Below are positions 1 to 64,000 of a stretch of DNA of 64,000 bases, piece by piece. The notes under the pieces are model-generated. The model did no database searches. It was not told the DNA's origin and saw only the letters and a list, made by a program, of their open reading frames with translations. A program made the position numbers and the translations under genes. How positions within the stretch are numbered: position 1 is the first letter of the stretch; every line of letters begins with the position of its first letter. Source of the DNA: a virus. The stretch is taken from the IMG/VR virus record IMGVR_UViG_3300032046_000022, positions 3,261-67,260 of that record. The stretch is one strand, 5' to 3'.

Positions 1-67
1 CAACACCAAGATTCAGCTAATGGAATGTGACGAACGATAAACCAATTTCGAATGATGAGGGAATCTA

Positions 68-1972
68 ATGGCAATCGGTGATGATTTCACAGTAAATGCA
101 GCAGGTGACATCCGGCACGTGTCCGGCACCGACACGTTCACGGTGTTGCAATTCCACCGTTGGTTGCAGGACTTGGCAGACCAAGCGCAGGGATCGGGCA
201 ACGACCTGCTGGACATTACCAGCGTCACCCCGTCTGCCCGTGCGACCGACAACATTATCACGCTGAACGCGCCGTACAACATCGACGACGGGGCAGCGGA
301 ATTTCTGTACGACGGTTCCATCGAGCAGGACGGGGGCGACGTGATGTACTCCGGTCTGGTCGTGGTGGGAGCGGTCGCAGGCGCTACCACGTTGCAGGTG
401 GTGCAGGACGCGGCCCTGTATGACACGGACGCGCCATTCTGGGGAACTGGAATCAATGCGGACGCGGCGGCGAACATCCTGTGTCGTATGCTGATCAAGA
501 CGCGGGACGTTGCGGCAGACATCGACGGCAAGCGCATCCTTGTCTATGCCCGCGAATGGGGGCACACGTTCGCAGAGTTTTCGGTCACGATGGGGCTGGG
601 TAATTCAGTCGCGGCCATCTTCACGTCCACAGACCTGAACAACACAACCGTTGTTGGAACCGTGGCGACGTGGACGACAATCAGCAACACTGAGGGCTAC
701 CAGACCATCGACCTGCTGAACGGTGATGGTGCGAAGGCGTACTTCTCGCAGTGGAACAAGGCCGCATATTCTATCAACCAGCTCTACGAGCGTGCCAAGT
801 GGCTTACACGGCGCGGTTCGGCGGAGACACTGTACGGTCTGGACGGCGAACTGTTCCGTGGGATCACGCACGAAGTCTTGTGCGACGCCCCAAGTGCAAC
901 GCAGTTCAACGAACCGGAAGAAATCACATGGTCTGGCGGTAAGGGCCAGCTTCTGGCTTCGTTGGACGCTGACAGCGGCGCGATTCAGATCAACGTGGTC
1001 GCCACGGCGGGCACGTTCACGCGGCTGTCGGGCAGTTTCTTGACGGATGGATTCATGCCGGGGATGCAGGTGCAGTTTACCAACTTCACCCTAGGTGGGA
1101 ACAACGTCACCAAGATCATCAGCACCGTGTCGCAGTACGTCATCACGGTCACGAACACTTCCGGTTTGCAGGATGAAACCGGTGGTGGTAACGAACGGGC
1201 GCTCACGAACATCCTGTGGTTCCAGCTAGTCTCCGGCGTGGCCCCGACGAACAACCAGACGATCACGGGCACGACTTCCACCGCGACCGCTGTTGTCAAT
1301 GTTTCCATAACTTCGCGCAACCTGTCGCCTGTGTTCTTGGGGCAGTCTACGGGATCGGCAGTCATCGGTGCTTTCGGTATCGGCGTCGAAGCGGCAGACC
1401 TGACGCAGAACGACAAGCTGTTCGACCTGACGAACATCCTGCGGACACCGCCGAACAACCAGAAGTTCTACGTCTACGGACTTGTGCAGGACGAAGATCG
1501 TGTGCTTGTCACCAACGCGCAGACCGGCAACATCGACTTCGACCAGCTTGCATTGGGAACGGATCTTATTGGCGGGACAGAAACACAAGTGGATGTGGGC
1601 ATCGGGAACATCCCCGCCGACACACCACAGACCGGCTGTCTGCGTATCGAACTGGACAGCGGCATCTACCGCCGAGTCCCGTACCTGTCCCACGACAGTA
1701 GCCGCTACTTCACCATCGCGTCTACAGACTTCACAGACCCGAACGACGCGGCTTCAACCAACAACGTATTCATCGCCTACATCGACAAGGACGCGGGCGC
1801 GGGCACGGAAGAAATCACGCTGAAGTACAGCGGAGATCGCACCATGTTCGTGCGCGTGCGGGACGGTGGGGGCGTGACCAAGAACAACACGCCGATCAAG
1901 ACGTTCGAAACCACGACGTTGTTTACAGGGGGTGGCGGGTCAGCTACCGCCATTCGCACCCCTGACGCTTAG
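68..1972 (+). CDS. Virion structural protein (tail/fibre-associated), 634 aa
   Basis: Long T/G/D/N-rich beta-type ORF, RBS GAGG upstream, lies in the tail module ahead of the lysis genes. Confidence 0.6.
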   Translation: MAIGDDFTVNAAGDIRHVSGTDTFTVLQFHRWLQDLADQAQGSGNDLLDITSVTPSARATDNIITLNAPYNIDDGAAEFLYDGSIEQDGGDVMYSGLVVVGAVAGATTLQVVQDAALYDTDAPFWGTGINADAAANILCRMLIKTRDVAADIDGKRILVYAREWGHTFAEFSVTMGLGNSVAAIFTSTDLNNTTVVGTVATWTTISNTEGYQTIDLLNGDGAKAYFSQWNKAAYSINQLYERAKWLTRRGSAETLYGLDGELFRGITHEVLCDAPSATQFNEPEEITWSGGKGQLLASLDADSGAIQINVVATAGTFTRLSGSFLTDGFMPGMQVQFTNFTLGGNNVTKIISTVSQYVITVTNTSGLQDETGGGNERALTNILWFQLVSGVAPTNNQTITGTTSTATAVVNVSITSRNLSPVFLGQSTGSAVIGAFGIGVEAADLTQNDKLFDLTNILRTPPNNQKFYVYGLVQDEDRVLVTNAQTGNIDFDQLALGTDLIGGTETQVDVGIGNIPADTPQTGCLRIELDSGIYRRVPYLSHDSSRYFTIASTDFTDPNDAASTNNVFIAYIDKDAGAGTEEITLKYSGDRTMFVRVRDGGGVTKNNTPIKTFETTTLFTGGGGSATAIRTPDA

Positions 1973-2082
1973 GGTTTATCTGGGGCTGGAAACTGCGACC
2001 AGCGATCTAGTCCGAAGGCCAAGGACGACGCGGAAGTGGTGAGGCTTACAACCTACAGCCCCAGTTCAGATGGGGAAGTGTA

Positions 2083-3867
2083 ATGGCAACACCCACGCTG
2101 GGCAGTCCGCCAACCACGATCAACGCGGCGGATGTCAACACGAACTGGCTGATCACAGTCACTGCCGACTCGGAGTTCAAGAAGGAAGGCACGAACTCCA
2201 TGTCGGGCACCCTGCGTAATGATCTGTCTACGTGTCAGTACGGTCCTGTGACCGGCATCAGCATGGCGAGCCAGCACATGCGATGCTGGATCAACTTCGG
2301 CGCACTGCCCTACTTGGATACTGAAGCTGGCAGCGGGATGGAGTTCTGGGTGACGGACGGGACAAACACAGCCTACTGGATTGTGTTTGGTTCCGACACC
2401 TATTTCGGCGGCTGGAAAAACGTCATCGTTAATTTTGAGGGAACACCCAGTTCAGGGACAAAGCCGACAGGCAGCGTCACGACCTGGGGGTTTCGCTTCA
2501 ATCGCACAGCCGCGCCAGCAAACAAGATCAACACATGGGTCGATGCGCTGCGCTACGGCAACGGCTACGTCATCACAGGTGGGACTTCCGGCGACAAGGT
2601 GACGCTGGACAACATCTACACGGTGGACAAGGCCAGCGCCTACGGAGTTGTGGACAAAGTAGAGGGAGTGTTCTTTGGTTATGGCAAGCTGACCTTCGGC
2701 AACGGCGCGACCACGACCTACATCAACATCACTGGGCAGGTGTTGGTTTTCACCAATTCCAGAGTCGCCACCGGACTGTACGCGCTTATAGGGCAGGGGG
2801 CAGGCTGCGACATCACCATCAGCGCATCGGTGTTCAATTCTTCGGGGACGACGGATACCACGCGGTACGCCATCGACATGGACGACGCGAACCTCGCGGC
2901 CTTGTCGATGACGGCCAATTTCATCACACGTGCGGCGGCCTGCACGTTCAAGAGCGGGCAGACGGTTACAGGTAACACGTTCGACAACTGCGGCCAGATC
3001 ACGCCAGCAGGCGCGAACCTGTCCGGCAGCACGGTCAAGGGCTACGCGGGGACGGCGGACACGGCGGCACTGGTGTGGGACGTGAACACGGACCCGGACG
3101 GCTTGTTGGACAACATAGTGTTCACCAAGGGGTCAGCAGCAGCGCACGCGATTCAGCTTGGGCTGACCAGTCCGACCACGATCAATCTGAACGGGATCAC
3201 GTTCGCCAGCTACAACGCCGCAAACTCGCAGAATGATTCAGCTATACTTGTTTCCCGCACGACGGGTACAGTCACGATCTATGCCAATGGCTGCACGGGG
3301 ACAGTCAGTTACAAATCAGCCGGGGCAGCAGTTGAAATCATTCAGGATTCGGTTGCTTTCTCCGTCACGGTGAAAGACACAGCCGTGCCGCCAGTGGTTA
3401 TCAACAACGCGCTGGTGTTAGTGCTGGCTTCGGACGATACAGGGCCGATGCCCTACAACGAAACGGTGACGAGCATCACGAACGTCGGGACGACAGCAAC
3501 AGTGGCGCATACCGGACACGGCATGTTGACTAACGACAAGGTGCAGATTACAGGCGCGTCGCTGTGGCAGAACAATGGCGTGTTTTCGATCACCAGGACA
3601 AACGACAATGAATACACGTACACCTTGCCATCCGCCCCCGGTAGCAGTCCGACAGGTACGATCAAAGCGACCTACGCGGCGCTGTACGGTCTGACAAGCA
3701 GTGGCGTCGTTAGTAGCAGTCGTGTGTTCACAACGGATCAACCAATTATAGGGCGGGCGCGAAAGTACGGGACATCACCGCCTTACTATCAAACTGCGAA
3801 CTTCACGGGAATCATAGACTCGGTAACTGGATTCGCTGTGACCGTTCAATTACTTCCGGACGCATAA
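2083..3867 (+). CDS. Tail fibre/spike-like protein, 594 aa
   Basis: T/G/S-rich with a beta-helix-like middle; C-terminal TATVAHTGHGMLTNDKVQITGA motif of a type seen in phage tail proteins. Confidence 0.55.
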   Translation: MATPTLGSPPTTINAADVNTNWLITVTADSEFKKEGTNSMSGTLRNDLSTCQYGPVTGISMASQHMRCWINFGALPYLDTEAGSGMEFWVTDGTNTAYWIVFGSDTYFGGWKNVIVNFEGTPSSGTKPTGSVTTWGFRFNRTAAPANKINTWVDALRYGNGYVITGGTSGDKVTLDNIYTVDKASAYGVVDKVEGVFFGYGKLTFGNGATTTYINITGQVLVFTNSRVATGLYALIGQGAGCDITISASVFNSSGTTDTTRYAIDMDDANLAALSMTANFITRAAACTFKSGQTVTGNTFDNCGQITPAGANLSGSTVKGYAGTADTAALVWDVNTDPDGLLDNIVFTKGSAAAHAIQLGLTSPTTINLNGITFASYNAANSQNDSAILVSRTTGTVTIYANGCTGTVSYKSAGAAVEIIQDSVAFSVTVKDTAVPPVVINNALVLVLASDDTGPMPYNETVTSITNVGTTATVAHTGHGMLTNDKVQITGASLWQNNGVFSITRTNDNEYTYTLPSAPGSSPTGTIKATYAALYGLTSSGVVSSSRVFTTDQPIIGRARKYGTSPPYYQTANFTGIIDSVTGFAVTVQLLPDA

Positions 3868-4127
3868 TGAAAAAAATCGATATTTGGGAAAAGCGGTGCG
3901 AGTCCCTGAACCAAGCGGTGCAGAAACTTGAAGCAGACATTAGACAGTTGCAACAGCAGAACTCCATGCTGGTGATGGAGAAGCGCCAGTGGGAGGCCGA
4001 TAAGGCGATGCAGGGAGCAATTATCCAGCAGGCGCTGGCGAACTCGAATCAGACCAGCAACTCTTATCTGGAGGAGAACCGTCGGCTGCAAGAGGAGCTG
4101 AAAGCACTCAAGGAGAACAGGCTGTGA
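3867..4127 (+). CDS. Small coiled-coil protein
   Basis: TAATG-coupled ORF, Q/E/L heptads. Confidence 0.5.
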   Translation: MKKIDIWEKRCESLNQAVQKLEADIRQLQQQNSMLVMEKRQWEADKAMQGAIIQQALANSNQTSNSYLEENRRLQEELKALKENRL

Positions 4128-4271
4128 ATATCAACGACTACGCGGCGCACGTGCTTACTGAAGCGGCAAAGGCGTACGATGAGGGTGACAAGGCTGAGGC
4201 CGTGCGCCTGCTGGATGTGTTGATTCAAGTGATTGTGGAAAAGAGGGACGCAATCTCGAAAGAGTTGTGAA

Positions 4272-4895
4272 ATGGCGGTCACGATAGACTGGACAATGAA
4301 GATCATCTCGATCCCGAAGTCGGACTTGACGCTGGTGCAGTCCGATCCGTTCGAGGTGCGCGAACTTGATCTTGACTGGTTCAGGTTGCAGCTCAAAGAC
4401 CTTGAGGACAGCGCTGAAGGGATAGTCTGCCCCGACACGCATCGCCACAATACCGAGGTCACGCTGGGTGGTCTGACCTTCGCTCGCGTGATCGAGATCA
4501 TCAACGGCTACACGGTCTCGTTTGAGAATGGCAACTACGCGGTGAACCTTGTGGGTGCGAACTCGAATGTCGGGGACGTCACCAATCTGAACGAGGTTTC
4601 CGTGCGCACGCAGAACTCGGCCGGTTTGATCGTAAGCGAGACCGCAGACATCAACGCCATCCTCGCGTCGATTGGCGTGGCAATACTGGATGATCAGAGC
4701 GTGGAATCTGGCATATCGCTGCGCAACACTCAGCGTCTGATGCTTGCTGCGCTGGCAGGGATTCTAAGTGGGGCTGACGGTACGACGGTGACAATAAAGA
4801 ACGCAAAGGCGGGGGGCGGCGACAAGAACCGAATTGTGGCGACTGTGGATGAATTCGGAAACAGGACAGAACTGACTTACGATCTAACGAGCTGA
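4272..4895 (+). CDS. Virion structural protein
   Basis: MAVTIDWT start; C-terminal RIVATVDEFGNRT motif typical of phage tail-associated proteins. Confidence 0.5.
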   Translation: MAVTIDWTMKIISIPKSDLTLVQSDPFEVRELDLDWFRLQLKDLEDSAEGIVCPDTHRHNTEVTLGGLTFARVIEIINGYTVSFENGNYAVNLVGANSNVGDVTNLNEVSVRTQNSAGLIVSETADINAILASIGVAILDDQSVESGISLRNTQRLMLAALAGILSGADGTTVTIKNAKAGGGDKNRIVATVDEFGNRTELTYDLTS

Positions 4896-4896
4896 C

Positions 4897-5295
4897 GTGA
4901 ATGCTGCGAGATATTTTACACTTCGTTATTGGGCGCACAGATACTTTGCGATTCGCCCATACATCTCCGTTGTCCATGAAGCTGTTTGGCCTTTTGTCGC
5001 TGAGTCCAGGCTGTATGAATTTGAAAAGCAAAGGAGCTATCTATTCGTCGCGTCACAATATCAAGAGGCCGAAAGGACCGAGATTGTTTTTGTGGCTGAC
5101 CAGAAAATTGATTTCGCCACATCGTGCCCATGGATCGAGCTGGTGGCAGATTCTAGGATGTATGTGCATTCTGCCGGCCAGCGAAAGTTTTTGTTCTATG
5201 CCGCGCCGCTCGAGGAGTCGGAGAATCTTGGGCGAACATTTGCAGCGTTGCGGTCTTTTGATCACGCCGACAGCGCAAGAATAGGAACGATCTGA
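4897..5295 (+). CDS. Hypothetical protein
   Basis: Fills the gap in the operon, coupled to the next gene. Confidence 0.4.
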   Translation: MNAARYFTLRYWAHRYFAIRPYISVVHEAVWPFVAESRLYEFEKQRSYLFVASQYQEAERTEIVFVADQKIDFATSCPWIELVADSRMYVHSAGQRKFLFYAAPLEESENLGRTFAALRSFDHADSARIGTI

Positions 5296-5594
5296 TGAAG
5301 CATATTCAGCGGAAGCAGCCAAGAGAAGTGATTCCATGTACCATGGATTTTGTGAAGGCTTTGCCGGCGGGCGAGGCCATTAATACGCTCGATGTAAAGG
5401 TATATGATCCAGACGAGGTGGATGTATCATCCTCAATCATCTCTGGCACACCGACCAAAGTTGGCACAAAGGTAAGTCTCGTTGTCAAAGCCGGAACGTC
5501 TGGTCTCGATTACAAGATCGAATTCATAATTGTTACTACTCCTGGCGCGTACACGCTCGAGGAGGAAGTTGAATTACAGGTGAAAGAGACATGA
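5295..5594 (+). CDS. Fibre-tail adaptor-like Ig-fold protein
   Basis: KQPREVIPCTMDF...GTSGLDYKIEF...EEEVELQVKE pattern resembles phage fibre adaptor proteins. Confidence 0.55.
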   Translation: MKHIQRKQPREVIPCTMDFVKALPAGEAINTLDVKVYDPDEVDVSSSIISGTPTKVGTKVSLVVKAGTSGLDYKIEFIIVTTPGAYTLEEEVELQVKET

Positions 5595-5950
5595 TCAATA
5601 AAGAGCTAAAAGAAGAATTGGATCGTTTTGAGGACGACTTGATGGCGAAGGTGGTACAGTCCTCAAACGGGAGGAAAGGTTGGCTTTGGAATAATGTTGG
5701 CATCATCGCGTCGACGCTCGTTATATTAGGCTCGATGCTTGTTGCGTGGGGAAAGATTCAGGCCCAAATCGAGCATCTTAACTTCGAGGACGTTCGGCTA
5801 TTTGAGGTCGACAAGTCGATCGAACAGAAAGTTGATTCTCACAGAGTCGACTCATCGCGCCACACTGACAATGAATTCAAATCAGATGTGCGGACACAGC
5901 TGAATGAAATTCGCAATCTTTTGGTTCAACACATCGAGGCTCGAAGATAG
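5591..5950 (+). CDS. Single-TM membrane protein (lysis-associated)
   Basis: One hydrophobic helix then coiled coil, directly upstream of the endolysin. Confidence 0.5.
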   Translation: MINKELKEELDRFEDDLMAKVVQSSNGRKGWLWNNVGIIASTLVILGSMLVAWGKIQAQIEHLNFEDVRLFEVDKSIEQKVDSHRVDSSRHTDNEFKSDVRTQLNEIRNLLVQHIEARR

Positions 5951-5959
5951 GGAGGACTC

Positions 5960-6394
5960 GTGAAGTCAGAATTCATTATTATTCATCACAGTTTGACCGG
6001 CGACTCGCAGACCGTTTCGTGGCAAGCAATTCGCAAATATCATACAGAGACTTTGGGCTGGAACGATATAGGTTATCATTTTGGTATCGAACTGATAAAT
6101 GATCACTATGAGGTTCTGCTGGGTCGAATGCCGACAGAAGACGGCGCGCATTGCAAAGAAGAAGGCATGAACAGGCGCAGTCTTGGGATCTGTGTGGTTG
6201 GGAATTATGATGAAACCGATTTGCCACCGATCGCATTTAGACTTTTGGTTCGCTTGGTCTCGTCTCTTATGACTGCATATTCCATTCCTAAGACAAACTT
6301 GAAGCGGCACACAGACTATGCCGGCTATAAGTCGTGTCCAGGAAGAAAGTTTCCGTGGGACAGCTTGGTCAAGTCTGTGGGTGATATGTTATGA
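5960..6394 (+). CDS. Endolysin, N-acetylmuramoyl-L-alanine amidase (Amidase_2 / T7 lysozyme type)
   Basis: [30 protein letters not shown]...KSCPG motifs. Confidence 0.92.
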
Positions 6395-6789
6395 TTACGA
6401 TGCTACAAATTGTCGAGACGCTTCCGTTGCCGCAGGTGCATCACCATCTCGAGTGGACTTTTTATTTGTTTGGCGCTGTCCTTGCGCTGGCGATGAAGTG
6501 GTTTCGCTGGACGTATAATGGCTCCAAACAGGGCAAGACGGTGAAGGAAAGCACTCTCGAGTGGTTTGCTGTGGATCTGCTAGAAGATAGAGTGTCGTGG
6601 ATTACCACAATTGGCGTAGTGTGGGTGTTTGGTGTGGTATATTTGAATCGCGTTCCTTTCCTTTGGATGAATTGGATCCAGTCGATTCCGATCGAGGAAA
6701 GTATTGCGTTCTTATTCGGCTCGATGATGGAATGGGTCGCGCCAGCGGTTGTGAAATGGGTCGTGGCAAAGTTGCCAATTCAGCTCTAA
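6391..6789 (+). CDS. Putative holin
   Basis: About 3 hydrophobic segments, overlaps the amidase stop. Confidence 0.5.
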
Positions 6790-6807
6790 TGGAGAAGGCG
6801 GAACAAG

Positions 6808-7263
6808 ATGATAACGTGGTTGGCGGGAAAGATAGGTGCGCCAATTTGGCTGATGGAAATAGTCCTCGCCGCCGTCGCTGGTGGGGTGATCTTCTGGTAT
6901 ATAAAGCATCGAGAAGCCGTGGCCTACGATCAAGGACACGAAAGCGGGATCAAAGAGAATATAGAGGACCGGCTCAAGCCGTTGAAGAAGGAACTTGAGG
7001 ACAAGCAGGCGGCGGTTGCGGTGGATCGGCAACTGGTGGACAAGGACAAATCTAATGTGGCCGCAGAAAAAAGAAATTTGATTCAGCTGCGATCAGGAAT
7101 GGAACAGGAATATAGTAGACAGCTGAAGATGATTCAGTCTAGAGAGGCGGAGAGCGATGCAAGTATTGACATGCTTTCTGATGCTGAAGTTGTTAGCGCC
7201 TTGCGGTTGCAGCTTATCAGAAACAGAGCAATCATCGAAGCCTCCGCAGACACTAACAAATGA
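6808..7263 (+). CDS. Putative i-spanin
   Basis: N-terminal TM helix plus long coiled coil in the lysis cassette. Confidence 0.55.
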   Translation: MITWLAGKIGAPIWLMEIVLAAVAGGVIFWYIKHREAVAYDQGHESGIKENIEDRLKPLKKELEDKQAAVAVDRQLVDKDKSNVAAEKRNLIQLRSGMEQEYSRQLKMIQSREAESDASIDMLSDAEVVSALRLQLIRNRAIIEASADTNK

Positions 7264-7558
7264 AGAATTTCGCGAGGCGCTTCGTCAGCTTACTCGATTA
7301 GAGACCGCAATATATCAAATTGGAGTTGAGCGCCAAAATCTCGAGCGTGAAAAGGCGTTATGCGCTCGAGAGAAATTTAATCTAGAAAAGGAAACGGAGC
7401 TGGCCAGGAGAGAGACAGAGCTGGCTCAGCGGGAGCGTGATATAGAAAAGCAGCGCGCTGACTTTTTCGAGCAGGCATATAAATCTGTTACAAAAAAGCG
7501 GAGCGCCAGCTGCACGTTCAAGAAAATTATCTCGATCACGCTGTGGAAGTGCCATTGA
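7157..7558 (+). CDS. Putative o-spanin (overlapping frame)
   Basis: Overlaps the 3' end of the i-spanin; short hydrophobic N-terminus with Cys, then coiled coil. Confidence 0.4.
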   Translation: MQVLTCFLMLKLLAPCGCSLSETEQSSKPPQTLTNEEFREALRQLTRLETAIYQIGVERQNLEREKALCAREKFNLEKETELARRETELAQRERDIEKQRADFFEQAYKSVTKKRSASCTFKKIISITLWKCH

Positions 7559-7869
7559 TGGAGAGAATTATGATTTGGCTTTGGCTGGTGCTTGTACTAT
7601 TTGTGGCGTTGATTGCGCTCAGCGCGGGCCTGAATATTCGAAAGCGCGGTTTGCGCCGATATGTCTTCAATCTCTTGATCGGAGTTGATCAGTTCTTCAA
7701 CGCTGTGCTTGGTGGCGCGCCGGACGAGACTATCTCGAGCCGGTGCGGGCGTGGATGTGGACGATATTGGTACTGGACTCTTCTTGGAAAAATTCTAAAT
7801 GTGATCGATCCAGGACACATACAAGATGCGATGGCTAATGAAGAAGCGGACGCGCACCGTTCCGCTTAG
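7543..7869 (+). CDS. Conserved phage membrane protein
   Basis: DQFFNAVLGGAPDETISSR...IDPGH motif common in phage lysis regions. Confidence 0.55.
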   Translation: MEVPLMERIMIWLWLVLVLFVALIALSAGLNIRKRGLRRYVFNLLIGVDQFFNAVLGGAPDETISSRCGRGCGRYWYWTLLGKILNVIDPGHIQDAMANEEADAHRSA

Positions 7870-8329
7870 TCTGATATGCACTCTTCTTTCGTATGCCGCG
7901 TTCGCCGGCGACGTTAAATTAGTTTGGGATCCAAATAGCGAGACAGACCTTGCCGGCTATAAGGTGTATCGAGGCAACTCCTCGAGAACCTATGGCACTC
8001 CGGTTTCGCTTACGCTTGCACAGTCCAATCATCCAACTCCAGGCTACACGGCGACAGGATTAACTCCTGGAGCTACATACTTTTTTGCTGTGTCAGCGTA
8101 TAATACGGCCGGCCTAGAGAGCGGCTTTTCGAATGAAGTCTCAACAACTATTCCTACGGTGCTGGAAGGAGACTTGAATGGTGATTTGCAGGTGAATGTA
8201 GTCGACATCCAGCTGATGGTGAATACCATCCTTGGAGTAGCGACAACGGTTGGAGCGGACATGAACAAGGACGGGCAGGTGAATGTAGTTGATTTACAGC
8301 TTCTGATAAACAAGGTTCTTGGGAAATAA
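7826..8329 (+). CDS. Secreted FN3 + dockerin domain protein
   Basis: Signal peptide ending AFA; FN3 WDPNSETDLAGYKVY...YFFAVSAYN...ESGFSNEV; duplicated dockerin repeats GDLNGDLQVNVVD / ADMNKDGQVNVVD. Confidence 0.85.
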   Translation: MRWLMKKRTRTVPLSLICTLLSYAAFAGDVKLVWDPNSETDLAGYKVYRGNSSRTYGTPVSLTLAQSNHPTPGYTATGLTPGATYFFAVSAYNTAGLESGFSNEVSTTIPTVLEGDLNGDLQVNVVDIQLMVNTILGVATTVGADMNKDGQVNVVDLQLLINKVLGK

Positions 8330-8340
8330 GGAGAAATCGA

Positions 8341-8610
8341 ATGCAGGTAAAAGTGATTTGGGTTGCAAATTCTACCGACGAGCAAGTGTCTGAATATGGG
8401 ATATATACAGACGGCGCTCTCACAGCAAAAACCACGACACCAGAATACACGATGGATCTGGCTCCTGGCGTACACACGGTCGAAGTCTCCGCTTTCAACA
8501 TTTGGGGTGAGGGACCGAAGAGCGATCCGATTTCGTTGCCGGCAGGAGTTCCGTCCAAGCCGATGGGTGTTTCTGTCACGGTCACGGTGAGCGTAATAGT
8601 CAATCCGTGA
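8341..8610 (+). CDS. Stand-alone FN3-like protein
   Basis: W..N..DEQVSEYGIY...VEVSAFNIWGEGPKSDP pattern. Confidence 0.65.
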   Translation: MQVKVIWVANSTDEQVSEYGIYTDGALTAKTTTPEYTMDLAPGVHTVEVSAFNIWGEGPKSDPISLPAGVPSKPMGVSVTVTVSVIVNP

Positions 8611-8930
8611 ATAAGATCATTATGATTCTTGTCTTTCTATATGTCGACAAGCCAGTGGCTTCTCTGCAATTCGACATGCTGACGGCTGGGACCGTGACGC
8701 TCTCCGGCAGCGTGAACAAGCAGATCGCCATTGGAAGTGTCGGCGGGAAAACCCGCGTGATCATATACGGACTTGACCAAACAACATTCGTGGGCAAGTT
8801 TGCACAGATCGATGCAGACATTTCGCAAATTAGCGGCGTTGTCGGAGCGGACGCGGGCGCAACTCCGATCGCGGTAACGGTAAAGTCGCTGAGCCAACCA
8901 AAACACGTCAAAGTAGAAAAGGTAAAGTGA
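8607..8930 (+). CDS. Cohesin-like beta-sandwich protein
   Basis: VASLQFD...KQI...RVIIYGLDQTTF.G pattern resembles cohesin-like domains. Confidence 0.45.
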   Translation: MNKIIMILVFLYVDKPVASLQFDMLTAGTVTLSGSVNKQIAIGSVGGKTRVIIYGLDQTTFVGKFAQIDADISQISGVVGADAGATPIAVTVKSLSQPKHVKVEKVK

Positions 8931-8934
8931 CTGT

Positions 8935-8969
8935 GCAGCAACGCTCTTGAGCGTTGCTGCTTCTGTTTT
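8935..8969 (+). terminator. Rho-independent terminator
   Basis: GCAGCAACGCT/AGCGTTGCTGC stem followed by TTCTGTTTT. Confidence 0.7.
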
Positions 8970-9056
8970 GCCCCATAGATTTATTCTCGTACTTGTGCAG
9001 GGCGAGCCATGCATATTCATTCACATTAAAAATAAATTCTGGCGTTTCCGTTTTTC

Positions 9057-9067
9057 TGGGGATAATA
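9057..9067 (+). promoter_or_regulatory. Recurrent promoter motif TGGGGATAATA, copy 1
   Basis: Same 11-mer at 25523 and 34473, each intergenic at an operon start; contains a -10-like GATAAT. Confidence 0.55.
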
Positions 9068-9181
9068 TAAGTACACCGCAAAGAGGAGAGAAAGAAGGGG
9101 GATATGGGGGATATAAAAGTGGAGTTCTTTTTAGGAACTAAAAAGAGAATTTGACTGTCATCCTTTCCTGTCGGAAAGGAT

Positions 9182-9209
9182 GGTGGCGCTGTGCGCCACC
9201 TTTTCTTTT
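9182..9209 (+). terminator. Terminator/attenuator hairpin
   Basis: GGTGGCGC/GCGCCACC stem plus TTTTCTTTT. Confidence 0.6.
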
Positions 9210-9416
9210 GACAAGGAGAATTGAGATGGATGAACCAAGTACACTTTCAAGGTTCTTGAGGAAGATCGGAATAACGGTTGTGAATACTCCGCTGAGCAAC
9301 GCTCCTCTCCAGATGATTGAATATCCAGACTTCTCGGTGATAGCAAAGAAGGGATCCATACAAGTTTCCAAGTTTAATGTTGACACCTGGATCATAACGA
9401 AGGTCGTAGACAAGCA

Positions 9417-10124
9417 ATGTTAATAGATATGGCTGAGTATAAGGCGCAATCAAGTCCGCGTAGGATCATTCCTCCAAGACTCGCACCACTCCAGCTGTTA
9501 AAAAAGCAAACCGCTCAAGTCCAGCAATTCGAAGTGCAAAATTTGGCTTCTGTTTTCATGGATTTGTATCGACAGAAATATGGACTCAAGTTTGTCAATT
9601 TGAATAGAACGGCAGACCAGACGGCGCTCCGGCGCATCATCGTGATGTGCCAGCATAACGGCTGGCCGGTGAATGATTTTGTCGAGTATAACGTTCTGTG
9701 GTATAAGCAAAACCTTCCATACAGACCGTTGCCGACAAATTTTTGCGGCCAAAAGGCCGAGGATCGATACGAATCGTTTCTCCGCCGCGAAGGTTATATA
9801 ACAGCAGATGCGCCGGTGCCAACTCGACGGCGCGAGGAAGTTGATTCTATTGACGCAACGCGAGAGCGTGTCCGTTTGATGAGGATAAGACAGCAGCTTC
9901 CGGAACAGGCAGAAGAAGCGGCGGTCGAATACGCGAATGGAATTTCTGCCGGCTCCACTGAGCCGGCCAAGCCGCCAACAACTTGGATTAGATACACAAG
10001 GGAGCAACTGGTCGAGCTGCGCAAACAGCAAGTCTGGGCTGAAGCCAAAGAAGAATATATGAGAAGGTGGAGAGAGGAAGTGATTTATGGCCGCACCGCA
10101 GAATCTGAGGATGGACAATTTTAA
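9417..10124 (+). CDS. Hypothetical replication protein upstream of the helicase
   Basis: 235-aa ORF overlapping the helicase start; function inferred from position only. Confidence 0.45.
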   Translation: MLIDMAEYKAQSSPRRIIPPRLAPLQLLKKQTAQVQQFEVQNLASVFMDLYRQKYGLKFVNLNRTADQTALRRIIVMCQHNGWPVNDFVEYNVLWYKQNLPYRPLPTNFCGQKAEDRYESFLRREGYITADAPVPTRRREEVDSIDATRERVRLMRIRQQLPEQAEEAAVEYANGISAGSTEPAKPPTTWIRYTREQLVELRKQQVWAEAKEEYMRRWREEVIYGRTAESEDGQF

Positions 10125-11457
10125 TGGATTCGATTCAGGCTTTATAGATTCGCTTTTGCATTTGATGGTTTCGGACGTCAAATTCATGCGCGAGAATGAG
10201 GCCGGACTGAGAGCGGAGCTATTCGTAGACGACTTGCGAATGAAACTGGCTGATATAGCGCTGAAGTTCTACAAGTCGAGCGGTTGCGTGGCCAAGAATT
10301 TGTACTTGGATTTTATAAGCAAGATGTGCGATGATGAGCGTCTTCCAGAGGCGCGGATTCGTTTGCTGAAAGAGAAGGCGAGCGAGATACAGAAGGCGAG
10401 CGCAAATGCGGACTATGTCTCGTCGAGGCTCGAGCAGTATTTCTCTTTTGCAAAACTGAAAACGCTTCGTTACCAGTTGGACCGAATGATTGACTCTGGT
10501 GATGTGGAAGGCGCAAAGGGCGCGGTGAGAGCTACACAAATCGAGATCGGCAAGAATGGTCACAAGCCGGTGGATTATTTCGCGAATATTTCGCAGCGTG
10601 TTTTGCGTCGCGAGACTTTGCAGACGCAGGAGGATGGCGTTCAATTTTTGATTCCGACGCTTCATCAGAAGGGAGTGTTCGCGCATCGTGGCGAGATAAC
10701 GCTCGTGATCGCGCCGTCAAAGCGCGGCAAATCTGTCTTCCTCACCCATATCGGCCGGTGTGCAATTTTCACAGGCCACAACGTCCTGCACGTGAGCCTC
10801 GAGAATCCGATCTCGATGGTTGAGGACCGATATGATGCGATGCTGAGCGGGCTGGAAGTTGAACATTTGCGGCTTCTGGCTGATCGGCTCCAAACTAAAA
10901 TTGAGAAAGCCGCTGAGATGGCAAAAGGTCGACTGTATATTCTTTGGAAGATGGCCAGAACTTATTCGCCGATAGATTTGAAAGCGGATGTGGAGCGGAT
11001 GCGGATGGAGGGAAAACGGATCGACACGGTGATTATAGATTATGGCGAGCTATTGAAGCCGGTGGAGCGCCATGGCGGAGAATCCTCGATGCGCGCTATG
11101 CGCGATGATATTTTTGTGAACTTGCGCGGCATAGCTACAAAGTTGGATTTCGTATGCGTGACAGCTCAGCAGACGCCGTTGAAAAAGCGAACCAAGTTTC
11201 GGATCTATATGGAAGATGGCCAGGAGTCGAGCATGCCGGCTCAACACAGCAGTTTGATTATGACGCTGAACCAAACAAACGAGGAACAAGCTGCTGGTGA
11301 GATGCGACTTTATGTCGATGGATATTGGCATGGTCCGTCTGGTAAGCAAATTGGAGATATTCTTTTGAAACAGGATCTTGCGCGCATGCAATTTTGTCTA
11401 AAAGAGATTCCTGTTTTGCAAGGCGTGGAGGCTGTGACGGCGGCGACTTCGCCATAG
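10087..11457 (+). CDS. dnaB: Replicative DnaB-family (SF4) helicase
   Basis: Walker A APSKRGKS, HVSLEN, VIIDYGELL, TAQQ motifs. Confidence 0.85.
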   Translation: MAAPQNLRMDNFNGFDSGFIDSLLHLMVSDVKFMRENEAGLRAELFVDDLRMKLADIALKFYKSSGCVAKNLYLDFISKMCDDERLPEARIRLLKEKASEIQKASANADYVSSRLEQYFSFAKLKTLRYQLDRMIDSGDVEGAKGAVRATQIEIGKNGHKPVDYFANISQRVLRRETLQTQEDGVQFLIPTLHQKGVFAHRGEITLVIAPSKRGKSVFLTHIGRCAIFTGHNVLHVSLENPISMVEDRYDAMLSGLEVEHLRLLADRLQTKIEKAAEMAKGRLYILWKMARTYSPIDLKADVERMRMEGKRIDTVIIDYGELLKPVERHGGESSMRAMRDDIFVNLRGIATKLDFVCVTAQQTPLKKRTKFRIYMEDGQESSMPAQHSSLIMTLNQTNEEQAAGEMRLYVDGYWHGPSGKQIGDILLKQDLARMQFCLKEIPVLQGVEAVTAATSP

Positions 11458-11471
11458 ACGAGTTTTGGATT

Positions 11472-11826
11472 TTGTGGCGCAGGCATGTGTGCCGGTGGCT
11501 TTCAGTCTGGGTGCTCCATGTAGAGTGGAGGGGCACGCCCGTGCTGATTCCAAGGCTACTGCAATTTCATACCGGCATGGGGTCATGCGATCCCACCTGC
11601 GCCACTCAAGTTGTGGGTGCAGTCCAATGGTGGAGCTAGATAATTCAACAATTAGCCAAATGGTTGAATTGATATCTCACAAGATTGCTCTGGCTGAGGC
11701 GCGTGCCTTACTGCATCCACTCAAGTTGTGGAGACCGTGATGGGAACCAAGCCCCATATAACTGATGCAAGAGGGATACTTGCAGATGACGTTATGCCCG
11801 ATCCAGGACACGGGTCTCCACTCAAG
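11472..11826 (+). ncRNA. Tandem array of three structured RNA units (TTGTGG...CCACTCAAG)
   Basis: Three 10-12 bp closing stems with different sequences but identical termini, internal hairpins, no credible ORF. Confidence 0.55.
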
Positions 11827-12062
11827 AATGCCAGCCGACCGGCAGGAGGATGAGATGACAAGGAAGCTGGATACTGATTACTTGGTTCTGAAGCGGTGTA
11901 CGAAGGAACTTCTCAAATCGTCAAATGCGAGAATGCTCAAGGCCAATCTAGAATTCCTCATGGAAAAGTTTGTGATTCATCCAGACAAGGAATGGCAACG
12001 GGATTTCTGGTCCAAGCGCAAGTAGCCGCCCGAGCCGCCGTAACGAGTGTGAAGGAGGGGGA

Positions 12063-12494
12063 ATGAGAGATTCTGACACAGAATACATTAAGCGAATGGG
12101 GGATCGGATCGCCGAGCTGGAACGCGATCGGCAGATGTACGTCAACTCCTCGGATCGACTTACGGCTCAGGTGAAGGAGCTGGAGGCCACAATTTCCGAA
12201 AAGGACAAGTGCCTATATGAACTGGAGGATGAGATCATTCGTTTACAGCCCATAATAGACGCAGAGAACAAGCGCATCGCGGAGCTGGAGGCCGAGCTTG
12301 CAAAGATCAGGGCGCGAACTTGCAAGGCGTGCGCTCACTGGTACGACGAGTACCACGATGGATTTGCTACCTGCTCCAAGTGGTCCTCCTACTCGTTACC
12401 GGCTGATCCGAGATGCGGCGGTACACACTACGTCAAGACAGGTAAAGATGGATTCTGCTACCTTTGGGCTGAGAAAGAATCGGAGAGCGTATGA
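12063..12494 (+). CDS. Coiled-coil + Cys-rich hypothetical protein
   Basis: RIAELE repeats, CxxC. Confidence 0.55.
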   Translation: MRDSDTEYIKRMGDRIAELERDRQMYVNSSDRLTAQVKELEATISEKDKCLYELEDEIIRLQPIIDAENKRIAELEAELAKIRARTCKACAHWYDEYHDGFATCSKWSSYSLPADPRCGGTHYVKTGKDGFCYLWAEKESESV

Positions 12495-12742
12495 GTCACC
12501 CCTTCATAGTCAAGATCAGTCTAGACAAGGCAGAAGTTCGCATCGCGGGGCTGGAGGCTGAGAATCTTGCCCTAGTGAAGATGCTCAAAAGGTACGAGTG
12601 GCAGTTCTTCGAGGGGGGAGTTGGATATCCCAACGATGAAGAGACTTGTGCTATTTGTGAGGCGAAGCGGAGTGAGGGACATACCGAGGACTGTGCTTAC
12701 AATAAGTTGATGAAGAGTCCTACAGCGAGGGCGGGGAAATGA
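12491..12742 (+). CDS. Hypothetical Zn-finger protein
   Basis: CAIC...GHTEDC. Confidence 0.5.
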   Translation: MSHPFIVKISLDKAEVRIAGLEAENLALVKMLKRYEWQFFEGGVGYPNDEETCAICEAKRSEGHTEDCAYNKLMKSPTARAGK

Positions 12743-12835
12743 GTGAAGGGGAATGCAGCCGAGAAGAACAGGAAACTTTTCAGGCCGAAAATACGCCTGT
12801 CGAATCTAATGGAATTTGAAAAGGAGGATGCCGAG

Positions 12836-13333
12836 ATGAAGATGACTTTTCAGGAATTCACTTTGAAGTATCGTGGGGCGTACAAGAGCGACGGACAACC
12901 ATATGTGTTTCCAGCTGACATCGATGCTGTGGCCGGAAGTACGGGACTCGATAAGGCGCAGATAGTTGAGTGGATTTCGGCGTGGTACGAGATACAAGCG
13001 GCGTATGTCAAAGAGAGAAATTGTATGCCATCTATTAAGGAGATCATTGCCGAGTACAATCGCGCTCACGGAATAGTGGAGCCATCTCCGCCTCCTCCTA
13101 TTGTCCCGATCGCGGTCCCGCCAAGAGATCCGGCCGCGACGGTGGGCACGATGTTTGGCAGATATCAGCCACCGCGCACGGTGCCAACGGGCGTGGTGTG
13201 TTTGGCTCAGCTTACGGTGGATCAGTTTGTGGTGCTTATGCACGAGCTGATGGATCAGCATTCTGCTCCGGTTGTAGACGAGAAGGTCGCGATGCGAGCG
13301 AAATTACAGGCGGCGCTGGCGGCGCTGGAGTAG
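12836..13333 (+). CDS. Hypothetical protein
   Basis: AGGAGG RBS before ATG 12836. Confidence 0.55.
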   Translation: MKMTFQEFTLKYRGAYKSDGQPYVFPADIDAVAGSTGLDKAQIVEWISAWYEIQAAYVKERNCMPSIKEIIAEYNRAHGIVEPSPPPPIVPIAVPPRDPAATVGTMFGRYQPPRTVPTGVVCLAQLTVDQFVVLMHELMDQHSAPVVDEKVAMRAKLQAALAALE

Positions 13334-13377
13334 TAATTTGGACAGTGGAAATCCCTTGGTGCAGATCGGAGAATAAG

Positions 13378-13887
13378 ATGGATTGGTTAAACTGGAAAAG
13401 TATCGCAACAACTCTGGCGCTGGGTGCTTTGGGCGTATGCGGTAATTGGGCGAAAGGAACTTATAACGAGTACAAGAACGTAGTCACCAGTATCAATGCG
13501 CACATGGTCGAGGAGGCGCAGCAGCAACAACAACAAATCGAGACCAGAGCGTTGCTTAAGCAGATCGCGGCGGACATAGGCGACGTGAAGAAGATGACAT
13601 TGACTATCATGGGTGTGGCGAAGGTTCAGAGTGATGGCGGAGACGAGGCGAGCGCTCTCGTCAATCTAAACGGTCGCGCCATGATGTATAAAGAAGGACA
13701 GCGCGTGCGCGTGACTAACATGGTGTCGGCAGAGCAGGAATCTGTGATCGTCAAGATAAATGGCACGTTCACGATGCCAGACGAGGATAAACTTCTGTTG
13801 TTGTCGAAGAAGGCTGGGGCGATGCTTAGTCTCCAGCCGAATCAAGTGGCGAGAGTCAAGCTGGAGCCTGTATCGGGAGAGAAATAA
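13378..13887 (+). CDS. Membrane-anchored protein with RlpA-like double-psi beta-barrel C-terminus
   Basis: N-terminal hydrophobic helix, coiled coil, VRVTN...SVIVKING...LLLSKKAGAML...VKLE. Confidence 0.5.
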   Translation: MDWLNWKSIATTLALGALGVCGNWAKGTYNEYKNVVTSINAHMVEEAQQQQQQIETRALLKQIAADIGDVKKMTLTIMGVAKVQSDGGDEASALVNLNGRAMMYKEGQRVRVTNMVSAEQESVIVKINGTFTMPDEDKLLLLSKKAGAMLSLQPNQVARVKLEPVSGEK

Positions 13888-14551
13888 TGGAGAAATTTTG
13901 GTATCAGTTGGCGTGGTGTCTGCCGCGCCGGTTGGCGTATTGGTGCTTTGTTAGAGTTGCATCTCACGCCACAGCTGGTCGGTGGAGCAGCGAAATTCCT
14001 GACAATGTTTCGATAGTGACCGCTGCTGGTCGGTGGAAGGAATGAGGTGCGATGCCAATAATCAAAATATGTACTGAGGATGGGCGGGAAGTTGCAGTTA
14101 TTGATCCTGAAAAAGTAGGAGAGTGGAAAAAGACGATAAACGTGATTAGGGATGCTTGTGGCGAAGTCTGGGAGAAGGAGGAGAAAGAAAATGATGGTCC
14201 GAGAACTTTGGCTGGCAATTCCGACACGGACTAAGTCAGCAGTCAGATGGGCTGCGCTCGGATTCTTACTTGGACAGCTTATGGGGACGATCAATACGAT
14301 TCTGGCGGGCGTCGCATTGTTCCTTCGACTGAGGTGTGGATTATGATGGAATGTCGCTGGTGTCTGAAGATGGCGGAGACGAGTGGGCTGATAGTCGAGT
14401 TTGGTCGGAAATATCAAAGAAAAAGGAATATCCAAATTTGCGCGCCGTGTAAGATAAAGGCATTCGCAAGGCCGAAGCCGATAGAGTCCTTTCTCGAGGC
14501 AGGTTTGGCTGTGAGTCGGTCCTTCATTATATATAAGGCAGAGAAGACGGC

Positions 14552-15424
14552 GTGAACGCGGAACAGGTAATTTCTGGGCAACCGAGAGCGCATCGTGGCA
14601 CCGGAGGCGAGTGGACTATTCTGTGTCCATGGCATCAGGAGCATTCGCCCAGCTGTTGCGTGAATGTCGACAAGAAGGTTTTCATTTGTCACGGCTGCGG
14701 CGAAAAGGGCCGGCTCACAAAGCTGATCGCGCGTCTTCAAAACATAACGTGGAACGAAGCGGCGCGAATCGCTGATGAGGCTGTTCATTTTTATAGTAAG
14801 GAAATCGAATCAGGAAAAATTCAATTGCCGAAGGAATTCAGCCGCCTCCCTCGCGGTGGACATTTCGGGCAAATTGCTATGAGTTATCTTGCTGGCCGGC
14901 GGATCACCCAGGAGCAAGTGGTCCGGCATGGAATTGGATTTTGCATCACCGGAAAATATGCCTTTCGAATTATCGTGCCGATTCGTCTGAACGGTGCGCT
15001 GGTGAGTTTTGTTGCGCGCGATTTCACCGGCAAAGCGGAGCGCAAGGTCCGCTATCCAATAGGCGCTCGAGCGGCAGAAGCGATTTTCAATTATGATGCA
15101 GCGCTCGCTCACGCGAAAACTGTCGTGATAACAGAAGGCTGGGCGGACGCGCTTGCGGTCGAGCGCGTTATTCAGCGTGATGGAGTTCTTAATTCTTGGA
15201 CTGCGACCGCAATTGGTGGGAAGGAATTGACGATCGAAAAACGGGAATTGTTTCGACAATTCAAAAATTTTTTGATTGTGCTTGATAGAGATGCAGCGCG
15301 TGAGGCGGCACTTATGCGAGAGCAGCTGGATGCTTTTCGCAATGTGGCAGTGCGCATCGTTTCGGTGACGGCAAAAGACCCGGCAGAAGAGTCTGAAGAG
15401 AGTTTGATAACACTTTTGAGGTGA
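14552..15424 (+). CDS. DNA primase (CHC2 zinc finger + TOPRIM)
   Basis: CPWHQEHSPS...CHGCGEKG; TEGWAD; LDRD. Confidence 0.9.
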   Translation: MNAEQVISGQPRAHRGTGGEWTILCPWHQEHSPSCCVNVDKKVFICHGCGEKGRLTKLIARLQNITWNEAARIADEAVHFYSKEIESGKIQLPKEFSRLPRGGHFGQIAMSYLAGRRITQEQVVRHGIGFCITGKYAFRIIVPIRLNGALVSFVARDFTGKAERKVRYPIGARAAEAIFNYDAALAHAKTVVITEGWADALAVERVIQRDGVLNSWTATAIGGKELTIEKRELFRQFKNFLIVLDRDAAREAALMREQLDAFRNVAVRIVSVTAKDPAEESEESLITLLR

Positions 15425-15434
15425 GGGAGGCTGT

Positions 15435-15647
15435 GTGATAGTCGACACGAAAAGTTTGCTGACGCGGCGCGTTGCTGCGGAGTTGTATGGGGTGGCCGCG
15501 CAGGGACTGGATTACTTGATGCGGCGCGGTTATTTGCGTCCGGTTTTTTCGATGGGGCATACGAAATTGTTTTTGCGCCGGGACATTCTCGCTGTAAAAA
15601 AAATGAATCTCCGTCGTGGCCGGCCAAAGCAAAAAAAGGCTGTGTGA
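15435..15647 (+). CDS. Small helix-turn-helix (excisionase-like) protein
   Basis: LLTRRVAAELYGV...RRGYL...RRGRPK; GGGAGG RBS. Confidence 0.6.
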   Translation: MIVDTKSLLTRRVAAELYGVAAQGLDYLMRRGYLRPVFSMGHTKLFLRRDILAVKKMNLRRGRPKQKKAV

Positions 15648-15683
15648 ATTTGTCGAATAATCCGCCGCAAAACTCAGTGAAAT

Positions 15684-15716
15684 AAATGGCCAAAAGTTAT
15701 TTTTTGGCCATTTTTT
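15684..15716 (+). terminator. Rho-independent terminator
   Basis: AAATGGCCAAAA/TTTTGGCCATTT stem plus T run. Confidence 0.7.
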
Positions 15717-15889
15717 GTGTAAAGGTGTGCCCGTAACTGGTTGATTCTTATCAAGATCTGGGACACAAAAAAATGCATCATTTCTGGTGTGTGTTCATGC
15801 ACCTTCTGTGGATCGACACTGTCCGCGAATGCATAAACATTGGAGAAAATAATCCTTTTTATCTGAAAGCATTAGGCGCAAGATAATGG

Positions 15890-16456
15890 TATGAGATACG
15901 AAATACATACAGGGAGGGGGGTGGCGGGAAGCCAAACGAAATAACTCGCGGAAACGCGACCCCAACTGAGGCCGAAAACGGCTGACTGGGGCAACGCCGG
16001 AAGCGGGAAAAAAGAAAGGGCAGAGAGCGCGGTGGCCTCGGCAGATGGTGAAGTCCGGCGGCGAAATTCCGACCGGAGCCAAACTCTCATAAGAGAAAAA
16101 ACCCAGCGGGAAAAGGGGCGGTAAGACGCCAACCGAAAACAAAAAAATCCAGAGCCAAAACAAACGAGACCCCGAAAGCGATGATCCACGAAAGTGGGAA
16201 GCCAGTAGGCAAAATCTCTGAGGCGACGAGCAGACTGAACTGCTTGCAGACCGGTAACAGTCCGGTTACGGACGAAATCTAGGACTCGTGATACTCCATC
16301 CCAGAATAGCAGCGCAGAATCCAAAGCGATTTGAAACTGCGGCACGCGCGAAAAAACGGATCGACGGTAAGATGGACGGGTAGCGAGCGACGGAGAGTAG
16401 AAAAAACTGATGTGGCGAAGACGCGCGAAAGCGCTGAGCCGTCTCTAAAATGAATT
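15890..16456 (+). ncRNA. Candidate large structured ncRNA (about 570-600 nt)
   Basis: No + strand ORF, purine-rich, many hairpins with GAAA-type loops; ends at the first twister ribozyme. Confidence 0.6.
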
Positions 16457-16533
16457 GCAGAGTGGCGGGAAGGAAACGCATTTCCTTTCCGCAAATGCGC
16501 TGGCTCATGGCGAGTCACCGGTCACAAGTCCGG
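16457..16533 (+). ncRNA. Twister ribozyme 1 (circularly permuted)
   Basis: GCAGAGTG-P1 hairpin-AAATGCGC-P3-CCGGTCACAAGTCCGG; A replaces U at the cleavage site. Confidence 0.75.
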
Positions 16534-16542
16534 AAGGAGACT

Positions 16543-17076
16543 ATGGAAAACGAAAAAGTACAGACGCTCGAGGGAACGTTTCGCAAACTGTTTGCTGTGT
16601 CGACGAACTTGCCGCTGAAGCTCGAATGTGATGTGAAGCCAGTGCTGGACGGAAAGATCCGCGAGAACGCTGAGCGGCTCGCTTTCGTCCTGGCCGGCAA
16701 TGCCTATTTTACGATAGAGAATACTCAAAGCGGAAATCGCTTCACGTTCCGCGTGAGCGCGAACAAAAAGGAAAGCGAAGTCACCCATTGGGTCTGTGTT
16801 CTCACCGGACCGGATAATCTTTCCAATTACACTTTCATTGGCTTTATCAAAGCCGGCGAATTCTTCCACAGTCGCAAGGGCGGCATCGGAAACGATGCAC
16901 AGAGCGTTCGAGTTTTTGCTTGGTTCTTCAAGAATCTGAAAGCAAACTCAGTGCCGGAATTCATTTTGTTCTGGCATATGGGGCGATGTTGCCGTTGCGG
17001 ACGTGCTCTTACAGTGCCGGAATCGGTGGCGGCTGGGATCGGTCCTGAGTGCGCCAGCATGGTGTCTGGATTCTAG
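16543..17076 (+). CDS. DUF6011-like Zn-finger protein
   Basis: GRCCRCGRALTVPESVAAGIGPEC; AAGGAG RBS directly after ribozyme 1. Confidence 0.7.
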   Translation: MENEKVQTLEGTFRKLFAVSTNLPLKLECDVKPVLDGKIRENAERLAFVLAGNAYFTIENTQSGNRFTFRVSANKKESEVTHWVCVLTGPDNLSNYTFIGFIKAGEFFHSRKGGIGNDAQSVRVFAWFFKNLKANSVPEFILFWHMGRCCRCGRALTVPESVAAGIGPECASMVSGF

Positions 17077-17149
17077 CAGAGTGGGACCGGTGCTCGACGC
17101 CGGTCTTAATGCGCTGCGCTCATGGTGAGCGCACCGGTCACAAGTCCGG
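17076..17149 (+). ncRNA. Twister ribozyme 2
   Basis: GCAGAGTG-GGACCGG..CCGGTCT-TAATGCGC-TGCGCTCA/TGAGCGCA-CCGGTCACAAGTCCGG. Confidence 0.85.
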
Positions 17150-17160
17150 AGGAGGCTAAG

Positions 17161-17349
17161 ATGAACGCAAAACAGATAAAAGAGATCGCGACGGCGGCGG
17201 CATATTTGAAGTCCGCTGAGGATGAATATTACAAATATCACACCAAGAATAATATGATAGGACTCGCGCTTGCCGATCTTATGAAAAGAGCAAAGCTGAT
17301 CTACGAAGACGCTCTAAAAGGAATTTCGCTTGAGGAGAGCGGTCGATAG
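17161..17349 (+). CDS. Small hypothetical protein
   Basis: GGAGG RBS, between ribozymes 2 and 3. Confidence 0.6.
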   Translation: MNAKQIKEIATAAAYLKSAEDEYYKYHTKNNMIGLALADLMKRAKLIYEDALKGISLEESGR

Positions 17350-17421
17350 CAGAGTGGGTCCGGCGCTCGACGCCGGTCTTAATGCGCGGCTCCATGGTGG
17401 AGCCTCCGGTCACAAGTCCGG
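17349..17421 (+). ncRNA. Twister ribozyme 3
   Basis: Same core with variant P3 GGCTCCA/TGGAGCC. Confidence 0.85.
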
Positions 17422-17444
17422 TTTTTGAAATTGGAGACAAGAAA

Positions 17445-18131
17445 ATGAACGCGAACAATTCTATCATCATCACCGATCGCAACTTGACCACAACCGAAGA
17501 GCAGGCAATTCTCGAAACGGGAATGATGGATCTGGCAGACTTTATGGACACCTTCCAGTATCTGGCCTTTGTGCTTGACGGCTCCGGAAGTATGTTTTGG
17601 GGTATCAATTCAGGCGACGGTCTTAACAAGGTGGAATTGGAGAAGAAGGTTATTCTCCGTTATGCCAAAGATAAGATTGGCGCGAAGGCGGACGGGATGA
17701 AAGTGGCGATCGTCGAGTTTGGCAGCAAGGCCCACATCCATCTTCGTGGCTCCAGTAGTCTGGCGGAAATCGAGGGCGGCGTGAATTTGATCGGGCATAT
17801 GGGCGGCGGAACCAATGCAAGCAAAGGAATCCGCGCTGGCTTGACTCTTCTCAAGAAGGGGAAGGGCATGATTCCGCGAATCATCTTGACGAGCGATGGT
17901 CAGATTCAGGATCTCCATCTTTGTCTCGAAGCGGCAGAACAGGCGAAGAGTGCTGGCGTGATCATCGATACCATTTACATCGGTGGCGGGTCTGAATGCG
18001 ATCACGGGAATGGCGAAATGCTCCGGCGGATCAGTTCAATTACCGGTGGCGTTCACGAGGAGATCACGGGAATGGGTGACTTCGAAGTGAAGTTCCTCAA
18101 GGTTGCGGACCGCATTCTTATCTCCGCATAA
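17445..18131 (+). CDS. von Willebrand factor A domain protein
   Basis: MIDAS DGSGSM, GGTN, LTSDG, IDTIYIG, ITGG. Confidence 0.85.
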   Translation: MNANNSIIITDRNLTTTEEQAILETGMMDLADFMDTFQYLAFVLDGSGSMFWGINSGDGLNKVELEKKVILRYAKDKIGAKADGMKVAIVEFGSKAHIHLRGSSSLAEIEGGVNLIGHMGGGTNASKGIRAGLTLLKKGKGMIPRIILTSDGQIQDLHLCLEAAEQAKSAGVIIDTIYIGGGSECDHGNGEMLRRISSITGGVHEEITGMGDFEVKFLKVADRILISA

Positions 18132-18142
18132 ATCTAATCAGT

Positions 18143-18217
18143 GCAGAGTGGGCTGGAGCAATCGCGCTCCGGCTTAATGCGCTGCGCTCGTGGTGAGCGC
18201 ACCGGTCACAAGTCCGG
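18143..18217 (+). ncRNA. Twister ribozyme 4
   Basis: Same core, P1 GGCTGGAGC/GCTCCGGCT. Confidence 0.85.
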
Positions 18218-18228
18218 AGGAGACTAAG

Positions 18229-18948
18229 ATGAACGCAAAGATGATTTTGAATAAATTGTATTCGTCTTTTTCCAAACAGGCTGACAGTGTAGAGGCGCGA
18301 TGTAGCGCTCTGGTTCAGGCTGTTGGAATTATGACGGGCGTTTGTGGAAGCCTGAAAGTTCTTCAGCTGCGCAATCCAAACGCGATGTACGTTCCTGCGG
18401 ACTCTGAAAAGCTGTGGGATCGCGCGAACAAGTGCAAGGCGCAAGCGATGGGCACAACATTTATTCACGAGAAAGAAGTCTCGCTCAGAATGTGCTTGCT
18501 TACACTTCAGAAGATGGCTGCGAAGGTGAGTCCGCCAAATCTGGAAGATTTTATTGCTAGGCTGGAAGTGAAACAGAAGGCGAAAGCAGAGAAGGTGGCG
18601 CGGGATGTAATCGCAAAAGCAAAGCGCACATCTCCGCGAGCGCCCAAGGTGGTCGGCTCGACTGCGAGTCCACGCTCTGTGAAGTCTACGGGGCATCCGT
18701 CTAATCTGGCTCCGCTTGGTCCAGACGGCGTGCCGCAATGGCGTCCTGGCTCGAGCGCCGATATTATTACTCAAGTCCTTTTCTCGAAACCGCAGATCAC
18801 GAAAGAAGAAGTGGTTGCGGCGGTAACGGGAAAGTTTCAGTCTTCCAATTTGGTTTGTCGCGTCATGATGGTCGCAGGATTTCTGATCAAGTTCGGAAAG
18901 CTGCGCCGCGTGAAAGTGAACGGGAAACCTGGGTGGGAGAGAATCTAA
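18229..18948 (+). CDS. Hypothetical protein with C-terminal winged-helix-like domain
   Basis: C-terminus resembles that of ORF 25539-26189. Confidence 0.55.
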   Translation: MNAKMILNKLYSSFSKQADSVEARCSALVQAVGIMTGVCGSLKVLQLRNPNAMYVPADSEKLWDRANKCKAQAMGTTFIHEKEVSLRMCLLTLQKMAAKVSPPNLEDFIARLEVKQKAKAEKVARDVIAKAKRTSPRAPKVVGSTASPRSVKSTGHPSNLAPLGPDGVPQWRPGSSADIITQVLFSKPQITKEEVVAAVTGKFQSSNLVCRVMMVAGFLIKFGKLRRVKVNGKPGWERI

Positions 18949-18953
18949 TCAGT

Positions 18954-19027
18954 GCAGAGTGGGCTGGAGCAATCGCGCTCCGGCTTAATGCGCGAGCGGG
19001 CTGTCCGCTCACCGGTCACAAGTCCGG
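18954..19027 (+). ncRNA. Twister ribozyme 5
   Basis: Same core, P3 GAGCGGG/TCCGCTC. Confidence 0.85.
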
Positions 19028-19045
19028 AAAATGGAGACAAAGAAA

Positions 19046-19525
19046 ATGACAAAGGAAACGATCGAAGGAATGCTCACGCGAATCGCTTTGGAATTCGACC
19101 GAGATTATCTCAATGAAATTGGGTTGGTGATCGGAGTCAAATTCACGAGATTTTTTAGTGACTGGCGGGAAATGCAGTACGGGCTGTGTGGTGTGACGTT
19201 TGGGATGTATGACGGGAACACGCGAGTCATATATTTGAATGCTTATTTCCACAAGATGCTGGAGCATGGTTTTTTTCTTAGTGAAGTAAAAGGTGTGATT
19301 TTTCACGAGTTGTGCCACGGCGCTCTTTTGAATTCGCTTCAGCCGATTCGACTTGGTATGTATCAGAGTGGACCAGCCGGTGATCATGGACCGGATTTCG
19401 AGGCGCTCGAGCACCGGTATTCCGATTATATTCGCAAGGATCGATTGCAGGCGATGATGCCCGATATTCTGGGCTGGATGCGCCATAACGTTCCGGCGAA
19501 ATTGCGAGAGGAGAGTGGTCGATAG
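19046..19525 (+). CDS. SprT-like zinc metalloprotease
   Basis: IYLN...VIFHELCH...DHGPDF. Confidence 0.75.
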   Translation: MTKETIEGMLTRIALEFDRDYLNEIGLVIGVKFTRFFSDWREMQYGLCGVTFGMYDGNTRVIYLNAYFHKMLEHGFFLSEVKGVIFHELCHGALLNSLQPIRLGMYQSGPAGDHGPDFEALEHRYSDYIRKDRLQAMMPDILGWMRHNVPAKLREESGR

Positions 19526-19598
19526 CAGAGTGGGACCGGTGCTCGACGCCGGTCTTAATGCGCTGCGCTCATGGTGAGCGCACCGGTCACAAGTCCGG
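19525..19598 (+). ncRNA. Twister ribozyme 6
   Basis: Identical to copy 2 over 74 nt. Confidence 0.85.
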
Positions 19599-19615
19599 AA
19601 AACGGAGATAAAAAA

Positions 19616-19870
19616 ATGCCTTTGCTTAGAAACATGACGGATGCTCAGGTGATTGAACGGATCAGCGGTTTGGTTCGGTATGTCAGTAATTGGGTCGACG
19701 GTGAATTGGTGCTTAATGGTTTCGACGGCGCGTATAAAATCGACATCGAAGTAAAAGTGCAGGGAAAGAAAAACGTTGAGCATCTTCGCATGCTGGGTGG
19801 TGTTCTCCAGGAGATCAGTCTGATGATCGACCGGCGTGAGGGATTTCAGCCGAGCGAAGAAGAACTATAA
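19616..19870 (+). CDS. Small hypothetical protein
   Basis: GGAG RBS after ribozyme 6. Confidence 0.6.
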   Translation: MPLLRNMTDAQVIERISGLVRYVSNWVDGELVLNGFDGAYKIDIEVKVQGKKNVEHLRMLGGVLQEISLMIDRREGFQPSEEEL

Positions 19871-19875
19871 GTATA

Positions 19876-19948
19876 GCAGAGTGTGACCGGCGCTCAATGC
19901 CGGTCTTAATGCGCCGACTCAAGGTGGGTCGACCGGTCACAAGTCCGG
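19876..19948 (+). ncRNA. Twister ribozyme 7
   Basis: Same core, P3 CGACTCA/TGGGTCG. Confidence 0.85.
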
Positions 19949-19971
19949 ATTTTGAAATTGGAGACAAGAAG

Positions 19972-20373
19972 ATGGCGACAATTATAGTTGAGTGCGATGC
20001 TTGCGGAACCAAGAACAAGATCGAGGATAGCAAAGCACAGACGGCGCGCTGTGGGCGTTGCCGGAATCCGTTGTTGGACGCGGTCCAAGAACAGCTTGGT
20101 CTTTTTGACGATGACGAAGACGAAGACGAAGACGAAGACGAAGACGAAGACGAAGACGCCGCTGGCGCTTCTCAGCCGCTGGGCAAGATCTTTGCCGGCG
20201 GGACGCTCCCTCATGGGACGAAGTTCACCGGCGCTCAGCCGACGGCGGCGGATGTGATGATGGATTTGTTTGGCGCTTCTGGTCTGAATACTCTGTGCAA
20301 GATTCCGTGCAAGGATTGCGGGCGGATGTTTATCGGACCAGTGACTCAGACGCTGTGCGCGAATTGTGAGTAG
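19972..20373 (+). CDS. Zn-ribbon protein with acidic (DE)n linker
   Basis: CDACGTKN...CGRC; DEDEDE tract; CKDCG...CANC. Confidence 0.65.
   Translation: MATIIVECDACGTKNKIEDSKAQTARCGRCRNPLLDAVQEQLGLFDDDEDEDEDEDEDEDEDAAGASQPLGKIFAGGTLPHGTKFTGAQPTAADVMMDLFGASGLNTLCKIPCKDCGRMFIGPVTQTLCANCE
20113..20157 (+). repeat. (GACGAA)7 coding microsatellite
   Basis: Seven perfect hexamers plus GAC. Confidence 0.95.
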
Positions 20374-20506
20374 AGCGTGCCGGCGCAGAAGGCCGGTGTG
20401 TGTTATGTTTGTGGGAAGATGAAAGAAAAGAAGATGGCGACATCGGCTATGCGCAACTTCTGCGCTCTCCGGTTGGCCAAGAATATGTTTGGTTCTGCTT
20501 AGTTTT

Positions 20507-20579
20507 GCAGAGTGGGACCGGCGCTCAATGCCGGTCTTAATGTGCCGACTCAAGGTGGGTCGACCGGTCACAAGTCCGG
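20507..20579 (+). ncRNA. Twister ribozyme 8
   Basis: Same core, TAATGT variant giving G-U in P2. Confidence 0.8.
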
Positions 20580-20594
20580 AAAATGGAGACGAAG

Positions 20595-21107
20595 ATGCAT
20601 TTTGTAATAGGAGAGTCTGTGCAGTTTAGAGGCCGGCAGGGAAAGGTTGTTCTTGGCGTGGTGTTCTCAGCAAATAGATGTCGCTCCAAATATATGGTTC
20701 GAGCGGGGTCGGGCAAAGTTTATAACGTTCCGGATCGGATGCTTGAATCTGTTCTTGGTGTGAGTGGCGCTGAAGCCGAGAAGATGGTGACGGCTGGTCT
20801 TGATTTTATGGATCGGCGTGCTGAGTTATTCAGGGCGAGTCGTAAGCGAATGGGCGAGTGCATGAAGGATCGCACTGACAAGCTGCGCTCCGGAATGGCT
20901 GTGCAAGTTTATTCGCTCGGGAAATGGAGCCGGACAGAGATCGTTCGCGTTCTTCCGGAAGTTGGCAAGGTTACAGTTCTGAATCCAGCAGCGATTCTGT
21001 ATCATCGTGAGCGGATAGATTCGGCTCTCGACGGTCTGATTTCCAGATTGATGAAGAAACGGAGAGACACCATCACGGTGCTTGCGAATAGAATCTGTGT
21101 GATGTAG
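20595..21107 (+). CDS. Hypothetical protein with two SH3/KOW-like beta domains
   Basis: FVIGESVQF...GVV and LRSGMAVQV patterns; GGAG RBS. Confidence 0.55.
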   Translation: MHFVIGESVQFRGRQGKVVLGVVFSANRCRSKYMVRAGSGKVYNVPDRMLESVLGVSGAEAEKMVTAGLDFMDRRAELFRASRKRMGECMKDRTDKLRSGMAVQVYSLGKWSRTEIVRVLPEVGKVTVLNPAAILYHRERIDSALDGLISRLMKKRRDTITVLANRICVM

Positions 21108-21180
21108 CAGAGTGGGACCGGTGCTCGACGCCGGTCTTAATGCGCTGCGCTCATGGTGAGCGCACCGGTCACAAGTCCGG
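21107..21180 (+). ncRNA. Twister ribozyme 9
   Basis: Identical to copies 2 and 6. Confidence 0.85.
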
Positions 21181-21191
21181 AGGAGACTAAC

Positions 21192-21476
21192 ATGAAGTCA
21201 GTGGCAAAAGGCTACACACGAGCTGAATTCGAGCGCGTGGAGTTGGACGGCTGTGAGTTTGATATTGTCGTGGATTATGCGGCGGCGTGTGTGGATGATT
21301 TTGACATTATCGAAGTGAAATCCGTGGGCGGTTATGGCGTGCCGTGCTCTCTGCGGGGTCTCAAGATCGGAGAGCCGCTCGAGCGATGGGTGGACCGCCA
21401 TCACGCTGGTGTGATTATTGAACTGGCCCAGAACCATCTTGCCGAGCACAGAGAAGACTGGCGATGGGATTCCTAG
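21192..21476 (+). CDS. Small acidic hypothetical protein
   Basis: GGAGGAG RBS after ribozyme 9. Confidence 0.6.
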   Translation: MKSVAKGYTRAEFERVELDGCEFDIVVDYAAACVDDFDIIEVKSVGGYGVPCSLRGLKIGEPLERWVDRHHAGVIIELAQNHLAEHREDWRWDS

Positions 21477-21546
21477 CAGAGTGGACCGGTGTTGAGTGCC
21501 GGTCTAATGCGCCGACTCAAGGTGGGTCGACCGGTCACAAGTCCGG
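21476..21546 (+). ncRNA. Twister ribozyme 10
   Basis: Same core, P1 GACCGGT/GCCGGTC, P3 as in copy 7. Confidence 0.85.
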
Positions 21547-21554
21547 AGGAGACT

Positions 21555-21980
21555 ATGGAAACAGAAAAGTTGAACACGGTGAAATCTCTTTTCGATGTTT
21601 TGAGTCAACTTTTTACGATGCTCGAAATCAAGGTCGATGTGCGAGTGAATTCTGACGACGCAGTCGAAATCGACGGCTGGCTTTGGGCGTATGTCGATAA
21701 GATGACAGAGAGAACGAATGTTATTGGTGGCGTGCGCACGAATTTGTTGTTCGATTGTTTTGTGATTGGTGTTACGAAATATTCGTCGGCCACGCGCTGG
21801 TGTCCGGAAGAATTGGACAGAGCTGAATTGGACAGAGTTCACGGTTCGTATAATGCTGCAAAACGAATGGCTTCGCTGTATTTCGAAAGCAGGGTCGACG
21901 GCGCGCTCGAGCAAGTTGAGTTTGGTCAGTCCGAGATGGATAAGATTGAGATTAAAAAAGCGCTTGATGAGCTACTGTGA
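21555..21980 (+). CDS. Hypothetical protein
   Basis: GGAGGAG RBS after ribozyme 10. Confidence 0.6.
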   Translation: METEKLNTVKSLFDVLSQLFTMLEIKVDVRVNSDDAVEIDGWLWAYVDKMTERTNVIGGVRTNLLFDCFVIGVTKYSSATRWCPEELDRAELDRVHGSYNAAKRMASLYFESRVDGALEQVEFGQSEMDKIEIKKALDELL

Positions 21981-21993
21981 TGAGGGCGCTTAG

Positions 21994-22128
21994 AGGAATA
22001 GAAGGATGCTTGCGGAAAATCCTGATTTGGTTATTGCGTTCCATAGTAATATATCAGCATCAAAAGGAACGCAGAACTGTATCAGCCAAGCGGCGGCGCT
22101 TAGAATCGTGGTCGAGATTATTGAATAG
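21994..22128 (+). pseudogene. C-terminal fragment of a SLOG/DUF2493-like gene
   Basis: RNRRMLAENPDLVIAFHSNISASKGTQNCISQA...VEIIE*, preceded in frame by TAG. Confidence 0.5.
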
Positions 22129-22197
22129 CAGAGTGGAGGCTCCAGCAGATCATCTTCTGCTGTCCTTTAATGCGCTTAGAGCCGGTCACAAGTCCGG
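22128..22197 (+). ncRNA. Twister ribozyme 11 (no P3)
   Basis: GCAGAGTG-P1 (CAGCAGA/TCTGCTG)-TAATGCGCT-TAGA-GCCGGTCACAAGTCCGGC. Confidence 0.8.
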
Positions 22198-22370
22198 CCA
22201 GCAAGTGTGGGCGAACGCGGGCCAAATCCGCAATCGCCAAATCGCTGTCTCCAACAGCGCATTCCGGTGACTGAGCAGGAACATCGGGAAATCGCGTCGA
22301 TTTCAAGGCTCGCGCTTCACCGCGCCGCCATTTCCTGCTCACAAATGCGCTTGTAGAAAAGGAGACTAAA

Positions 22371-22913
22371 ATGGTGAGTGCGACATTTGTGGGTTGTTTC
22401 AAGATTTTGCGGGAAGGTTTGCGTCGCGAGTTGACTCAGCGGGGCCATTTGGTCACGCATTATTTCGAGTCGATGGATGGGCAACCGCTCGCTCTCAATT
22501 TCCAGAATAGCGCAGATGACACAATCACTGTGTTCTGGGGACCGAAGAACAATCGACACAAGCTGGTTGATCCAGACTCGAAGATGCTGGCTGATGCAAT
22601 CGAAAAATCTCTTGACGAAAAGGTTCAGCCTCCGCCGGCGATAAAAAGATCGTCACCGCAACAAGCCGCTGCGCCAAAACAGAAACCGCAACAAGCCGCT
22701 GCGCCAAAACAGAAACCGCAAGGTGGTGTTTTTGTAACAGATGCTGATTATGCCGAGCTGCAGAGATTGCGCTCGATGGCCAATCACGGCGTTTGGATCG
22801 GCAATGCTGTTTATGCCGCGATGAAGGAAGAGATGCGCATCGGCTATGTCCCGATGGAAGCGCGGCAGAAAATAAACACTTCATTTGATAGGTTATGGAG
22901 GATGATGGCGTGA
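22371..22913 (+). CDS. Hypothetical protein with a 10-aa tandem repeat
   Basis: AAGGAG RBS; PQQAAAPKQK x2. Confidence 0.6.
   Translation: MVSATFVGCFKILREGLRRELTQRGHLVTHYFESMDGQPLALNFQNSADDTITVFWGPKNNRHKLVDPDSKMLADAIEKSLDEKVQPPPAIKRSSPQQAAAPKQKPQQAAAPKQKPQGGVFVTDADYAELQRLRSMANHGVWIGNAVYAAMKEEMRIGYVPMEARQKINTSFDRLWRMMA
22655..22721 (+). repeat. 30-bp tandem duplication
   Basis: ACCGCAACAAGCCGCTGCGCCAAAACAGAA x2 plus a partial copy. Confidence 0.9.
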
Positions 22914-24658
22914 TATTAACCTATGATTCTGAGGCGAATATTTTCAAGTTGGAGTCGGCTTACGAAGATAGGGAGATTCCGAAAGCCGCGAATTTTATTT
23001 GGAACAGACTTGTCGAAAAACACTGGGCGACGCAAGATCTCTCGAAGGCGAGAATGCTCGCCCAGTATGCTGATTCGGCTTGTCAAGTTGTACTGAAGGC
23101 CGCGCTGGAAAAACAGGCGGCGATTTTAGAGTTGTCCTCCGCTACATCTGCAGACCTTTCGATTCCTGCTCCTGATGGCCTGGAGTATTATGGCTTTCAG
23201 AAGGCAGGAGTTGCATTCGCTTTGGAGAAGAAGCGCGTTCTGATCGCTGACGAAATGGGTCTTGGTAAGACGATTCAGGTTATTGGCGTTATTAACGCGC
23301 TTCAGACGATTCGGAAAGTTCTCATAATTACCAAGGCATCACTGCGCCTGAATTGGCTTGGCGAAGTCCGCCGTTGGCTTACGAGGAGCCTGTCAGTGGA
23401 ATTGGCGTACAGCGCGATCTGGCCAGTGGCAGATATCATCATTATAAATTATGATATTCTTGTGCGCCACAAAGCGCAGATTGACGCTGTGGATTGGGAT
23501 CTGCTCGTGATGGACGAGTCCCATCTTATCAAGAATCCGAAGGCGCAGCGCACTGCAATGGTTCTGGGGCGCGTTCCTAAAAAACCTGACGAGCCGAAGG
23601 TGTCGGCGATTCGCGCTCGATATGCGATAGCGACAACGGGATCACCAATCGAAAATAGTCCGATCGAGATTTTCGGGATTCTGCGCTATTTGGATGCGCG
23701 GTCGTGGCCGAGTTTTTGGAGTTTTGTCCAGCGCTATTGCGATGCGCACAATGATGGATATGGCTGGGATTTTTCTGGTGCAAGTAATAAGGAGGAGTTG
23801 CAGCGCAAGCTGCGAGAGACGGTCATGATTCGCCGGTTGAAGCGCGACGTTCTCAAGGATCTGCCGGAAAAGCAATATCAAGTGATAGAGATTCCGGTCG
23901 AAGACAGCGGTTTGAAAAAATTTCTTGCGGAAGAATTGAGCGAGTGGAATAGGAAGACTGCCGAATTGCAGACGCTGCGCGAAGCGGTCAAGGCTGCAAA
24001 ACTGGCTGGAAACGAAGATGCCTATCGCCAGCTGGTGGCCGCGCTCGCTGAGGGTTTGAAAGTGAAGTTTGAAGAATTCAGCGAGAAACGCCACGAAACG
24101 GGCGTGCGAAAATTGCCGTATGTGATAGATTATTTGCAGGAAATTATGGAAGAGGAACCGCACAAGGCGCTTGTCTTCGGACATCATCGCGACGTTCTCG
24201 AGCGGCTCCATCGCGAATTCAAAAATTCGCTTCTGATTCACGGTGGCATTCAACCAGATAAGAGGCAAGCAATAGTCGACCGGTTTCAAACTGACGAAAG
24301 TGTGGGTCTGTTTTTTGGCTCGATTGGAGCGGCTGGTGCCGGTCTGAATATGACGGCGGCGAGTCATGTGATTTTTGTAGAAGAAGATGTGGTTCCAGAG
24401 CGCATTCGGCAAGCCGAAGATCGCGCTCACCGAATTGGTCAAAAGAATTCAGTTCTGGTGACTCACCTTGTGCTCGAAGGTTCTCTGGATGCGCATCTCG
24501 CCAAGATTGCGGCTGGGAAAGCAGCCAATATCGAGGTGATTCTGGGGACCAATAACAGCCAATTTGAGCTAATCGAAACCGGTTTGTGGGGAAACCTATG
24601 CGCCGATCCTAAAAAACCCAGCCTTGCCCAGCAGGAGCGTGATGTATGCCCATTTTGA
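22895..24658 (+). CDS. SNF2-family (HARP/SMARCAL1-like) helicase
   Basis: LIADEMGLGKT, DESH, TGSP, QAEDRAHRIGQ. Confidence 0.92.
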   Translation: MEDDGVILTYDSEANIFKLESAYEDREIPKAANFIWNRLVEKHWATQDLSKARMLAQYADSACQVVLKAALEKQAAILELSSATSADLSIPAPDGLEYYGFQKAGVAFALEKKRVLIADEMGLGKTIQVIGVINALQTIRKVLIITKASLRLNWLGEVRRWLTRSLSVELAYSAIWPVADIIIINYDILVRHKAQIDAVDWDLLVMDESHLIKNPKAQRTAMVLGRVPKKPDEPKVSAIRARYAIATTGSPIENSPIEIFGILRYLDARSWPSFWSFVQRYCDAHNDGYGWDFSGASNKEELQRKLRETVMIRRLKRDVLKDLPEKQYQVIEIPVEDSGLKKFLAEELSEWNRKTAELQTLREAVKAAKLAGNEDAYRQLVAALAEGLKVKFEEFSEKRHETGVRKLPYVIDYLQEIMEEEPHKALVFGHHRDVLERLHREFKNSLLIHGGIQPDKRQAIVDRFQTDESVGLFFGSIGAAGAGLNMTAASHVIFVEEDVVPERIRQAEDRAHRIGQKNSVLVTHLVLEGSLDAHLAKIAAGKAANIEVILGTNNSQFELIETGLWGNLCADPKKPSLAQQERDVCPF

Positions 24659-25009
24659 ATAGGTCTAGAACGCTTTCCGGCAAGCGCCGAAAGCCTAAAA
24701 TTCAGTCTTGCCGGCGCTCGTCGGCCGCAACCAAGTCGGCTCAGCCGTTGGTTCAAAAAATCTACGGAAAAAGGGAGTCTCCGCCTCGGCCATACGAAGG
24801 GATGGTGCCGGCTCAACTCGGAGCGCTTGGTCCGAATGTTGCATTTTACTTTCCGGAAGGACATCAGTTTCTCACTGGGGTTGTGATTTACAATGGCTCC
24901 GGAAATACGTTTTGTCGGCTCCGCTGCATAAAGCCACTTGCCACAACAGAGTCGATCGAAGAGCTGACTCTGTGCTCGAGTTCTTGGGTTATGGTCAAAC
25001 GGGAGGATT

Positions 25010-25495
25010 ATGATGCGCAAAAGGAGAAAGATGCCAGAGTTTCAAGTTCAAAAATATGCCGAGAATCTGGCATGGAAGGCTTTCCTGAAAAGTAAAGATC
25101 CGGCGCTCGAGTTGCAGGATTTTCTTCAGGAGGCGCGGATGGTTTTGATTAAAGCGGCGCGTGAATATAACTTTGATCGCGGCGCGAAACTGAGCAGCTA
25201 TTCCATCGCCAAGCTGATTGGTCGATTCAAACATATGGAGCGTGAGTTTCGACATCTGCCGCAAACTATCGCCGTGGATCAGTTGCCGGAGGTCAGCAAG
25301 GTGCCTGATAATTTCTGGCTGCGCGTGGTCGACGTGCTGGCGTCGAAAGGAAACGAAAAGGCGAAGGCGCTGCTGCGGACGCTTTTGAATCACTATCGCA
25401 ATTTGAGTCGATGCTCGCTCGCGGACTTGCAACGAGTTTCCGGAATGAGTGATAAGGATATGCGCGCCGCTCTGTTCCAGCTTTCGAGATATTGA
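25010..25495 (+). CDS. Phage sigma-70-like factor (region 2)
   Basis: LQDFLQEARMVLIKAAREYNFDRGAKLSSY resembles sigma region 2; C-terminal HTH. Confidence 0.7.
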   Translation: MMRKRRKMPEFQVQKYAENLAWKAFLKSKDPALELQDFLQEARMVLIKAAREYNFDRGAKLSSYSIAKLIGRFKHMEREFRHLPQTIAVDQLPEVSKVPDNFWLRVVDVLASKGNEKAKALLRTLLNHYRNLSRCSLADLQRVSGMSDKDMRAALFQLSRY

Positions 25496-25522
25496 AAAGA
25501 TTTTTCGCCAAACCATTTTATT

Positions 25523-25533
25523 TGGGGATAATA
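25523..25533 (+). promoter_or_regulatory. TGGGGATAATA promoter motif, copy 2
   Basis: GATAAT ends 7 nt before ATG 25539, which has no RBS, suggesting a leaderless mRNA. Confidence 0.55.
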
Positions 25534-25538
25534 ATAAC

Positions 25539-26189
25539 ATGGGCGTTCAAAAGATAAGTTGTTGCATGTGCGCAAAAAACTTTAACACTCCAGAGCATGT
25601 GAACTCTGGCAAGATTTTTATACCATCCATGGTTTGTAAGGATTGTTATGAGCGGCTGGCTCGCGATCCGCACATGTGCTTTGGCAAACAGCATCCGAAA
25701 GGACTCCCGCTCGCGGACTTGAGCGAGGAACAGTGTGCGCGGTGTCAGGATTATAAGGTGTGTGTGAAGTGGCCCCAAAACCTAGTTGTTTGGATTCCAC
25801 CAGCAGAAGAAGGAGACTCTGAAATGGCTGACAAGAACAAGAAGAAGGAAAAGAAGACTCCGCCGCCGGAAGCGGCTGGAAAGAAGAAGCCGGTGGCTGC
25901 TGCAACCGGAAAGAAGAAGCCGGCGGTGACGGCGAAAGAGAAAAAGCCGTTTGTGAAGTTTGCGGAGGATCTGCAATTTCGCGACGGGACGAGCATTGTG
26001 GTGGTCATGAAGGCGCTCACAGCGAAACCGGAGATCACTTTGGAAGAGCTGTGCAAGACGATCGAGGCCTCCGGCGTGAAGTCCGACAACGTCAGAGCCA
26101 GGGCGCTGAAGGGATTTTCCTACATGAAGGATCGCGGACTCATGGGCAAGAAGATCGAAGACGACAAGATCATCTTCTACAAAAAGTGA
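25539..26189 (+). CDS. Cys-rich + Lys-rich + winged-helix-like DNA-binding protein (internal start 25824)
   Basis: CxxC motifs; GKKKP repeats; AGGAG RBS before internal ATG. Confidence 0.55.
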   Translation: MGVQKISCCMCAKNFNTPEHVNSGKIFIPSMVCKDCYERLARDPHMCFGKQHPKGLPLADLSEEQCARCQDYKVCVKWPQNLVVWIPPAEEGDSEMADKNKKKEKKTPPPEAAGKKKPVAAATGKKKPAVTAKEKKPFVKFAEDLQFRDGTSIVVVMKALTAKPEITLEELCKTIEASGVKSDNVRARALKGFSYMKDRGLMGKKIEDDKIIFYKK

Positions 26190-26209
26190 CGCTCGCCGGT
26201 CCTCTCTTG

Positions 26210-26250
26210 AATGGGCGCGATTCTATTTGTTCGAGTCGTGCCCATTTTTG
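26210..26250 (+). terminator. Rho-independent terminator
   Basis: AATGGGCGCGATTC/GAGTCGTGCCCATT stem plus T run. Confidence 0.7.
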
Positions 26251-26267
26251 CTTATAGGAGATTTGCC

Positions 26268-27227
26268 GTGTATATTCTTGGTGCGGGGATGGCTGGCTGC
26301 TTGGCTGGTGTTTTGAATAGTGATGCCATTCTGCTCGAACAGGCTCCCTCCAAAGGAGAAATTCCAACCCACAAGGCTCTGCTTCGTTTCCGCTCTGATA
26401 AGATCGGGAAAATATGCGCTATCAATTTCGACAAAGTGGCAGTGAAAAAGTCCATCTATTATGATGGCCGCGAATACCGGACGCCGGATTTGCGGCTTGT
26501 CAATCTGTATTCGAAAAAGGTGGCTGGCGGCTATTATGCGCGATCCATCTTGGACTTGAGCGATGTGGAGCGCTATATTGCGCCGGAAGGTTTTCACGAG
26601 ATGCTTTTGAAGCGCTGCGCTGGGCGCATTCATTACGGCTGCTCGGTGACGGCGCTGAATCGGGAAGTGATACGGCTGGCAGACACTCGTGATCCGGTGG
26701 AGCGCGTGGGAGAGCCTGTGATTTCCACTTTGCCGATGCCGATTATGTGCAAGATTGTTGGGCGGGATCATGCTGTGGAGTTCTGGCAGGAATATATAAA
26801 TGTGATCAGATACCGCGTGAAAAACTGCAATATCTACCAGACCATGTATTATCCAGATCCGTCGATTGCGATATATCGTGCCTCAGTCTTGCGCGATCTG
26901 CTCATTATTGAAGCTGTGAAGAACGCGCCGAACGATGAGGCGGCGGACCAGCTTGTTTTCGAAAGTCTGGGAATAAGGAAAAGCGATGTCGAGCTGATGG
27001 ACTATTCAAAACAGATGGGCAAAATCGCGCCGGTGCCGGAGGACTTTCGAAAGGACACCATCCTAAACTTGACAATAAGATTTGGCGTGTATTCGCTTGG
27101 CAGGTTCAGCTGCTGGCGAAACGTTCTGCTGGACGACGTATATGATGATGCGCTCAAGATAAGAAGTTTCATCGACCGGCCGATGTATGATGTCGTGCTG
27201 GCCTCGCACGAAGGAGGAGTCGCGTGA
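26268..27227 (+). CDS. FAD-dependent Rossmann oxidoreductase
   Basis: ILGAGMAG, ISTLPM, YSLGRFSCW. Confidence 0.8.
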   Translation: MYILGAGMAGCLAGVLNSDAILLEQAPSKGEIPTHKALLRFRSDKIGKICAINFDKVAVKKSIYYDGREYRTPDLRLVNLYSKKVAGGYYARSILDLSDVERYIAPEGFHEMLLKRCAGRIHYGCSVTALNREVIRLADTRDPVERVGEPVISTLPMPIMCKIVGRDHAVEFWQEYINVIRYRVKNCNIYQTMYYPDPSIAIYRASVLRDLLIIEAVKNAPNDEAADQLVFESLGIRKSDVELMDYSKQMGKIAPVPEDFRKDTILNLTIRFGVYSLGRFSCWRNVLLDDVYDDALKIRSFIDRPMYDVVLASHEGGVA

Positions 27228-28048
27228 ATATTGTGAAGCCAAAAGTGGAGTTGATCAATTACACCCAAGCCGCGCTCGAGTTGCTTCTCTTCACCAAGGG
27301 GACGCGGTTGCAAGGTCGAACCACGTTGGACGAAATAAAAGCATGGTCGTATGAAACCAAGATGGAGCATTTGGCGTATATGCGCGACACCATTAAAAGT
27401 TCCTGGGAGTTCATAGATTATGTGTTTTTGATTTCTGGTGTGAGTCGTGCATTTACTCACCAATTTGTTCGGACGCGGGACCAAGCTGGCATAGATGATC
27501 CGGCATTCGGCTCTCCGGCCGCGAATCCTGCGGTGGCTGCATTCGCCCAGGAATCGCAGCGCACGGTGGACGCTTCTGAGAATGGCGTGGTGATGCCGCC
27601 GGTGCATCCGGAGAATTATGAGTTGTTCGAGGTAGCGCTCGACTTCGAAACCATGGCATATAAACAAGCGTTGGATAGCGGAGAGCCGGCGCAGAACGCT
27701 CGCGCTCTTTTGCCGACAGCGGTGTCGACGAGCATTATTGCCAAGCTGAGTCTGCGGGCGCTTCATCATATGGCCGAAGTTCGACTCTGTACACGGACGC
27801 AAGGCGAATATCAAAATGTTTTTCGGATGATGCGTGAAGCTGTGTATAGGGTGCATCCGTGGGCGCTGGGTTGGATCGAAGTTTTCTGCGTGAACCACGG
27901 CACTTGCTGCTTTCCGCGTTATACTGAGTGTCCGATTCAGGCGCTTACTTATCTGCCAGACAAAAACCAGCTGATCGATATATATGGTGTGTGGGAGGAT
28001 GTGCGACACGAAGCGACGCCGGCGTCAAGGTCCGGCAAAACTATGTGA
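27224..28048 (+). CDS. thyX: Flavin-dependent thymidylate synthase-like protein
   Basis: GVSRAFTHQFVRTR...FAQESQR, ARALLP, RLCTRTQGE. Confidence 0.85.
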   Translation: MNIVKPKVELINYTQAALELLLFTKGTRLQGRTTLDEIKAWSYETKMEHLAYMRDTIKSSWEFIDYVFLISGVSRAFTHQFVRTRDQAGIDDPAFGSPAANPAVAAFAQESQRTVDASENGVVMPPVHPENYELFEVALDFETMAYKQALDSGEPAQNARALLPTAVSTSIIAKLSLRALHHMAEVRLCTRTQGEYQNVFRMMREAVYRVHPWALGWIEVFCVNHGTCCFPRYTECPIQALTYLPDKNQLIDIYGVWEDVRHEATPASRSGKTM

Positions 28049-28226
28049 TGAGGCCGCCATGATGACGATTGGGAGAGACGGGAAGGTTGAATATAAAAAA
28101 GAAGGCACAGGTTGCGCGCTCGCGCAGGTGGCTTCTGTTTTTGTGATTCCGTTTTTTTTGTTGATTGCGGTTGCCTTTTTGATTTCGAAGTGCAATTGAG
28201 GCGACTTGTTTGGAGAGGAAATCTGT

Positions 28227-28808
28227 ATGATGGGATGGATCGGAGTTGATCTGGACGGAACGCTTGCCAATTACAGCCACTGGGAAGGTGAGGAGCATAT
28301 CGGTGCGCCGGTGCCGGCAATGGTGAGTCGCGTGAAGGCGTGGCTCAACGCCGGCGAGGACGTTCGGATATTCACGGCGCGTGTGGCAAACGGACCGGCG
28401 CAGCTTGAGCATATAAAAAGATGGTGTCTTGAACATCTCGGTCGTATTCTTCCAATCACAAACGTAAAGGATTTTGGTATGGCCATTTTGTGGGATGACC
28501 GATGTGTGCAAGTCGGAATGAATACCGGAAGGCGTGTGGGTGAGGAGGGAGTGATGAGCGACGAAATAATCAATCATCCTGCGCATTATACACGAGGCAA
28601 ATTTGAAGTGATCGATGTGATCGAAGATTGGAATCTGGATTGGCATTTGGGGAACGTGGTGAAGTATGTTGGACGCTATGGCCATAAAGGATCCGATCTT
28701 GGTGATTTGAAAAAGGCGCGGTGGTATTTGAACAGGAAGATACAGGTGATGGAAGGAACTCAGAATGAGAACTTGGATGGTGACGGGCGGAACGAGCGGG
28801 CTGGGTGA
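28227..28808 (+). CDS. HAD phosphatase fused in frame to DUF3310
   Basis: VDLDGT, FTAR, WDDR; then INHPAHYT...GNVVKY...DLKKARWYL. Confidence 0.75.
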   Translation: MMGWIGVDLDGTLANYSHWEGEEHIGAPVPAMVSRVKAWLNAGEDVRIFTARVANGPAQLEHIKRWCLEHLGRILPITNVKDFGMAILWDDRCVQVGMNTGRRVGEEGVMSDEIINHPAHYTRGKFEVIDVIEDWNLDWHLGNVVKYVGRYGHKGSDLGDLKKARWYLNRKIQVMEGTQNENLDGDGRNERAG

Positions 28809-29487
28809 GGAGATATTGAATGTCCTCTGCCGATCAGCATATAGAGTTGGAAGTAGACCAATAGCAGACCGCGAGAGCGCGGTGGTTCACGACATTCGAT
28901 GCGACTTTACAGATTGGCGCGGCGCTGTGTTTGAGATAGAGCGTAGCATCAGAACTGTCGGCTATCTTCCGAATGTTTTGGTCAATTGTGCTGGGAAGAA
29001 TCTGATCTGCGAAACGGACGAGATGGAGGAGCAAAGTTTTTCTGATGTATTTCGCGTGAACGTATTTTTCCCGCTGATGTTGACGGCAAAGCTGGTCAAA
29101 GACAATTTGTTCGGAGTGCGTCCGATTGTGGTGAATATAGGCTCGAGCGCGTCGACTCAGGCTGGCGCGTACAGTGCCGCGTATGTTGCAAGCAAACACG
29201 CGCTCACCGGCGTTACAAGATCTCTGGCCAAGGACTATGGAGACCGGATTCGTGTTTGCCAAATCAACTTTGGCAAGCTGGGCGGAACAAAGATGTCGCG
29301 CTATATCGATCAGCGACAAGCGGAGCTGCGCGGAATCACGGTGCAGGAGGAGCGTGACCGGCAACGTTTTGGCTGGAAGGACGGAAAGGAAATTCCGCTG
29401 CGCGCCGCCGCTCAGTTTGTGATTGAAATGGTCGAAGAGGATTTCTCGGAGACAGAAAACGGAGGAGTGGTGCGCTATGGGTGCTAG
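28765..29487 (+). CDS. Short-chain dehydrogenase/reductase 1
   Basis: TGGTSGLG, NCAG, YVASK. Confidence 0.9.
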   Translation: MRTWMVTGGTSGLGEEILNVLCRSAYRVGSRPIADRESAVVHDIRCDFTDWRGAVFEIERSIRTVGYLPNVLVNCAGKNLICETDEMEEQSFSDVFRVNVFFPLMLTAKLVKDNLFGVRPIVVNIGSSASTQAGAYSAAYVASKHALTGVTRSLAKDYGDRIRVCQINFGKLGGTKMSRYIDQRQAELRGITVQEERDRQRFGWKDGKEIPLRAAAQFVIEMVEEDFSETENGGVVRYGC

Positions 29488-30274
29488 CAAAAAATCGCTT
29501 CTGATGTTTGGTGGTGCGCGTTCAAATTCGGTTGGTTGGGCGATTGCGAAATACTTTGCGCGTGGCGGCTGGCGGGTGATCGTTTGCGATCTGAAAGGCG
29601 CTTGCGATAGCGCACCGCTCGAGGATGGAGTGGAATTCTGTTATACCGATTTGATGAATGATGTTGAGATTCAGAGCGCTGTTCGTGCTGGCGTGGATAT
29701 TTTCCGGGACCAATTTGCCGGCATGATATATGCTGCCGGCTACAATCGAATCGCCTCGGTGCAGGAATACACAAGGGAGAACTGGGAGACTACGCTGCGG
29801 TTGAATTTGACGGCTCCGTTTCTCTGTATGCAGGAATTTTTGAAACAGACCGCACTCGCGCGGTTTCCCGTCGACTTGTGCCACAGCCCGTTCCATTATG
29901 TGATTCTGGGATCAAATACGTCGTATGTGGCCAAGACAAAGTCAGCAGCATACGGCGCGTCCAAGGCCGGTGTGGTCCATATGGCGGCGTGTATGAGTCG
30001 CGAGTTGGCTCCGCAAGGGTATCGTGTGACGGTCCTGAATTTCGGGCCGGTGCTTGATACGGATATGGATATGAACACCCAGATTGAACTGTGGGCGCAA
30101 CGGGGATGGAATCGCGAGCAGTATATGAAAGAGATAGTCAAAAATGTTCCGCTCAAGAGATTCACGTTGCCAGAAGAGATTGCGCAGGTGGCATGGTTTG
30201 CTATGAATATTCCGGCGGGCGAGATGTTCAGCGGGCGCGCTATCAATTTCGATGGTGGCCAGCAGCAGGGATGA
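29477..30274 (+). CDS. Short-chain dehydrogenase/reductase 2
   Basis: GGARSNSVG, YGASK, VPLKRF, FDGG. Confidence 0.9.
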   Translation: MGASKKSLLMFGGARSNSVGWAIAKYFARGGWRVIVCDLKGACDSAPLEDGVEFCYTDLMNDVEIQSAVRAGVDIFRDQFAGMIYAAGYNRIASVQEYTRENWETTLRLNLTAPFLCMQEFLKQTALARFPVDLCHSPFHYVILGSNTSYVAKTKSAAYGASKAGVVHMAACMSRELAPQGYRVTVLNFGPVLDTDMDMNTQIELWAQRGWNREQYMKEIVKNVPLKRFTLPEEIAQVAWFAMNIPAGEMFSGRAINFDGGQQQG

Positions 30275-30299
30275 CAATAAAAAAAGAAAGGCGGCTGCG

Positions 30300-30632
30300 A
30301 TGACGAACAATTCAGGAGCAAGCGCTCCTCCTATCAGAGAAATCAATTGCGGGAATTGCGGAGTTACACTCAAAGTACACGAGCCGCTTATGGTCAATCT
30401 CAGAAATCCGTCGATCACGCAGCTCTCCATGATCGCCTATGCCGGAACAGAAGAGCGGACCTGTTTGCGCTGTGGCGCGGAGCACATGCCTATATTCGTC
30501 AAAGCTGAGATTGGCTGGGTGGCGATAAAAAAGGAAGACAATCAGCAGCAGCGAATTATTCCTGCGAATGCGCCAGCTCCTCTATCAAAAGAGCAATTTG
30601 AAAAGATAATGAAAAACGCGAAAAAGGCTTGA
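30300..30632 (+). CDS. Zn-ribbon hypothetical protein
   Basis: CGNCG...CLRCG. Confidence 0.5.
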   Translation: MTNNSGASAPPIREINCGNCGVTLKVHEPLMVNLRNPSITQLSMIAYAGTEERTCLRCGAEHMPIFVKAEIGWVAIKKEDNQQQRIIPANAPAPLSKEQFEKIMKNAKKA

Positions 30633-30653
30633 TTAAAAGAAAGGCGACTGGAG

Positions 30654-33600
30654 ATGGCTGAATTCGTCCACCTACATGTTCACGATCAATATAGCATGCT
30701 GGATGGAATTTGCAAGACCACGGAAATGGTACAGAAGGCAAAGGCGCTTGGATACAAGGCGCTTGCTCAGACTAATCACGGGAATGTCGATGGCGTTGTC
30801 AAATTTTACAAGGAATGCAAAAGGCAGGATGTGAAGCCGATCGTTGGCTGCGAGCTGTATGTGGTCGACAAATTCGAGAAGGTAAAGGGACTCAAACGAT
30901 ATCACACGCTGGCGCTGGCCAAAAACTTTGCTGGCTTTCAGAATATTATGCGGGCGCTCACGGTGGCGAACCAAGAGCAGTTCTACCATCGTCCGCTTTT
31001 GACTTGGGAACAAGTGCTTGGTCTCGAAGATGTGGTGATAATGAGCGCTTGTGTGAGCGGCGTGCTGTCGCATCCGAATTTTGTAGATTTGGTCAAGAAA
31101 TTCAAGAAGAGATTTGGTCAAGACTTTTTTCTCGAGACGCAGCCGATGCTGAACTGGAAGCCGCAGACGGAGGTGTTCAAGAAGGCGCTCGAAATATCAA
31201 AGCGTGTCGGCATTCCGATCGTGGCCACAAACGACATTCACTATCTGAACGAAGACCAAAACACCGCGCACGAGGCGGCGCTTTGTATAGGGCAACATGC
31301 GTTCATGGACGATGCGCGAAACAAGAAACCGCGCTGGAAATTTGATGTCACCGGCTTGTATATGAAAACATCAGCAGAGATGCGAGAGACGCTGGTGGCC
31401 GAAGGTTGTCCGCAGAAGCTGGCTGACCAGATGTTAGAAAACAGTCTCCAGCCGGCAGACCGGTGCAATTTCGAGATTCCTAAAATGCTTGTGAGCCTTC
31501 CGATGCCGAAGCGCTTTGCCCATATCAAAAAACCAGCGGAAAAAATCTTGAGTGATTTGGCGTATGCTGGTCTGGATAAGATGGGCAAGTCTGGCGAGAA
31601 TAAGTATCGTGAGCGGCTCCAACACGAGCTGAATGAAGTCTGCAGTCTGGGTTTTCCGGTTTATTTTCTTGTGCTCACAGACTTGATTTGGTGGTGCAGA
31701 GAACACAATCTGATGGTTGGTCCTGGGCGCGGCTCTGTTGGCGGCAGTCTGCTTGCGTGGTGTCTCGAGATCACAAGCGTTGACTCTGTGGCGTGGAATC
31801 TTTCGTTTGAGCGGTTCATCAGTCCTGGCCGCATAGACTTGCCGGATATAGATGTTGATTTTCAGGACGACCGGCGTGAGGAGATCATCAGTTATTTGCG
31901 CAAGCAATATGGCGAGGAGAATGTGGCGCAGGTGCGCACGTTCAACGAGATGCACGGGAGACAAGCGCTCCGTGATGCCTCGAGAGTTTTTAGTGTCTCG
32001 AACGAAGAAGCCAGCCGTGCTGCCAAGGCGATCATAAAGCGGAGCGGCGGCGATGCGCGGGAGGACTATTCGATCGAGGATGCCTTTTCGCTTTTTGAAG
32101 AGTGCAAAGAATTCAAGCGCAAATATCCAAAGGTGGTAAAGGTTGCGCAAGCGCTCGAGGGAATTATTCGGCAAGGCGGAATACATGCCGCCGGCGTGGT
32201 GGTCTCGAAGGAAACGCTGTATGACGGCAAGCGCTGTGTGGTGATAAACGCGAAGGATAATGTCCGCTCAGTCAATTGGGATAAGCGCGATCTGGATGAT
32301 TTCGGACTGATGAAGCTGGATGTTCTTGGGCTGAGTACGCTGACGGTTCTGTGCAGGGCGAAGGAACTGATAATGGAGAACCACGCCGTGGATGTGGTAT
32401 ACGAAAACATTCCGCTGGATGATCAGAAGGTGCTCGAGAATTTTCGCAAGGGAAACACGATCGGGGTGTTTCAGTTTGGCACGACCGGCTTGAGTGTATA
32501 TTGTCGAGAAGTTGGTATCGAGGATTTTAATCGGCTGGTTGACGTGAACGCGCTCTGGCGTCCTGGCACACTGAAGTCTGGGATGACTACCGAATATTGT
32601 GAGATAAAAAACCAGCACAAAGCGGTCACATCAGTTTCGGAATTTTATGACAAATTGACCGCTGACACTTTCGGGATCATGCTATATCAGGAGCAGATCA
32701 TGCAGGTGTTATACCAAGGTGCGGGCATCGGTTGGCGCACAGTGGACACTATTCGCAAAGTGATTTCAAAAAGCGAAGGAACGGCGAAGCTGGCCAGCTT
32801 CAAAAAGGAATTCATGGACGGCTGCGCTCTCCGGGAAACTATGAGCGAGGAAGAAGCGAGCGCGGTATTTGACAAGATGGTATTTTTCGGCTCGTATGGC
32901 TTCAACAGAAGTCACGCAGTGGCATACACCATGCTCGGCTATTGGACTATGTGGCTGAAAGTTTATTATCCGACAGAATTTTATTGTTCGCTGATAAACT
33001 TCGCCACTATCGACAAGCGTACCGAATACGTTGATGATGCGCGCAAGAACGGTGTCAAGGTTTTGCTGCCGGACATAAACTTTTCCGACAAGAATTGGAA
33101 AATAGATGGACTGAATACCTTGCGTGCTGGCTTGAATAGCGTGTCCTCAGTTTCCGACCGCTCTGCAAACGAGATCATTCGGGCGCGTGCGAGCAAGTGG
33201 ATCGATCTTGAATCATTTCTGAAAGCGGTGCCGCGTCGTGTCGTGAATAAGCGCGTGGTGCAGAACCTTGGTCGTGCCGGCGCTCTCCGATCCTTGTGTG
33301 TTGGCGTGCTGTCAAGTCAGAATATAGATGAAGTGTTTGGCGGCAAATTCGAGTTGGATCCAGACGACGAGGCGGAGGCTGTGCTTAGATTGGTTGGCGA
33401 CGTTGTTGATTTTAGTCCGTCTTCTGATCCGTTGTATAGAATCTCTGCACTTGTGCGACGTGTAAAAAAAAGGATCGAATTGCAGACGGTGAAGAGTGTG
33501 CTCAACAAAGAATTGGCTGGCGGCTCCGAAGCGAATTTTATCGGGCGCATCGACAAAATCAAATACGGATATCGCGATCGCATAACGAAAGACGCGACAA

Positions 33601-34451
33601 GTCGCGGATTTGCGGACGACCTGGGCGGCGCGTATTGCAACTTCTTCGATGGCACCAGCCATATTATGCTGACGTTCGATCCTAATCTCACACACAAAGG
33701 CGAAAATATCACCTATAAGAAGCGAATCGAAGCGGCAGAAGATTGTTGGGTGCTGTTGCGCACTTCTGTTATGGCGACGCGCCATGGCCGCGATATAAAA
33801 TTGCTCGTGAGGAAATTAACTTTCCTCGAGGAGCTGACCGGTGAAGTTGATTTGGCTTTTTTGCCCATGTTGCCGCTGGGCAAAAGGGAAGACAATCCTT
33901 GTCGGCTATTCGAGGAAGAACTTGCCGACTGCACAGCGTGTTCGCTGCGGCAGAGTTGTCGCGCTCCGGTGCCTCCTAGCATCGGCAAATTTGATGCCAT
34001 GGTAATAGCAGAGGCTCCAGGAGAGAGGGAGGATAAGGCCGGCTCCGGTTTGGTTGGTCGATCTGGAAGCGTGCTATGGAATGCGCTTGCTGAGCGGAAA
34101 ATTTTGCGTCCATATTTATATGTGAACAATGTCGTCAAATGTAGACCGCCGGACAATAAACTTTCGAACATATCCTATGCTCACAAATGCGGACAACTCT
34201 GGTTGGACCGCGAAATAAGAGCGGTGAATCCGCTTGTGGTTTTGGTGATGGGCGGAACGGCGGCGGACTTTTTTACTCGCGACGCAAAAATCACAGAGCT
34301 GTGTGGCAAGGTTATTTGGAATAGCAAATATGAATGCTGGGTGGTGTATTGTTTGCATCCTGCAGCGACACTTTATGAGCCTTCTAAAAGAGCAGAGTTT
34401 TTGAAAGCAATAGACAAATTTGCCGCATTGTTGGTAAGACTGTATAAATAA
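30654..34451 (+). CDS. dnaE: DNA polymerase III alpha (family C) with C-terminal family-4 uracil-DNA glycosylase domain
   Basis: PHP HLHVHDQYSMLDG, GRGS, PDIDVDF, YGFNRSHA; C-terminal CTACSL...AEAPG...VKCRPP...HPAA. Confidence 0.93.
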   Translation: MAEFVHLHVHDQYSMLDGICKTTEMVQKAKALGYKALAQTNHGNVDGVVKFYKECKRQDVKPIVGCELYVVDKFEKVKGLKRYHTLALAKNFAGFQNIMRALTVANQEQFYHRPLLTWEQVLGLEDVVIMSACVSGVLSHPNFVDLVKKFKKRFGQDFFLETQPMLNWKPQTEVFKKALEISKRVGIPIVATNDIHYLNEDQNTAHEAALCIGQHAFMDDARNKKPRWKFDVTGLYMKTSAEMRETLVAEGCPQKLADQMLENSLQPADRCNFEIPKMLVSLPMPKRFAHIKKPAEKILSDLAYAGLDKMGKSGENKYRERLQHELNEVCSLGFPVYFLVLTDLIWWCREHNLMVGPGRGSVGGSLLAWCLEITSVDSVAWNLSFERFISPGRIDLPDIDVDFQDDRREEIISYLRKQYGEENVAQVRTFNEMHGRQALRDASRVFSVSNEEASRAAKAIIKRSGGDAREDYSIEDAFSLFEECKEFKRKYPKVVKVAQALEGIIRQGGIHAAGVVVSKETLYDGKRCVVINAKDNVRSVNWDKRDLDDFGLMKLDVLGLSTLTVLCRAKELIMENHAVDVVYENIPLDDQKVLENFRKGNTIGVFQFGTTGLSVYCREVGIEDFNRLVDVNALWRPGTLKSGMTTEYCEIKNQHKAVTSVSEFYDKLTADTFGIMLYQEQIMQVLYQGAGIGWRTVDTIRKVISKSEGTAKLASFKKEFMDGCALRETMSEEEASAVFDKMVFFGSYGFNRSHAVAYTMLGYWTMWLKVYYPTEFYCSLINFATIDKRTEYVDDARKNGVKVLLPDINFSDKNWKIDGLNTLRAGLNSVSSVSDRSANEIIRARASKWIDLESFLKAVPRRVVNKRVVQNLGRAGALRSLCVGVLSSQNIDEVFGGKFELDPDDEAEAVLRLVGDVVDFSPSSDPLYRISALVRRVKKRIELQTVKSVLNKELAGGSEANFIGRIDKIKYGYRDRITKDATSRGFADDLGGAYCNFFDGTSHIMLTFDPNLTHKGENITYKKRIEAAEDCWVLLRTSVMATRHGRDIKLLVRKLTFLEELTGEVDLAFLPMLPLGKREDNPCRLFEEELADCTACSLRQSCRAPVPPSIGKFDAMVIAEAPGEREDKAGSGLVGRSGSVLWNALAERKILRPYLYVNNVVKCRPPDNKLSNISYAHKCGQLWLDREIRAVNPLVVLVMGGTAADFFTRDAKITELCGKVIWNSKYECWVVYCLHPAATLYEPSKRAEFLKAIDKFAALLVRLYK

Positions 34452-34472
34452 AATTTCCCAAACCGCTTCCGG

Positions 34473-34483
34473 TGGGGATAATA
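34473..34483 (+). promoter_or_regulatory. TGGGGATAATA promoter motif, copy 3
   Basis: Intergenic after dnaE; shares upstream CCAAACC with copy 2. Confidence 0.55.
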
Positions 34484-34663
34484 CTATAAGGAGACGCATG
34501 AGAACACACACGGTCCAGAGCTGTGATATAGTGAGATATTTGTTGAGTCTGGAGGGAAAGCCAGTGTGCTTTGGTCGAATTGGTAGGCAGAGTCGCCGGT
34601 TTGATGTTGCGATTATGCTGAGTTGGTTTCTCGTGATTTTCATCACTCTATTAGGATTCGGCT

Positions 34664-35155
34664 ATGGAAAATAAACCAACAAACGAAGAAAAGGTTCTGG
34701 AGAACCTTGTGATTTCTCCAGAGATAGATGTGGAGATGTCGAGACAAGCAGCGCTATTTGCGCAGATGGCGTTTGCGGCGGCACACGCAAAGAACAGAGC
34801 CGATCAGCAAAAGCTGGCGCTTGAAATGCTCGAAGCGGATCTGGATACGGCGGCGCGCAAGGCGCTCACAGCACAGGGAGAAAAGATTCGTGAGGCGGCG
34901 ATCGAGGCCATTATTAAGAAGAATGGCAATTGGGTCGACATGTATAACGCCTATCTTCGAGAGCGTCTCGAACTTGGAATTGTCGAGGCGGCGACCGAAG
35001 CATTCAAGCAGCGCGCTATGATGCTATCAGGTCTCGGCGCGATGCGCAGGGCGGAGATGGAGCAGGAACAAGGGATGCAAATCAAAACCGTCTCCGGAAG
35101 AGCGACAGAAGTTTTGACGCGGAAATTCAATCGCGAAAAAGGGCGAGTTGAATAG
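34664..35155 (+). CDS. UvsY-like recombination mediator
   Basis: Helical; KIREAAIEAII...AFKQRAMML; upstream of SSB and RecA. Confidence 0.55.
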   Translation: MENKPTNEEKVLENLVISPEIDVEMSRQAALFAQMAFAAAHAKNRADQQKLALEMLEADLDTAARKALTAQGEKIREAAIEAIIKKNGNWVDMYNAYLRERLELGIVEAATEAFKQRAMMLSGLGAMRRAEMEQEQGMQIKTVSGRATEVLTRKFNREKGRVE

Positions 35156-35311
35156 CATGACACTCGGGTGGTTTTTCGCGATCGTGATAACGCTGAGCGT
35201 GATATTCCTGATTGTCATGGTTTTGTTTTCCAAGGTTATAATCGAGGGAGTTGCCGCGTTTCTCGCGAGAGTTGTGAACAAGTCTGAATATAAAAAAAGG
35301 GAGAGGAGATT

Positions 35312-36343
35312 GTGATGGCTGAAAAGTCTTTGCAGGATTTTGCGAATGAGGCGAAACGGACCGCCGATGCGGAGCGAGGAAGAAAAGAATTCTACACCCC
35401 TCCAGCGGGGCGGCAAGCCAACCTTCGCATCTTGGAGTGGCCAGGACACGTTCCGTGCTGGATTCAATCGTATGTTCATTATTTGGAAACGTCCGAAGGA
35501 AAAAGAGTTCTCACCTGCGGCGACGAGAACTGCTATACCTGTAGTCGGCTTCACGAAATGACGAGTAGCCAAAACAAGGCAGACATGGAGTTTGTTCGGC
35601 AGTCGTCGCGCAAGATGAAAGTGATCATGTATGTATTGGACTGGGACAATCTTAGTGCCGGTCCACAGCTTTGGGAGCCGAAGAACACTCAGAACTGCAA
35701 TACTTGGGCGACGTTGCTTTCGCTTTTTCTTTCGGAAGAGTGGGGCGACCGTGTTTACAAATTCAACCAAGGAGTTCTGATTGCGCTGAACATCGTGAAA
35801 GAGATGCGCAAGATGCGCTCCGGCCAGATGGAGATGTCCATCCAGAAATCCCTCGTGCCGATGCCGACGCAGCGTCCGCTTCCATATAAGCGCGATGCGC
35901 AAGGCAATCACCTGATTCAAGTTTCTCTGCCAAACGGGAATAAGCAAATTTTCAAGTTGCCGGAATTGTCAGAGGCGATCACGGTTTATGATGAGGATTA
36001 TCATCGACAATGCTGGGGTGATGAACCGTCTGCTGCTGATGCTTTCGGCGGTTCGAGCGCTGCTGTGTTTGATGAAGTCGAAACCGCTGGTGGTGGCTCC
36101 GAGGAGGCCGGTGCGGGCGATGATGCCTTTGCAACTGTAGGCGATTCTGATTGGGGCGCTCCGCCGACTCCGGTGAGCGCTGATGTCTTTTCTGATAGTG
36201 GTGCAGCCGCTCAATCAACGAAAGCACCAGCTCCGCCAACTCGCACACAGGCACAGGCTCCGGTGCGCAGACCGGCGCGTCCGCAGCCGGCGAGAGGAAA
36301 GTCCATCCCGGCGCGTGGTAGGCCATCACCAAAAAAACGTTAA
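35312..36343 (+). CDS. gp32-like single-stranded DNA-binding protein
   Basis: LRIL...HY...TC...CYTC zinc motif, acidic C-terminal region. Confidence 0.65.
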   Translation: MMAEKSLQDFANEAKRTADAERGRKEFYTPPAGRQANLRILEWPGHVPCWIQSYVHYLETSEGKRVLTCGDENCYTCSRLHEMTSSQNKADMEFVRQSSRKMKVIMYVLDWDNLSAGPQLWEPKNTQNCNTWATLLSLFLSEEWGDRVYKFNQGVLIALNIVKEMRKMRSGQMEMSIQKSLVPMPTQRPLPYKRDAQGNHLIQVSLPNGNKQIFKLPELSEAITVYDEDYHRQCWGDEPSAADAFGGSSAAVFDEVETAGGGSEEAGAGDDAFATVGDSDWGAPPTPVSADVFSDSGAAAQSTKAPAPPTRTQAQAPVRRPARPQPARGKSIPARGRPSPKKR

Positions 36344-36358
36344 GCACAGAAGGCGGCT

Positions 36359-37249
36359 ATGAGGAATCCTCCGAGACAAGCGGCGCAGACTTCCGTTCTT
36401 GACATCAGTAAGCTGGCGGAGAAGGCGAAGAAGATGTATGGATCGGACGCTGTGATTATTCCTGGCAGAGATGCGGACTTTATGCTTCAGCGTATGAGTC
36501 ACTGGATCGACGCCGGAAGATTCAACGCGGTTCTGGGTCACGAAGTGAAGGGGATTCCTTGCGGCTATTATTGCGAGATCAGCGGCGGCGAAAGTGCTGG
36601 CAAGACCACGTTGGCGTATCATCTTATCGGACGAGCGCAAGCGGCAGGTGCGGTAGTTTGGCTTGCGGACGTGGAACATAGTTTTGATTCAGAGTGGGCG
36701 CGGAAGCAGGGGATCGAAATAAACAACTTGATCAATATAGAGACGGCATACACAGAAGGAAAAAAATACAAAGTTGATCACGTTGATGAGGCATTTCGAA
36801 AATGGGAGGATCTGATTCGCGAAGCGTGGTCGCTATATCAGCGCCATCAGTTGCTGGTTGTTGATAGTCTTGCAGCTTTGCTCCCTCGCGAGCAGTTGGA
36901 AGGCGACTACGGTGAGCGGAGCGTGGCCGCGCTCGCCAGAGCTATGGCTGTCAACATGCCGAAATTCCAGTCGGCGCTATTGGAAACGAAAACGGCGTGT
37001 ATATTTGTGAATCAGATCCGCGACAAGTTGGGCGTGCTGTTTGGCGAGAAGGAAACCACTCCAGGAGGCCGCGCCAAGAACTTCTATTTCAGCAGTCGTA
37101 TCTCTGTAAAGCGCATGAAAGTCGAACTGAAGGCGAATGTCCCGATTGGGCTGCGCTCGCGGGTGAAAAACAAGAAGAACAAGATCGGACAGCCGTTCCT
37201 AGAAGTGGAAATGCTTATAGATTTTGACAAAGGACTTCTCTTGATATGA
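36359..37249 (+). CDS. recA: RecA/UvsX recombinase
   Basis: GGESAGKTT, DVEHS, VVDSLAAL, NQIRDK, TTPGGRA. Confidence 0.93.
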   Translation: MRNPPRQAAQTSVLDISKLAEKAKKMYGSDAVIIPGRDADFMLQRMSHWIDAGRFNAVLGHEVKGIPCGYYCEISGGESAGKTTLAYHLIGRAQAAGAVVWLADVEHSFDSEWARKQGIEINNLINIETAYTEGKKYKVDHVDEAFRKWEDLIREAWSLYQRHQLLVVDSLAALLPREQLEGDYGERSVAALARAMAVNMPKFQSALLETKTACIFVNQIRDKLGVLFGEKETTPGGRAKNFYFSSRISVKRMKVELKANVPIGLRSRVKNKKNKIGQPFLEVEMLIDFDKGLLLI

Positions 37250-37273
37250 TTTTTCAGAGAGTGAGAATCTTGC

Positions 37274-37723
37274 ATGGTTAAAAGTCCTCACGCAAAAGGT
37301 GCGGCTTTCGAACGCAGAATAGTGAAAATGTTTAACAGTAATTGGGGGGTCAAGTTGGTGCGCACGCCACAAAGTGGCGGATGGGGACAGGCGCATACTA
37401 AGGGAGATCTGGTCGATCCAGAGCGCAAATTCCCGTATTTCGTGGAGTGTAAGAATCAGCAATATTGGAATCTTTGGGGCGCGCTGTTCGATGGCGAGGG
37501 GCCGCTTATGAAGTGGTGGAGCAAAGCGGCCAAACAGGCAAAGCAGGAAGATCGTATGCCGCTGCTAATAATTGGACAGGACTATCAGTCTCCGCTCGTG
37601 GTCGCGCCGCTGTTAAGAAGTATCGGGAGCAGACCGCATGCGTTTTTGTTCGCTCCGGAGCATGGCGCTCTTTGCCTGATGCGTTTTTCTGATTTTCTGA
37701 AGTATTACAAGACGACTTTATAG
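37274..37723 (+). CDS. Holliday junction resolvase (PD-(D/E)XK)
   Basis: KGAAFER...RTPQSGG...GDL...VECK. Confidence 0.8.
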   Translation: MVKSPHAKGAAFERRIVKMFNSNWGVKLVRTPQSGGWGQAHTKGDLVDPERKFPYFVECKNQQYWNLWGALFDGEGPLMKWWSKAAKQAKQEDRMPLLIIGQDYQSPLVVAPLLRSIGSRPHAFLFAPEHGALCLMRFSDFLKYYKTTL

Positions 37724-37763
37724 GTGGGACAGTTTAGAACCGGCTGGAGAGTGTGAGAAAGCA

Positions 37764-38162
37764 ATGCCCGTTGTTGATGGTGTTCTGAAGTCGAAAAATC
37801 CACGGTGGAGCAACCTGCGCGCAAAGTTTGTTCCAAATTCTGTGTTAAGAGTTTGTTTGGAAAAAGAGCCGGATAACCAAACTCTCGTCACGATCAAGAA
37901 AGAGCGTGATCGGATCGAGACTGTGATTTCGCCGGCTGAGAAGATCGAGTGGTATGCCAGTATCGAGTTCTATCTCCAGGCAGTGCGCGAAATCAATTCA
38001 ACCGTTGCAGTCGGAGGAGCTGTTGCTCCGGAAGTTATGGTGCAGCTCGACAGCTGTGTTGCGCGAATATTGGAAATCGAAAGCGGCGCAGCGGAGAAGT
38101 TGCTCAATACTAGACGATCGAATCCGACCAAAACTGCGGCTGGATTTCACAGAACGAAGTGA
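37764..38162 (+). CDS. Hypothetical protein
   Basis: ORF within the operon. Confidence 0.5.
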   Translation: MPVVDGVLKSKNPRWSNLRAKFVPNSVLRVCLEKEPDNQTLVTIKKERDRIETVISPAEKIEWYASIEFYLQAVREINSTVAVGGAVAPEVMVQLDSCVARILEIESGAAEKLLNTRRSNPTKTAAGFHRTK

Positions 38163-38204
38163 ACTGAACCAGCCGGTTCTAAACTGTCTCTTAGGAAAAT
38201 CAAC

Positions 38205-39269
38205 GTGAATATTCTAGTAACAGGCGACTGGCATATCCACAATTATCCTCAATTCGCAAAGCCGTGGCGTGAGGGGCTGAACACGCGGGTGCGCGATGCA
38301 TTGGAGGCGCTCAACGTTATTCCTGGGCTGATTCGCAAGTATCGCGTGAAGGCATTTTGTCATTTGGGCGATTGGAATATGAACGCGAGCAATGATTATA
38401 GACTGGTCAATGTTACGCGGGAGCTGTCTATGGCTTGCGCGAACGAAGTTCGATTGCAGGGAGGCGCGGTTATAAACATTCACGGCAATCACGACACGGT
38501 GAGTGCGGACTCTGCAATTCATAACAATTATCCATATTTGGCAGAATATCACAGAACGACCGGAATAGACGGCGTTCGATTTTATTGCGTTGGCTATAAT
38601 GACAAATTGCCTGATATAGCTTCGCTCGATTTGAGCGCAGAGCTGTCGGTGTTTTTGCTGCATAAAGATTTGGAGGGCGGCAAGACGGCGCAGGGTTTTG
38701 TCTATCGGACGGATGTGGCTGTCGGCCAGCTGTATTTCGAAGCGGTAAAAAAGGCGCTGAGCGGGCGCGTGATTTTTCTGGCTGGACATTACCATCATCC
38801 GCAAAAGATTGGTGCTGTGCAGGTGGTGGGCGCTCCGATTCAGCACAATCGTGGCGACATGGGAGATCGGCGTGGTGTTTTGCTATTGAACACAGAGACG
38901 TTCGAGATATGGCGGATTCCGATCGATGGTCCGATGTTTCACGAAGTGAGTTGGCCGGCGCTCAAGTTTATTTGTCCATGCTGTAAAAATGCGCGCAAAT
39001 ATGTGGAGAGCGATTATGTGACGGTAGCTGTGGAACGTGCTGGCGTGGATTATGATGCGGCGCGAGCGTGGACGAAGAGTTATGGACTGAATCTGAATGC
39101 GGCTGTGATTATTCGCTCGCTGGCGGTGACGGCGAAAGCTAAAAATAACGTGCCGGACGTGAGTATTCTGAACGAAGACGATTTGCTGAAAAAGTATCTC
39201 ATGGAGAAAGAGAAGTTGGGTTCTGTCGCGGCGCAAGAACTGATTCAGCTTGGGAGGGAGCTGACATGA
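38205..39269 (+). CDS. sbcD: SbcD/Mre11 metallophosphoesterase nuclease
   Basis: GDWH, LGD, GNHD, GHYH. Confidence 0.85.
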   Translation: MNILVTGDWHIHNYPQFAKPWREGLNTRVRDALEALNVIPGLIRKYRVKAFCHLGDWNMNASNDYRLVNVTRELSMACANEVRLQGGAVINIHGNHDTVSADSAIHNNYPYLAEYHRTTGIDGVRFYCVGYNDKLPDIASLDLSAELSVFLLHKDLEGGKTAQGFVYRTDVAVGQLYFEAVKKALSGRVIFLAGHYHHPQKIGAVQVVGAPIQHNRGDMGDRRGVLLLNTETFEIWRIPIDGPMFHEVSWPALKFICPCCKNARKYVESDYVTVAVERAGVDYDAARAWTKSYGLNLNAAVIIRSLAVTAKAKNNVPDVSILNEDDLLKKYLMEKEKLGSVAAQELIQLGRELT

Positions 39270-39553
39270 AAAAGGGAAAGAGGCCAATTCGCGTGCTGTG
39301 GCCGAGACAGCCGGTGCTTTTGGGCGAGAAGATTGCGCATATCGTATTTGCCAAAAATCAGCCGCAATATCTTCCGTTGCCGGCGCTTAGAAGTAAGGCC
39401 GGAGTTGTGACTACAAGGTGGCGAATGAGTTGGAGAGATCGGCTTCTGGCACTGTGGACCGGAAATGTTTATGTGCAGGCTTCCACATTTAACCATCCAC
39501 TTCAGCCGTTGCGTGTGATGATTGTGGCTCCGCGTAAAGAGGATGTGTTATGA
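39266..39553 (+). CDS. Conserved phage hypothetical protein
   Basis: FAKNQPQYLPLPA...FNHPLQP. Confidence 0.55.
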   Translation: MKKGKRPIRVLWPRQPVLLGEKIAHIVFAKNQPQYLPLPALRSKAGVVTTRWRMSWRDRLLALWTGNVYVQASTFNHPLQPLRVMIVAPRKEDVL

Positions 39554-41322
39554 TCAAAGTTATTGAAATCGAAGCACGGAATTTTCTCACGTTTCGTGAA
39601 TTGCCGCCGACCAAAATCGACAATCTTGGTTTGGTATTCGTGCGCGGAAAGAATCTCGATGATCTGAATGCAGACTCTAATGATGCAGGCAAGACAAATT
39701 TGTTCAACGTGATCAGCTGGGTTCTATATGAGCGGCTGGCCAAGGCCGGCAACCGAATAGTCGGAGATGAAGTGATAAACTCTGTGGCCGGCGAGGAATG
39801 CTGGGCGCGAGCGCGGCTCGAGGTGGACGGTGCTGAATATGTTATATCGCGCTTTCGTGGGAGCAGAGGGCAGAAAAACGGCGCGGTGATTTCGGGCGCG
39901 CTCACGGCTGCGGGAAGGCGCTCTGCCACAAACGAGGAGATCGAAACTATTCTGGGCATGACGTATTCGATGTTTCTGTCCTCAGTGTTTTGGGCGCAAG
40001 GAACCGCCACACGTCGACTTACACAATTGACAGACGCTGAATATAAGGCGCTATTTGATGAGCTGGTCGGGACAGAGCATTTCGAAGCCAAACGGAAAAA
40101 GCTGGCGCGCAAGATTGGCGAGTTTGACGAAATGCTTCAGGCGCTCGAAATCACGATTGGTCGGCTGAACGGCGGACTGGCTGTGGCTTTCGAGGCGCTG
40201 GAGAATACGAAACCGAAATGGCCGAAATTGGATCTTGTTTTTTTGAAGGAATGTGCGACTCGGCTCGATGAATTAGGACTTGCCAGCTCAGAAACTCTGT
40301 CCGCGCTGGATACGGCGAAGCGCTCTGTCTCGACTATTGAGGCGGATCTGGTTTTGAAAAGATCAGCGCTGGATCGTCTTGAGCGCTCGGAGAAGGCCGC
40401 GCAGGTGTCCGTTGAAAAGAAAATCTGCAGTTTGTGCAGACAGGTTCTGGAAAGCGATCAAGCAGCGACTCAGTTGTTGCAAGAAGTGAAGCGATGTCGA
40501 CATGAGGTGGCGAATGTAATTTCTGAGATGGCTGTTCTCGCCGGCAATCTGGCGATTGCGAAAAATCGGCGCGATAAACTAGAAGAGAAGATGGCAAAGG
40601 TGCTTATCGAGCACAGAAAAATCAAAGAGAACGCTGATGGTCGGCTTCCGTTCGAGTTGAAGCACAAATACGGTTTGTCGACGGCGCTTGCGCTCCTCGA
40701 GGAGGACCGAAAAAAAGAAGCAGATGCAGAATTGACGAAAAAGTTGAACTCGCTGCTACTCGACCGTAAAAGGAACGAAATAAAAAAGACAGACGTGCAG
40801 GCGCTCAAAAGCAAATATGAGATTTTGGTACGCGCTTATGGACCGTTGGGCATGAAGTCTATGCGTCTTGAGGAGCTGACTCCGCTTTTGAATAGCAAGG
40901 CGGCGGAATATAGCGACCGACTGAGCGGCGGGATGCTGCAGGTTCGATTTTCTACGACCACAGAATTGAAAACAGGCGAAGTGAAAGAGAAATATTGCGT
41001 GGAAGTGCAGAAGGACGCCGGTGTGAATTTTCAATTGAGCGGCGGCGGGATGACACGCAAGGCGGACTTGATTGCAGCGTTTGCGCTGGATGAAGTTCGT
41101 GAAGCGATGACAAATAAGCGCATGCTTGTGAAAGTGTATGATGAAGCGACAGACGGACTGGACGCTGCGGGCGAAGCCTCGGTGGTGGATCTGCTCCGTA
41201 GTCGGATGTCGGGCACAGCATTTTTCGTGAGCCACAAGAGTTTGGTTGGCGAAAATATGTTTGATGGTATCTGGGAAGTTGCGCGGGAAAACAACGAGTC
41301 TCGATTATGTGTGGTGAAGTAA
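39550..41322 (+). CDS. sbcC: SbcC/Rad50 ATPase
   Basis: NDAGKT, zinc hook CSLC, LSGG, DEATDGLD, SH. Confidence 0.88.
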   Translation: MIKVIEIEARNFLTFRELPPTKIDNLGLVFVRGKNLDDLNADSNDAGKTNLFNVISWVLYERLAKAGNRIVGDEVINSVAGEECWARARLEVDGAEYVISRFRGSRGQKNGAVISGALTAAGRRSATNEEIETILGMTYSMFLSSVFWAQGTATRRLTQLTDAEYKALFDELVGTEHFEAKRKKLARKIGEFDEMLQALEITIGRLNGGLAVAFEALENTKPKWPKLDLVFLKECATRLDELGLASSETLSALDTAKRSVSTIEADLVLKRSALDRLERSEKAAQVSVEKKICSLCRQVLESDQAATQLLQEVKRCRHEVANVISEMAVLAGNLAIAKNRRDKLEEKMAKVLIEHRKIKENADGRLPFELKHKYGLSTALALLEEDRKKEADAELTKKLNSLLLDRKRNEIKKTDVQALKSKYEILVRAYGPLGMKSMRLEELTPLLNSKAAEYSDRLSGGMLQVRFSTTTELKTGEVKEKYCVEVQKDAGVNFQLSGGGMTRKADLIAAFALDEVREAMTNKRMLVKVYDEATDGLDAAGEASVVDLLRSRMSGTAFFVSHKSLVGENMFDGIWEVARENNESRLCVVK

Positions 41323-41504
41323 TAGGCGAAACCGGTATAATAGCCTTGACGAGCGAGGACGGGCTGAACCTTATGGCAACCTGTCTCTTCGCAGACAGAA
41401 GCGGCTTAACTTTGCGGCCTTTGGTCTCCTTTCTCCGCAAAGTTTGGTCAACGCGGCGACCACGATGAAGCGCATTCTCGGAGCCGCTTCTGTTGGAGAA
41501 AAAG

Positions 41505-41789
41505 ATGCCAGATGGGAATGTCAAAGATAATCAGTTTTTTGTTAGTATAAACTTTCCTGAAATAAAAGTTCCTTCTGCTGGTATCCCGATTGCTGCTGCA
41601 CGAGAAACGTTATTCAATACGATGGTTGGTCTTCTGCACACTTTGTCCGCACCGGACATAGGCGAAATCGAGCGGCAAGTTATCGCTGGAAAATTAGCGC
41701 TGCTGATATATGAAGCGGCTGCGACTGCTGCGGCTTTGCAAGTTGATGATCAGCTTATTAAGTCTATGGGGCAATTTGGGAGCGAGTGA
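41505..41789 (+). CDS. Hypothetical protein
   Basis: GGAG RBS after a structured leader. Confidence 0.55.
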   Translation: MPDGNVKDNQFFVSINFPEIKVPSAGIPIAAARETLFNTMVGLLHTLSAPDIGEIERQVIAGKLALLIYEAAATAAALQVDDQLIKSMGQFGSE

Positions 41790-42160
41790 TGCTTATTGGT
41801 GCTCTTATATTCGCCGGCGGAACGTTTTTTGGAATATTGGCAGTTCTGTGTCTGCTCGGATTATGCTCTGCCGGAGCGGCTCCTGAGTCAGAAGAGATTC
41901 CGATCAAGATCTTCAGCTATTTTCTCGAAGGAGGCTCGAAGTTGAATTGCAAGCGCTGCAATAAGGACACCGACAGAGTGATCACAGGAGTTGGAGCCGA
42001 CTGTTTTTTAGTTGAACCGGTGTGCACAGACTGCTACTTGGTTGGTCTTCGCGAGCACGTTGATGAAAGCTGGCGAATGGATGTGACTTTTTACATAAAA
42101 GACAAGGAATACAAAATGGTCTCCATTGCCGGAAAGAAGAGATCAGAGGAGATTAAGTGA
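41786..42160 (+). CDS. Membrane protein with CxxC motifs
   Basis: N-terminal TM; CKRC/CTDC. Confidence 0.5.
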   Translation: MMLIGALIFAGGTFFGILAVLCLLGLCSAGAAPESEEIPIKIFSYFLEGGSKLNCKRCNKDTDRVITGVGADCFLVEPVCTDCYLVGLREHVDESWRMDVTFYIKDKEYKMVSIAGKKRSEEIK

Positions 42161-42342
42161 ATTGGTATAATTTTTCAATTGGATTTATATTCGGTGCGGT
42201 AGTGGCGGCCGTTATTCTCAAGTTTGCGTTTGGTCGATATTGCGCAAAGTGTCTGGAGACGATAGGACGTATTCGAGAGTGAAACTTTGTTGCGGGGCGC
42301 TTCTGTGCGCTGCCCGCGTTTTTCCAAATCAAGGAGACTGAA

Positions 42343-42534
42343 ATGTTGATATTCAAATTGTATAAGGACAGAAGAGGCGAATGGCGCTGGAGATTATTGT
42401 CAAGGAACGGCAGAATCGTGGCAACTTCTGGCGAGGGATATAAGCGGCGCGGTGCGGCGCTGAAGATGATCCGATGGATTTTGGAAGGTGGAGCGTCGGA
42501 CGATTTCGTCGTCGAGGCTGAAGGAAAGCAATGA
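42343..42534 (+). CDS. DUF1508/YegP-family protein
   Basis: FKLYKDRRGEWRWRL...NGRIVATSGEGY. Confidence 0.85.
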   Translation: MLIFKLYKDRRGEWRWRLLSRNGRIVATSGEGYKRRGAALKMIRWILEGGASDDFVVEAEGKQ

Positions 42535-43388
42535 AGACAGAGCAAATGAACACATACAAACGGCTGCTGAAAAAGATAGATTTGTCCAAGCCGTTTGTGC
42601 TGTCAAGTTCGGATCGTTCGGCGCTCACGCGGGAATTTGCAGACAAGGCTCCTGGCGTGAACGATGATGCCAGTTTTGCGAATTTCTTCGAAGCGCCGAG
42701 ACCGTATTTGTTCTTGCACGTTGTGCGAGTCTTGAACGTGGGCTGGCTGGTGCTGAGACATATGGGCGCGTTTGATAAGGCCGGAAGATATCGCGTTCTT
42801 GACATAGGCGCTGGTCGCGCAGAGATGATGATGATTCTGCGCGGCTACTTTCGCAAGAAAGGCGCGTTGCTATGCTACACCGGATTCGACGTTGATATTC
42901 GTAAGGCAGAATTGTTTTCCCAGCTGTATGGGCGCTGCGATCCTGCAAGATTCAATTATAAGATTGGAGATTTTCGACAAGGTTTTCCGTTTGCGAAATG
43001 CTCATTCGAAGGTGCGACTTGCACGGAAGTTTTGGAGCATGTGAAACAAGATGAAGGAAAAAGAATGCTCAAAGACGCGGCGAGAGTTTTGAGTCGTGGC
43101 GGCATTCTGGTCTTGACGACTCCAGACAGGCAAGGCGCGAAAAAAACCATGAGCAAATTCCACGTTCACGAGTGGAGCCACGAAGAACTGATTTATACGC
43201 TCGACGAAGTTGGTTTCAAGATAATAGAGAAGATGTGGCTGGGCGTTCCCAAAAACGCGCTGAAGAGATTCATGCCGGTCGGCTATCAAGATCGAATAAA
43301 TGGAGATTTGGTGCGCGCCGTTATGGGTCCGGCGTCCGGAGAGCGCGGGAACTATCAGTGTCTGGTTTGCCAAAAGAAGTGGAAATGA
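42531..43388 (+). CDS. Class I SAM-dependent methyltransferase
   Basis: VLDIGAG, EVLEHV, GGILVLTTP, HVHEW. Confidence 0.85.
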   Translation: MKTEQMNTYKRLLKKIDLSKPFVLSSSDRSALTREFADKAPGVNDDASFANFFEAPRPYLFLHVVRVLNVGWLVLRHMGAFDKAGRYRVLDIGAGRAEMMMILRGYFRKKGALLCYTGFDVDIRKAELFSQLYGRCDPARFNYKIGDFRQGFPFAKCSFEGATCTEVLEHVKQDEGKRMLKDAARVLSRGGILVLTTPDRQGAKKTMSKFHVHEWSHEELIYTLDEVGFKIIEKMWLGVPKNALKRFMPVGYQDRINGDLVRAVMGPASGERGNYQCLVCQKKWK

Positions 43389-43412
43389 CGAGAGAATGGG
43401 GGAAAGCAGAAA

Positions 43413-43874
43413 ATGCCAAGGCTATATTCTCACAGTTTCGATCCTGCAATTAACTGTCTGAAAGACGAGTCGCTCCTGGACGCGCTCGAGCGTGAGCGCA
43501 GGGAAAAGGACGCCAGAATAAACAACCTGGAAAATCAGATCAACAAACTGTCCGCTTTCATCATAGAGAATGTGCCCGGAGAGCCATCTCAGAGTCAAGG
43601 CGCGGTCGACACGGCGATTCGACTTCTGTCCGCGCCAAATAAAGATCGGGAGAACGACGATGCCAGGAAGAACCACGAAGACGACCGGCGGGAAGTTCCG
43701 GAACACATGGGGCGGGAAAGTGAGAGCGCGCAAAACGACAAAAGCGAAAGCGCGCCGACAAATGAATTTGTTGCGAGCTGTCAAGCACGGCTGGAAACCG
43801 AAAACAAAGCGGAAAAGCCGGTAACAAGAAAGTGGAAGCCTCCCAACAACAGCTACAGACCAAAAACAAAATAA
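43413..43874 (+). CDS. Hypothetical protein
   Basis: GEPSQSQGAVDTAIRLL segment; 3' half overlaps another ORF. Confidence 0.45.
   Translation: MPRLYSHSFDPAINCLKDESLLDALERERREKDARINNLENQINKLSAFIIENVPGEPSQSQGAVDTAIRLLSAPNKDRENDDARKNHEDDRREVPEHMGRESESAQNDKSESAPTNEFVASCQARLETENKAEKPVTRKWKPPNNSYRPKTK
43660..43824 (+). CDS. Small highly basic protein (overlapping frame)
   Basis: GGGAG RBS; MPGRTTK...TTKAKARRQMNLLRAVKHGWKP. Confidence 0.5.
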   Translation: MPGRTTKTTGGKFRNTWGGKVRARKTTKAKARRQMNLLRAVKHGWKPKTKRKSR

Positions 43875-44159
43875 GACTCGCACAGAAGCCGGCAATATAG
43901 AGAATATCGAGCGCAAGAACGCTCGAATAGCGTATATTCGCTCGATGCGATCGGATAGTATAGGCGTGGAAGTGCATACTCTTTGTCAAATAGACGTTAA
44001 GCCTATGACAAATCCAGCTTTAAGATTTGAATGGAGTCGAGAAACTCTGGAAGGATATGCGAGCGTATGGCAAGACTAATTGGAATTGAGGGACTGGATT
44101 TGGGTGAAAAAGCGGCAGAGGGGCTAAGACAGCGCACTCAAAATCCTGGGAGGAGTTAG

Positions 44160-44909
44160 ATGCCTTTCGGTCCTGGTGGAATACCTGCAGGAATGAAAAA
44201 GAAAGGTGGTGCGGGCCGCCCTCGCGCTGGTGCAGCGGGCATGCGCTGGAAGAATCCGAAGTCGCGCACGCCAGAGCAGCGTGAACTTGATTTGGCGCGC
44301 GAGAGCGACATGTACTTCGGGCGCGCCATGACCATCCACTCGATCGCAAAAGAGATCGGTGTATCTGGCACTCAGATTTATCGCGACTTGATTCTGATCA
44401 GAAGACGAGCACAAGCCGCGATCGTGAAGCCGGTGGAAGAGCTGAAAACCGAGATGGTGACGGCGCTCAGATATATCCAGAACGAGGCGCTCCAGGCTTG
44501 GGATCGCAGTCAGGAAGATTCCGAGGCGATCGAGACGACCGAGCGCGTGAGCGATGTTATCAATGGCAAGAACGCGCTGCGGCGTGTGGGCGGAAAGCTG
44601 ATTCACCCAGCCAAAAAGAAAACCAAAGCAACCGTGATGAAGCGAGAGGGGCAGGTTGGTGACGCTCGATTCCTAGAGTGCGCTCGCAAGTGTGTTGATG
44701 ATATCGGTCTGATCCTCGGCGTGAATGTCCCGTTGGTTCAGGATGGGGTCGACCAAATGAAAGCACAGGATGACGCTCACCAGCTTCTCGAGGGGCGGCT
44801 CAAGCAGCTGCATGCGGCGGTTGTGCCGCCAAACCAGCCTGCCACAACTCAGGCAGGCGCTCCAGCGGGCGAGCAGCCAGCGACATCAAAGGCTGAGACG
44901 GTGAATTGA
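44160..44909 (+). CDS. terS: Terminase small subunit-like HTH protein
   Basis: IAKEIGVSGTQIYRDL HTH, GDARFL motif, upstream of TerL. Confidence 0.65.
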   Translation: MPFGPGGIPAGMKKKGGAGRPRAGAAGMRWKNPKSRTPEQRELDLARESDMYFGRAMTIHSIAKEIGVSGTQIYRDLILIRRRAQAAIVKPVEELKTEMVTALRYIQNEALQAWDRSQEDSEAIETTERVSDVINGKNALRRVGGKLIHPAKKKTKATVMKREGQVGDARFLECARKCVDDIGLILGVNVPLVQDGVDQMKAQDDAHQLLEGRLKQLHAAVVPPNQPATTQAGAPAGEQPATSKAETVN

Positions 44910-45262
44910 GCGGCGCTGTGTTTTGGGGCGGACAGGGTTTCGGGTGCTCAGGGCAGACAGGGAGCAGGGAAAGATGCATCGGACGCAGGCGAGCGCTGTC
45001 GAACACCATCGAGCGCAGGGAAAACCGGACCGAATGGGCGTTCACAGGGCGAAAGCGCTCTCGAAACAACCCAAAAACAAGGGCCCAAAGCCTCGCGAGG
45101 AGGCCAAGGCTGTGCGATCGTCCTCTCTCGAGGGGAAACCTATGCCCAGCCGTGCAAATTGGCGGGAGCGGCTTGTCTTTTGGGTCGAACAGGGACTTGC
45201 CGGCGATCAATTTGAGGGTCTGTGTGCAGAATCGAGCATTCTGGCCGTGGCGCTACCAGGGA

Positions 45263-45300
45263 GTTTGCTGACGGGGGTTTGCTGACGGGGGTTTGCTGAC
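45263..45300. repeat. 14-bp tandem repeat between terS and terL
   Basis: GTTTGCTGAC at 45263, 45277 and 45291 separated by GGGG. Confidence 0.9.
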
Positions 45301-45476
45301 TTTTTCTGTGTCTCGCGATGTCCGGCGTTGGGCCGGGAGCGCAAAATGCAGCATTTTCGGTGTGTTTTTGTGTGCGGTGGGGGGTGGCTCCCTCGCGGCC
45401 GCCGGAGAGTGTGTGTTAGCCTACAAACGATTTTCCAAAAATTTTTCAAAAAATCCAAAATTCGGACAGGCGATTC

Positions 45477-46802
45477 ATGGCATCATTTAGCATGGCTGAG
45501 CAAATGGCTGCGCTCTCAGACCCGGACAGGAAAGCCGTGCTTGGCGGGCTGAAAAAAGAGCAGCTTGACGGATTGCAATACGATTGGAGATTCTGGGCAA
45601 GGCCAAAACAGCTTCCGCCGTCGATAGATTTCAACACATGGTTGATTCTGGCAGGCCGTGGTTGGGGCAAGACTCGCACCGGCGCAGAATGGCTTCGTGA
45701 GCAAGTGGAGAAAAAAGGGAAGCGCAGACTCGCGCTCGTGGGCGCGACCGCAGCGGATGCGCGAGATATCATGGTGGAAGGAGAAAGCGGAATCCTGGCC
45801 GTGAGTCCGTCTTGGTTTCGTCCGATATATCAGCCGTCCAAACGCCGACTCAAGTGGCCAAACGGCGCTGTGGCGACGGTGTTTTCCGCCGACAAGCCGG
45901 ATCGACTGCGCGGACCTTCGCACGATTGCGCTTGGGCCGACGAACTCGCCGCGTGGCGAGATCCGGAGGCTTGGGACATGCTTATGCTCACGCTGCGCAT
46001 TGGCCAAAAGGTTGCCCAGGTTGCGGTAACAACGACTCCAAAGCCTCTCCCGCACATCAAAAACCTGATCGGAAAACAAGGCGTTACGATCACCAAGGGA
46101 ACCACATACGAAAACCTTGCAAACCTGAGTCCACGTTTCCGCGAGGAGATTCTTGCGGCGTATGAAGGCACGCGACTGGGGCGGCAGGAGATTAATGCCG
46201 AGCTGCTGGACGATGCTCCTGGAAGTTTGTGGAAGCGCACGCAGATTGACCAGTTCCGCGTTAAGCGCTCACCAGACCTTGTCAAAGTTGTGATCGGAGT
46301 CGATCCGGAGTCCTCAAGCGGCGATCAAAGCGCTGAGACCGGCATCGTGGCCTGCGGAGCGGGCGTGGACAAGCACGGCTATCTGATCGAAGACGCAACC
46401 ATTCGCGGGACGCCAGCGGTTTGGGGGCATCGTGTTGTGTCGACGTTCTATAAGATGAAAGCAAACTATGTGGTGGCCGAAGCGAACAATGGCGGCGAGA
46501 TGGTTGCTCACGTTATCAAAACGATAGACGCAAACGTGCCGGTGAAGATGGTATATGCCTCTCGCGGAAAATATACGCGAGCCGAGCCTGTCGCGTCCAT
46601 GGCCGAAAAAGGCGAGATGCACCACGTTGGCTGGTATCCAGAATTGGAGGATCAGCTGTGCCAGTGGACTCCTGGAACAAGCGAGAAATCTCCAGACCGA
46701 CTTGATGCTTATGTCTGGGGGATGACGGAACTGTTTATAACGGGCGTGCAAGGTGGGCCGCGTCGATTGGTGGGTCCAACTTCGTCCAGAAAGAGAAGAT
46801 GA
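45477..46802 (+). CDS. terL: Terminase large subunit
   Basis: AGRGWGKT, LRGP, WADE, TTTP, IGVDP, SPDRLDA. Confidence 0.95.
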   Translation: MASFSMAEQMAALSDPDRKAVLGGLKKEQLDGLQYDWRFWARPKQLPPSIDFNTWLILAGRGWGKTRTGAEWLREQVEKKGKRRLALVGATAADARDIMVEGESGILAVSPSWFRPIYQPSKRRLKWPNGAVATVFSADKPDRLRGPSHDCAWADELAAWRDPEAWDMLMLTLRIGQKVAQVAVTTTPKPLPHIKNLIGKQGVTITKGTTYENLANLSPRFREEILAAYEGTRLGRQEINAELLDDAPGSLWKRTQIDQFRVKRSPDLVKVVIGVDPESSSGDQSAETGIVACGAGVDKHGYLIEDATIRGTPAVWGHRVVSTFYKMKANYVVAEANNGGEMVAHVIKTIDANVPVKMVYASRGKYTRAEPVASMAEKGEMHHVGWYPELEDQLCQWTPGTSEKSPDRLDAYVWGMTELFITGVQGGPRRLVGPTSSRKRR

Positions 46803-48379
46803 ATATGGCGACCAAAGCAGAAGAAGTTAGCGATCCGGGATTGAGCGCCTCGGTTGCGTCCACGCACCCAGATTATGACGAAAATATCGAGGTCTGGCAG
46901 CGGTGTCGCGACGTGATTGACGGAAGCGACGCGGTGAAAGGAAAAGGCGAACTATACCTGCCGAAACTTCCTGGACACGACACGCAGGCGTATCTTGATT
47001 ATAAGATGCGCGCTATGTTCTACGGCGCGGTGAAGCGCACCATCAAGGGCATGAGCGGGATGGTGTTTATGATTCCGCCGACGGTGGAGAACTTGCCGGA
47101 CGATGTGAAATATCTTCTGAAGGACGCTACGTTCACCGGCACTCCGTTTGCTGGATTCTGCAAACAGGTTTTCGGTGAAGTTGTGGGCATGGGCCGCTCC
47201 GGAATATTGGTCGACATGCCGAAGGTGGGCGCGGCGGAGCAGCGTCCATATATGATTCATTACTCGGCGGAGCAGATACTGAATTGGCGCGAGGAACGTC
47301 GCAATGGGCGCATGGTCACGACGCTGGTTGTGCTCAGCGAGATATACGAAGATCCTGATCCGGACGACTTGTACGTTATGGCGCAATGCGACCAATACCG
47401 CGTATTGGATCTGATGACCGTCGACGAAATTACCGGCGAGCCGTTGTTGACGCCAATCTACCGCATGCGCATCTATCGCACATTTGCGCGTGCCGACACG
47501 ACCGTAGACAAATCTGGATATTTCTTGTACGACTCGATCATTCCTGTGAAGAACGGCGCTCCGCTCGACTTCATTCCGTTTGTGCCGGTCGGACCGGAGG
47601 AGAATTCTTTCCGCATTCAGCAATCTCCAATTCTGGATATGGTCGAAGTTGTCCTGAGTCATTTCCGCACGAGCGCAGATCTTGAAAACGGCCGGCACTG
47701 GTGCGGGACTCCGCAGCCGTGGCTGGCCGGCTTTCCAGACAAGCCGACATACCAGATTGGCGGAGATCAAATCTGGACCACGAGCGAGCCGACAGCAAAG
47801 GCCGAGATGCTTGAATTTCGTGGGACCGGATTGGGCGCGCTCGAGAAGGCGCTCGATGAAAAAGAGCAGAAACTCGCGGTCCTGGGCATGCGGCTTCTGG
47901 AAACGCAGCGGAAAGGCCAAGAGCAGCCGGAGGCGCTGCGGCTTCGAATGATGGGCGACGTTTCGACGCTCGCCGGCATAGTGCAGACCGTAAGTCAGGC
48001 GCTCACCAAGGCTGTAAACTGGGCTGTGAATTGGGCGTTGGCTTCTCTGAGCGGCGATCTCGAAGTGACGCTGAACAAAGATTACGACGAGATGCTTCTT
48101 ACCGCGCAGGACATACAAGTGCTGACGATGCTGTGGCAGAGCGAAGGCATAAGCTATAAGACCCTGTATTCGAATCTGCAGCGCGGCAAGATGGCACGCG
48201 AAGGCGTGGACTCGCAAGGTGAGTTTGACGAGATTCAAACCGAGCGTGAGGAAAAGGAAAAGTTGGCGCGTGAGTTGAATCCGAATTATGACGAGATGCG
48301 AGCTGCAGCGGCTATCGCAGCACAGCGTGGGCGTGGCGATCAGGGTGGCGATCAGGGCGGCGATCAGTCTCAGGAGTAA
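46799..48379 (+). CDS. Portal protein (DUF4055 type)
   Basis: HPDY...YLPK...RAMFY...IPFV...SADLE; follows TerL. Confidence 0.88.
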   Translation: MNMATKAEEVSDPGLSASVASTHPDYDENIEVWQRCRDVIDGSDAVKGKGELYLPKLPGHDTQAYLDYKMRAMFYGAVKRTIKGMSGMVFMIPPTVENLPDDVKYLLKDATFTGTPFAGFCKQVFGEVVGMGRSGILVDMPKVGAAEQRPYMIHYSAEQILNWREERRNGRMVTTLVVLSEIYEDPDPDDLYVMAQCDQYRVLDLMTVDEITGEPLLTPIYRMRIYRTFARADTTVDKSGYFLYDSIIPVKNGAPLDFIPFVPVGPEENSFRIQQSPILDMVEVVLSHFRTSADLENGRHWCGTPQPWLAGFPDKPTYQIGGDQIWTTSEPTAKAEMLEFRGTGLGALEKALDEKEQKLAVLGMRLLETQRKGQEQPEALRLRMMGDVSTLAGIVQTVSQALTKAVNWAVNWALASLSGDLEVTLNKDYDEMLLTAQDIQVLTMLWQSEGISYKTLYSNLQRGKMAREGVDSQGEFDEIQTEREEKEKLARELNPNYDEMRAAAAIAAQRGRGDQGGDQGGDQSQE

Positions 48380-48382
48380 TTC

Positions 48383-50068
48383 GTGCCAGAGCTGTGGGAG
48401 CGAATCTATAAAGTTGCGGACGCAGCGCAGCCGAAATTCCGGACTGCGCTTTTGGATGTCTTCGATCAAGTCAAATATGATGTAAAATTTAGAGCGCTTC
48501 AACGGGCGCTCGGCAATGGCGACACTGTGGCTGCTTGGAATTCCATCCCATGGGAAGCCATTCCGGATATGGAGGCAACTCAAGATCTAAACAAAATCCT
48601 CGGAGACATATTCAAAAATGCCGGCTCCAAAACTATGGCTGATATGATGGGGAAGCCAAAGGTCGAATTCAACGCGATCGACGAGGACACGGCGACGTTC
48701 TGGGCGCAGAACGAAAGCAGCTATTTGATAACGCACATCACAGAGCAGATGCGTTCTAGTATTCAGAGAGCGGTCCAGAACGCTTTTCTTGACGGTCTCG
48801 CGCCACCAAACAAGCAGGTGTTTACTGTCCTGGAGCACGCGATCAATATCCGGGAAGATCTTGGTTTGAATGCAAGGCAGGTTAGCTCCATGGATAAATA
48901 TCGGAGCGATTTGCGCTGGAGCGGAATTACCGGACCAGCATATGACAAACTTGTCGCGAAGCGGCAGCATGAATTTCTCCTGGCGCGGACCGACATGATA
49001 GCGCGCACAGAAACAATTCAATCGGCGGCTGAAGGCCAGCGCGCAACCTGGGACATGCAAATTGCCGAAGGTCGACTTGATTCGGCGCGGTGGGAGGTCG
49101 AATGGCTTGTCACGCCGGATGATGTTACTTGCAAGCGGTGTTTTTCTATGAGGGGAAAGCGCCGCTCTATCAACGGCGTGTACCAAGGTGTGCCATATTC
49201 GGGCGGACCGGCAGGTCGTGGTACGAAAGGTCCAACACTTCATCCGAATTGCCGATGCACAGAACGGCTGGTCCCGAGGCGCGGGCGCGCCTCGGGACCG
49301 AAGAGAAAGACTCGCACAGCGCTGCGGGCGCAACAGGTGAAAATTCCTCCGACCTTTGTGCCGCCGCAGACTCCACCATCATCTTCGCAGACTCCTGAAT
49401 ATGATGGTGTAAAGTTTGAATGGCCGGCGGAAGTTGCTCGTGAGTATCCAGAGATGATGAGGGCGATTGGCAGCTCTACACGAATCGACGATTGGGATCT
49501 TGACGTTATTCGCCGGCACGTGAGAGATATCAATCTGATCCCGACGGAGGCGTTACAAAAACTCGCTAATTCAGGCGTGATGTTTCACATCGGAGACGGT
49601 GGTGTCGTTAAGCTGGACAGGATGGAGCGCCTAAAAGGTGTCCAGCCTCGCGGCTGGTCAGAGGGATCGATGTGGGATGATGTCGGCGGCTGTTATGGCA
49701 ACAACTGGGTTTTGGTCGGGAACGCGAGGGGCGGCAGTGTGAGCGTGGCGCTTCACGAAGCAGGGCACGCTGTGGGTGAGCATTATTATGTCAGAAGTCG
49801 GCGTGAATTTCAGAAGGTAGGTGTCGCTCTGGAATCGGTTGAGCACAGTCAAACCTGGAAGAAGATTCACACGCGGTTATACAAGGCCGGAGTTCTCGGA
49901 GATTATTATAGGCAGGGAGGAGCGGGCGCATATGCGGGAATGGAAGAGCTGTGGGCGGAGTCGTTCGCGACGTATCACAAGTCCGGCGCGTTGGAGTGTA
50001 CTCGCCAATATGGAAAGGCTGTAACGAGATACATCGAATATGCGATGAAGAGCGGAAAGGCGATGTGA
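48383..50068 (+). CDS. MuF-like minor head protein fused to an HEXXH metallopeptidase domain
   Basis: IARTE, TCKRC, PTLHPNCRC; Pro linker; LHEAGH...EELWAESFA. Confidence 0.82.
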   Translation: MPELWERIYKVADAAQPKFRTALLDVFDQVKYDVKFRALQRALGNGDTVAAWNSIPWEAIPDMEATQDLNKILGDIFKNAGSKTMADMMGKPKVEFNAIDEDTATFWAQNESSYLITHITEQMRSSIQRAVQNAFLDGLAPPNKQVFTVLEHAINIREDLGLNARQVSSMDKYRSDLRWSGITGPAYDKLVAKRQHEFLLARTDMIARTETIQSAAEGQRATWDMQIAEGRLDSARWEVEWLVTPDDVTCKRCFSMRGKRRSINGVYQGVPYSGGPAGRGTKGPTLHPNCRCTERLVPRRGRASGPKRKTRTALRAQQVKIPPTFVPPQTPPSSSQTPEYDGVKFEWPAEVAREYPEMMRAIGSSTRIDDWDLDVIRRHVRDINLIPTEALQKLANSGVMFHIGDGGVVKLDRMERLKGVQPRGWSEGSMWDDVGGCYGNNWVLVGNARGGSVSVALHEAGHAVGEHYYVRSRREFQKVGVALESVEHSQTWKKIHTRLYKAGVLGDYYRQGGAGAYAGMEELWAESFATYHKSGALECTRQYGKAVTRYIEYAMKSGKAM

Positions 50069-50244
50069 TGGCGAATTTCGAGCCTGAGATTTTGGATAAT
50101 GGTGACATTATTGTTTATGCTCGCGCAACCGAGGGAAATATAAAAGGAGATGGTTATTACACGCTAAAGAAGGGAACGCAGGAGCACGCGAACCAACTTG
50201 CCCAGATGAAAGAAAGGGAGTATCGGCGTGCTGAGAGAAAATGA
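50068..50244 (+). CDS. Small protein coupled to MuF (possible immunity partner)
   Basis: TGATG coupling, 58 aa. Confidence 0.45.
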   Translation: MANFEPEILDNGDIIVYARATEGNIKGDGYYTLKKGTQEHANQLAQMKEREYRRAERK

Positions 50245-50878
50245 ATGGAGGGGCAATAAGCAATTCGAAGGCGTGGTGGCGGTCTGCACACGCGGCGCGC
50301 TTTTGACGGAAGTTCTTGCCGGCATCTTGTCGAATATTATGCCGCGCATTCTTGGTGGTCGATATTGGACTATCCGCACCACATTCAAAGATCCAATTCC
50401 GGATGCGCAGAATTTAGTCACCGAAGAAGCGCTCACGTTGAATCCGCAGTTTATCTGGTATGTCGAGGAAGACACGGTGCCGCCGGCAGGAGTGCTTACT
50501 CAGATGATTCATAAAAGTTCTGAGGTTGTGGTGACAGATTATTTGCTCGAAGGTGGGAAGCAGATGTCCATTCACCGAGAAGGTGAGGCTGTGCCGTATA
50601 GCGGAATGGGCTGTATGCTCGTGAATCGAACTGTGTTCAATAAGATTCAGAAGCCGTGGTTTGAGTGCGGAGCTTGGACGTGGACCGGCTCTGGCTTCTC
50701 CGAACATTCCTTTTCGCTTTCTGGGCATCAAGATGTTGGATTTTTTGTCAAGCTGTACGAGGCTGATATTCACGCTGTGGCGCTACCAGAAGGCTGGCGT
50801 TGTCGGCATTTGCGCCTCGAGGAGCTGGGCGGGCGGAACACCGATCGCGGGCTGCATAAAATCAGAGAGATAAAGTGA
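50228..50878 (+). CDS. GT-A fold glycosyltransferase-like protein
   Basis: WYVEED, GMGCMLV...VF...PWF, GHQDVGF. Confidence 0.7.
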   Translation: MLRENEWRGNKQFEGVVAVCTRGALLTEVLAGILSNIMPRILGGRYWTIRTTFKDPIPDAQNLVTEEALTLNPQFIWYVEEDTVPPAGVLTQMIHKSSEVVVTDYLLEGGKQMSIHREGEAVPYSGMGCMLVNRTVFNKIQKPWFECGAWTWTGSGFSEHSFSLSGHQDVGFFVKLYEADIHAVALPEGWRCRHLRLEELGGRNTDRGLHKIREIK

Positions 50879-51456
50879 CGAGGCTCACCGTTGTTATTCC
50901 GACAAGAGAGACTTCGCTTCCGGACGACAACGCGACCATCGCGACGTTGCGAGCACAGACGTTTCGCGATTTCAAGATCATAGTTCAGCACGATTGGAAG
51001 CGCGGCGCAAATTGGGCGCGCAACGCTGGCTTTCAATTTGTGGATACAGAGCTGGTTCTGTTTTGCGATGACGACATAATCTGGAATCCGAAGGCGCTCG
51101 AGAAGATGATCTTGCGTCTGGACAAAACAGATTTGGCGTCTTATGTCTATTGTGGTTATGAGATGGGCGGAAAGTATTATTGCATGCGCACATTTGACGC
51201 GGACATCTTGAGAAGCGTCAATTACATATCAACCATGTCCATAATCCGCACGGCGGACTTTGTCGGCTTCGACGAAAAGATTCTGCGGTTTCAGGATTGG
51301 GATCTTTGGCTGTCGACTCTGGCGAACGGGAAAGTTGGCGTCTGGTGTGGCGAGTGTTTGTTCTCGACACCGATTCGCATTGGCATCACCCACAATAACG
51401 AATTCACGCCGCACGAGGCGGCTTTTGCTATTAAAAGGAAACATCATCTGTCATGA
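50875..51456 (+). CDS. GT2 glycosyltransferase
   Basis: VVIP, ARNAG, FCDDD, GFDE, QDWDLW. Confidence 0.88.
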   Translation: MTRLTVVIPTRETSLPDDNATIATLRAQTFRDFKIIVQHDWKRGANWARNAGFQFVDTELVLFCDDDIIWNPKALEKMILRLDKTDLASYVYCGYEMGGKYYCMRTFDADILRSVNYISTMSIIRTADFVGFDEKILRFQDWDLWLSTLANGKVGVWCGECLFSTPIRIGITHNNEFTPHEAAFAIKRKHHLS

Positions 51457-52139
51457 AAGTTGCCGTCTATACCTTGACACGAGACCGGCTCAAATACACG
51501 CAACATTGTTTTGAAACTTTGCAGAAGCGGGCCGGATGTGCATACGATCATTTCGTTCTCGACAACGGATCAGCGGACGGAACGCAAGACTGGCTGAGAA
51601 GGAATGTCGGACTATTTAAGCATATTCACTTGCTCAACGAAAATGTCGGGATCAGCGCCGGCTCGAATAGAGCTATCGAAATGATTCAGCATTCCGACGC
51701 TTATGATCTGATCATTAAGATGGACAATGACTGCGAAGTTATTTCCGAGAATATGATCGGACAGATGGTGGAGATATTTTCTGATGTTCAAAAGTTCTCA
51801 GCACGCTTTGTTCTTTCGCCCAGAGTCGAGGGCATCGTGAATCAGCCGACTCGTGCGAGATATACGACGCTGGGGGGACGGCGTGTGGGAATAACAGGGA
51901 TTGTTGGCGGTTTATTCTTGGTCGCGTCCGCTGCGGTCCTTTGCACATACAGATATGATGAGAATCTGCCGCTTGCGTGGGGACAGGACGATATGTTTTG
52001 CAAGTGGTTCAAATCTCAAGGCGGCGAAGTTGGATATGTAGAAGGCTTGGTGGTGAATCACTTCGAGACGACCGGGGGCCAAGCCGAGCGGTATCCCGAT
52101 TATTTTAAGCGGAAGTGGGCAGAGGAGAAGCGAGAATAA
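51453..52139 (+). CDS. GT2 glycosyltransferase
   Basis: VLDNGSADGT, NVGISAGSN, KMDND. Confidence 0.88.
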   Translation: MKVAVYTLTRDRLKYTQHCFETLQKRAGCAYDHFVLDNGSADGTQDWLRRNVGLFKHIHLLNENVGISAGSNRAIEMIQHSDAYDLIIKMDNDCEVISENMIGQMVEIFSDVQKFSARFVLSPRVEGIVNQPTRARYTTLGGRRVGITGIVGGLFLVASAAVLCTYRYDENLPLAWGQDDMFCKWFKSQGGEVGYVEGLVVNHFETTGGQAERYPDYFKRKWAEEKRE

Positions 52140-52720
52140 TGGAGCGAATTGTTTTTGCAGAATCTTGGGTTCACCTTGAGAGTGAAGAGCAAAAGGCGAT
52201 TATCGGCTGGCTCATTCCTCGAGCTGCTGGCAAACGGCTTTTGGCGGTTGGGGTTGGAAATTGCGCTTTGTTTGAGCGTCTTCCTGAGACTTCTGTCTTC
52301 GGCATTACTGTCTCGAAAGAGGAGTGCGCGCTCGCTCGAGAGAAAAGATTCGCCTGCGATCTTGTGGATAAGTACACTTCTGGCATAATGCGGTTGCCGC
52401 CTGGATTCGATTACATCGTCGATTCAGAGCCATTTTCCTATGCAGAGACTCTTGGTGAGATAAATAATTTGCTGTTTGATTACCAAAGATTGCTTGCTCC
52501 AGCTGGCTCTTTGATTTCTCATATTGGCGGAATGCGCTATCGGTGGTCAAGACTCGGATCACTGTATCCACAAGCGCCGCCTGTGACTCCTCTGGAAAAG
52601 TGCAAGCAGTGGGTGGAGCCATATTTCCTCTGGCAGGAGTCTGGTGGCGGAATTATAGAATTGCGACCAAGGAGGCATTTTGAAAAGGTGGGAGAAGTAC
52701 ACAGAGGAGAACACTCCTAA
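52139..52720 (+). CDS. Methyltransferase-like protein
   Basis: LLAVGVGN, FDYIVD, LAPAG. Confidence 0.55.
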   Translation: MERIVFAESWVHLESEEQKAIIGWLIPRAAGKRLLAVGVGNCALFERLPETSVFGITVSKEECALAREKRFACDLVDKYTSGIMRLPPGFDYIVDSEPFSYAETLGEINNLLFDYQRLLAPAGSLISHIGGMRYRWSRLGSLYPQAPPVTPLEKCKQWVEPYFLWQESGGGIIELRPRRHFEKVGEVHRGEHS

Positions 52721-53288
52721 GTATCACGACGACATTTGGCGAGATGATGTAAAGGGAAAAATTAGCCATTACGATGCAGGTCGGCCGGCAGAGCTGGCGA
52801 AACATGTTGCTGCAGGAATGCGAGTCTGTGATCTTGGTGCCGGTTTGTGGGGGTCCGCTCAGTGGTTGATTGAGGAGACTGATTTTGACATTCAAGTCTA
52901 TGCAGTCGACTTTTCCCGATATGCTATGGACTGGCTGTTTGATCGTAACAGTAAGGACTCGCGACTACATGTTCAATACGATCTTGCTGACCAAACGACA
53001 TTTCCTGAGGGATTCTTTGATGTTGTGATGGCAGGTGAACTTCTCGAGCATTATGAGGAGCCAGACCGACTTGTGCGAGAGATGGCGCGAATTTGCAGAC
53101 CAAAAGGCTGGATGACAATCTCGACAGTTGATATGCACAGCAATGCTGCGATACGGAATGAGGTGGTCTATCCCTGTCATGTCTGGGAATTTGAGCCTGA
53201 CGATTTGATTGGTTTGTTCCATCCGTATGGGGAAGTCGCGTATTGGTATTTCGGCAACTATCATATGCTTGATTGCTGGAAGAGATGA
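52680..53288 (+). CDS. Class I SAM methyltransferase
   Basis: VCDLGAG, FDVV...ELLEH. Confidence 0.85.
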   Translation: MKRWEKYTEENTPKYHDDIWRDDVKGKISHYDAGRPAELAKHVAAGMRVCDLGAGLWGSAQWLIEETDFDIQVYAVDFSRYAMDWLFDRNSKDSRLHVQYDLADQTTFPEGFFDVVMAGELLEHYEEPDRLVREMARICRPKGWMTISTVDMHSNAAIRNEVVYPCHVWEFEPDDLIGLFHPYGEVAYWYFGNYHMLDCWKR

Positions 53289-53875
53289 AGAGAATTAGAG
53301 AAGCCAACAAGAACACGCAGCAGGAGTGGGACCAAATTTATTCTGATCCAGAGTTGGCAACTCGCTGGACTCAGTGGTTTGATGGCTCGCTTGTTGAGGC
53401 TGTGATAAGGCATATTCCAAAAGGGACAAAGGTTCTTGATGTTGGGTGTGGGGTCGGCTTCTCTGAATATGTTTTTCAGAAGATGAAAGGTAGGCAAGAC
53501 CTGCTGCTGTATGGTCTGGATTCGTCCGCAAAGGCAGTTGAATATCTGCGCCGACACAGTTCTGTTGTTTGGGAGGGCATTCTCCATTGGGATGTCGTTA
53601 CAGATTTTCCGTTTCGTGAAAAGGCGTTTGATGTCGCTATGGCTTGTGAGATTCTCGAGCATCTCGAATCTCCAGAGGCTCTTGTTAAGGAGCTTGCTCG
53701 TGTCGGGAAAAGGATGATCGTGACTGTTCCTAACAAACTTGAAGTTGATACAGAGTATCATATTTGGGAATTCGATGAGTCTGATGTTCTTGCTTTTCTT
53801 TCGCCATACGGAAAGACAAGCATCGAGATTGCAAGAAACAACTGTCAAATAGTCGGAGTGTGCGAATGCAAGTAA
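53285..53875 (+). CDS. Class I SAM methyltransferase
   Basis: VLDVGCGVG, EILEHL, TVPN. Confidence 0.88.
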   Translation: MKRIREANKNTQQEWDQIYSDPELATRWTQWFDGSLVEAVIRHIPKGTKVLDVGCGVGFSEYVFQKMKGRQDLLLYGLDSSAKAVEYLRRHSSVVWEGILHWDVVTDFPFREKAFDVAMACEILEHLESPEALVKELARVGKRMIVTVPNKLEVDTEYHIWEFDESDVLAFLSPYGKTSIEIARNNCQIVGVCECK

Positions 53876-54561
53876 TTATAACATCATATTGTCGACTGAA
53901 GTATTTGAGGCAGACCGTCGAATCCCTGCGCCAGGACGACATCCAATTGTTCATCGCAGATGGCGGCTCCGACGATGAAACCAAGGAATATATAAAGAGC
54001 GCGGCGGACGGCTGGCTGTTCTTCGAAAACAATCCTGGTGCGGACGTTTTGAAAACAGCTGGCATAAAAGAGTTTGTGACAGAGCGTGAGTTTTTGATCT
54101 CGTCAGACGACCTTCGCTATCCAGCCGGTTACAGTCGGCTGATTACAGAGCAATATCGAAAAATAAATCCAGCGAACAAAAAGCCGGAATGGACTTTTGT
54201 CGCGTGTAACATGCCGATGATAGAAGAAAACCATCTCGACTCTCCGGCGTGGAAGATGGTGAACGGAGTCCAGTTGCTTCCGGTGGCAACTTCTCAGGTG
54301 GCTGGCGCAATACTCGATCTCGAGGCGTGCAAATCGGTCGGATACTTTCCTGTGTATGGCAGAAGTGGCCAGGGCGATTGGGCAATCAGCAAACGTTTGC
54401 GCGAGGTCGGATATCATTTAGCGTACTGGCGCGCTCCGATTATAGGACATATTGGCCAGGATAAATGGCATGACTTTCCAGAGTATTCCGCTGCATTCAA
54501 GAACGACGAAGACTCGTGGATCGAAAGCGCTATGTGGGACAAATTGAAAGGCAAAGTGTAA
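53866..54561 (+). CDS. GT2 glycosyltransferase
   Basis: IADGGSDDET, SSDD, GQGDW. Confidence 0.8.
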   Translation: MQVIITSYCRLKYLRQTVESLRQDDIQLFIADGGSDDETKEYIKSAADGWLFFENNPGADVLKTAGIKEFVTEREFLISSDDLRYPAGYSRLITEQYRKINPANKKPEWTFVACNMPMIEENHLDSPAWKMVNGVQLLPVATSQVAGAILDLEACKSVGYFPVYGRSGQGDWAISKRLREVGYHLAYWRAPIIGHIGQDKWHDFPEYSAAFKNDEDSWIESAMWDKLKGKV

Positions 54562-54571
54562 AAGAGAGTCA

Positions 54572-55114
54572 GTGTATTTTATGCCATACATAATTGACGC
54601 AGACGATTTTTATGAGGGGAACGATCAACTCGCTCTCTTGCGTGAGATAAAGCGTGCGCTTCCAGATTTCAAGATTACCGTGTTCACCGTGATTGGGCGC
54701 TGCTCTTATGTTTGGTTGCGTGAAATAAAAGAAGACTATTCTTGGATCGATATGGTGCCGCATGGATTATTGCACGAAACGTCGCGCGAGTGCGAGCGCT
54801 GGGATTATGCAGAATCGATCCATTACTTGAAATTTCTCGAGCCGTATGATTTGACAAAGGGATTCAAGGCTCCAGGTTGGCAGATCTCTAACGATATGTA
54901 TCAGGCGCTCAAGTTTAGAAAATATTGGGTGGCTGATCAGGCGTATAACGACGCTCGAAGACCGGCCGACTTGCCGGCGTATATTTTGGATGCGCCAAAC
55001 AAATTGCATTTTCACATTCAGGATGTTTGTGGTAACGGATTGGGTGAGTCGCTTCCGATCATCCTCGGATTAAACAACAATCAAGGATTCGAGTTTATCA
55101 AAAATGTTATATGA
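54572..55114 (+). CDS. Polysaccharide deacetylase-like (NodB fold)
   Basis: DADD, TVF, PHGLLH, FKAPGW. Confidence 0.7.
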   Translation: MYFMPYIIDADDFYEGNDQLALLREIKRALPDFKITVFTVIGRCSYVWLREIKEDYSWIDMVPHGLLHETSRECERWDYAESIHYLKFLEPYDLTKGFKAPGWQISNDMYQALKFRKYWVADQAYNDARRPADLPAYILDAPNKLHFHIQDVCGNGLGESLPIILGLNNNQGFEFIKNVI

Positions 55115-55793
55115 CATAATAATTCCTCACACAAACATTCCTGGCTCCGACCGGCTGGCTTACGAGTGTGTCAGCTCAATTCAAAGGCATAGCAAAGATT
55201 TTAGAATCATTTGGATTCAAAATGGCGGCGAGATTCCTCCGGCAGTATCTAAATTATTTTCCAAGTTGAGCGGTTTGTCTGTGGAATACAACGTGGAGAA
55301 TGTTGGATTTCTAAAAGCTGCGAATCAGGGACTGAAGGTGGCAACTGCTGAGTATGTCGTGCTTTTGAATAACGACACTGAAGCAGTGTCGGGCTGGCTC
55401 GACAAATTGCGCGAGCCGCTGAAGTGGCCGGTGGTTCTTTCAGGGCCGCGTACTACAACAGAACAGAGTTGGCAAGGTAAAGCACCGGCCGGAGTGGGCG
55501 CGAAGATTCTAGGAACGCACGCGATGTTGGCGTTCTTCTGTGTGATGATGGATCGGCGCGTATTGAGCGCAGTTGGTCTGCTGGATGAAGACTTCGGCGT
55601 TGGGTTTGGTGATGATGATAATTATTGTGCGCGGGTCCATGCGGCTGGGTTGCGAATAGCGCTTGTGCAAGACTTGGTAATTCCGCACAAACACAGATTC
55701 ACATTTAATGCCATCTATGGTGAAAAAGAAGTGAAGGCCATGCAAAGGACCGCTTTGAATTTACACTACAAGAAGATGGAAAATATGTTTTAA
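55104..55793 (+). CDS. GT2 glycosyltransferase
   Basis: NVGFLKAANQG, LLNND, VGLLDEDF, DDDNYC. Confidence 0.88.
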   Translation: MLYDIIIPHTNIPGSDRLAYECVSSIQRHSKDFRIIWIQNGGEIPPAVSKLFSKLSGLSVEYNVENVGFLKAANQGLKVATAEYVVLLNNDTEAVSGWLDKLREPLKWPVVLSGPRTTTEQSWQGKAPAGVGAKILGTHAMLAFFCVMMDRRVLSAVGLLDEDFGVGFGDDDNYCARVHAAGLRIALVQDLVIPHKHRFTFNAIYGEKEVKAMQRTALNLHYKKMENMF

Positions 55794-55861
55794 TCCTTTT
55801 GAATTTGGGCATATAATCTGCTTGGGGCGGATTTCCACGAACTGCGGGAGGCAGTGGATAA

Positions 55862-56683
55862 ATGGCAAAACTAAACAAAGGCGTTCTGTCCAGCAAGGAA
55901 GAGCTGGAACAGGTCGAAGAGAAGTATCGTGATTTGTACACAGAAAAGGACGGAAAGTTCTATCTCGATATCGAGATGATTGACGACATGCCGCAGGTTG
56001 GCGGGCTGAAGTCGGCGTTGCAAAAAGAGCGGGACGCGAACAAGCAGCTCAAGAAGGATCTTCAGGTCACGGCTGACAAGTACAAAGATGTTGATCCGGA
56101 AAAGGCGCGAGAGGCGTTGAAGAAACTTCAAGAATTGGAAGACAAACAGCTTCTCGATGCCGGCAAGATGGAAGAGGTCGTTACCAAGCGGACCGAGCGC
56201 ATGCAGCAGGATCACCAGCAACAGATCCAAGGTTTCCAGGGCAAGCTGACAGAAAAGGAGACCGAGCTGGAAGTTACGCGGCGGCATCTCGCAAATCTTC
56301 AGATCGAGGCTGCAATTACTCGTGTGCTTACTTCAAAGACCGGCAAAGATCTTGGAATAATTCCACAAGCAATTCCGGACATCGTTCGCAGAGCGCGTGA
56401 CATTTTTCATCTTGAAGAAAAGACCGGCAATGTCATTCCGCATCGCAGCGACGGAACCATTCTTTTCGGGAAAGATCCAAGTGCGCCTATGCCTATGGAT
56501 GAATGGCTTTCTGGTTTGAAGCCAGATTGTCCACACTACTTCATGCCGTCCGGTGGGGCCGGAGCCGGCAATGACGGAACGGGCGCTGCTCCGAAAAAAG
56601 AACGATCGAAAATGTCGCCAGCTGAAAAGGCTGTGTACATCGGCAAATATGGCCAGGAGGCTTATTTGAGTTTGCCGCTGTAG
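55862..56683 (+). CDS. Capsid scaffolding protein
   Basis: LY.EKDGKF.LD, LKSALQKER, coiled coil, PHYF..SGGAG, YLSLP. Confidence 0.82.
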   Translation: MAKLNKGVLSSKEELEQVEEKYRDLYTEKDGKFYLDIEMIDDMPQVGGLKSALQKERDANKQLKKDLQVTADKYKDVDPEKAREALKKLQELEDKQLLDAGKMEEVVTKRTERMQQDHQQQIQGFQGKLTEKETELEVTRRHLANLQIEAAITRVLTSKTGKDLGIIPQAIPDIVRRARDIFHLEEKTGNVIPHRSDGTILFGKDPSAPMPMDEWLSGLKPDCPHYFMPSGGAGAGNDGTGAAPKKERSKMSPAEKAVYIGKYGQEAYLSLPL

Positions 56684-56745
56684 TGTGTGCACAACGTTAT
56701 GGCGGGAGGCCAATCCATTAACTTTAACTGAGTGAGGAAAATTCA

Positions 56746-57711
56746 ATGGCAGGAACAAAAACAGATTTCGTCATTTACGAAGAGCAGTTCTTCGGCGGAA
56801 TGACGGAGACTCTTCTGCAGAATTCCGACGCCTTCAACGGTGCCTCCCAGAACGCTATTCGTTTAGTGCCACGGAGGCTTAAGGGCGATTATGAACAGGA
56901 ATCCTTCATGAAGGAAGTTTCCGGAATTGTTTCGCGGCGCGACATCACGAGCGTTGCGGACGCGTCGGATCTCAAATTGGAACAGGACGAGCTGGTCGGC
57001 GTGAAACTCAATCGCAAGATTGGGCCGGTTACGCAGTCGAGAGACGCTTTCAGAAAGATCGCGCAAGATCCGGCAACTTTCTCTTTCATCCTGGGCCAGC
57101 AGTGGGGGCAAGCGGTCATGGTCGACTACGTCGATTCTGCCGTTCGTTCTGCAGTGGCGGCGTTGGGGGGACAGCTCAGTCTTCGCACATTGGACGGTGG
57201 GAACACGCTCACCCATACAATTCTTGCGACCGGCTTGTCCAAATTCGGGGACGCCCAGAAGAATGTCATTTGCTGGGTGATGCACTCGAAACAGTGGTTC
57301 GATTTGGTCAAGGTCTCGATTAGCGACAAGATCACCAACATCGCAGATGTGACGATCGTACAGGGAACGGCGGCAACGCTGGGCCGGCCAACGATTGTGA
57401 CCGATAGCGCGGCGCTGGTGGTCAGTGGCTCTGTCGATCAATATCTTACGCTTGGTCTTGTTGCGGACGGTGTTGTCATTGACGAGTCCGAAGAGCGGGA
57501 CATCGTGTCTGATGTGATCACCGGTAAGGAAAACATTCTGATCCGACTTCAGGGCGAGTATGCCTTCAATCTGCGGGTGAAGGGATTCGCTTGGAACATG
57601 CTTTCTGGTGGCGTGAATCCGTCAGATGCGGCAGTCGGAACGGACACCAATTGGTTAAAGAGAGTTGGCGACAAGAAAGCCTGTGCCGGCGTTATGATCT
57701 TGACCAAGTAG
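56746..57711 (+). CDS. Major capsid protein
   Basis: 321 aa after the scaffold; FNGASQNAI, WVMHSK, QGEY...VKGFAW. Confidence 0.85.
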   Translation: MAGTKTDFVIYEEQFFGGMTETLLQNSDAFNGASQNAIRLVPRRLKGDYEQESFMKEVSGIVSRRDITSVADASDLKLEQDELVGVKLNRKIGPVTQSRDAFRKIAQDPATFSFILGQQWGQAVMVDYVDSAVRSAVAALGGQLSLRTLDGGNTLTHTILATGLSKFGDAQKNVICWVMHSKQWFDLVKVSISDKITNIADVTIVQGTAATLGRPTIVTDSAALVVSGSVDQYLTLGLVADGVVIDESEERDIVSDVITGKENILIRLQGEYAFNLRVKGFAWNMLSGGVNPSDAAVGTDTNWLKRVGDKKACAGVMILTK

Positions 57712-57785
57712 GCTGGTGGATTTCCGGTGACTCCTCGAACATTTCTTGTTTGTAGTGTGCTGTTCTAGGTGTAGCAGCCTCGGGG

Positions 57786-57826
57786 AAGGGACGCCGGAAG
57801 AGATTTCTGGTGTCCCTTTTTCTTTG
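57786..57826 (+). terminator. Terminator after the capsid gene
   Basis: AAGGGACGCCGGAA/TTCTGGTGTCCCTT plus T run. Confidence 0.75.
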
Positions 57827-57842
57827 CTGGAGGCAAAGAAAC

Positions 57843-58265
57843 ATGAGCGTTCTAAAGGTGTTGGTGTATTCTCCAAATTTTCATCCCGAGTTGCGGGCAC
57901 GCATGAAGACGTTTGCAATTTCGAAGTATCCAAACGCGAACATGGTAATCGAGCGCGTGGACAATTTTATTAACGGAAGCGATCTTGAGCAGGCTGATGC
58001 GATTATTATTCTTCTTGGCAAAACAGAACAGATCGGAACTCCGTATGCAGAGAAAGGCGTGCTGGTGAGTGTGTTTGATCCAGAATTCGAGGCTGTCAGC
58101 ACGCCACCGGAGCCGCCGAAGATCACAATAGAAGAAGTGTCAGCGCCAGGAAGAACCATAGATGGATCGCCGCTGTTCATCAGCCCGATGCCGGAGATTC
58201 CGGTGATACAAGTGGCGCAAGAAGGTGTAGCTGAGCCGGTGCGCGGGCGGAGGAGGCCGAGATAG
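57843..58265 (+). CDS. Hypothetical head-associated protein
   Basis: GGAGG RBS, position. Confidence 0.5.
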   Translation: MSVLKVLVYSPNFHPELRARMKTFAISKYPNANMVIERVDNFINGSDLEQADAIIILLGKTEQIGTPYAEKGVLVSVFDPEFEAVSTPPEPPKITIEEVSAPGRTIDGSPLFISPMPEIPVIQVAQEGVAEPVRGRRRPR

Positions 58266-58787
58266 ATGGCTGTTACGATTGTTGCAACTCCAGGTGCGGA
58301 CGATGCCAATTCGTATATCGACACTGATGCCGCTGAAGATTATTTCGATCTTCGTGCGCCGACGGCTCCTAATTGGCTCGCTGAGACTGAAGAAGACGAC
58401 AAGGCGCGGGCGTTAATTACAGCGACACGGCTGCTGGATCAGATGGTGGATTGGGATGGTGATGTGGCCAGCGAAACGCAAGCGCTCTCGTGGCCGCGTT
58501 ATGGTTTGGTGGATGCGAACGGTATTGAAATCGCCGGCGACGAATTGCCTGATGAGCTGAAATGGGCAATTTGTGAATTTGCCGAAACACTTTTGGTCTC
58601 TGATAGGACCGCCGATCTTGCGACTCAGGGGATTTCGGCGCTCAGCGTTGGCTCTGTGAGCATAGATTTCATGTCAGGTCAACCGCCGGTGCGCGCTGTT
58701 CTGCCGGACATCGTTTGGGATTATGTGAGTCGATGGGGAACGCGGCGCGATATCTCGAGCGGCTCCGCTACCATCGTGAGAGCGTGA
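58266..58787 (+). CDS. Head-tail adaptor (DnaT-like family)
   Basis: ANSY, ALITATR, QALSWPR, VGSVSI. Confidence 0.8.
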   Translation: MAVTIVATPGADDANSYIDTDAAEDYFDLRAPTAPNWLAETEEDDKARALITATRLLDQMVDWDGDVASETQALSWPRYGLVDANGIEIAGDELPDELKWAICEFAETLLVSDRTADLATQGISALSVGSVSIDFMSGQPPVRAVLPDIVWDYVSRWGTRRDISSGSATIVRA

Positions 58788-58788
58788 T

Positions 58789-59157
58789 ATGGGTGGATTA
58801 TCTCAGCTCGTAACAAATGCTGTGGCGACGGCGAAAGGAATCACGTCCGATCTCCAGGTTGTCGTGCAATATGAGAAATTTATTGGCGACGAGAAAGAGC
58901 ACGAAGGAATAATCGGTCGACGGCTATATGATGATTCAGTGTCATATAAAGCGGTGATGGAAAGTCGCACAAGATTTGTTTCCATCGATGACGGCGTGCA
59001 AGGTGTGAATATTTCATCGCTCCAATTCCTTGATCCGCTTGCCATCTCAGTGCGCGATCGCATCACGCTTCCGGACGGCAGCAGGCCACAGATTATTTCA
59101 GTTGAAGGCGCAGTCGGCCCGAACGGTGTATATTTCGCGCCAAAGGTTTTGTTCTAA
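58789..59157 (+). CDS. Head closure protein
   Basis: Size, position, DRITLPDG. Confidence 0.6.
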   Translation: MGGLSQLVTNAVATAKGITSDLQVVVQYEKFIGDEKEHEGIIGRRLYDDSVSYKAVMESRTRFVSIDDGVQGVNISSLQFLDPLAISVRDRITLPDGSRPQIISVEGAVGPNGVYFAPKVLF

Positions 59158-59705
59158 TGTCCACGGTCCGAGAAGCGATGACCAAGGGATTCGAACAATG
59201 GTTTACCGAGAGCATGAATTATACCATTGGAGTGATAAAAGGGAATTGGCTCACAGGTCCGCGCCCGGAGCGGCTTGGAGTCGTCAAAGGAAACCTGCGC
59301 AGTCGCATCGTCGGCAAAACAGTGGCCGACGGTTTTGTGGTTGGAACGAGAGTTGTGTATGGAATCGCGTGGGAGAAGGGAATAAAAGCGCACACAATTC
59401 GTGCCAAGGGAGCGAAGGCGCTCATGATCCCGCTCGGCTCGCACCTATCGAGAGCTGGTCGCTGGACGGGAAAATTAAAAAGGGCCACTGGCTTAACAAA
59501 GATAAAAGGCGGCGGGAAGCTGCGATCAAATCTCGGCAACCTTGCGATCTTTCGCAAATCTGTTCACATACCAAAGCAAGCGCCGAGAAAGTTCTTAGAG
59601 CCAGGAGCCCGCGAAGCGCTTCCTAGTGTGTACAAGATTGGCAATAGAATTTTCGGCGACGCATTCATCAGCGCGTGTTTCAAGAACAAGACTGTGGGAA
59701 AGTGA
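59157..59705 (+). CDS. Neck protein (HK97 gp10-like)
   Basis: GNLRSRI, VYG...E.G, PRKFLEP. Confidence 0.65.
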   Translation: MSTVREAMTKGFEQWFTESMNYTIGVIKGNWLTGPRPERLGVVKGNLRSRIVGKTVADGFVVGTRVVYGIAWEKGIKAHTIRAKGAKALMIPLGSHLSRAGRWTGKLKRATGLTKIKGGGKLRSNLGNLAIFRKSVHIPKQAPRKFLEPGAREALPSVYKIGNRIFGDAFISACFKNKTVGK

Positions 59706-59706
59706 C

Positions 59707-60144
59707 ATGAATCTCGAGGGCGCTTTTGATATTTTGCGGACAGAATTAAATTCACGGCTGGTGCCGTATGATTTTCCGAATATGGTTTCCACCACACCAA
59801 AGCATCCAGATCATGTTGAGTCAGATGATGAGTTTCCATATATCTGTATGGAATACTCTGGCGAGACGCCGGAGTATGAAGGATCGGATTTTAGGTGGAT
59901 ACAACCCAGCAGAGAGATGGCAGAGATTAGAGTGTTCTTGGCGTTGGGCGAAGCTGCTACGAGCGCGCTCTCAGTCGAGCTGCTGAAACTCGTACAGAAA
60001 GTTAGAGACACGATTGTGGCGATCACATCTAATACGGCAAACAGTTTTCGCATCCGAGTCAATGGTGTCGAAACGCAATATGAACCATCAGGAAGATGGG
60101 CGCTCGCGGTGATCACTGTGGTCATTGGAGCATATGGCAATTAA
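59707..60144 (+). CDS. Tail terminator-like protein
   Basis: FPYI motif, just before the tail tube gene. Confidence 0.55.
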   Translation: MNLEGAFDILRTELNSRLVPYDFPNMVSTTPKHPDHVESDDEFPYICMEYSGETPEYEGSDFRWIQPSREMAEIRVFLALGEAATSALSVELLKLVQKVRDTIVAITSNTANSFRIRVNGVETQYEPSGRWALAVITVVIGAYGN

Positions 60145-60184
60145 ACCGGCTGGGTGATCCAGCTAAGCAAACGGAGAAAGTGGC

Positions 60185-61225
60185 ATGAGAGGAATTGATT
60201 TACAGATGGCGTTCAGCCTGAATAAGCAGAGCGCGATCGGCACAGCGGTGGATGTCTCTGACGTCGACCGAATGTTGCCATATCGCACTTTCGCTCCGGC
60301 CACCCAGGATTTTCCTGATGCACTCAGCGACAAAGACTGGTATGGCAAGGGCAATTCGTTCGCGTCGTTTTGGGATCCAATCACCAAGCGTGTGACTCTG
60401 GCCAGCCGCGAATATTCTCTTTCGCATCTGTCAGCGCTTTTTGCGCCGGCCATGGTCATGGGAGCCTTGGAGACAACCAATCCCAACTCGGCCCAAGGGA
60501 CTGTGTTTGCCCACAAGTTTACTTTCCAAGATCCGAAGACGAGTCCGGAGCCGATATATACCACCGTGATAGAGAAGATGGGCGGGATATATCAGCGCGC
60601 GATCAGCGGCGTGGTTGTTGAGCAGTTTACATTCAACGGCGTTCGTACCGATCACGTCACGGTTGCGTGGCAGGGATGGGGCCGGAAGATGGAGACTGAT
60701 GCAACTTCGTTGCCGGCGCTTTCCGCTCAGTCGTTCTTCAAAACCATCCTCGGCACATTCAAGTTTAGCGCGGCTCCGGCTACGACAAACATCTCGACGA
60801 AGATCATCAGCTGGAATTTGACGCTGAACCAGAACGCGACACCGTGGTATATGCCAGGATCCGCACCTGGTGAGGAGTCGCTTGTTACTCGTGGACTGAT
60901 CGGCAAGCAGGGTGCCTCCGGTCAGATCGTGGTTCTGCTTGGTGATGCCGTTCAGAAGGCGCTGTTTGAAGCAAACACCGAGTGCGCGCTTCAGATTGTG
61001 CTCAGAGGAGATCAGATTGGGACCACTGGGATGTATTACCAAGTCACGATCGAAATCCCCCATCTCAAGATTCCTACTGAGGCGTTCGGCGAAGAGCAGG
61101 ATCAGGTCACATACACCATTCCATTTACAGAGCAGTCGATTCTGTATGGTGGTGTGGACGACTATGTCTCTGTCACCGTTCAGACGGACGAGGACGATTC
61201 GGCGTTGCTTGAGGTTTCTCCATAA
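60185..61225 (+). CDS. Major tail tube protein
   Basis: 346 aa, beta-rich, precedes the chaperones and tape measure. Confidence 0.72.
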   Translation: MRGIDLQMAFSLNKQSAIGTAVDVSDVDRMLPYRTFAPATQDFPDALSDKDWYGKGNSFASFWDPITKRVTLASREYSLSHLSALFAPAMVMGALETTNPNSAQGTVFAHKFTFQDPKTSPEPIYTTVIEKMGGIYQRAISGVVVEQFTFNGVRTDHVTVAWQGWGRKMETDATSLPALSAQSFFKTILGTFKFSAAPATTNISTKIISWNLTLNQNATPWYMPGSAPGEESLVTRGLIGKQGASGQIVVLLGDAVQKALFEANTECALQIVLRGDQIGTTGMYYQVTIEIPHLKIPTEAFGEEQDQVTYTIPFTEQSILYGGVDDYVSVTVQTDEDDSALLEVSP

Positions 61226-61249
61226 AGAAGTGGGCATCTCGTTGCGCTC

Positions 61250-61891
61250 ATGATGATCGGAGTGGCAAGGCCGACACGAGGATTGGAGTTTTCGGAATCG
61301 TCCCAGTCGATTGATCGGAATCTTTATGGGTTTTCACACGCCATAGAGCGGACTTGGGATAGGGCTATTCCAGACTCTTTCAACTACTTGGTCGCTTTGC
61401 TGCTCCGATTATATTCGCCAGATTTCATTTGGATTGTCGAGGAGGATGTCGTGGTTCCTCAAGGTGGTTTTGCGGCTTTACTTGAGGCGGACTCTGATAT
61501 TGCTGCGCTCGATTATCCTCTGAAAAGGCAAGCCGGCGTGTCGTCTAGCAAGCGCGATAAGAGCGGGAATATCATTTGGCTCTCGACCGGCTGTATGCTT
61601 ATAAGGCGGAGAGTTTTTGATTCATTAGAGCCTCCATGGTTTCGGAGCGGTTATACGACCGGCTCTGTACATGAAGGGAGTTCATGTAAAGCAAAAAGAT
61701 TGGTGCTGCTTGAAACAGATTTTCCGTATGGCGGACAAGATGTCTATTTTAGTTGGATGGCTAGGGAAGCCGGTTTCAAGCTGGTGGCGGTCGACAAAGT
61801 GGTGGCTGGACATTTGAATTTGGAGGCGCTGGGCGCTTCTGATGCGAATGCCGGATGCCACAAAATAACAATAGTGAAACCAAGGAGTTAA
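61250..61891 (+). CDS. Glycosyltransferase-like paralog of 50228-50878
   Basis: WIVEED, GCMLI...VF...PWF, GGQDVYF, GHL.LE.LG...GCHKI. Confidence 0.7.
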   Translation: MMIGVARPTRGLEFSESSQSIDRNLYGFSHAIERTWDRAIPDSFNYLVALLLRLYSPDFIWIVEEDVVVPQGGFAALLEADSDIAALDYPLKRQAGVSSSKRDKSGNIIWLSTGCMLIRRRVFDSLEPPWFRSGYTTGSVHEGSSCKAKRLVLLETDFPYGGQDVYFSWMAREAGFKLVAVDKVVAGHLNLEALGASDANAGCHKITIVKPRS

Positions 61892-61895
61892 TAAG

Positions 61896-62660
61896 ATGGA
61901 ATCGCAATTCAAATACGAGCTGACTGCAGAGCAGCTTGGATTTCTGTTTAGGATTCGACACGACTCGGGAAAGCCGTTCGATGTTCACGTCACGATGAAG
62001 CCATATGGCAATCGTGAGATGATTCAACTGCTGAAAGAGCGCGCCGGTCATATGCAGCAGGCGAAGGATGATTATGATGCGTGGGATGTGAAGGAAGGAA
62101 ACACGCTCATCGGTCGCGAATTTTTCGACAAGCATGCAATAAAAGTCAAGTTGAACGGGGTGACGCTGAGCGATCCGCAGTTTGAAAAGCTGGATGCGCG
62201 TTGGAACGTCCGCGAAGTTACCATCGAGCAGGGATACAACGGGATATATCGCGCCACGACGGAGCCGGAAGATGAATTCCGTGTTGTTGATGTGGAAGAG
62301 ATCTTGGGCGATGCTGCGATCCGCACTAAGTTTATGATGACGGACGCTGAAGAAAAAGAGCATGTCATTCTGATCAATCATCTTTTTGATTATCCGAATG
62401 CTATGGATTCGCTTAGCTGGGATCGGGCGCAGATTCAGCAGGGACTCCGGCAGGGCGGTTGGCGCGTGCAGTATAATCACGAGTCTTTGAATTCCCTTTA
62501 CGGTAAGAAAATTCAGTCGCTCGAGGGCGTGACGCTCGACGGGCAACCGTGTGCGAAAGAGAACAAGGACGAGTGGGTGGATGCGGTCCCGTATTTGATG
62601 AAGCGGGCGGCACTCAACTTTTTGTTCTCTCGAGCTGAGAGAGCAACAAGGGGAAACTGA
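61896..62660 (+). CDS. Tail assembly chaperone (gpG-like)
   Basis: Ends in slippery G GGA AAC TGA; position. Confidence 0.7.
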   Translation: MESQFKYELTAEQLGFLFRIRHDSGKPFDVHVTMKPYGNREMIQLLKERAGHMQQAKDDYDAWDVKEGNTLIGREFFDKHAIKVKLNGVTLSDPQFEKLDARWNVREVTIEQGYNGIYRATTEPEDEFRVVDVEEILGDAAIRTKFMMTDAEEKEHVILINHLFDYPNAMDSLSWDRAQIQQGLRQGGWRVQYNHESLNSLYGKKIQSLEGVTLDGQPCAKENKDEWVDAVPYLMKRAALNFLFSRAERATRGN

Positions 62661-63067
62661 TCACCCTGGAGGGGTTCAGATCCGCGCTCCAGGTACACGT
62701 GGCAGGTGGTTTTGCGGGATGCGAACACGAGCCGAGTTGGCAGAGACTGTACTCTGTAATTGCGAGACCGGAAGACTCGCAAGAGCGGAAGGCACAGGCG
62801 ATGGTCGCAATCAGAGAATTGAAGCCGAAATGTCAAAAGTTGCTGATGAATCCAACCGCATGCCACGGCTGCGAGCACAGTCCGATAAAAGATTCTTCGG
62901 ACGAGAGTCGAAATTTGTTTCAAATATATTCTGGCTTATTAAGCACTACGGCGCGGATGGTCGATGCAGCAAAGTTTGGATGGCTCAAGAGCGACGAAAT
63001 AACGGCGCTCGAATTCTCTCTGATGCGGCTATACGAAGCTGCGCTCCAATCACGGAGGAGCATCTGA
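62657..63067 (+). CDS. -1 frameshift extension of the tail chaperone (gpT-like)
   Basis: -1 frame is open from the slippery site to 63067. Confidence 0.65.
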   Translation: MITLEGFRSALQVHVAGGFAGCEHEPSWQRLYSVIARPEDSQERKAQAMVAIRELKPKCQKLLMNPTACHGCEHSPIKDSSDESRNLFQIYSGLLSTTARMVDAAKFGWLKSDEITALEFSLMRLYEAALQSRRSI

Positions 63068-63068
63068 T

Positions 63069-64000
63069 ATGCCGGAATTATTTTTCAAGGTTTCTGTTGT
63101 AGGTGGCAAGGCAGCAATCACAGAACTGAATTCTCTCGACTCCGCGTATAGCAAGGTCGGCACATCCAGTACGAAGAGTTTTCAGACCGCAGAAAAAGCC
63201 GCGAGCACGTTTGGCAATAGTCTCAATTCGATCAGAAATATCGCGGTCGGCATGGCGGCGTCTATGGGCGCGATGGGCATTGCCGAGCAGATGCGTGAAT
63301 GGGTTGCGGCCGGTATAGAGACTGAGAAGCAATGGGCCAATGTCACCACGCTGATCGATGAGTCCGTCCAATACACAGACGCGCTATATGCCAGTTTGAA
63401 GAGATTAGGTCCGACGCTTGGCACGACCGCAGAGCTGGCCAAGGGCATGTATCTCGCGCTCTCTGCGAATATCCCAGCAGAAAAATCTGTTAAATTTATG
63501 GAAACGGCGGCTAAGTTTGCCAAAGCCGCTGTGACGGATACATTTACTTCTGTCGACTTGCTTACTACGGTCTTGAATGCCTACGGAATGCAGGTGGAGG
63601 AGGCTGTCAACGTTTCGGACAAATTATTCCAGATGGTGAGAAAAGGGAAGACGACCGGAGACATGCTGGCGAATTCCCTTGGTGTAGTTATCCCGACGGC
63701 TGCGGCTCTCAAAGTTGACTTGAATGAATTGGGTGCGGCGTTTGCTACCATGACGCAATCTGGTATAAATGCGCACATGACCACGACGTCTTTGAATCAG
63801 GCGATGATTTCGTTTCTGAACCCAACCAAACAAGCAAAAGAAAAAGCAAAAGAGCTGGGAGTTGAACTCTCTGCCGCACATCTGAAGACCGTTGGACTGG
63901 CGCAGGCGCTGGGCGAGCTGGCGCGAGCATCTAAGAAGGACGACGAAGCGATCTCGATATTCTTTGGAAACATCAGAGCATTAAGAGCGGCTATGGCGCT
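63069..64000 (+). CDS. Tail tape measure protein (TP901 type), runs off the window
   Basis: MPELFFKV...ELAKGMYLALSA...LNAYG...GKTT...ELGAAFATMT; Ala-rich, no stop seen. Confidence 0.88.
   Translation, partial: MPELFFKVSVVGGKAAITELNSLDSAYSKVGTSSTKSFQTAEKAASTFGNSLNSIRNIAVGMAASMGAMGIAEQMREWVAAGIETEKQWANVTTLIDESVQYTDALYASLKRLGPTLGTTAELAKGMYLALSANIPAEKSVKFMETAAKFAKAAVTDTFTSVDLLTTVLNAYGMQVEEAVNVSDKLFQMVRKGKTTGDMLANSLGVVIPTAAALKVDLNELGAAFATMTQSGINAHMTTTSLNQAMISFLNPTKQAKEKAKELGVELSAAHLKTVGLAQALGELARASKKDDEAISIFFGNIRALRAAMA

What the first reader, a model, noticed from the sequence alone, without database searches (positions are those of the whole stretch)
11472..11826. Tandem array of three multibranch RNA units joined by CCACTCAAG-TTGTGG
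Seen: unit 1 GTGGCGCAGG (11474) pairs with CCTGCGCCAC (11596-11605); unit 2 GTGGGTGCAGT (11613) with ACTGCATCCAC (11710-11720); unit 3 GTGGAGACCGTG (11728) with CACGGGTCTCCAC (11809-11821). Each is preceded by TT and followed by TCAAG. Interiors are unrelated in sequence but hairpin-rich (GTGCCGGT/ACCGGCAT, GGGGTC-ATGC-GATCCC, AATTCAAC/GTTGAATT, ATGGG/CCCAT, TGCAAG/CTTGCA). Constant junctions, compensatory stems and variable interiors suggest a processed array of about 95-130 nt small RNAs (decoys, antitoxin mimics or guide-like RNAs) or small inverted-repeat DNA elements. It matches no CRISPR or tRNA pattern I recognise.
Basis: partly seen in the sequence, partly recalled or inferred. Interest (0 to 1): 0.72.

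Follow-up and report, generated by a model that had tools for sequence, protein, structure and literature searches.

The report
Phage array of structured RNA modules
A sediment phage carries three back-to-back, independently folding RNA-like modules joined by one constant short linker between two of its early genes; they match no described RNA family, a second phage carries a longer version, and what they do is still unknown.

Summary
Three abutting units (11474-11605, 11613-11720, 11728-11821) are each closed by a 9-13 bp stem. They are joined by CCAC-TCAAGTT-GTGG and lie in a 400-nt gap between a DnaB-like helicase gene and a 56-aa ORF of a tailed phage. Each + strand unit folds better than all 200 shuffles (z -3.3 to -3.95). 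Chance is excluded: about 1% of GTGG..CCAC pairs have stems of 9 bp or more.

No Rfam family, tRNA or CRISPR pattern matches. The overlapping 88-aa ORF is not conserved. Only one true relative was found, metagenome contig L037. It shares only this module (95-98% identity) in an otherwise unrelated gene context, and 187 extra nt (a hairpin and two more closed units) are inserted exactly in a linker.

Stem substitutions mostly preserve pairing through + strand wobble, but not significantly so. Variants in public assemblies swap interior arms and keep the scaffold.

Best reading (about 0.45): a modular intercistronic array of autonomous RNA domains, cleaved in the single-stranded linkers. Processing and function are untested, because no RNA data exist.

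The same phage lineage punctuates another operon with 6-15 twister ribozymes.

The parts
10087..11457 (+). Upstream gene: DnaB-like replicative helicase (456 aa). It is the left neighbour of the array and is complete.
   Evidence: PHROG 19, E 4.9e-39; Pfam AAA_25. Relatives L003 and L004 (53-56% identity) end at the same place and are followed directly by the primase gene.
11458..11473 (+). 16-nt spacer before unit 1, ending in TT. It is not shared with L037.
   Evidence: Homology to L037 starts at 11475.
11474..11605 (+). Unit 1 (132 nt). It has a 10-bp closing stem, a long arm (GUGCCGGU/ACCGGCAU plus a distal hairpin) and a 3' hairpin GGGGUC-AUGC-GAUCCC next to the closing stem.
   Evidence: -65.1 kcal/mol, z -3.72. 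95% identical copy in L037 4656-4789. Variants in public assemblies replace 11499-11558 with 26 other letters, or swap the 3' hairpin for another 6-bp/tetraloop hairpin.
11606..11612 (+). Linker 1, TCAAGTT. It is predicted mostly single-stranded and is the site of the 187-nt insertion in L037.
   Evidence: P unpaired 0.53.
11613..11720 (+). Unit 2 (108 nt). It has an 11-bp closing stem with one G.U and a four-way junction including AAUUCAAC/GUUGAAUU and GAGGC-GCGU-GCCUU hairpins.
   Evidence: -40.0 kcal/mol, z -3.95. Of 5 substitutions against L037, 3 are in stems and all 3 keep pairing; 2 are in a tetraloop.
11721..11727 (+). Linker 2, TCAAGTT.
   Evidence: P unpaired 0.73.
11728..11821 (+). 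Unit 3 (94 nt). It has a 12-bp closing stem with a bulge, plus AUGGG/CCCAU and UGCAAG/CUUGCA hairpins.
   Evidence: -34.0 kcal/mol, z -3.33. Identical in L037 5103-5196.
11822..11828 (+). Terminal linker, TCAAGAA.
   Evidence: P unpaired 0.68.
11829..11849 (+). Small hairpin UGCC-AGCCGACC-GGCA followed by the ribosome-binding site GGAGG (11845-11849).
11855..12025 (+). 56-aa ORF of unknown function. It travels with the array: it is 100% identical in L037.
   Evidence: No family, structure or fold match.
12063..12294 (+). 5' part of a 143-aa coiled-coil/Cys-rich ORF. This is the right end of the block shared with L037.
   Evidence: 94% identity over residues 1-83. Many partial matches in other contigs.

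Best explanation
The region is a modular array of independently folding RNA domains, transcribed on the + strand as part of the phage's early, replication-module polycistronic transcript. Each module is closed by a 9-13 bp terminal helix that begins GUGG and ends CCAC. The modules are separated by a constant, single-stranded 7-nt linker, UCAAGUU. I infer that an endoribonuclease, host or phage, cuts in the linkers. That would free compact 94-132-nt RNAs whose two ends are locked in the terminal helix. It would also leave helix-capped ends on the flanking helicase and downstream mRNAs. The modules behave as exchangeable cassettes: they are gained, lost and remodelled at the linkers. The whole block, together with the 56-aa gene that follows it, moves between otherwise unrelated phages. 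Shown here: the structure signal, the strand preference, the absence of coding, the modular variation and the co-transfer. Inferred only: transcription, cleavage in the linkers, and any function of the released RNAs (protein-binding or decoy RNAs are my guess).
For: Folds better than 200 of 200 shuffles for all three units on the + strand, while U1 and U2 are clearly worse on the - strand. In the ensemble the closing helices are always paired and the linkers mostly free. It is the only chain of three abutting long-range stems in this genome and two related phage genomes. The empirical null for a GTGG..CCAC stem of 9 bp or more is about 1%. All genes of the window are on the + strand. No promoter- or terminator-like site lies inside 11458-11854, so read-through from the helicase gene is the simplest source of transcript. 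Relative L037 shares only 11475-11612 (95%) and 11609-12294 (98%). Its extra 187 nt sit exactly in linker 1 and consist of a hairpin plus two more closed units: N1 has z -4.67, N2 is weak at z -1.35. Of 8 substitutions at paired positions, 6 keep pairing through + strand wobble, and 3 further substitutions lie in loops. Public assemblies hold a U1 variant with the distal arm replaced and another with the 3' hairpin swapped for a different 6-bp/tetraloop hairpin, both with the closing helix kept. The closing helices of U1, U2, U3 and N1 differ in sequence but all pair. Two single-T insertions in L037, also seen in an independent assembly, shift the frame of the overlapping ORF. That ORF has no homologue other than itself among 5.8 billion proteins. 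Context: the lineage already processes RNA between cistrons, with 11 twister ribozymes here and 6 and 15 in relatives.
Against: There is no expression or end-mapping data. The 6-of-8 pairing-preserving substitutions are all transitions. About 55% of random transitions at paired sites would also preserve pairing (P about 0.2), and there is no double compensatory change between the two full sequences. Only two full copies exist, and both are 95-100% identical in U2 and U3, so conservation cannot be told apart from recent transfer. The interiors share no motif that would point to one common partner. Four of the five U2 substitutions are synonymous in an ORF frame that is open in both genomes. The array always sits directly upstream of the same 56-aa gene, which fits a purely cis-acting 5' UTR equally well. 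N2 and UP1 in L037 fold little better than shuffles.
Confidence: 0.45

Rival explanations
1. The modules are purely cis-acting mRNA elements. They would be structured intercistronic spacers that act as barriers to exonucleases, as 5'/3' end caps after cleavage, as insulators, or as the 5' UTR of the 56-aa gene. The modules themselves would have no trans function.
For: The array is always directly upstream of the same 56-aa gene and is transferred with it. Interiors are unrelated and their number varies, as expected if only 'being folded' matters. The phage has another closed three-way-junction unit in a 5' UTR, 22272-22341, z -3.85, and places twister ribozymes before the ribosome-binding sites of neighbouring operon genes. 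From recalled literature: terminal stem-loops within a few nt of a 5' end stabilise bacterial mRNAs, and REP palindromes stabilise upstream mRNA.
Against: Simple hairpins would be enough for protection. These are 94-132-nt multi-branch folds with a conserved scaffold and a replaceable distal arm, which is more typical of RNAs that bind something. The constant linker sequence is not needed for a mere barrier.
Confidence: 0.3
2. The feature works at the DNA level. The constant junction (CCAC-7 nt-GTGG) and the inverted repeats would serve recombination and module shuffling, or would be small palindromic mobile elements, or would form single-stranded-DNA hairpins for priming or an origin next to the helicase and primase genes.
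For: Homology with L037 begins exactly at the first base of U1 and the 187-nt indel lies exactly in a linker flanked by TCAAGTT / TTCAGTT. Interior segments are swapped in other assemblies. The array lies between helicase and primase genes. Conserved promoter/stem-loop motifs (PeSLs) that mediate cassette shuffling are described for T4-type phages (PMC2839356 and PMC4122927; titles and abstract starts seen).
Against: Every unit is single-copy in the genome and absent from the two related phages and the phage database. That is unlike a MITE family. The constraint is on pairing within a unit across about 100 nt, not on symmetry of the junction: junction 2 arms match for only 5 bp. G.U pairs become A.C mismatches on the other strand, and U1 and U2 fold 9-14 kcal/mol worse there. 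In L037 the array is not near a helicase. Circles of 101-115 bp are implausibly small for excision.
Confidence: 0.12
3. The units or their junctions are a new kind of self-cleaving ribozyme, or substrates of one, related to the twister system of the same phage.
For: In bacteria, self-cleaving ribozymes cluster near each other and near phage genes, and this is how new classes were found (PMC6765202; passages read). Eleven twisters lie 4.6 kb downstream. The variable hairpin of 3 of those 11 twisters (CGAC-UCAAGGUGG-GUCG) resembles the junction CCAC-UCAAGUU-GUGG.
Against: No ribozyme model reaches even E = 10 in 11300-12000 or in the L037 array. The units share no conserved core outside GUGG/CCAC and the linker, and a catalytic RNA needs one. 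By rough count the twister-hairpin resemblance could be chance.
Confidence: 0.05
4. A small protein is encoded: the 88-91-aa ORF 11465/11474-11740, or a shorter peptide of about 37 aa over unit 2.
For: The ORF is open. L037 has ATG in place of GTG at the U1 start, preceded by GAGG. Four of 5 U2 substitutions are synonymous in a frame that is open in both genomes.
Against: Two 1-nt insertions in L037 change the frame after about 14 codons, so the two products are unrelated across U1. The two identical junctions are read in different frames, because the unit 2 period is 115 nt. The only match in 5.8 billion proteins is itself, 1 of 4 candidates. There is no Pfam or PHROG hit. There is no Shine-Dalgarno sequence before the internal ATG. 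The same 5 substitutions are all structure-neutral.
Confidence: 0.03

Closest known systems
Phage T4 tRNA / stable-RNA cluster (tRNAs plus 'species 1 and 2' RNAs processed from one transcript). Recalled from the literature, not retrieved here.
   Same: Head-to-tail small structured RNAs. Each is closed by a terminal helix. Sequences are unrelated between units, linkers are short, and the cluster is co-transcribed in a phage early region. Some members have unknown function.
   Different: No unit is a tRNA (ARAGORN 0; no Rfam tRNA or tRNA-like hit). Closing helices are 9-13 bp rather than 7 bp. There is no T-loop and no unpaired 3' CCA. The linker is constant in sequence.
Type III toxin-antitoxin antitoxin arrays (ToxI-like repeats cut by the toxin endoribonuclease). 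Recalled.
   Same: A tandem RNA array placed directly upstream of a protein gene. The proposed cutting would be at a constant site between units.
   Different: ToxI-type units are about 34-44 nt and near-identical in sequence. Here the units are 94-132 nt with unrelated interiors. The downstream 56-aa protein has no nuclease or toxin signature. No terminator separates the array from the gene.
Twister-P5 ribozymes punctuating the neighbouring operon of the same phage (RF02684)
   Same: Structured RNA elements placed between cistrons of a + strand phage operon. The junction shows local sequence resemblance to the variable hairpin of 3 of the 11 twisters.
   Different: No twister or other ribozyme model matches the array. 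There is no shared catalytic core, and the units abut each other rather than each preceding a gene.
PeSL promoter/stem-loop cassettes of T4-type phages (PMC2839356, PMC4122927; search listing only)
   Same: Short conserved motifs flank variable cassettes in an early region, and insertions, deletions and replacements between close relatives occur at the motifs.
   Different: PeSL cassettes carry ORFs and promoter/terminator signals. Here the cassettes are non-coding folds, and no promoter- or terminator-like site is present.
REP/BIME palindromes, MITEs and integron attC sites. Features recalled.
   Same: Intergenic imperfect palindromes about 60-140 bp long, sometimes in tandem. attC sites conserve structure rather than sequence.
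   Different: There are no multiple copies. The ends do not fit the attC RYYYAAC/GTTRRRY cores (by eye). No integrase or transposase was found among the 36 window ORFs scanned. Units abut without cassette ORFs.

Membership tests
tRNA / tRNA-like RNA | Cloverleaf with a 7-bp acceptor stem, T-loop and anticodon loop, detectable by ARAGORN or Rfam tRNA-clan models | tested here: not met
   ARAGORN found 0 genes in the whole window. cmscan of 11300-12000 at E <= 10 gave no tRNA, tmRNA or tRNA-like hit.
CRISPR array | Direct repeats of about 23-50 nt alternating with unique spacers of similar, regular length | tested here: not met
   The only repeated sequence is 15 nt, present twice, plus a 9-nt third copy. 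The 'spacers' are 86-124 nt and self-complementary at their ends.
Known self-cleaving ribozymes (twister, twister-sister, hammerhead, hatchet, pistol, HDV-like, hairpin) | Match to the class covariance model, meaning a conserved catalytic core | tested here: not met
   No such hit at E <= 10 in 11300-12000 or in L037 4100-5300. The same library finds 11 twisters elsewhere in the window.
Known self-cleaving ribozymes | Site-specific self-cleavage in vitro | not testable with these tools
   This needs a transcription and cleavage assay.
Type III TA antitoxin RNA array | Near-identical tandem repeats of about 34-44 nt followed by a terminator and an endoribonuclease toxin gene | tested here: not met
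   Units are 94-132 nt with unrelated interiors. There is no terminator-like site. The downstream 56-aa ORF matches no family.
MITE / REP-type repeated palindromic DNA element | Many similar copies dispersed in the genome | tested here: not met
   blastn-short of the array against the window, G001 and G002 found only the 15-nt junction repeat, and no matches of 14 nt or more beyond chance. There was no match in 50,697 phage records.
Integron attC / cassette array | RYYYAAC ... GTTRRRY core sites, cassette ORFs, and a nearby tyrosine-recombinase integrase | tested here: not met
   Unit ends are TTGTGG ... CCACTCAAG, judged against recalled consensus sequences. There are no ORFs between sites. 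No integrase appeared among the 36 window ORFs scanned. Not every ORF of the window was scanned.
Protein-coding gene | Frame conserved in relatives, and homologues exist | tested here: not met
   Two 1-nt insertions in L037 shift the frame. Only the query itself was found among 5.8 billion proteins.
Processed polycistronic small-RNA array (functional description, not a curated family) | Discrete unit-length RNAs with ends in the linkers | not testable with these tools
   No RNA run holds the sequence, and the assemblies laid are DNA contigs.
Processed polycistronic small-RNA array (functional description) | Units fold autonomously and the structure is maintained despite sequence change | tested here: inconclusive
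   Autonomous folding is met. Closing helices differ in sequence yet pair in U1, U2, U3 and N1, and a hairpin swap is seen in an assembly variant. But the window-versus-L037 substitutions are not significantly biased, 6 of 8 kept against 0.55 expected for transitions.

The most novel reading that the evidence does not exclude
This is a new kind of phage genetic element: an 'RNA cassette array'. Unrelated, autonomously folding small RNAs would be strung together by a constant linker that serves both as the RNA-processing site and as the DNA recombination point. Phages could then gain, lose and swap individual functional RNAs, for example decoys or sponges for host proteins or defence sensors, much as integrons swap gene cassettes. 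The whole array would move between unrelated phages together with a small partner protein.
Probability: 0.15. Interest if true: 0.85.

Novelty: new variant of a known kind. Interest (0 to 1): 0.55.

Why it matters
Phage non-coding RNAs are poorly catalogued. If these modules are cut out as stable RNAs, they would add a phage strategy for carrying several unrelated small RNAs in one compact, reshuffling locus. They would also give a tractable case of how structured RNAs are exchanged between viruses, because breakpoints fall exactly at module borders. Together with the twister-punctuated operon in the same lineage, the locus points to a group of sediment phages that relies unusually heavily on RNA processing between cistrons. 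The biological role of bacterial and phage self-cleaving ribozymes is still called largely elusive (PMC6765202, passages read). If the modules are only mRNA-end protectors, the finding is a modest addition to known mRNA-stability elements.

Tried and rejected
- Known RNA families: Rfam at gathering score on the whole window gave only twisters. Rfam at E <= 10 on 11300-12000 gave only a chance RAGATH-25 hit upstream at E = 2. On L037 4100-5300 there were three chance hits at E 0.87-5.8. L037 and the 3.3 kb outside the window gave nothing at gathering score.
- Searches for relatives by junction pattern:
  - The 15-mer in viral contigs gave 29 stretches, none with a closing stem over 6 bp.
  - The two-junction pattern in viral contigs gave 0.
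  - The U1 23-mer and the U2/U3 20-mer in viral contigs each gave 0.
  - Genome contigs gave 9 stretches, all with 4-6 bp stems, so all chance.
  - Metagenome contigs gave 4 stretches, of which only L037 is real. L034 and L035 are one coding region, L036 is coding, and each has a 4-bp stem by eye.
- blastn against 50,697 phage records: no match for 10000-13500 or for 11440-11860.
- Relatives via neighbouring proteins: the helicase gave L003 and L004, which lack the array and the whole 3-kb insert. The 143-aa protein gave none.
- The whole related records G001 and G002 were scanned for abutting closed units. None were found.
- RNA evidence: no RNA holder is listed. The four runs laid are DNA contigs.
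- Guide-like idea: no complementarity of 14 nt or more between the array and the rest of the genome beyond chance.
- Loop-loop (kissing) complementarity between units: at most 4-5 nt.
- CsrA-type GGA enrichment: 1.72 per 100 nt in the array against 2.33 in the window, so no enrichment.
- Anti-Shine-Dalgarno-like loops (UCUCCUUUC) occur in two L037 hairpins (N0, UP1) but not in the window's array. The motif is not enriched in the window, 26 hits against 22.1 expected.
- Promoters and terminators: none inside the array.
- Neighbour protein function: the 56-aa ORF has no Pfam or PHROG hit. The protein atlas gave scores of at most 0.85, all hypothetical proteins. The best PDB sequence hit has E = 0.17. 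The AF2 model is a three-helix bundle at pLDDT 71, and Foldseek found nothing at E <= 0.001. The 143-aa ORF gave only coiled-coil matches.

Full report
**What is there.**
The window is 64 kb of a 67-kb IMG/VR virus record, classed linear and about 84% complete. All long ORFs are on the + strand. It is a tailed dsDNA phage. Its genes include terminase, portal-like DUF4055, a tail tube protein, Pol III alpha fused to UDG, RecA, ThyX and an SNF2 helicase.

The finding lies in a 400-nt gap. On its left is a DnaB-like helicase gene, 10087-11457 (PHROG 19, E 4.9e-39). On its right is a 56-aa ORF, 11855-12025, with a GGAGG ribosome-binding site. In the two nearest phages found through the helicase (L003 and L004, 53-56% identity) the primase gene follows the helicase directly. 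So 11458-14551, which holds the array and several small ORFs, is an insertion relative to them.

**Check of the observation.**
- U1, 11474-11605, has a 10-bp closing stem.
- U2, 11613-11720, has 11 bp including one G.U.
- U3, 11728-11821, has 12 bp with one bulge.

The linkers are TCAAGTT, TCAAGTT and TCAAGAA. CCACTCAAG occurs three times in the window, only here. The 15-mer junction occurs twice in the genome, only here.

As + strand RNA the units fold at -65.1, -40.0 and -34.0 kcal/mol, with z -3.72, -3.95 and -3.33. None of 200 dinucleotide shuffles does as well for any unit. The - strand gives z -2.18, -2.13 and -3.62. The whole 11460-11860 stretch folds into the same three units. In the ensemble the closing helices are paired (P unpaired 0.00-0.14) and the linkers mostly free (0.53-0.73).

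Single long-range stems are common by chance: 58 in the window against 37-57 in five shuffles. But this is the only chain of three abutting stems in the window, in L037's flanks or in the two related genomes. Only 3 of 386 GTGG..CCAC pairs in the related genomes reach 9 bp. In the window + strand 5 of 66 do, and 3 of those are the array.

**What it is not.**
- There is no tRNA.
- No Rfam family reaches even E = 10 in 11300-12000, apart from a chance RAGATH-25 hit upstream. The same holds for the longer array in L037.
- It is not a CRISPR array. The only repeat is the 15-nt junction.
- It is not a dispersed repeat. Each unit is single-copy, and nothing similar exists in 50,697 phage records.
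- It is not a gene. An 88-91-aa ORF spans U1 and U2, but in the relative L037 two single-T insertions shift the frame after about 14 codons. An independent assembly shows the same insertions, so the products are unrelated. The two identical junctions are read in different frames because the period is 115 nt. The ORF's only match among 5.8 billion proteins is itself, 1 of 4 candidates.

One point in favour of coding must be stated. Four of the five U2 substitutions are synonymous in a frame that is open in both genomes. The same five changes are also all neutral for the structure.

**Relatives and variation.**
Pattern scans for the junction gave the following.
- Viral contigs returned only chance matches or none.
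- Genome contigs returned 9 matches with 4-6 bp stems.
- Metagenome contigs returned 4 stretches, of which one is a true relative: L037, a 6,977-nt contig.

L037 matches the window only at 11475-11612 (95.0% over 140 columns) and 11609-12294 (98.1% over 686 columns). That block is the array, the 56-aa gene (100% identical protein) and the first 83 residues of the next gene. The rest of the contig is unrelated. Homology starts at the first base pair of U1.

Between U1 and U2, exactly in the linker, L037 has 187 extra nt:
- a hairpin N0 (z -4.27);
- a closed three-way-junction unit N1 with stem GUGGGUGCUG/CAGCACCCAC (z -4.67);
- a 9-nt linker;
- a weaker closed unit N2 (z -1.35);
- a linker TTCAGTT.

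DNA contigs from four sediment metagenome runs add two more variants. In one, 11499-11558 of U1 is replaced by 26 other letters. In the other, the 3' hairpin of U1 is swapped for a different 6-bp/tetraloop hairpin while the closing strand is kept. The locus is therefore modular, and recombination breakpoints coincide with module borders.

**Strength of the structural evidence.**
Between the window and L037 there are 11 substitutions in the units. Eight are at paired positions. Six of those keep pairing, all through wobble that works only on the + strand. Two break a pair, and one of these is the outermost pair of U1, at the homology border. Three are unpaired, two of them in one tetraloop.

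All eight paired-site changes are transitions, and a random transition at a paired site would keep pairing 55% of the time. Six of eight is therefore not significant (P about 0.2). There is no double compensatory change between these two sequences.

The stronger evidence comes from elsewhere. The closing helices of U1, U2, U3 and N1 differ in sequence yet all pair. The hairpin swap in the assembly variant keeps the shape. The energies are strand-asymmetric. I regard an RNA-level constraint as likely but not proven.

**How it most likely works.**
There is no promoter- or terminator-like site inside the gap, and all genes are on the + strand. The array is therefore most simply part of the transcript that runs from the helicase gene into the small ORFs.

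My best reading, with confidence about 0.45, has three parts:
- The linkers are endonuclease sites.
- Cutting releases compact RNAs whose ends are locked in a 9-13 bp helix.
- Cutting also leaves helix-capped ends on the neighbouring mRNAs.

This step is inference; no RNA data exist.

What the released RNAs would do is unknown. I found no target complementarity in the phage, no loop-loop complementarity between units beyond 4-5 nt, and no GGA enrichment. I guess they bind proteins, because of the multi-branch folds with a conserved scaffold and a replaceable distal arm.

The main rival, at 0.30, is a purely cis role as an mRNA end-protector, insulator or 5' UTR of the 56-aa gene. The array always precedes that gene and moves with it. 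A DNA-level role (recombination, mobile palindromes, priming) gets 0.12, a new ribozyme 0.05, and coding 0.03.

**Context in the same phage.**
Rfam finds 11 Twister-P5 ribozymes at 16456-22197 on the + strand, scoring 39.8-46.7 bits. Each lies in an intergenic gap just after a stop codon. Ten are within about 30 nt of the next ribosome-binding site. The two related phages have 6 and 15 copies.

A review states that bacterial self-cleaving ribozymes cluster near each other and near phage genes. It also says they may process polycistronic transcripts, with their roles largely elusive (PMC6765202, passages read). This lineage therefore already uses RNA cleavage between cistrons, which makes a processed array plausible.

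The variable hairpin of 3 of the 11 twisters (CGAC-UCAAGGUGG-GUCG) resembles the array junction. By my rough count that could be chance (p about 0.02-0.05), and I treat it only as a lead.

**Comparison with known systems.**
Functionally the closest analogue is a phage tRNA/stable-RNA cluster such as T4's (recalled): head-to-tail unrelated small RNAs closed by terminal helices. The tRNA membership tests fail here.
- Type III antitoxin arrays differ in unit size and in the identity of their repeats, and they have a nuclease toxin gene downstream.
- PeSL cassettes of T4-type phages share the idea of conserved motifs at shuffling points, but they carry ORFs and promoters (PMC2839356 and PMC4122927; only titles and abstract starts seen).
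- attC, REP and MITE features are not met.

I file the array under no curated family.

**Verdict.**
This is a real, statistically secure, orphan array of structured modules. It shows modular variation and has been transferred between phages. RNA-level function is likely, while processing and role are untested. I score its interest as moderate to high (0.55). It is a new variant of the known kind 'co-transcribed arrays of small structured RNAs or intercistronic RNA elements in phages'. There is a 0.15 chance that it is something categorically new: an exchangeable RNA-cassette array.

Noticed in passing
window 16456-22197 (+): Eleven Twister-P5 ribozymes (RF02684, 39.8-46.7 bits) are present. 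Each sits just after a stop codon, and ten sit immediately before the next gene's ribosome-binding site, so they punctuate an operon of 11 small genes. The related phage records G001 and G002 carry 6 and 15 copies. This looks like a lineage-wide, ribozyme-processed polycistronic operon.
   Followed up: partly
window 19910-19930, 20541-20561, 21508-21528: The variable hairpin of 3 of the 11 twisters reads CGAC-UCAAGGUGG-GUCG and resembles the array junction CCAC-UCAAGUU-GUGG(GU). Other twister hairpins (CUCCAUGGUGGAG) resemble short hairpins inside U1 and U2. This may be chance, shared ancestry or a shared binding site.
   Followed up: partly
window 22272-22341 (+): Another closed three-way-junction unit, with stem UGAGCAGGAA/UUCCUGCUCA (-31.1 kcal/mol, z -3.85). 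It lies in the 170-nt 5' UTR between the last twister and the gene at 22371. G002 also has a long structured UTR at the equivalent place.
   Followed up: partly
window 15684-16450: A strong terminator-like hairpin (15684-15713) is followed by about 700 nt without a convincing ORF. This includes a purine-rich stretch (about 15880-16450) leading into the first twister. It may be a promoter and leader region for the twister operon.
   Followed up: no
L037 4797-4831 and 4150-4278: Two hairpins in the relative display pyrimidine loops containing UCUCCUUUC, which is anti-Shine-Dalgarno-like. One is inside the extended array (N0). The other is in a further closed unit (UP1, stem UGCCAGCCGU/ACGGCUGGCA, z only -1.86) just upstream of another gene's ribosome-binding site. 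In the ensemble the N0 loop is mostly paired (P unpaired 0.29). N2's AGGAG loop is complementary to it over 5 nt.
   Followed up: partly
window 12020-12070 and 12173-12325: In the sediment assemblies, short pieces of the 143-aa coiled-coil gene and its upstream ribosome-binding-site region occur in many different contigs, with 200-207-nt skips or replacements. This points to a highly mosaic gene family in this phage population.
   Followed up: no
window 48383-50068 (+): A head-morphogenesis (Mu F-like) protein carries a C-terminal ATLF-like domain (Pfam PF07737, E 4e-14). This is the kind of fusion seen in phage MuF polymorphic proteins.
   Followed up: no
window 30654-34451 (+): DNA polymerase III alpha (PHP, NTPase, finger and HHH domains) is fused at its C-terminus to a uracil-DNA-glycosylase-superfamily domain in one 1,265-aa ORF.
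   Followed up: no
window 7826-8329 (+): A small phage protein has fibronectin type III and dockerin type I domains. This may hint at a cellulosome-bearing or similar host.
   Followed up: no

Follow-up and report, generated by a model that had tools for sequence, protein, structure and literature searches.

To our knowledge, no function is known for the phage RNAs ROOL and GOLLD, and the biological role of bacterial and phage twister ribozymes is likewise still open. RAGATH motifs, which are included in Rfam, are small motifs and are not known as leaders of 400-600 nt. The put RNA of HK022 and the nut RNA of lambda are leader RNAs of phage early operons, which are ~70-200 nt long and remain on the transcript. 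ROOL is reported to have an average length of 581 nt, and ROOL and GOLLD are described as often lying close to tRNA genes (PMC5737381). RAGATH RNAs are presented as candidate structured RNAs from the gene neighborhoods of twister and hammerhead ribozymes, most of them without known function (PMC11061315), and it has been suggested that twisters and hammerheads of bacteria process polycistronic transcripts (PMC6765202).

We analyzed a 64-kb stretch of DNA (the window) from a 67,260-nt IMG/VR virus record that is estimated to be 84% complete. Positions 15895-16455, which occur as a single copy within the 67-kb record, lie between a primase/HTH operon and the first ribozyme of a twister array. 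We consider this segment to be a selected structured non-coding RNA element that forms the body of a 5' leader and belongs to a small uncatalogued family, with a probability of roughly 0.6. The leader is probably cut free by the first twister; its transcription, cleavage and function are what we infer from the DNA. The features of the region, and the leaders of two related viral loci (L203 and L204), are as follows.

14552-15424, plus strand: DnaG-type primase gene (CHC2 zinc finger, Toprim; phrog_47 at E 8e-42)
15435-15647, plus strand: excisionase/MerR-like HTH gene, 70 aa (family searches)
15684-15713, plus strand: intrinsic terminator closing the primase/HTH operon (13-bp stem and T run, terminator scan)
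15845-15887, plus strand: putative promoter-like AT-rich region (GAAAATAATCC and, 35 nt later, AAGATAAT containing GATAAT)
15872-16345, minus strand: ORF of 157 aa, judged spurious (no family, no conservation)
15895-16455, plus strand: leader body, ORF-less, A/G-rich and U-poor (ORF list, stop counts, base counts, Rfam scan)
15904-16240, plus strand: part of the leader collinear and homologous with L203 7292-7619 (local alignment)
16241-16455, plus strand: 3' part of the leader without detectable relative (local alignment and covariance model R1)
16456-16533, plus strand: Twister-P5 ribozyme 1 (RF02684; 39.8 bits versus a gathering score of 37.6)
16543-17076, plus strand: first array gene, DUF6011 protein (GGAG 6-9 nt ahead of its ATG)
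About 7285-7782 of L203: L203 leader
About 7228-7653 of L204: L204 leader

To compare the leader with known RNAs, Rfam 15 covariance scans were run at E values up to 10 on positions 15600-16700 of the window, 7150-7900 of L203 and 7100-7760 of L204. No family was detected in the leader, and besides the twister only chance-level matches were obtained, the best of which was to sR14 (E 0.4, 14.6 bits versus 38). A C/D-box sRNA was rejected, the sub-threshold matches to sR14 and sR21 being at chance level. The preliminary description had likened the leader to ROOL and GOLLD while stating that no family could be assigned. The latter statement agrees with the scans, and since no Rfam 15 family matches, the leader is not ROOL or GOLLD. 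The likeness holds for the size class (561 nt, or 599 nt to the predicted cut), and the leader is also phage-borne, non-coding and provided with many hairpins, but it has no covariance-model match and no tRNA neighbors, the number of tRNA genes within the 64-kb window being zero. It further differs from ROOL and GOLLD in being a 5' leader that ends in a ribozyme, and its family is tiny and modular, whereas ROOL and GOLLD are widespread.

Like the RAGATH RNAs, the leader is a candidate structured RNA adjoining twisters; unlike them, it has no match in Rfam 15, and neither have the leaders of L203 and L204. In its arrangement it resembles put and nut, where a phage operon has a folded non-coding RNA after its promoter and ahead of its first gene, but the leader is 3-8 times longer, and the downstream self-cleaving ribozyme would detach it. 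Engineered ribozyme cassettes and the proposed ribozyme processing of mRNAs likewise involve a precisely set 3' end that bears a cyclic phosphate; here the piece upstream of the first ribozyme would be a conserved non-coding RNA and not an mRNA. Among the main texts of the open-access papers searched, we found no natural case in which the first ribozyme of an array releases a large conserved non-coding RNA.

We examined the DNA upstream of the leader. The terminator that the preliminary description had placed there was located by the scan, and it carries weak sub-threshold Rfam matches to sroB and STnc240 (E about 5). About 170 nt of AT-rich DNA separate it from the leader, and no further terminator-like site was found on the plus strand between 15714 and 16700. 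The -10-like GATAAT noted earlier is present at 15882-15887, but a sigma-70 scan of 15400-16700 returned 0 promoter-like sites, and promoter scans in the window, L203 and L204 remained at chance level. An 11-mer of the promoter-like region recurs in L204, 36 nt ahead of AAGATAGT.

Relatives of the locus were sought by several routes. Eight relatives of the primase, at 41-54% identity, were found among 5.8 billion clustered proteins, and a search with the primase alignment led to three informative viral loci: L203 (52%), L204 (50%) and L205 (39%). A metagenome scan returned copies only, with leaders identical to that of L204 (L212) or of L205 (L215 and L219). No match was obtained by blastn of the leader or by tblastn of the primase relative P0125 against GenBank phages, and no relative was obtained by the primase alignment search of species genomes or by single-protein locus searches. 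The collections searched contained three distinct members of the leader family, namely the window, L203 and L204. The downstream DUF6011 gene is a widespread cassette: 710 relatives were found, and of 392 viral loci obtained through it, the best 80 were compared and contained no leader-like sequence.

Pattern searches gave a similar result. The exact twister pattern was found in one other record, L002, which has the ribozyme alone in common with the window. A loosened twister pattern returned at least 119 stretches, and the leader matched none of the 202 loci compared. RNA-motif patterns of the leader matched only the two known relatives in IMG/VR, and 20 motif stretches in species genomes were regarded as chance matches because none was similar by nhmmer. 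Near-identical DNA was listed for five sequencing runs, all of them DNA from sediment metagenomes, and for no RNA run; contigs from four of the five are identical over the leader and therefore offer no variation to compare.

The window, L203 and L204 share a common order: primase, small HTH gene, AT-rich stretch, ORF-less A-rich leader, first twister and array. The HTH gene of the relatives is 45% identical to that of the window (E 2e-21). The first twister of L203 scores 37.4 bits, just below the Rfam threshold of 37.6, and is accompanied by 10 more above it; L204 contains 5 twisters above threshold. In L205, a terminator and a promoter that looks good by eye (TTGACA-17-CATAAT) are followed by about 640 ORF-less bases and then by the first twister. 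This stretch lies ~3 kb downstream of the primase and is unrelated in sequence to the other leaders. Because it nonetheless directly precedes the first twister, the constant partner of the leader is the twister array and not the primase. The ORF-less stretch that ends at the first twister is 430-640 nt long in L203, L204 and L205. Seven arrays had enough upstream DNA and at least 3 twisters detected by a regular expression, which may miss earlier copies. They did not uphold a general rule that the first twister is preceded by a long ORF-less stretch: the gaps were 2, 346, 4, 42 and 93 nt, plus those of the two relatives.

Sequence conservation of the leader was assessed by comparing local alignment scores with those of 200 dinucleotide shuffles. 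Between window 15904-16240 and L203, 220 of 367 columns were identical (~60% over about 337 nt), and the score was 61.5 versus 21.2 ± 3.5 in the shuffles (z 11.4); by blastn, the two leaders were 72% identical over 118 nt. The L203 and L204 leaders were also clearly similar (z 18.0), and the similarity between window and L204 was marginal (z 2.0, 9 of 200 shuffles), so the link of the window to L204 runs through L203. No similarity was found between the L205 leader and the others. When parts of the window leader were aligned alone, its 5' 110 nt gave z 11.5 against L203, its middle gave z 1.4 against L203 and 2.3 against L204, and its 3' 230 nt (16226-16455) showed no similarity to either (z 0.7 and -0.4). 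Third codon positions of the neighboring primase genes are only 31-36% identical and thus saturated, and ~60% identity in non-coding DNA beside them indicates that the leader is under purifying selection.

This constraint is not on a protein, since most indels in the leader are not multiples of 3 (4 of 23 gaps between window and L203 are, and 2 of 21 between L203 and L204) and tblastn of the minus-strand ORF against the leaders of the relatives returned no match. The stretch of ~600 nt had been described as ORF-less, and this was borne out: the longest plus-strand ORF within 15890-16455 is no longer than 40 aa, and each plus frame of the leader holds TAA, TAG and TGA. With all three stops in every plus frame, no single recoded stop would open the leader, and an alternative genetic code was ruled out. 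The preliminary description had named a conserved minus-strand coding signal as an observation that would speak against an RNA, and none was found. The 157-aa minus-strand ORF belongs to no Pfam or PHROG family, and it was ruled out as a gene by its lack of family and conservation and by the plausible genes of the window all being on the plus strand. A protein-coding role, through this ORF, a recoded plus frame or a small peptide, might also be sought in several plus-strand ORFs of 30-40 aa and in a 70-aa plus-strand ORF of the L203 leader, but the start codon of the latter has no counterpart at the corresponding position of the window leader. We regard such a role as very nearly excluded.

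The base composition of the leader is extreme. Its 561 nt comprise 195 A, 173 G, 130 C and 63 T, so that U makes up 11%, G exceeds C and purines account for 66%, and its A-T skew of 0.54 is the maximum among all 400-nt windows of the 64 kb. The GC skew does not rise above that of the adjoining genes, and the length of purine runs is ordinary for the composition. RNA that is poor in U and has more G than C disfavors AU-dependent RNases, U-tract terminators and Rho loading. No iteron-like repeat arrays were found, the repeats being short and of 2 copies only. Two types of protein sponge were rejected as well: GGA and ANGGA, as expected of a CsrA-type sponge, were not enriched in any of the four leaders (z -0.5 to -2.0), and (ARN)n sites for Hfq were not enriched in the leader.

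We next describe the hairpins of the leader, all on the plus strand.

15946-15959, plus strand: hairpin, 5 bp, GAAA loop (sequence)
15960-15991, plus strand: hairpin with an internal loop that has GA on both strands, tandem-GA and kink-turn-like (sequence)
16117-16130, plus strand: hairpin X, 4 bp, GUAAGA loop (by-eye alignment)
16185-16198, plus strand: hairpin Z, 5 bp, GAAA loop (sequence; L203 and L204 have hairpins at the corresponding place)
16228-16266, plus strand: hairpins a (16228-16245) and b (16250-16266; 5 bp, 7-nt loop) (by-eye correspondence)
16322-16333 and 16423-16434, plus strand: GNRA hairpins in the 3' part of the leader (sequence)

All eight hairpins listed in the preliminary description are present in the sequence where it had placed them, and its impression of dense hairpins held in part. 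GNRA-capped hairpins with a stem of at least 4 bp number 4 in the leader versus 0.36 expected, a count reached by 0 of 500 dinucleotide shuffles, and their density is 7.1 per kb in the leader versus 0.97 per kb over the plus strand of the window. The folding energy of the whole leader region, however, only mildly beats that of shuffles, with z -1.70 on the plus strand (5 of 100 shuffles equally good) and z -0.31 on the minus strand. The corresponding values for the relatives' leaders are -0.80 (L203), -2.13 (L204, with -1.97 on its minus strand) and 0.03 (L205).

A kink-turn joins two helices through a bulge of three bases and the tandem sheared G-A pairs that come after it. The hairpin at 15960-15991, previously called kink-turn-like, has GA on both sides of its internal loop plus an extra base on the non-bulged strand, as judged by eye. 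It is nearly identical in L203 (7348-7381), so its sequence is kept, but every pair is invariant, covariation is zero and by eye it is not a textbook kink-turn. Such near-identity without covariation suits a sequence-specific tertiary or protein contact and is not in itself proof of structure. A search of IMG/VR with the pattern of this hairpin found it in no other record.

The L204 counterpart of hairpin X is longer and, in the by-eye alignment, terminates in an identical GACGCC strand. Hairpin Z is weakly supported across L203 and L204 because the MAFFT register between them is off by one. Hairpins a and b lie between two sequence anchors common to the window, L203 and L204. All of their pairs are canonical in the three leaders while the letters differ, and hairpin b consists of 5 bp and a 7-nt loop in each. 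We estimate the chance origin of this correspondence at ~1 in 100, which may be taken as a hint only.

To examine RNA structure in the relatives, the 3' domains of the L203 and L204 leaders were aligned by MAFFT without guidance. Six helices were recognized: a, b, an outer helix closing a three-way junction, a 3-bp helix, c and d. In these helices, which were picked while viewing the same two sequences, 69 of 70 cells in 35 pairs are standard pairs, and 15 pairs are changed on both sides; when the 3' partners were slid by 1-3 columns, 0-2 doubly changed pairs and 27-45% pairing were obtained. G-U occurs in five of the 35 pair columns and would be C-A on the other strand, which indicates that the folded molecule is the plus-strand RNA. 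The doubly changed and still-paired bases show plus-strand RNA structure in L203 and L204. Four further helices were defined by coordinates (hairpin Y, a candidate pseudoknot, e and e'), each of which pairs through 1-2 double changes, and the A-rich linker of the candidate pseudoknot is a conserved AAACAAA block. Conserved multistem junctions and pseudoknots are features of ROOL and GOLLD. In L203 and L204 the three-way domain covaries and the pseudoknot is a candidate, and nothing comparable was detected in the copy of the window.

We then searched the window for these structures. Model R1, built from the 3' domains of L203 and L204, had no match within 15890-16455, and on 100 loci (851 kb) it matched only its two training sequences. 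Model R2, built from hairpins a and b of L203 and L204, had no match in the whole window; restricted to 16190-16320 (131 nt), it gave 5.1 bits at E 0.067, with only the two flanking anchors aligned. By these models, the window would lack the 3' domain of L203 and L204 or carry a replacement of it. RNAalifold on window and L203 returned only helices of 2-4 bp, with 8 of 31 pairs doubly changed in a structure fitted to that same alignment. The covariation that the preliminary description had proposed to look for in homologs was found between L203 and L204 but did not extend to the copy in the window, whose own RNA structure is no more than plausible.

Hairpin X is present in the window and L204 and absent from L203, and the module of hairpin Y and the pseudoknot is present in L203 and L204 and absent from the window. 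From these distributions the leader family looks modular, with a 5' and central part common to the window and L203 and a central and 3' part common to L203 and L204. Rapid turnover of modules and the unrelated sequence that L205 has in this position are also compatible with a loosely constrained leader.

The preliminary description had placed the 3' end of the leader at twister 1. A ribozyme confirmed by Rfam indeed adjoins the leader; it is the lowest-scoring of 11 Twister-P5 copies in the window, all 11 of which are above the gathering score. Twisters are described as cutting just ahead of a conserved A; the base on the other side of the cut, a U beside P1, is less conserved (PMC5408937). 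In twister 1, the P1 hairpin occupies 16465-16492 and is followed by A16493, at which the ten other copies carry T, and then by A16494, the conserved A. Cleavage would accordingly be predicted between A16493 and A16494, in agreement with the end at 16493 given in the preliminary description. An 11-mer at the 5' end of the leader (15921-15931) recurs exactly at 16462-16472, in the 5' strand of P1 (2 matches versus 0.01 expected), and is not kept in L203 or L204.

On this basis, the leader would be transcribed from the plus strand after the terminator at 15684-15713 and would be read, with no terminator in between, into twister 1, which would sever it at 16493/16494. Since the P5 permutation places the whole P1 hairpin 5' of the cut, the freed leader would be ~600 nt long and end in a GC-rich hairpin; it would carry a triphosphate at its 5' end and a 2',3'-cyclic phosphate at its 3' end. 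A 5'-OH would head the DUF6011 mRNA, ahead of the remainder of the ribozyme and then of GGAG. The reading in the preliminary description, a large and early non-coding RNA released by ribozyme 1, is supported in part. The severed leader itself may be the product, by our guess a folded and stable RNA with a protein or other binding partner. We favor such a free RNA because a leader that a fast ribozyme has detached is unable to control the translation or decay of the mRNA, and also because the leader is large and poor in U and has relatives with covarying domains, yet we hold this tentatively and with more doubt than confidence. More speculative still, the leader may stand for a new class of phage RNAs, large and modular, with a 3' end made by a natural self-cleaving ribozyme and an action in trans on a partner from the host or the phage. 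Such an RNA might be a decoy or scaffold for an RNA-binding or defense protein, with the repeated AGCGGRAA motif and the tandem-GA hairpin as possible contact points.

The main rival to a free RNA is a role in cis during transcription, in which the leader works only while attached or being made and the severed piece is waste. It might shield the long untranslated start from Rho and nucleases, alter RNA polymerase so that it reads through the 6-kb array as put and nut do, or guide or delay the folding of twister 1; we consider this role, and likewise these options for it, rather doubtful. The 5' UTR position in all four phages and the absence of an own terminator are in keeping with it, as are the excess of G over C and the low U, which suit the avoidance of Rho and terminators, the GC-stem GAAA hairpins, which resemble boxB-type protein-binding hairpins, and the fast module turnover and non-homologous L205 leader, which fit weak constraint. 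The 11-mer, which recurs exactly in the P1 5' strand, could compete for the P1 3' strand, but its absence from L203 and L204 weakens the point. A length of 430-640 nt far exceeds the needs of known antiterminator or insulating leaders, the leader could not act on mRNA translation or decay after fast cleavage, and the covarying multi-helix domains indicate a defined fold and not mere bulk; these points speak against a role in cis. That the first array cassette lost its ORF and is now a functionless decayed gene or neutral spacer is improbable. The array cassettes are similar in size (about 270-800 nt between twisters), the 3' third of the window leader has no relative and the energy z-scores are ordinary; nevertheless, such a remnant would hardly have kept 60% identity over about 337 nt where adjoining third codon positions retain 31-36%, nor would it account for the compensatory pair changes in the relatives or for the extreme base composition, which is common to the relatives and unlike that of coding cassettes.

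Purine-rich RNA with a G run favors RNA:DNA hybrids, and the leader could be the transcript of a replication origin, a purine-rich R-loop primer like ColE1 RNA II or the T4 origin transcripts. In three of the four phages the leader comes immediately after the primase and HTH gene; it is 66% purine and begins with a G run in the window and L203. We nonetheless judge this highly improbable, given that the L205 leader lies ~3 kb from the primase yet directly before the first twister, that iteron-like arrays are missing and the GC skew does not exceed that of the neighbors, and that the covariation reflects intramolecular RNA helices.

The locus joins the role of twisters to the large structured phage RNAs, in the form of a conserved RNA of ROOL size with a 3' end that a ribozyme would define. 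Accumulation of the free leader would make it a natural example of a phage non-coding RNA matured by a ribozyme, and its family of three members, two of them with clear covariation, would be compact enough for biochemical work. If it acts in cis only, it would be an unusually long selected leader, with a U-poor, G-over-C and hairpin-rich design that keeps 600 untranslated bases alive. Downstream of twister 1, ten further copies extend to 22197, about one per small gene, and the same array is proposed also to dice the operon into mRNAs of one gene each. Most of these genes have no assigned function; the array includes those for the DUF6011 protein, a VWA protein and a zinc ribbon.

The 11-mer GTGGCGGGAAG was found at exactly two sites in the 64-kb window, versus 0.01 copies expected. 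One copy lies in the leader, the ORF-less, A/G-rich putative non-coding RNA at 15895-16455 (+), and the other in twister 1, the first of the 11 Twister-P5 ribozymes, which directly follows it:

15921-15931, copy near the 5' end of the leader
16462-16472, copy forming the 5' strand of the P1 stem of twister 1

The 5' end of the leader could compete for the P1 3' strand of twister 1, or pair with that strand later. The 11-mer was absent as a repeat from L203 and L204, two viral loci found through their adjacent primase.

We found that the leaders of all three phages contain the motif AGCGGRAA, with two copies in the window, one in L203 and three in L204 (0.08-0.18 expected), an enrichment whose statistics are inflated because the motif was chosen post hoc, after it had been spotted. 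These copies may represent a contact site present several times, or the remnant of an internal duplication. Its positions, and those of a candidate H-type pseudoknot, are as follows:

Window 16002 and 16105, AGCGGRAA
L203 7478, AGCGGRAA
L204 7306, 7372 and 7424, AGCGGRAA
L203 7487-7532 and L204 7382-7415, candidate pseudoknot

Each of the two pseudoknot stems is backed by one compensatory change between L203 and L204, and its third loop would be formed by AAACAAA, a conserved A-rich block. This module is absent from the window leader.

Upstream of the leader, the window phage and L204 both carry GAAAATAATCC 35-36 nt 5' of AAGATAAT/AAGATAGT (window 15845-15887; L204 7182-7225). A sigma-70 consensus scan did not recognize this element, which may be a promoter or operator common to both phages. 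In L205, a locus with a more distant primase (39% identity), a clear terminator and a TTGACA-17-CATAAT promoter are followed by a 640-nt ORF-less leader (10185-10827; same DNA in L176, L215 and L219) and then by the first twister. The primase lies ~3 kb from this leader, whose sequence is unrelated to that of the window leader.

Among IMG/VR loci (L085-L202), a loosened twister-P5 pattern matched at least 119 viral contig stretches, indicating that ribozyme-punctuated arrays are not rare in uncultivated phages; several of these stretches contained 3-5 twister copies in succession. Both the window and L203 arrays are headed by their lowest-scoring twister (39.8 bits for twister 1; 37.4 bits, slightly under the gathering score, in L203). 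Twister 1 has an A at 16493, the base 5' of the predicted cut, where the other 10 copies have a T.

A near-identical 63-nt stretch common to four Victivallales/Lentisphaeria MAG contigs (L249, L250, L255 and L257) fits the RNA search pattern by chance, showing an A-T skew of ~0 and no similarity to the leader beyond the pattern itself; the stretch is probably part of a conserved gene. Within the window, the A-over-T skew ranks second highest (0.52) at 43413-43874, on a 153-aa + strand ORF that presumably encodes a Lys/Glu-rich protein rather than representing another RNA.

What the first reader, a model, noticed from the sequence alone, without database searches (positions are those of the whole stretch)
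16457..22197. Eleven permuted twister ribozymes punctuate an accessory operon, roughly one per gene
Seen: 11 copies of a 70-77 nt element (starts 16457, 17076, 17349, 18143, 18954, 19525, 19876, 20507, 21107, 21476, 22128). Invariant parts are GCAGAGTG, (T/A)AATG(C/T)GC and CCGGTCACAAGTCCGG, separated by variable hairpins whose pairing is preserved. Established: this fits the twister consensus (P2 UGC/GCA; U^A cleavage, e.g. 17107/17108; L4 CAC pairing with GUG as T1; GC pairing with L4 as T2) in a permutation with P1 closed and open ends at the P5 position. In six copies the G of the upstream TAG stop is the first ribozyme base, and in ten the RBS follows P4 within about 15 nt. Inference: one long transcript self-cleaves into mostly monocistronic RNAs, each with a 5'-OH plus hairpins and a 3' hairpin with 2',3'-cyclic phosphate. 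This would be a protein-free analogue of RNase III processing of T7 early mRNA. Clustered ribozymes are known in bacterial and phage DNA, but I do not know of a characterised gene-by-gene array like this.
Basis: partly seen in the sequence, partly recalled or inferred. Interest (0 to 1): 0.95.

Follow-up and report, generated by a model that had tools for sequence, protein, structure and literature searches.

The report
Twister ribozyme array in phage operon
Eleven copies of a known self-cutting RNA, the twister ribozyme, sit one per gene in a block of small genes of an uncultivated phage and probably chop one long message into single-gene messages, a large and tidy case of an arrangement proposed for phages in 2011.

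Summary
Observation confirmed. All 11 elements score above Rfam's gathering cut-off for Twister-P5 (RF02684; 39.8-46.7 bits against 37.6). Nothing else in the 64 kb matches any Rfam family at E<=0.1.

The window is part of a 67-kb metagenomic tailed-phage contig from sediment. Ten ribozymes are followed by GGAG 2-12 nt after P4 and a start codon 8-23 nt after P4. Six begin with the G of the upstream TAG stop.

I found the same design in three other phage contigs, with 6, 15 and 5 copies. In two of them, ribozymes precede orthologous genes, and P1, P4 and the T1 pseudoknot show compensatory changes.

Cleavage into single-gene mRNAs is inferred, not shown; no RNA run holds this DNA.

The idea is not new. 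Clustered hammerheads flanking single prophage genes were described and tested in 2011 (PMC3088659). Earlier notes of this scan report similar or larger twister arrays on other DNA.

New here:
- Gene order differs between arrays.
- A complement of the new 5' end follows the last ribozyme in three arrays.
- Contigs from a second sample show alternative cassette joints.

The parts
15684..15713 (+). Terminator-like hairpin with T run that closes the preceding operon
   Evidence: 13-pair stem followed by a T run; sequence read
15714..16455 (+). Purine-rich leader with no + strand ORF of 40 aa or more except 16331-16453. It would be released by cleavage in T1. The promoter is not identified.
   Evidence: ORF list and sequence. 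Sequence islands are shared with the leaders before the first twister in G001 and G002. The consensus fold on 3 sequences was inconclusive.
16456..16533 (+). Twister-P5 T1; predicted cut 16493/16494 (A^A)
   Evidence: 39.8 bits
16543..17076 (+). Gene 1, 177 aa, DUF6011 C-terminus / phrog_20259
17075..17149 (+). Twister-P5 T2 (identical to T6 and T9); cut 17107/17108
   Evidence: 46.7 bits
17161..17349 (+). Gene 2, 62 aa, no family
17348..17421 (+). Twister-P5 T3; cut 17380/17381
   Evidence: 43.3 bits
17445..18131 (+). Gene 3, 228 aa, von Willebrand A domain; orthologues in G001 (58%) and G002 (53%), each also preceded by a twister
18142..18217 (+). Twister-P5 T4; cut 18175/18176
   Evidence: 44.5 bits
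18229..18948 (+). Gene 4, 239 aa, no family; orthologues in G001 (45%) and G002 (35%)
18953..19027 (+). Twister-P5 T5 (its 5' half is identical to that of T4); cut 18986/18987
   Evidence: 45.4 bits; repeat D8
19046..19525 (+). Gene 5, 159 aa; faint SprT-like match only (E 0.1); homologue in G002 (40%)
19524..19598 (+). Twister-P5 T6; cut 19556/19557
   Evidence: 46.7 bits
19616..19870 (+). Gene 6, 84 aa
19875..19948 (+). Twister-P5 T7; cut 19907/19908
   Evidence: 46.5 bits
19972..20373 (+). Gene 7, 133 aa, N-terminal zinc ribbon plus an acidic D/E repeat; the N-terminus is conserved in G001 and G002
   Evidence: (D6)
20375..20401 (+). P1-like hairpin directly after the gene 7 stop. Probably a decayed twister 5' half; it also scores as terminator-like.
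   Evidence: repeat family D5; not detected by Rfam
20434..20502 (+). 22-aa ORF behind a copy of the RBS and first codons of gene 7
   Evidence: repeat D7
20506..20579 (+). Twister-P5 T8 (P2 has G-U); cut 20538/20539
   Evidence: 46.7 bits
20595..21107 (+). Gene 8, 170 aa; homologue in G002 (32%)
21106..21180 (+). Twister-P5 T9; cut 21138/21139
   Evidence: 46.7 bits
21192..21476 (+). Gene 9, 94 aa
21475..21546 (+). Twister-P5 T10; cut 21505/21506
   Evidence: 46.2 bits
21555..21980 (+). Gene 10, 141 aa
22006..22128 (+). 40-aa ORF without a ribozyme of its own; its TAG overlaps T11
22127..22197 (+). Twister-P5 T11; no P3 hairpin, no RBS behind it; cut 22168/22169
   Evidence: 41.3 bits
22198..22370 (+). 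173-nt untranslated stretch after the last ribozyme. It holds an 8-nt exact complement (22256-22263) of the new 5' end made by T11, and a partial twister-like copy at 22329-22351.
   Evidence: complement present after the last ribozyme in 3 of 3 related arrays; repeat D12
22371..22913 (+). Conserved 180-aa gene after the array (29-31% identity to the genes after the arrays of G001 and G002); no family

Best explanation
The eleven elements are genuine, selectively maintained type-P5 twister self-cleaving ribozymes. They are embedded in one rightward transcription unit of an uncultivated tailed phage, between the DnaB-like helicase region and a second helicase.

The proposed mechanism has these steps.
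1. Transcription starts somewhere after the terminator at 15684-15713 (inferred).
2. As each ribozyme emerges it folds (P2, P1, optional P3, P4, pseudoknots T1 and T2) and cuts itself between the base after P1 and the conserved A of AAUGC.
3. The upstream RNA therefore ends, right after its stop codon, in GCAGAGUG plus the G+C-rich P1 hairpin and a 2',3'-cyclic phosphate.
4. The downstream RNA begins with a 5'-OH, AAUGCGC, the P3 and P4 hairpins, and then a Shine-Dalgarno sequence and start codon within 8-23 nt.

The predicted result is a set of gene-sized mRNAs (273-811 nt for the ten units) with standard ends, made without any host RNase. Each accessory gene is then expressed and degraded independently of its neighbours.

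What is shown: family membership, the register with stops and RBSs, conservation of the design, and structure covariation across four phages.

What is inferred: co-transcription, cleavage in vivo, and the effect on stability and translation.

A likely side effect, and perhaps a second function, is that the near-identical ribozyme-plus-RBS units act as homologous joints at which gene cassettes are duplicated, lost and reordered.
For: Family membership: 11 of 11 copies score above the Rfam gathering score over the full model, with 0 of 14 control genomes matching.

Structure, on 35 copies (29 distinct) from four phages:
- 99.1% of pair cells form standard pairs, against 82.5% in shuffles (0 of 500 shuffles reach it).
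- 10 of 19 pairs show changes on both sides.
- The T1 pseudoknot was not part of the model used for alignment. Its middle pair is U-A in 26 copies and C-G in 3.

Register: the stop codon overlaps or lies at most 11 nt before the ribozyme in 10 of 10 copies that have an upstream gene. GGAG lies 2-12 nt after P4 in 10 of 11.

Conservation of the design:
- The closest relative by helicase (51% identity) has 6 Twister-P5 copies in the same place.
- A complete 81-kb phage has 15 (14 above cut-off), each after a stop; 13 of the 15 are followed directly by an RBS and ATG.
- A fourth phage has 5 (4 above cut-off).
- Ribozymes precede orthologous vWA, gene-4 and zinc-ribbon genes although the proteins are only 35-58% identical.

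Transcription context: all long ORFs are on the + strand. A strong terminator lies upstream of the leader, and no sigma-70-like excess is seen inside the array.

Folding: the P1 hairpin sits at the very 3' end of the predicted upstream product in 10 of 11 minimum-energy folds.

Precedent: clustered hammerheads flank single genes in prophages and cleave in vitro and in E. coli (PMC3088659, passages).
Against: There is no RNA evidence of any kind; 0 of 7 listed runs are RNA.

The promoter was not found, so a single transcript is assumed.

Catalysis was not assayed. T1 has A rather than U 5' of the cut, and T8 has a G-U pair in P2.

The predicted unpaired probability of the SD in the cleaved products is mixed (0.23-0.97 over T1-T10), so 'the RBS is always freed' is not supported by folding.

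A 5'-OH end is not always protective. [quoted passage not shown] The host here is unknown.

The public unitigs of the probable source sample break inside the repeated ribozymes. The order of some cassettes in the contig therefore rests on the original assembler.
Confidence: 0.72

Rival explanations
1. The main selected role of the repeats is recombination, not RNA processing. The near-identical ribozyme-plus-RBS units act as joints for homologous exchange, so accessory gene cassettes can be shuffled, gained and lost, comparable to boundary repeats in other phages. Cleavage is secondary.
For: T2, T6 and T9 are identical over 75 nt, and T4 and T5 share 52 identical nt including upstream coding sequence. 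Copies are more alike within an array (mean 0.67-0.75) than between the three related arrays (window, L063 and L244: 0.55-0.62). Gene order differs between arrays: the DUF6011 gene is first here and near the end in G002, and the zinc-ribbon gene lies before gene 8 here and after its homologue there. Genes 4 and 5 have a ribozyme between them here and none in G002. Two contigs from a second sediment sample join gene 5/T6 to T4/gene 4 and gene 9/T10 to T7/gene 7.
Against: Recombination needs only sequence identity. It does not explain an invariant catalytic core, compensatory changes in P1, P4 and the T1 pseudoknot, or the fixed register with stop codons and RBSs. The alternative joints are single low-depth contigs (about 4x). 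The one with 43 shared nt could be an assembly chimera.
Confidence: 0.15
2. Cleavage serves timed destruction rather than stabilisation. The cuts inactivate or shorten the life of early messages, for example through a host 5'-to-3' exonuclease acting on 5'-OH ends, giving a short burst of accessory-gene expression.
For: There is precedent that a ribozyme cut can destabilise the downstream mRNA (glmS; title cited in PMC6765202; paper not read). The array lies in a replication/early-type region.
Against: Both predicted ends carry stable hairpins. Every cut leaves the RBS and ORF intact on the 3' product, which looks like a design for expression. Host and its RNases are unknown.
Confidence: 0.08
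3. The excised gene units are rejoined. The two ends of one unit (5'-OH and 2',3'-cyclic phosphate) can rebuild a complete twister core in cis and be ligated by a host RtcB-type ligase or by the reverse reaction, giving circular or spliced mRNAs.
For: All copies share the same P2, T1 and T2 sequences, so any 3' half can pair with any 5' half. The end chemistry is as described for self-cleaving ribozymes in PMC8782182 (abstract). Perreault 2011 raised the same possibility for hammerheads.
Against: Perreault 2011 report that they could not detect spliced or circular products. The held record (84% complete) holds no RtcB, RNA ligase or AAA_33-type kinase match. Contact between the halves would be only about 6 base pairs. 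No RNA data exist.
Confidence: 0.04
4. The copies are inactive relics or selfish repeats with no role for the phage.
For: Decayed copies exist: 20375-20401, 22329-22351, and possibly 21985-21997, which I read from the sequence and no repeat or CM call tested.
Against: 11 of 11 keep every invariant core base and score above the curated cut-off. Covariation and conservation at orthologous junctions in phages with 35-58% protein identity indicate purifying selection.
Confidence: 0.02

Closest known systems
Type-P5 twister self-cleaving ribozyme (Rfam RF02684; class defined by Roth et al. 2014, as reviewed in PMC5408937)
   Same: Full-length matches above the gathering score. P1, P2 and P4 stems are present, P3 is optional, the T1 and T2 pseudoknots form, the L1 and L4 bases are conserved, and the cut lies 5' of a conserved A next to P1. 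Termini are at the P5 position.
   Different: Nothing in the ribozyme itself. The middle T1 pair is U-A here where the Rfam consensus has G-C (a compensatory variant), and P2 has 3 pairs. The unusual features are the copy number (11) and the strict placement.
Clustered hammerhead ribozymes flanking genes in prophages (Perreault et al. 2011, PMC3088659)
   Same: Several self-cleaving ribozymes flank individual genes or short gene blocks of phage origin. [quoted passage not shown]
   Different: A different ribozyme class. Three ribozymes per tested arrangement against 11 here (5-15 in relatives). Here the stop-ribozyme-RBS register is uniform and the copies are near-identical.
RNase III processing of phage T7 early mRNA (recalled textbook knowledge, no call)
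   Same: One long early transcript is cut between genes, leaving hairpins at the 3' ends of the products.
   Different: T7 uses a host protein enzyme that leaves 5'-phosphate and 3'-OH ends. Here the RNA cuts itself and leaves 5'-OH and 2',3'-cyclic phosphate ends.
Engineered ribozyme insulators and ribozyme-assisted polycistronic expression (pRAP, PMC9872166, abstract in search listing only; RiboJ recalled)
   Same: A self-cleaving ribozyme placed before each RBS separates cistrons and standardises the 5' untranslated region.
   Different: Those are synthetic constructs. This is a natural arrangement recurring in several phages.
Association of bacterial twister and hammerhead ribozymes with phage genes and with other ribozymes (Weinberg et al. 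2015, as summarised in PMC10085705 and PMC4604425)
   Same: Ribozymes are enriched near phage genes and near each other. PMC10085705 calls the reason 'still unknown'.
   Different: Those reports concern statistical enrichment. The strongest gene links were to Mu-like phages, and I saw no description of 10-plus arrays. I could not read Roth 2014 or Weinberg 2015.

Membership tests
Twister ribozyme, type P5 (RF02684) | Covariance-model score at or above Rfam's gathering score | tested here: met
   11 of 11, 39.8-46.7 bits against 37.6, model positions 1-58 of 58
Twister ribozyme, type P5 (RF02684) | [quoted passage not shown] | tested here: met
   On 29 distinct copies from four phages: P1 has 6 of 7 pairs with changes on both sides, P4 has 3 of 4, and P2 is nearly invariant (98.9% paired)
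Twister ribozyme, type P5 (RF02684) | Double pseudoknot T1 (L1 with L4) and T2 (PMC5408937) | tested here: met
   T1 is 100% paired, with the middle pair U-A in 26 and C-G in 3. T2 is 100% paired with one-sided changes only (G-U or G-C). Neither was in the model used to align
Twister ribozyme, type P5 (RF02684) | Strongly conserved bases in L1 and L4, and a conserved A 3' of the scissile phosphate with a less conserved U 5' of it | tested here: met
   GCAGAGTG, AATG and GTCACAAG are invariant in the 17 copies of the window and G001. A follows the cut in 11 of 11 window copies. The base before the cut is U in 10 and A in 1
Twister ribozyme, type P5 (RF02684) | Permutation: P1 closed by a loop, ends at the P5 position | tested here: met
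   Order P2(5')-L1-P1 hairpin-cut-P2(3')-T2-P3-P4 in all copies
Twister ribozyme, type P5 (RF02684) | Site-specific self-cleavage giving 5'-OH and 2',3'-cyclic phosphate | not testable with these tools
   No assay is possible and no RNA run holds the DNA
Ribozyme-processed polycistronic phage mRNA (as proposed by Perreault 2011) | Ribozymes lie between genes of one co-oriented transcription unit | tested here: met
   All 11 lie between + strand ORFs, there is a terminator before the leader, and the consensus scan gives no excess of promoter-like sites. Co-transcription itself is not shown
Ribozyme-processed polycistronic phage mRNA (as proposed by Perreault 2011) | Gene-length RNA products exist in vivo | not testable with these tools
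   No RNA holder listed

The most novel reading that the evidence does not exclude
The twister-plus-RBS unit is a phage gene-cassette adaptor with two linked functions.

As RNA, it cuts any gene placed between two units out of the long message and gives it a standard leader and tail, so expression does not depend on neighbours or on host RNases.

As DNA, the near-identical units are the homologous joints at which cassettes are duplicated, lost and reordered. This would make it a ribozyme-based analogue of integron cassettes.

The array is closed by a specialised last ribozyme. Its new 5' end is captured by a conserved downstream complement, turning cleavage into a structural switch for the conserved gene that follows.
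Probability: 0.3. Interest if true: 0.75.

Novelty: new variant of a known kind. Interest (0 to 1): 0.55.

Why it matters
What bacterial and phage twister ribozymes are for is still an open question. PMC10085705 (2023) says the reason for their association with phage genes and with each other is 'still unknown', and the 2019 review PMC6765202 calls for more work.

Arrays like this one make the processing hypothesis directly testable on a single 6-kb piece of DNA. They offer ten natural repeats of the same stop-ribozyme-RBS design and natural variants. Related phages provide compensatory changes and gain or loss of individual ribozymes.

If the units also serve as recombination joints, that would explain why ribozymes cluster in variable phage regions.

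The design is also a natural counterpart of the ribozyme insulators used in synthetic biology.

Tried and rejected
RNA evidence. The look-up of sequencing runs listed 7 sediment DNA runs and no RNA holder, so expression and cleavage could not be examined. Read laying on 4 DNA runs can show only DNA. The high depth at 19989-20219 comes from the acidic GACGAA repeat shared with other organisms. The 20159-to-21895 joint has a 22-nt side and I ignored it.

Other ribozyme classes. No hammerhead, pistol, hatchet, twister-sister or HDV-like match in the window at E<=0.1, and none at gathering thresholds in 11 helicase-relative loci.

Helicase relatives. Of 63 loci encoding relatives of the downstream helicase (L063-L125), only L063 has twisters by my model R1 at E<=0.01. 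The array is therefore not a general feature of that wider group.

Motif scans. The exact window P4 motif occurs in 62 viral stretches with 1-2 matches each. The G002 P4 motif occurs in 38 stretches, with many matches only in G002 itself. The genome-contig scan gave only 6 MAG contigs (Clostridia, Leptospirales, Planctomycetota) with 1-2 matches each, so there is no host inference.

Phage identity. The best isolate match to the portal is 34% (Xanthomonas phage Xp15), so there is no close cultured relative.

RNA-end enzymes. No RtcB, RNA_ligase or AAA_33 match in the record.

Leader RNA. The three-sequence consensus fold was inconclusive.

RBS exposure. Folding of the cleaved products gave mixed SD accessibility, so I do not claim it.

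Gene functions. Most cassette proteins match no Pfam or PHROG function.

Papers.
- Roth 2014, Weinberg 2015 and Felletti 2017 are not held. What I say of them comes from other papers' summaries or from recall.
- Supplementary figures of Perreault 2011 were seen as legends only.
- Searches for a published description of large twister arrays found none in the held library. This does not cover subscription journals or the three unread papers.

Full report
WHAT IS THERE. The window is bases 3261-67260 of a 67,260-bp linear IMG/VR virus record, estimated 84% complete. All long ORFs run on the + strand. They include a DnaB-like helicase (10087-11457), a second helicase (22895-24658), a large DNA polymerase, an SbcC-like nuclease, terminase, portal and head-maturation proteins. 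This is a tailed phage. The best isolate match to its portal is 34%. DNA runs that hold the stretch are sediment metagenomes.

Between 16456 and 22197, Rfam's cmscan finds 11 Twister-P5 ribozymes above the curated cut-off, each matching the whole model. No other Rfam family matches anywhere in the window, even at E<=0.1. The same family search rings in 0 of 14 control genomes. The six TAG-overlapping starts and the ten RBS-linked copies are also confirmed.

ANATOMY. Each copy reads GCA (P2), GAGUG (L1, of which GUG forms T1) and a G+C-rich P1 hairpin. Then come one base, the cut, AA, UGC (P2) and GC (T2). A P3 hairpin of 5-8 pairs follows, absent in T11. The copy ends with CCGG-UCACAAGU-CCGG (P4/L4).

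Predicted cuts are 16493/4, 17107/8, 17380/1, 18175/6, 18986/7, 19556/7, 19907/8, 20538/9, 21138/9, 21505/6 and 22168/9.

Upstream stop codons overlap the ribozyme (6 copies) or lie 4-11 nt before it (4 copies). T1 follows an ORF-free leader instead. GGAG lies 2-12 nt and the start codon 8-23 nt after P4 in T1-T10.

Eight of the ten intervals hold a single ORF (62-239 aa). Two hold an ORF plus a 22-aa or 40-aa ORF.

T2, T6 and T9 are identical, and T4 and T5 share an identical 5' half. The RBS, the first codons and sometimes the last codons are part of the repeat. The hairpins are combined as modules: the same P1 arm occurs with different P3 hairpins.

A strong terminator-like hairpin (15684-15713) precedes a 740-nt purine-rich leader. 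The leader has no + strand ORF of 40 aa or more apart from 16331-16453. No convincing promoter was found.

RELATIVES. Of 63 viral loci encoding relatives of the downstream helicase, only the closest has twisters. That locus is L063, from the 51.9-kb record G001, with 51% helicase identity. G001 carries six Twister-P5 copies in the same position. They sit behind a similar leader and in front of orthologues of the vWA gene (58%), gene 4 (45%) and the zinc-ribbon gene. A last copy lies about 170 nt before an orthologue of the 22371 gene.

A pattern scan followed by my own covariance model led to G002, an 81-kb record rated complete. G002 has 15 matches (14 above cut-off) in 7.6 kb. Each follows a stop codon, and 13 of the 15 are followed directly by an RBS and ATG. 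G002 shares homologues of genes 1, 3, 4, 5, 6, 7 and 8 and of the post-array gene.

A more distant phage, G004 (57.6 kb, terminal repeats), has five (4 above cut-off). Other viral loci found by motif carry 1-3 copies.

Earlier notes of this scan report the same kind of array on other DNA, with 9 to about 30 copies. One of them describes an 81-kb phage with 15 intact copies, which may be G002. I did not test those notes beyond finding G002 myself.

IS THE STRUCTURE UNDER SELECTION? On 35 copies (29 distinct) from the four phages, 99.1% of pair cells are standard pairs, against 82.5% after shuffling (0 of 500 shuffles reach it). Ten of 19 pairs show changes on both sides, and slid controls drop to 25-38% paired.

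P4 differs by array: CCGG/CCGG here, mostly CUGG/CCAG in G002, and YAG/CUR in G001.

The alignment was fitted to a model holding P1, P2 and P4, so those counts lean toward it. The pseudoknots were not in the model. Even so, T1 is 100% paired, and three G002 copies carry GCG/CGC in place of GUG/CAC.

Ribozymes are retained at orthologous junctions while the flanking proteins have diverged to 35-58% identity. Together this argues for purifying selection on a working fold, not just on a repeat.

HOW IT MOST LIKELY WORKS. The anatomy fits co-transcriptional self-cleavage of a long message into gene-sized mRNAs. Each would end in the P1 hairpin with a cyclic phosphate and begin with a 5'-OH, two hairpins and its own RBS. 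Minimum-energy folds place P1 at the very 3' end of 10 of 11 upstream products. SD accessibility in the downstream products is mixed (0.23-0.97), so I make no claim about RBS unmasking.

Whether the ends stabilise or destabilise the mRNAs depends on the unknown host. The glmS precedent, cited by title in PMC6765202, points the other way.

Nothing here shows transcription or cleavage. No RNA run is available.

SECOND THEME: CASSETTES. Four observations bear on this.
- Gene order differs between the arrays. The DUF6011 gene is first here and near the end in G002. The zinc-ribbon gene and gene 8 are in opposite order.
- Genes 4 and 5 are separated by a ribozyme here and overlap without one in G002.
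- Copies are more alike within an array than between the related arrays.
- Decayed copies remain at 20375-20401 and 22329-22351.

In a second sediment sample, one contig joins the end of gene 5 and the 5' part of T6 to the 3' part of T4 and gene 4 (28 shared nt). Another joins gene 9/T10 to T7/gene 7 (43 shared nt). These are single contigs at about 4x depth, and the second could be a chimera. They are hints, not proof.

The unitigs of the probable source sample break inside the repeated ribozymes. So the cassette order in the contig itself is less certain than the existence of each gene-ribozyme junction.

THE LAST RIBOZYME IS DIFFERENT. T11 lacks P3 and an RBS and is followed by 173 nt of untranslated RNA before a conserved gene. 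An exact 8-nt complement of the new 5' end (AAUGCGCU) lies 59 nt after P4, at 22256-22263.

The equivalent 7-8-nt complement lies 65-67 nt after the last ribozyme of G001 and G002. That makes 3 of 3 last units, while 0 of 29 internal units have a complement of 7 nt or more within 130 nt.

In G004, all 5 ribozymes are followed 9-11 nt after P4 by a 6-7-nt complement. It changes together with the 5'-end sequence, in four different versions.

This helix excludes P2 and T2. It should therefore form only after the upstream fragment has left, or else compete with the ribozyme fold. I read it as a capture of the new 5' end, or a brake on cleavage. This is inference.

COMPARISON WITH WHAT IS KNOWN. 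The ribozyme is an ordinary member of a known family. Clustering of self-cleaving ribozymes near phage genes and near each other is known (PMC4604425, PMC10085705; passages).

Perreault et al. 2011 described multiple hammerheads flanking individual genes in prophages. They proposed processing into single-gene mRNAs, and showed cleavage of triple arrangements in vitro and of the A. tumefaciens arrangement in E. coli (PMC3088659, passages).

The 2019 review extends the idea to twister and says it needs more work (PMC6765202).

Six full-text searches found no description of arrays of ten or more twisters with this register. I could not read Roth 2014, Weinberg 2015 or any supplement.

VERDICT. 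The finding is real and well formed. It is a large example of a known kind rather than a new kind. Three points go beyond the literature I could see: evidence for selection across four phages, the cassette reshuffling, and the 5'-end complement. Function remains inferred.

Noticed in passing
window 15714-16455; L063 about 5275-5695; L244 (- strand) 9817-10312: A 420-740-nt purine-rich stretch without ORFs precedes the first twister in all three related phages. The window and G002 share sequence islands. Cleavage in T1 would release it as a separate RNA. No Rfam match, and the three-sequence consensus fold was inconclusive.
   Followed up: partly
window 22256-22263; L063 9323-9329; flipped L244 9861-9868; L245, five sites 9-11 nt after each P4: An exact complement of the 5' end created by twister cleavage follows the last ribozyme of three arrays. 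In a fourth phage it follows every ribozyme and co-varies with the 5'-end sequence.
   Followed up: partly
window 20375-20401 and 20421-20502: Directly after the gene 7 stop lies a P1-like hairpin that also looks like a terminator. It is followed by a copy of the gene 7 RBS and first codons heading a 22-aa ORF. Together they look like a decayed cassette junction.
   Followed up: partly
window 22329-22351 and 21985-21997: Partial twister-like pieces. The first is a copy of the T1 P1 3' arm plus AAATGCGCT just before the RBS of the 22371 gene. The second is GCGCTTAGAG, as in T11, before the 40-aa ORF. Neither is detected by the covariance models.
   Followed up: no
window 19403-19571 joined to 18191-18316, and 21388-21504 joined to 19907-20052, in run X2: Contigs from another sediment sample join different cassettes across a ribozyme. 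These are either variant genomes with another gene order or assembly chimeras.
   Followed up: partly
window 20107-20166: An acidic GACGAA (D/E) repeat in the zinc-ribbon gene attracts very high depth from unrelated contigs in all four runs. Its length varies between contigs.
   Followed up: no
window 22655-22714: A perfect 30-nt tandem duplication inside the conserved post-array gene (repeat family D13).
   Followed up: no
L065 18461-18822: A tmRNA gene (106.6 bits) on a 190-kb viral contig that encodes a relative of the helicase.
   Followed up: no
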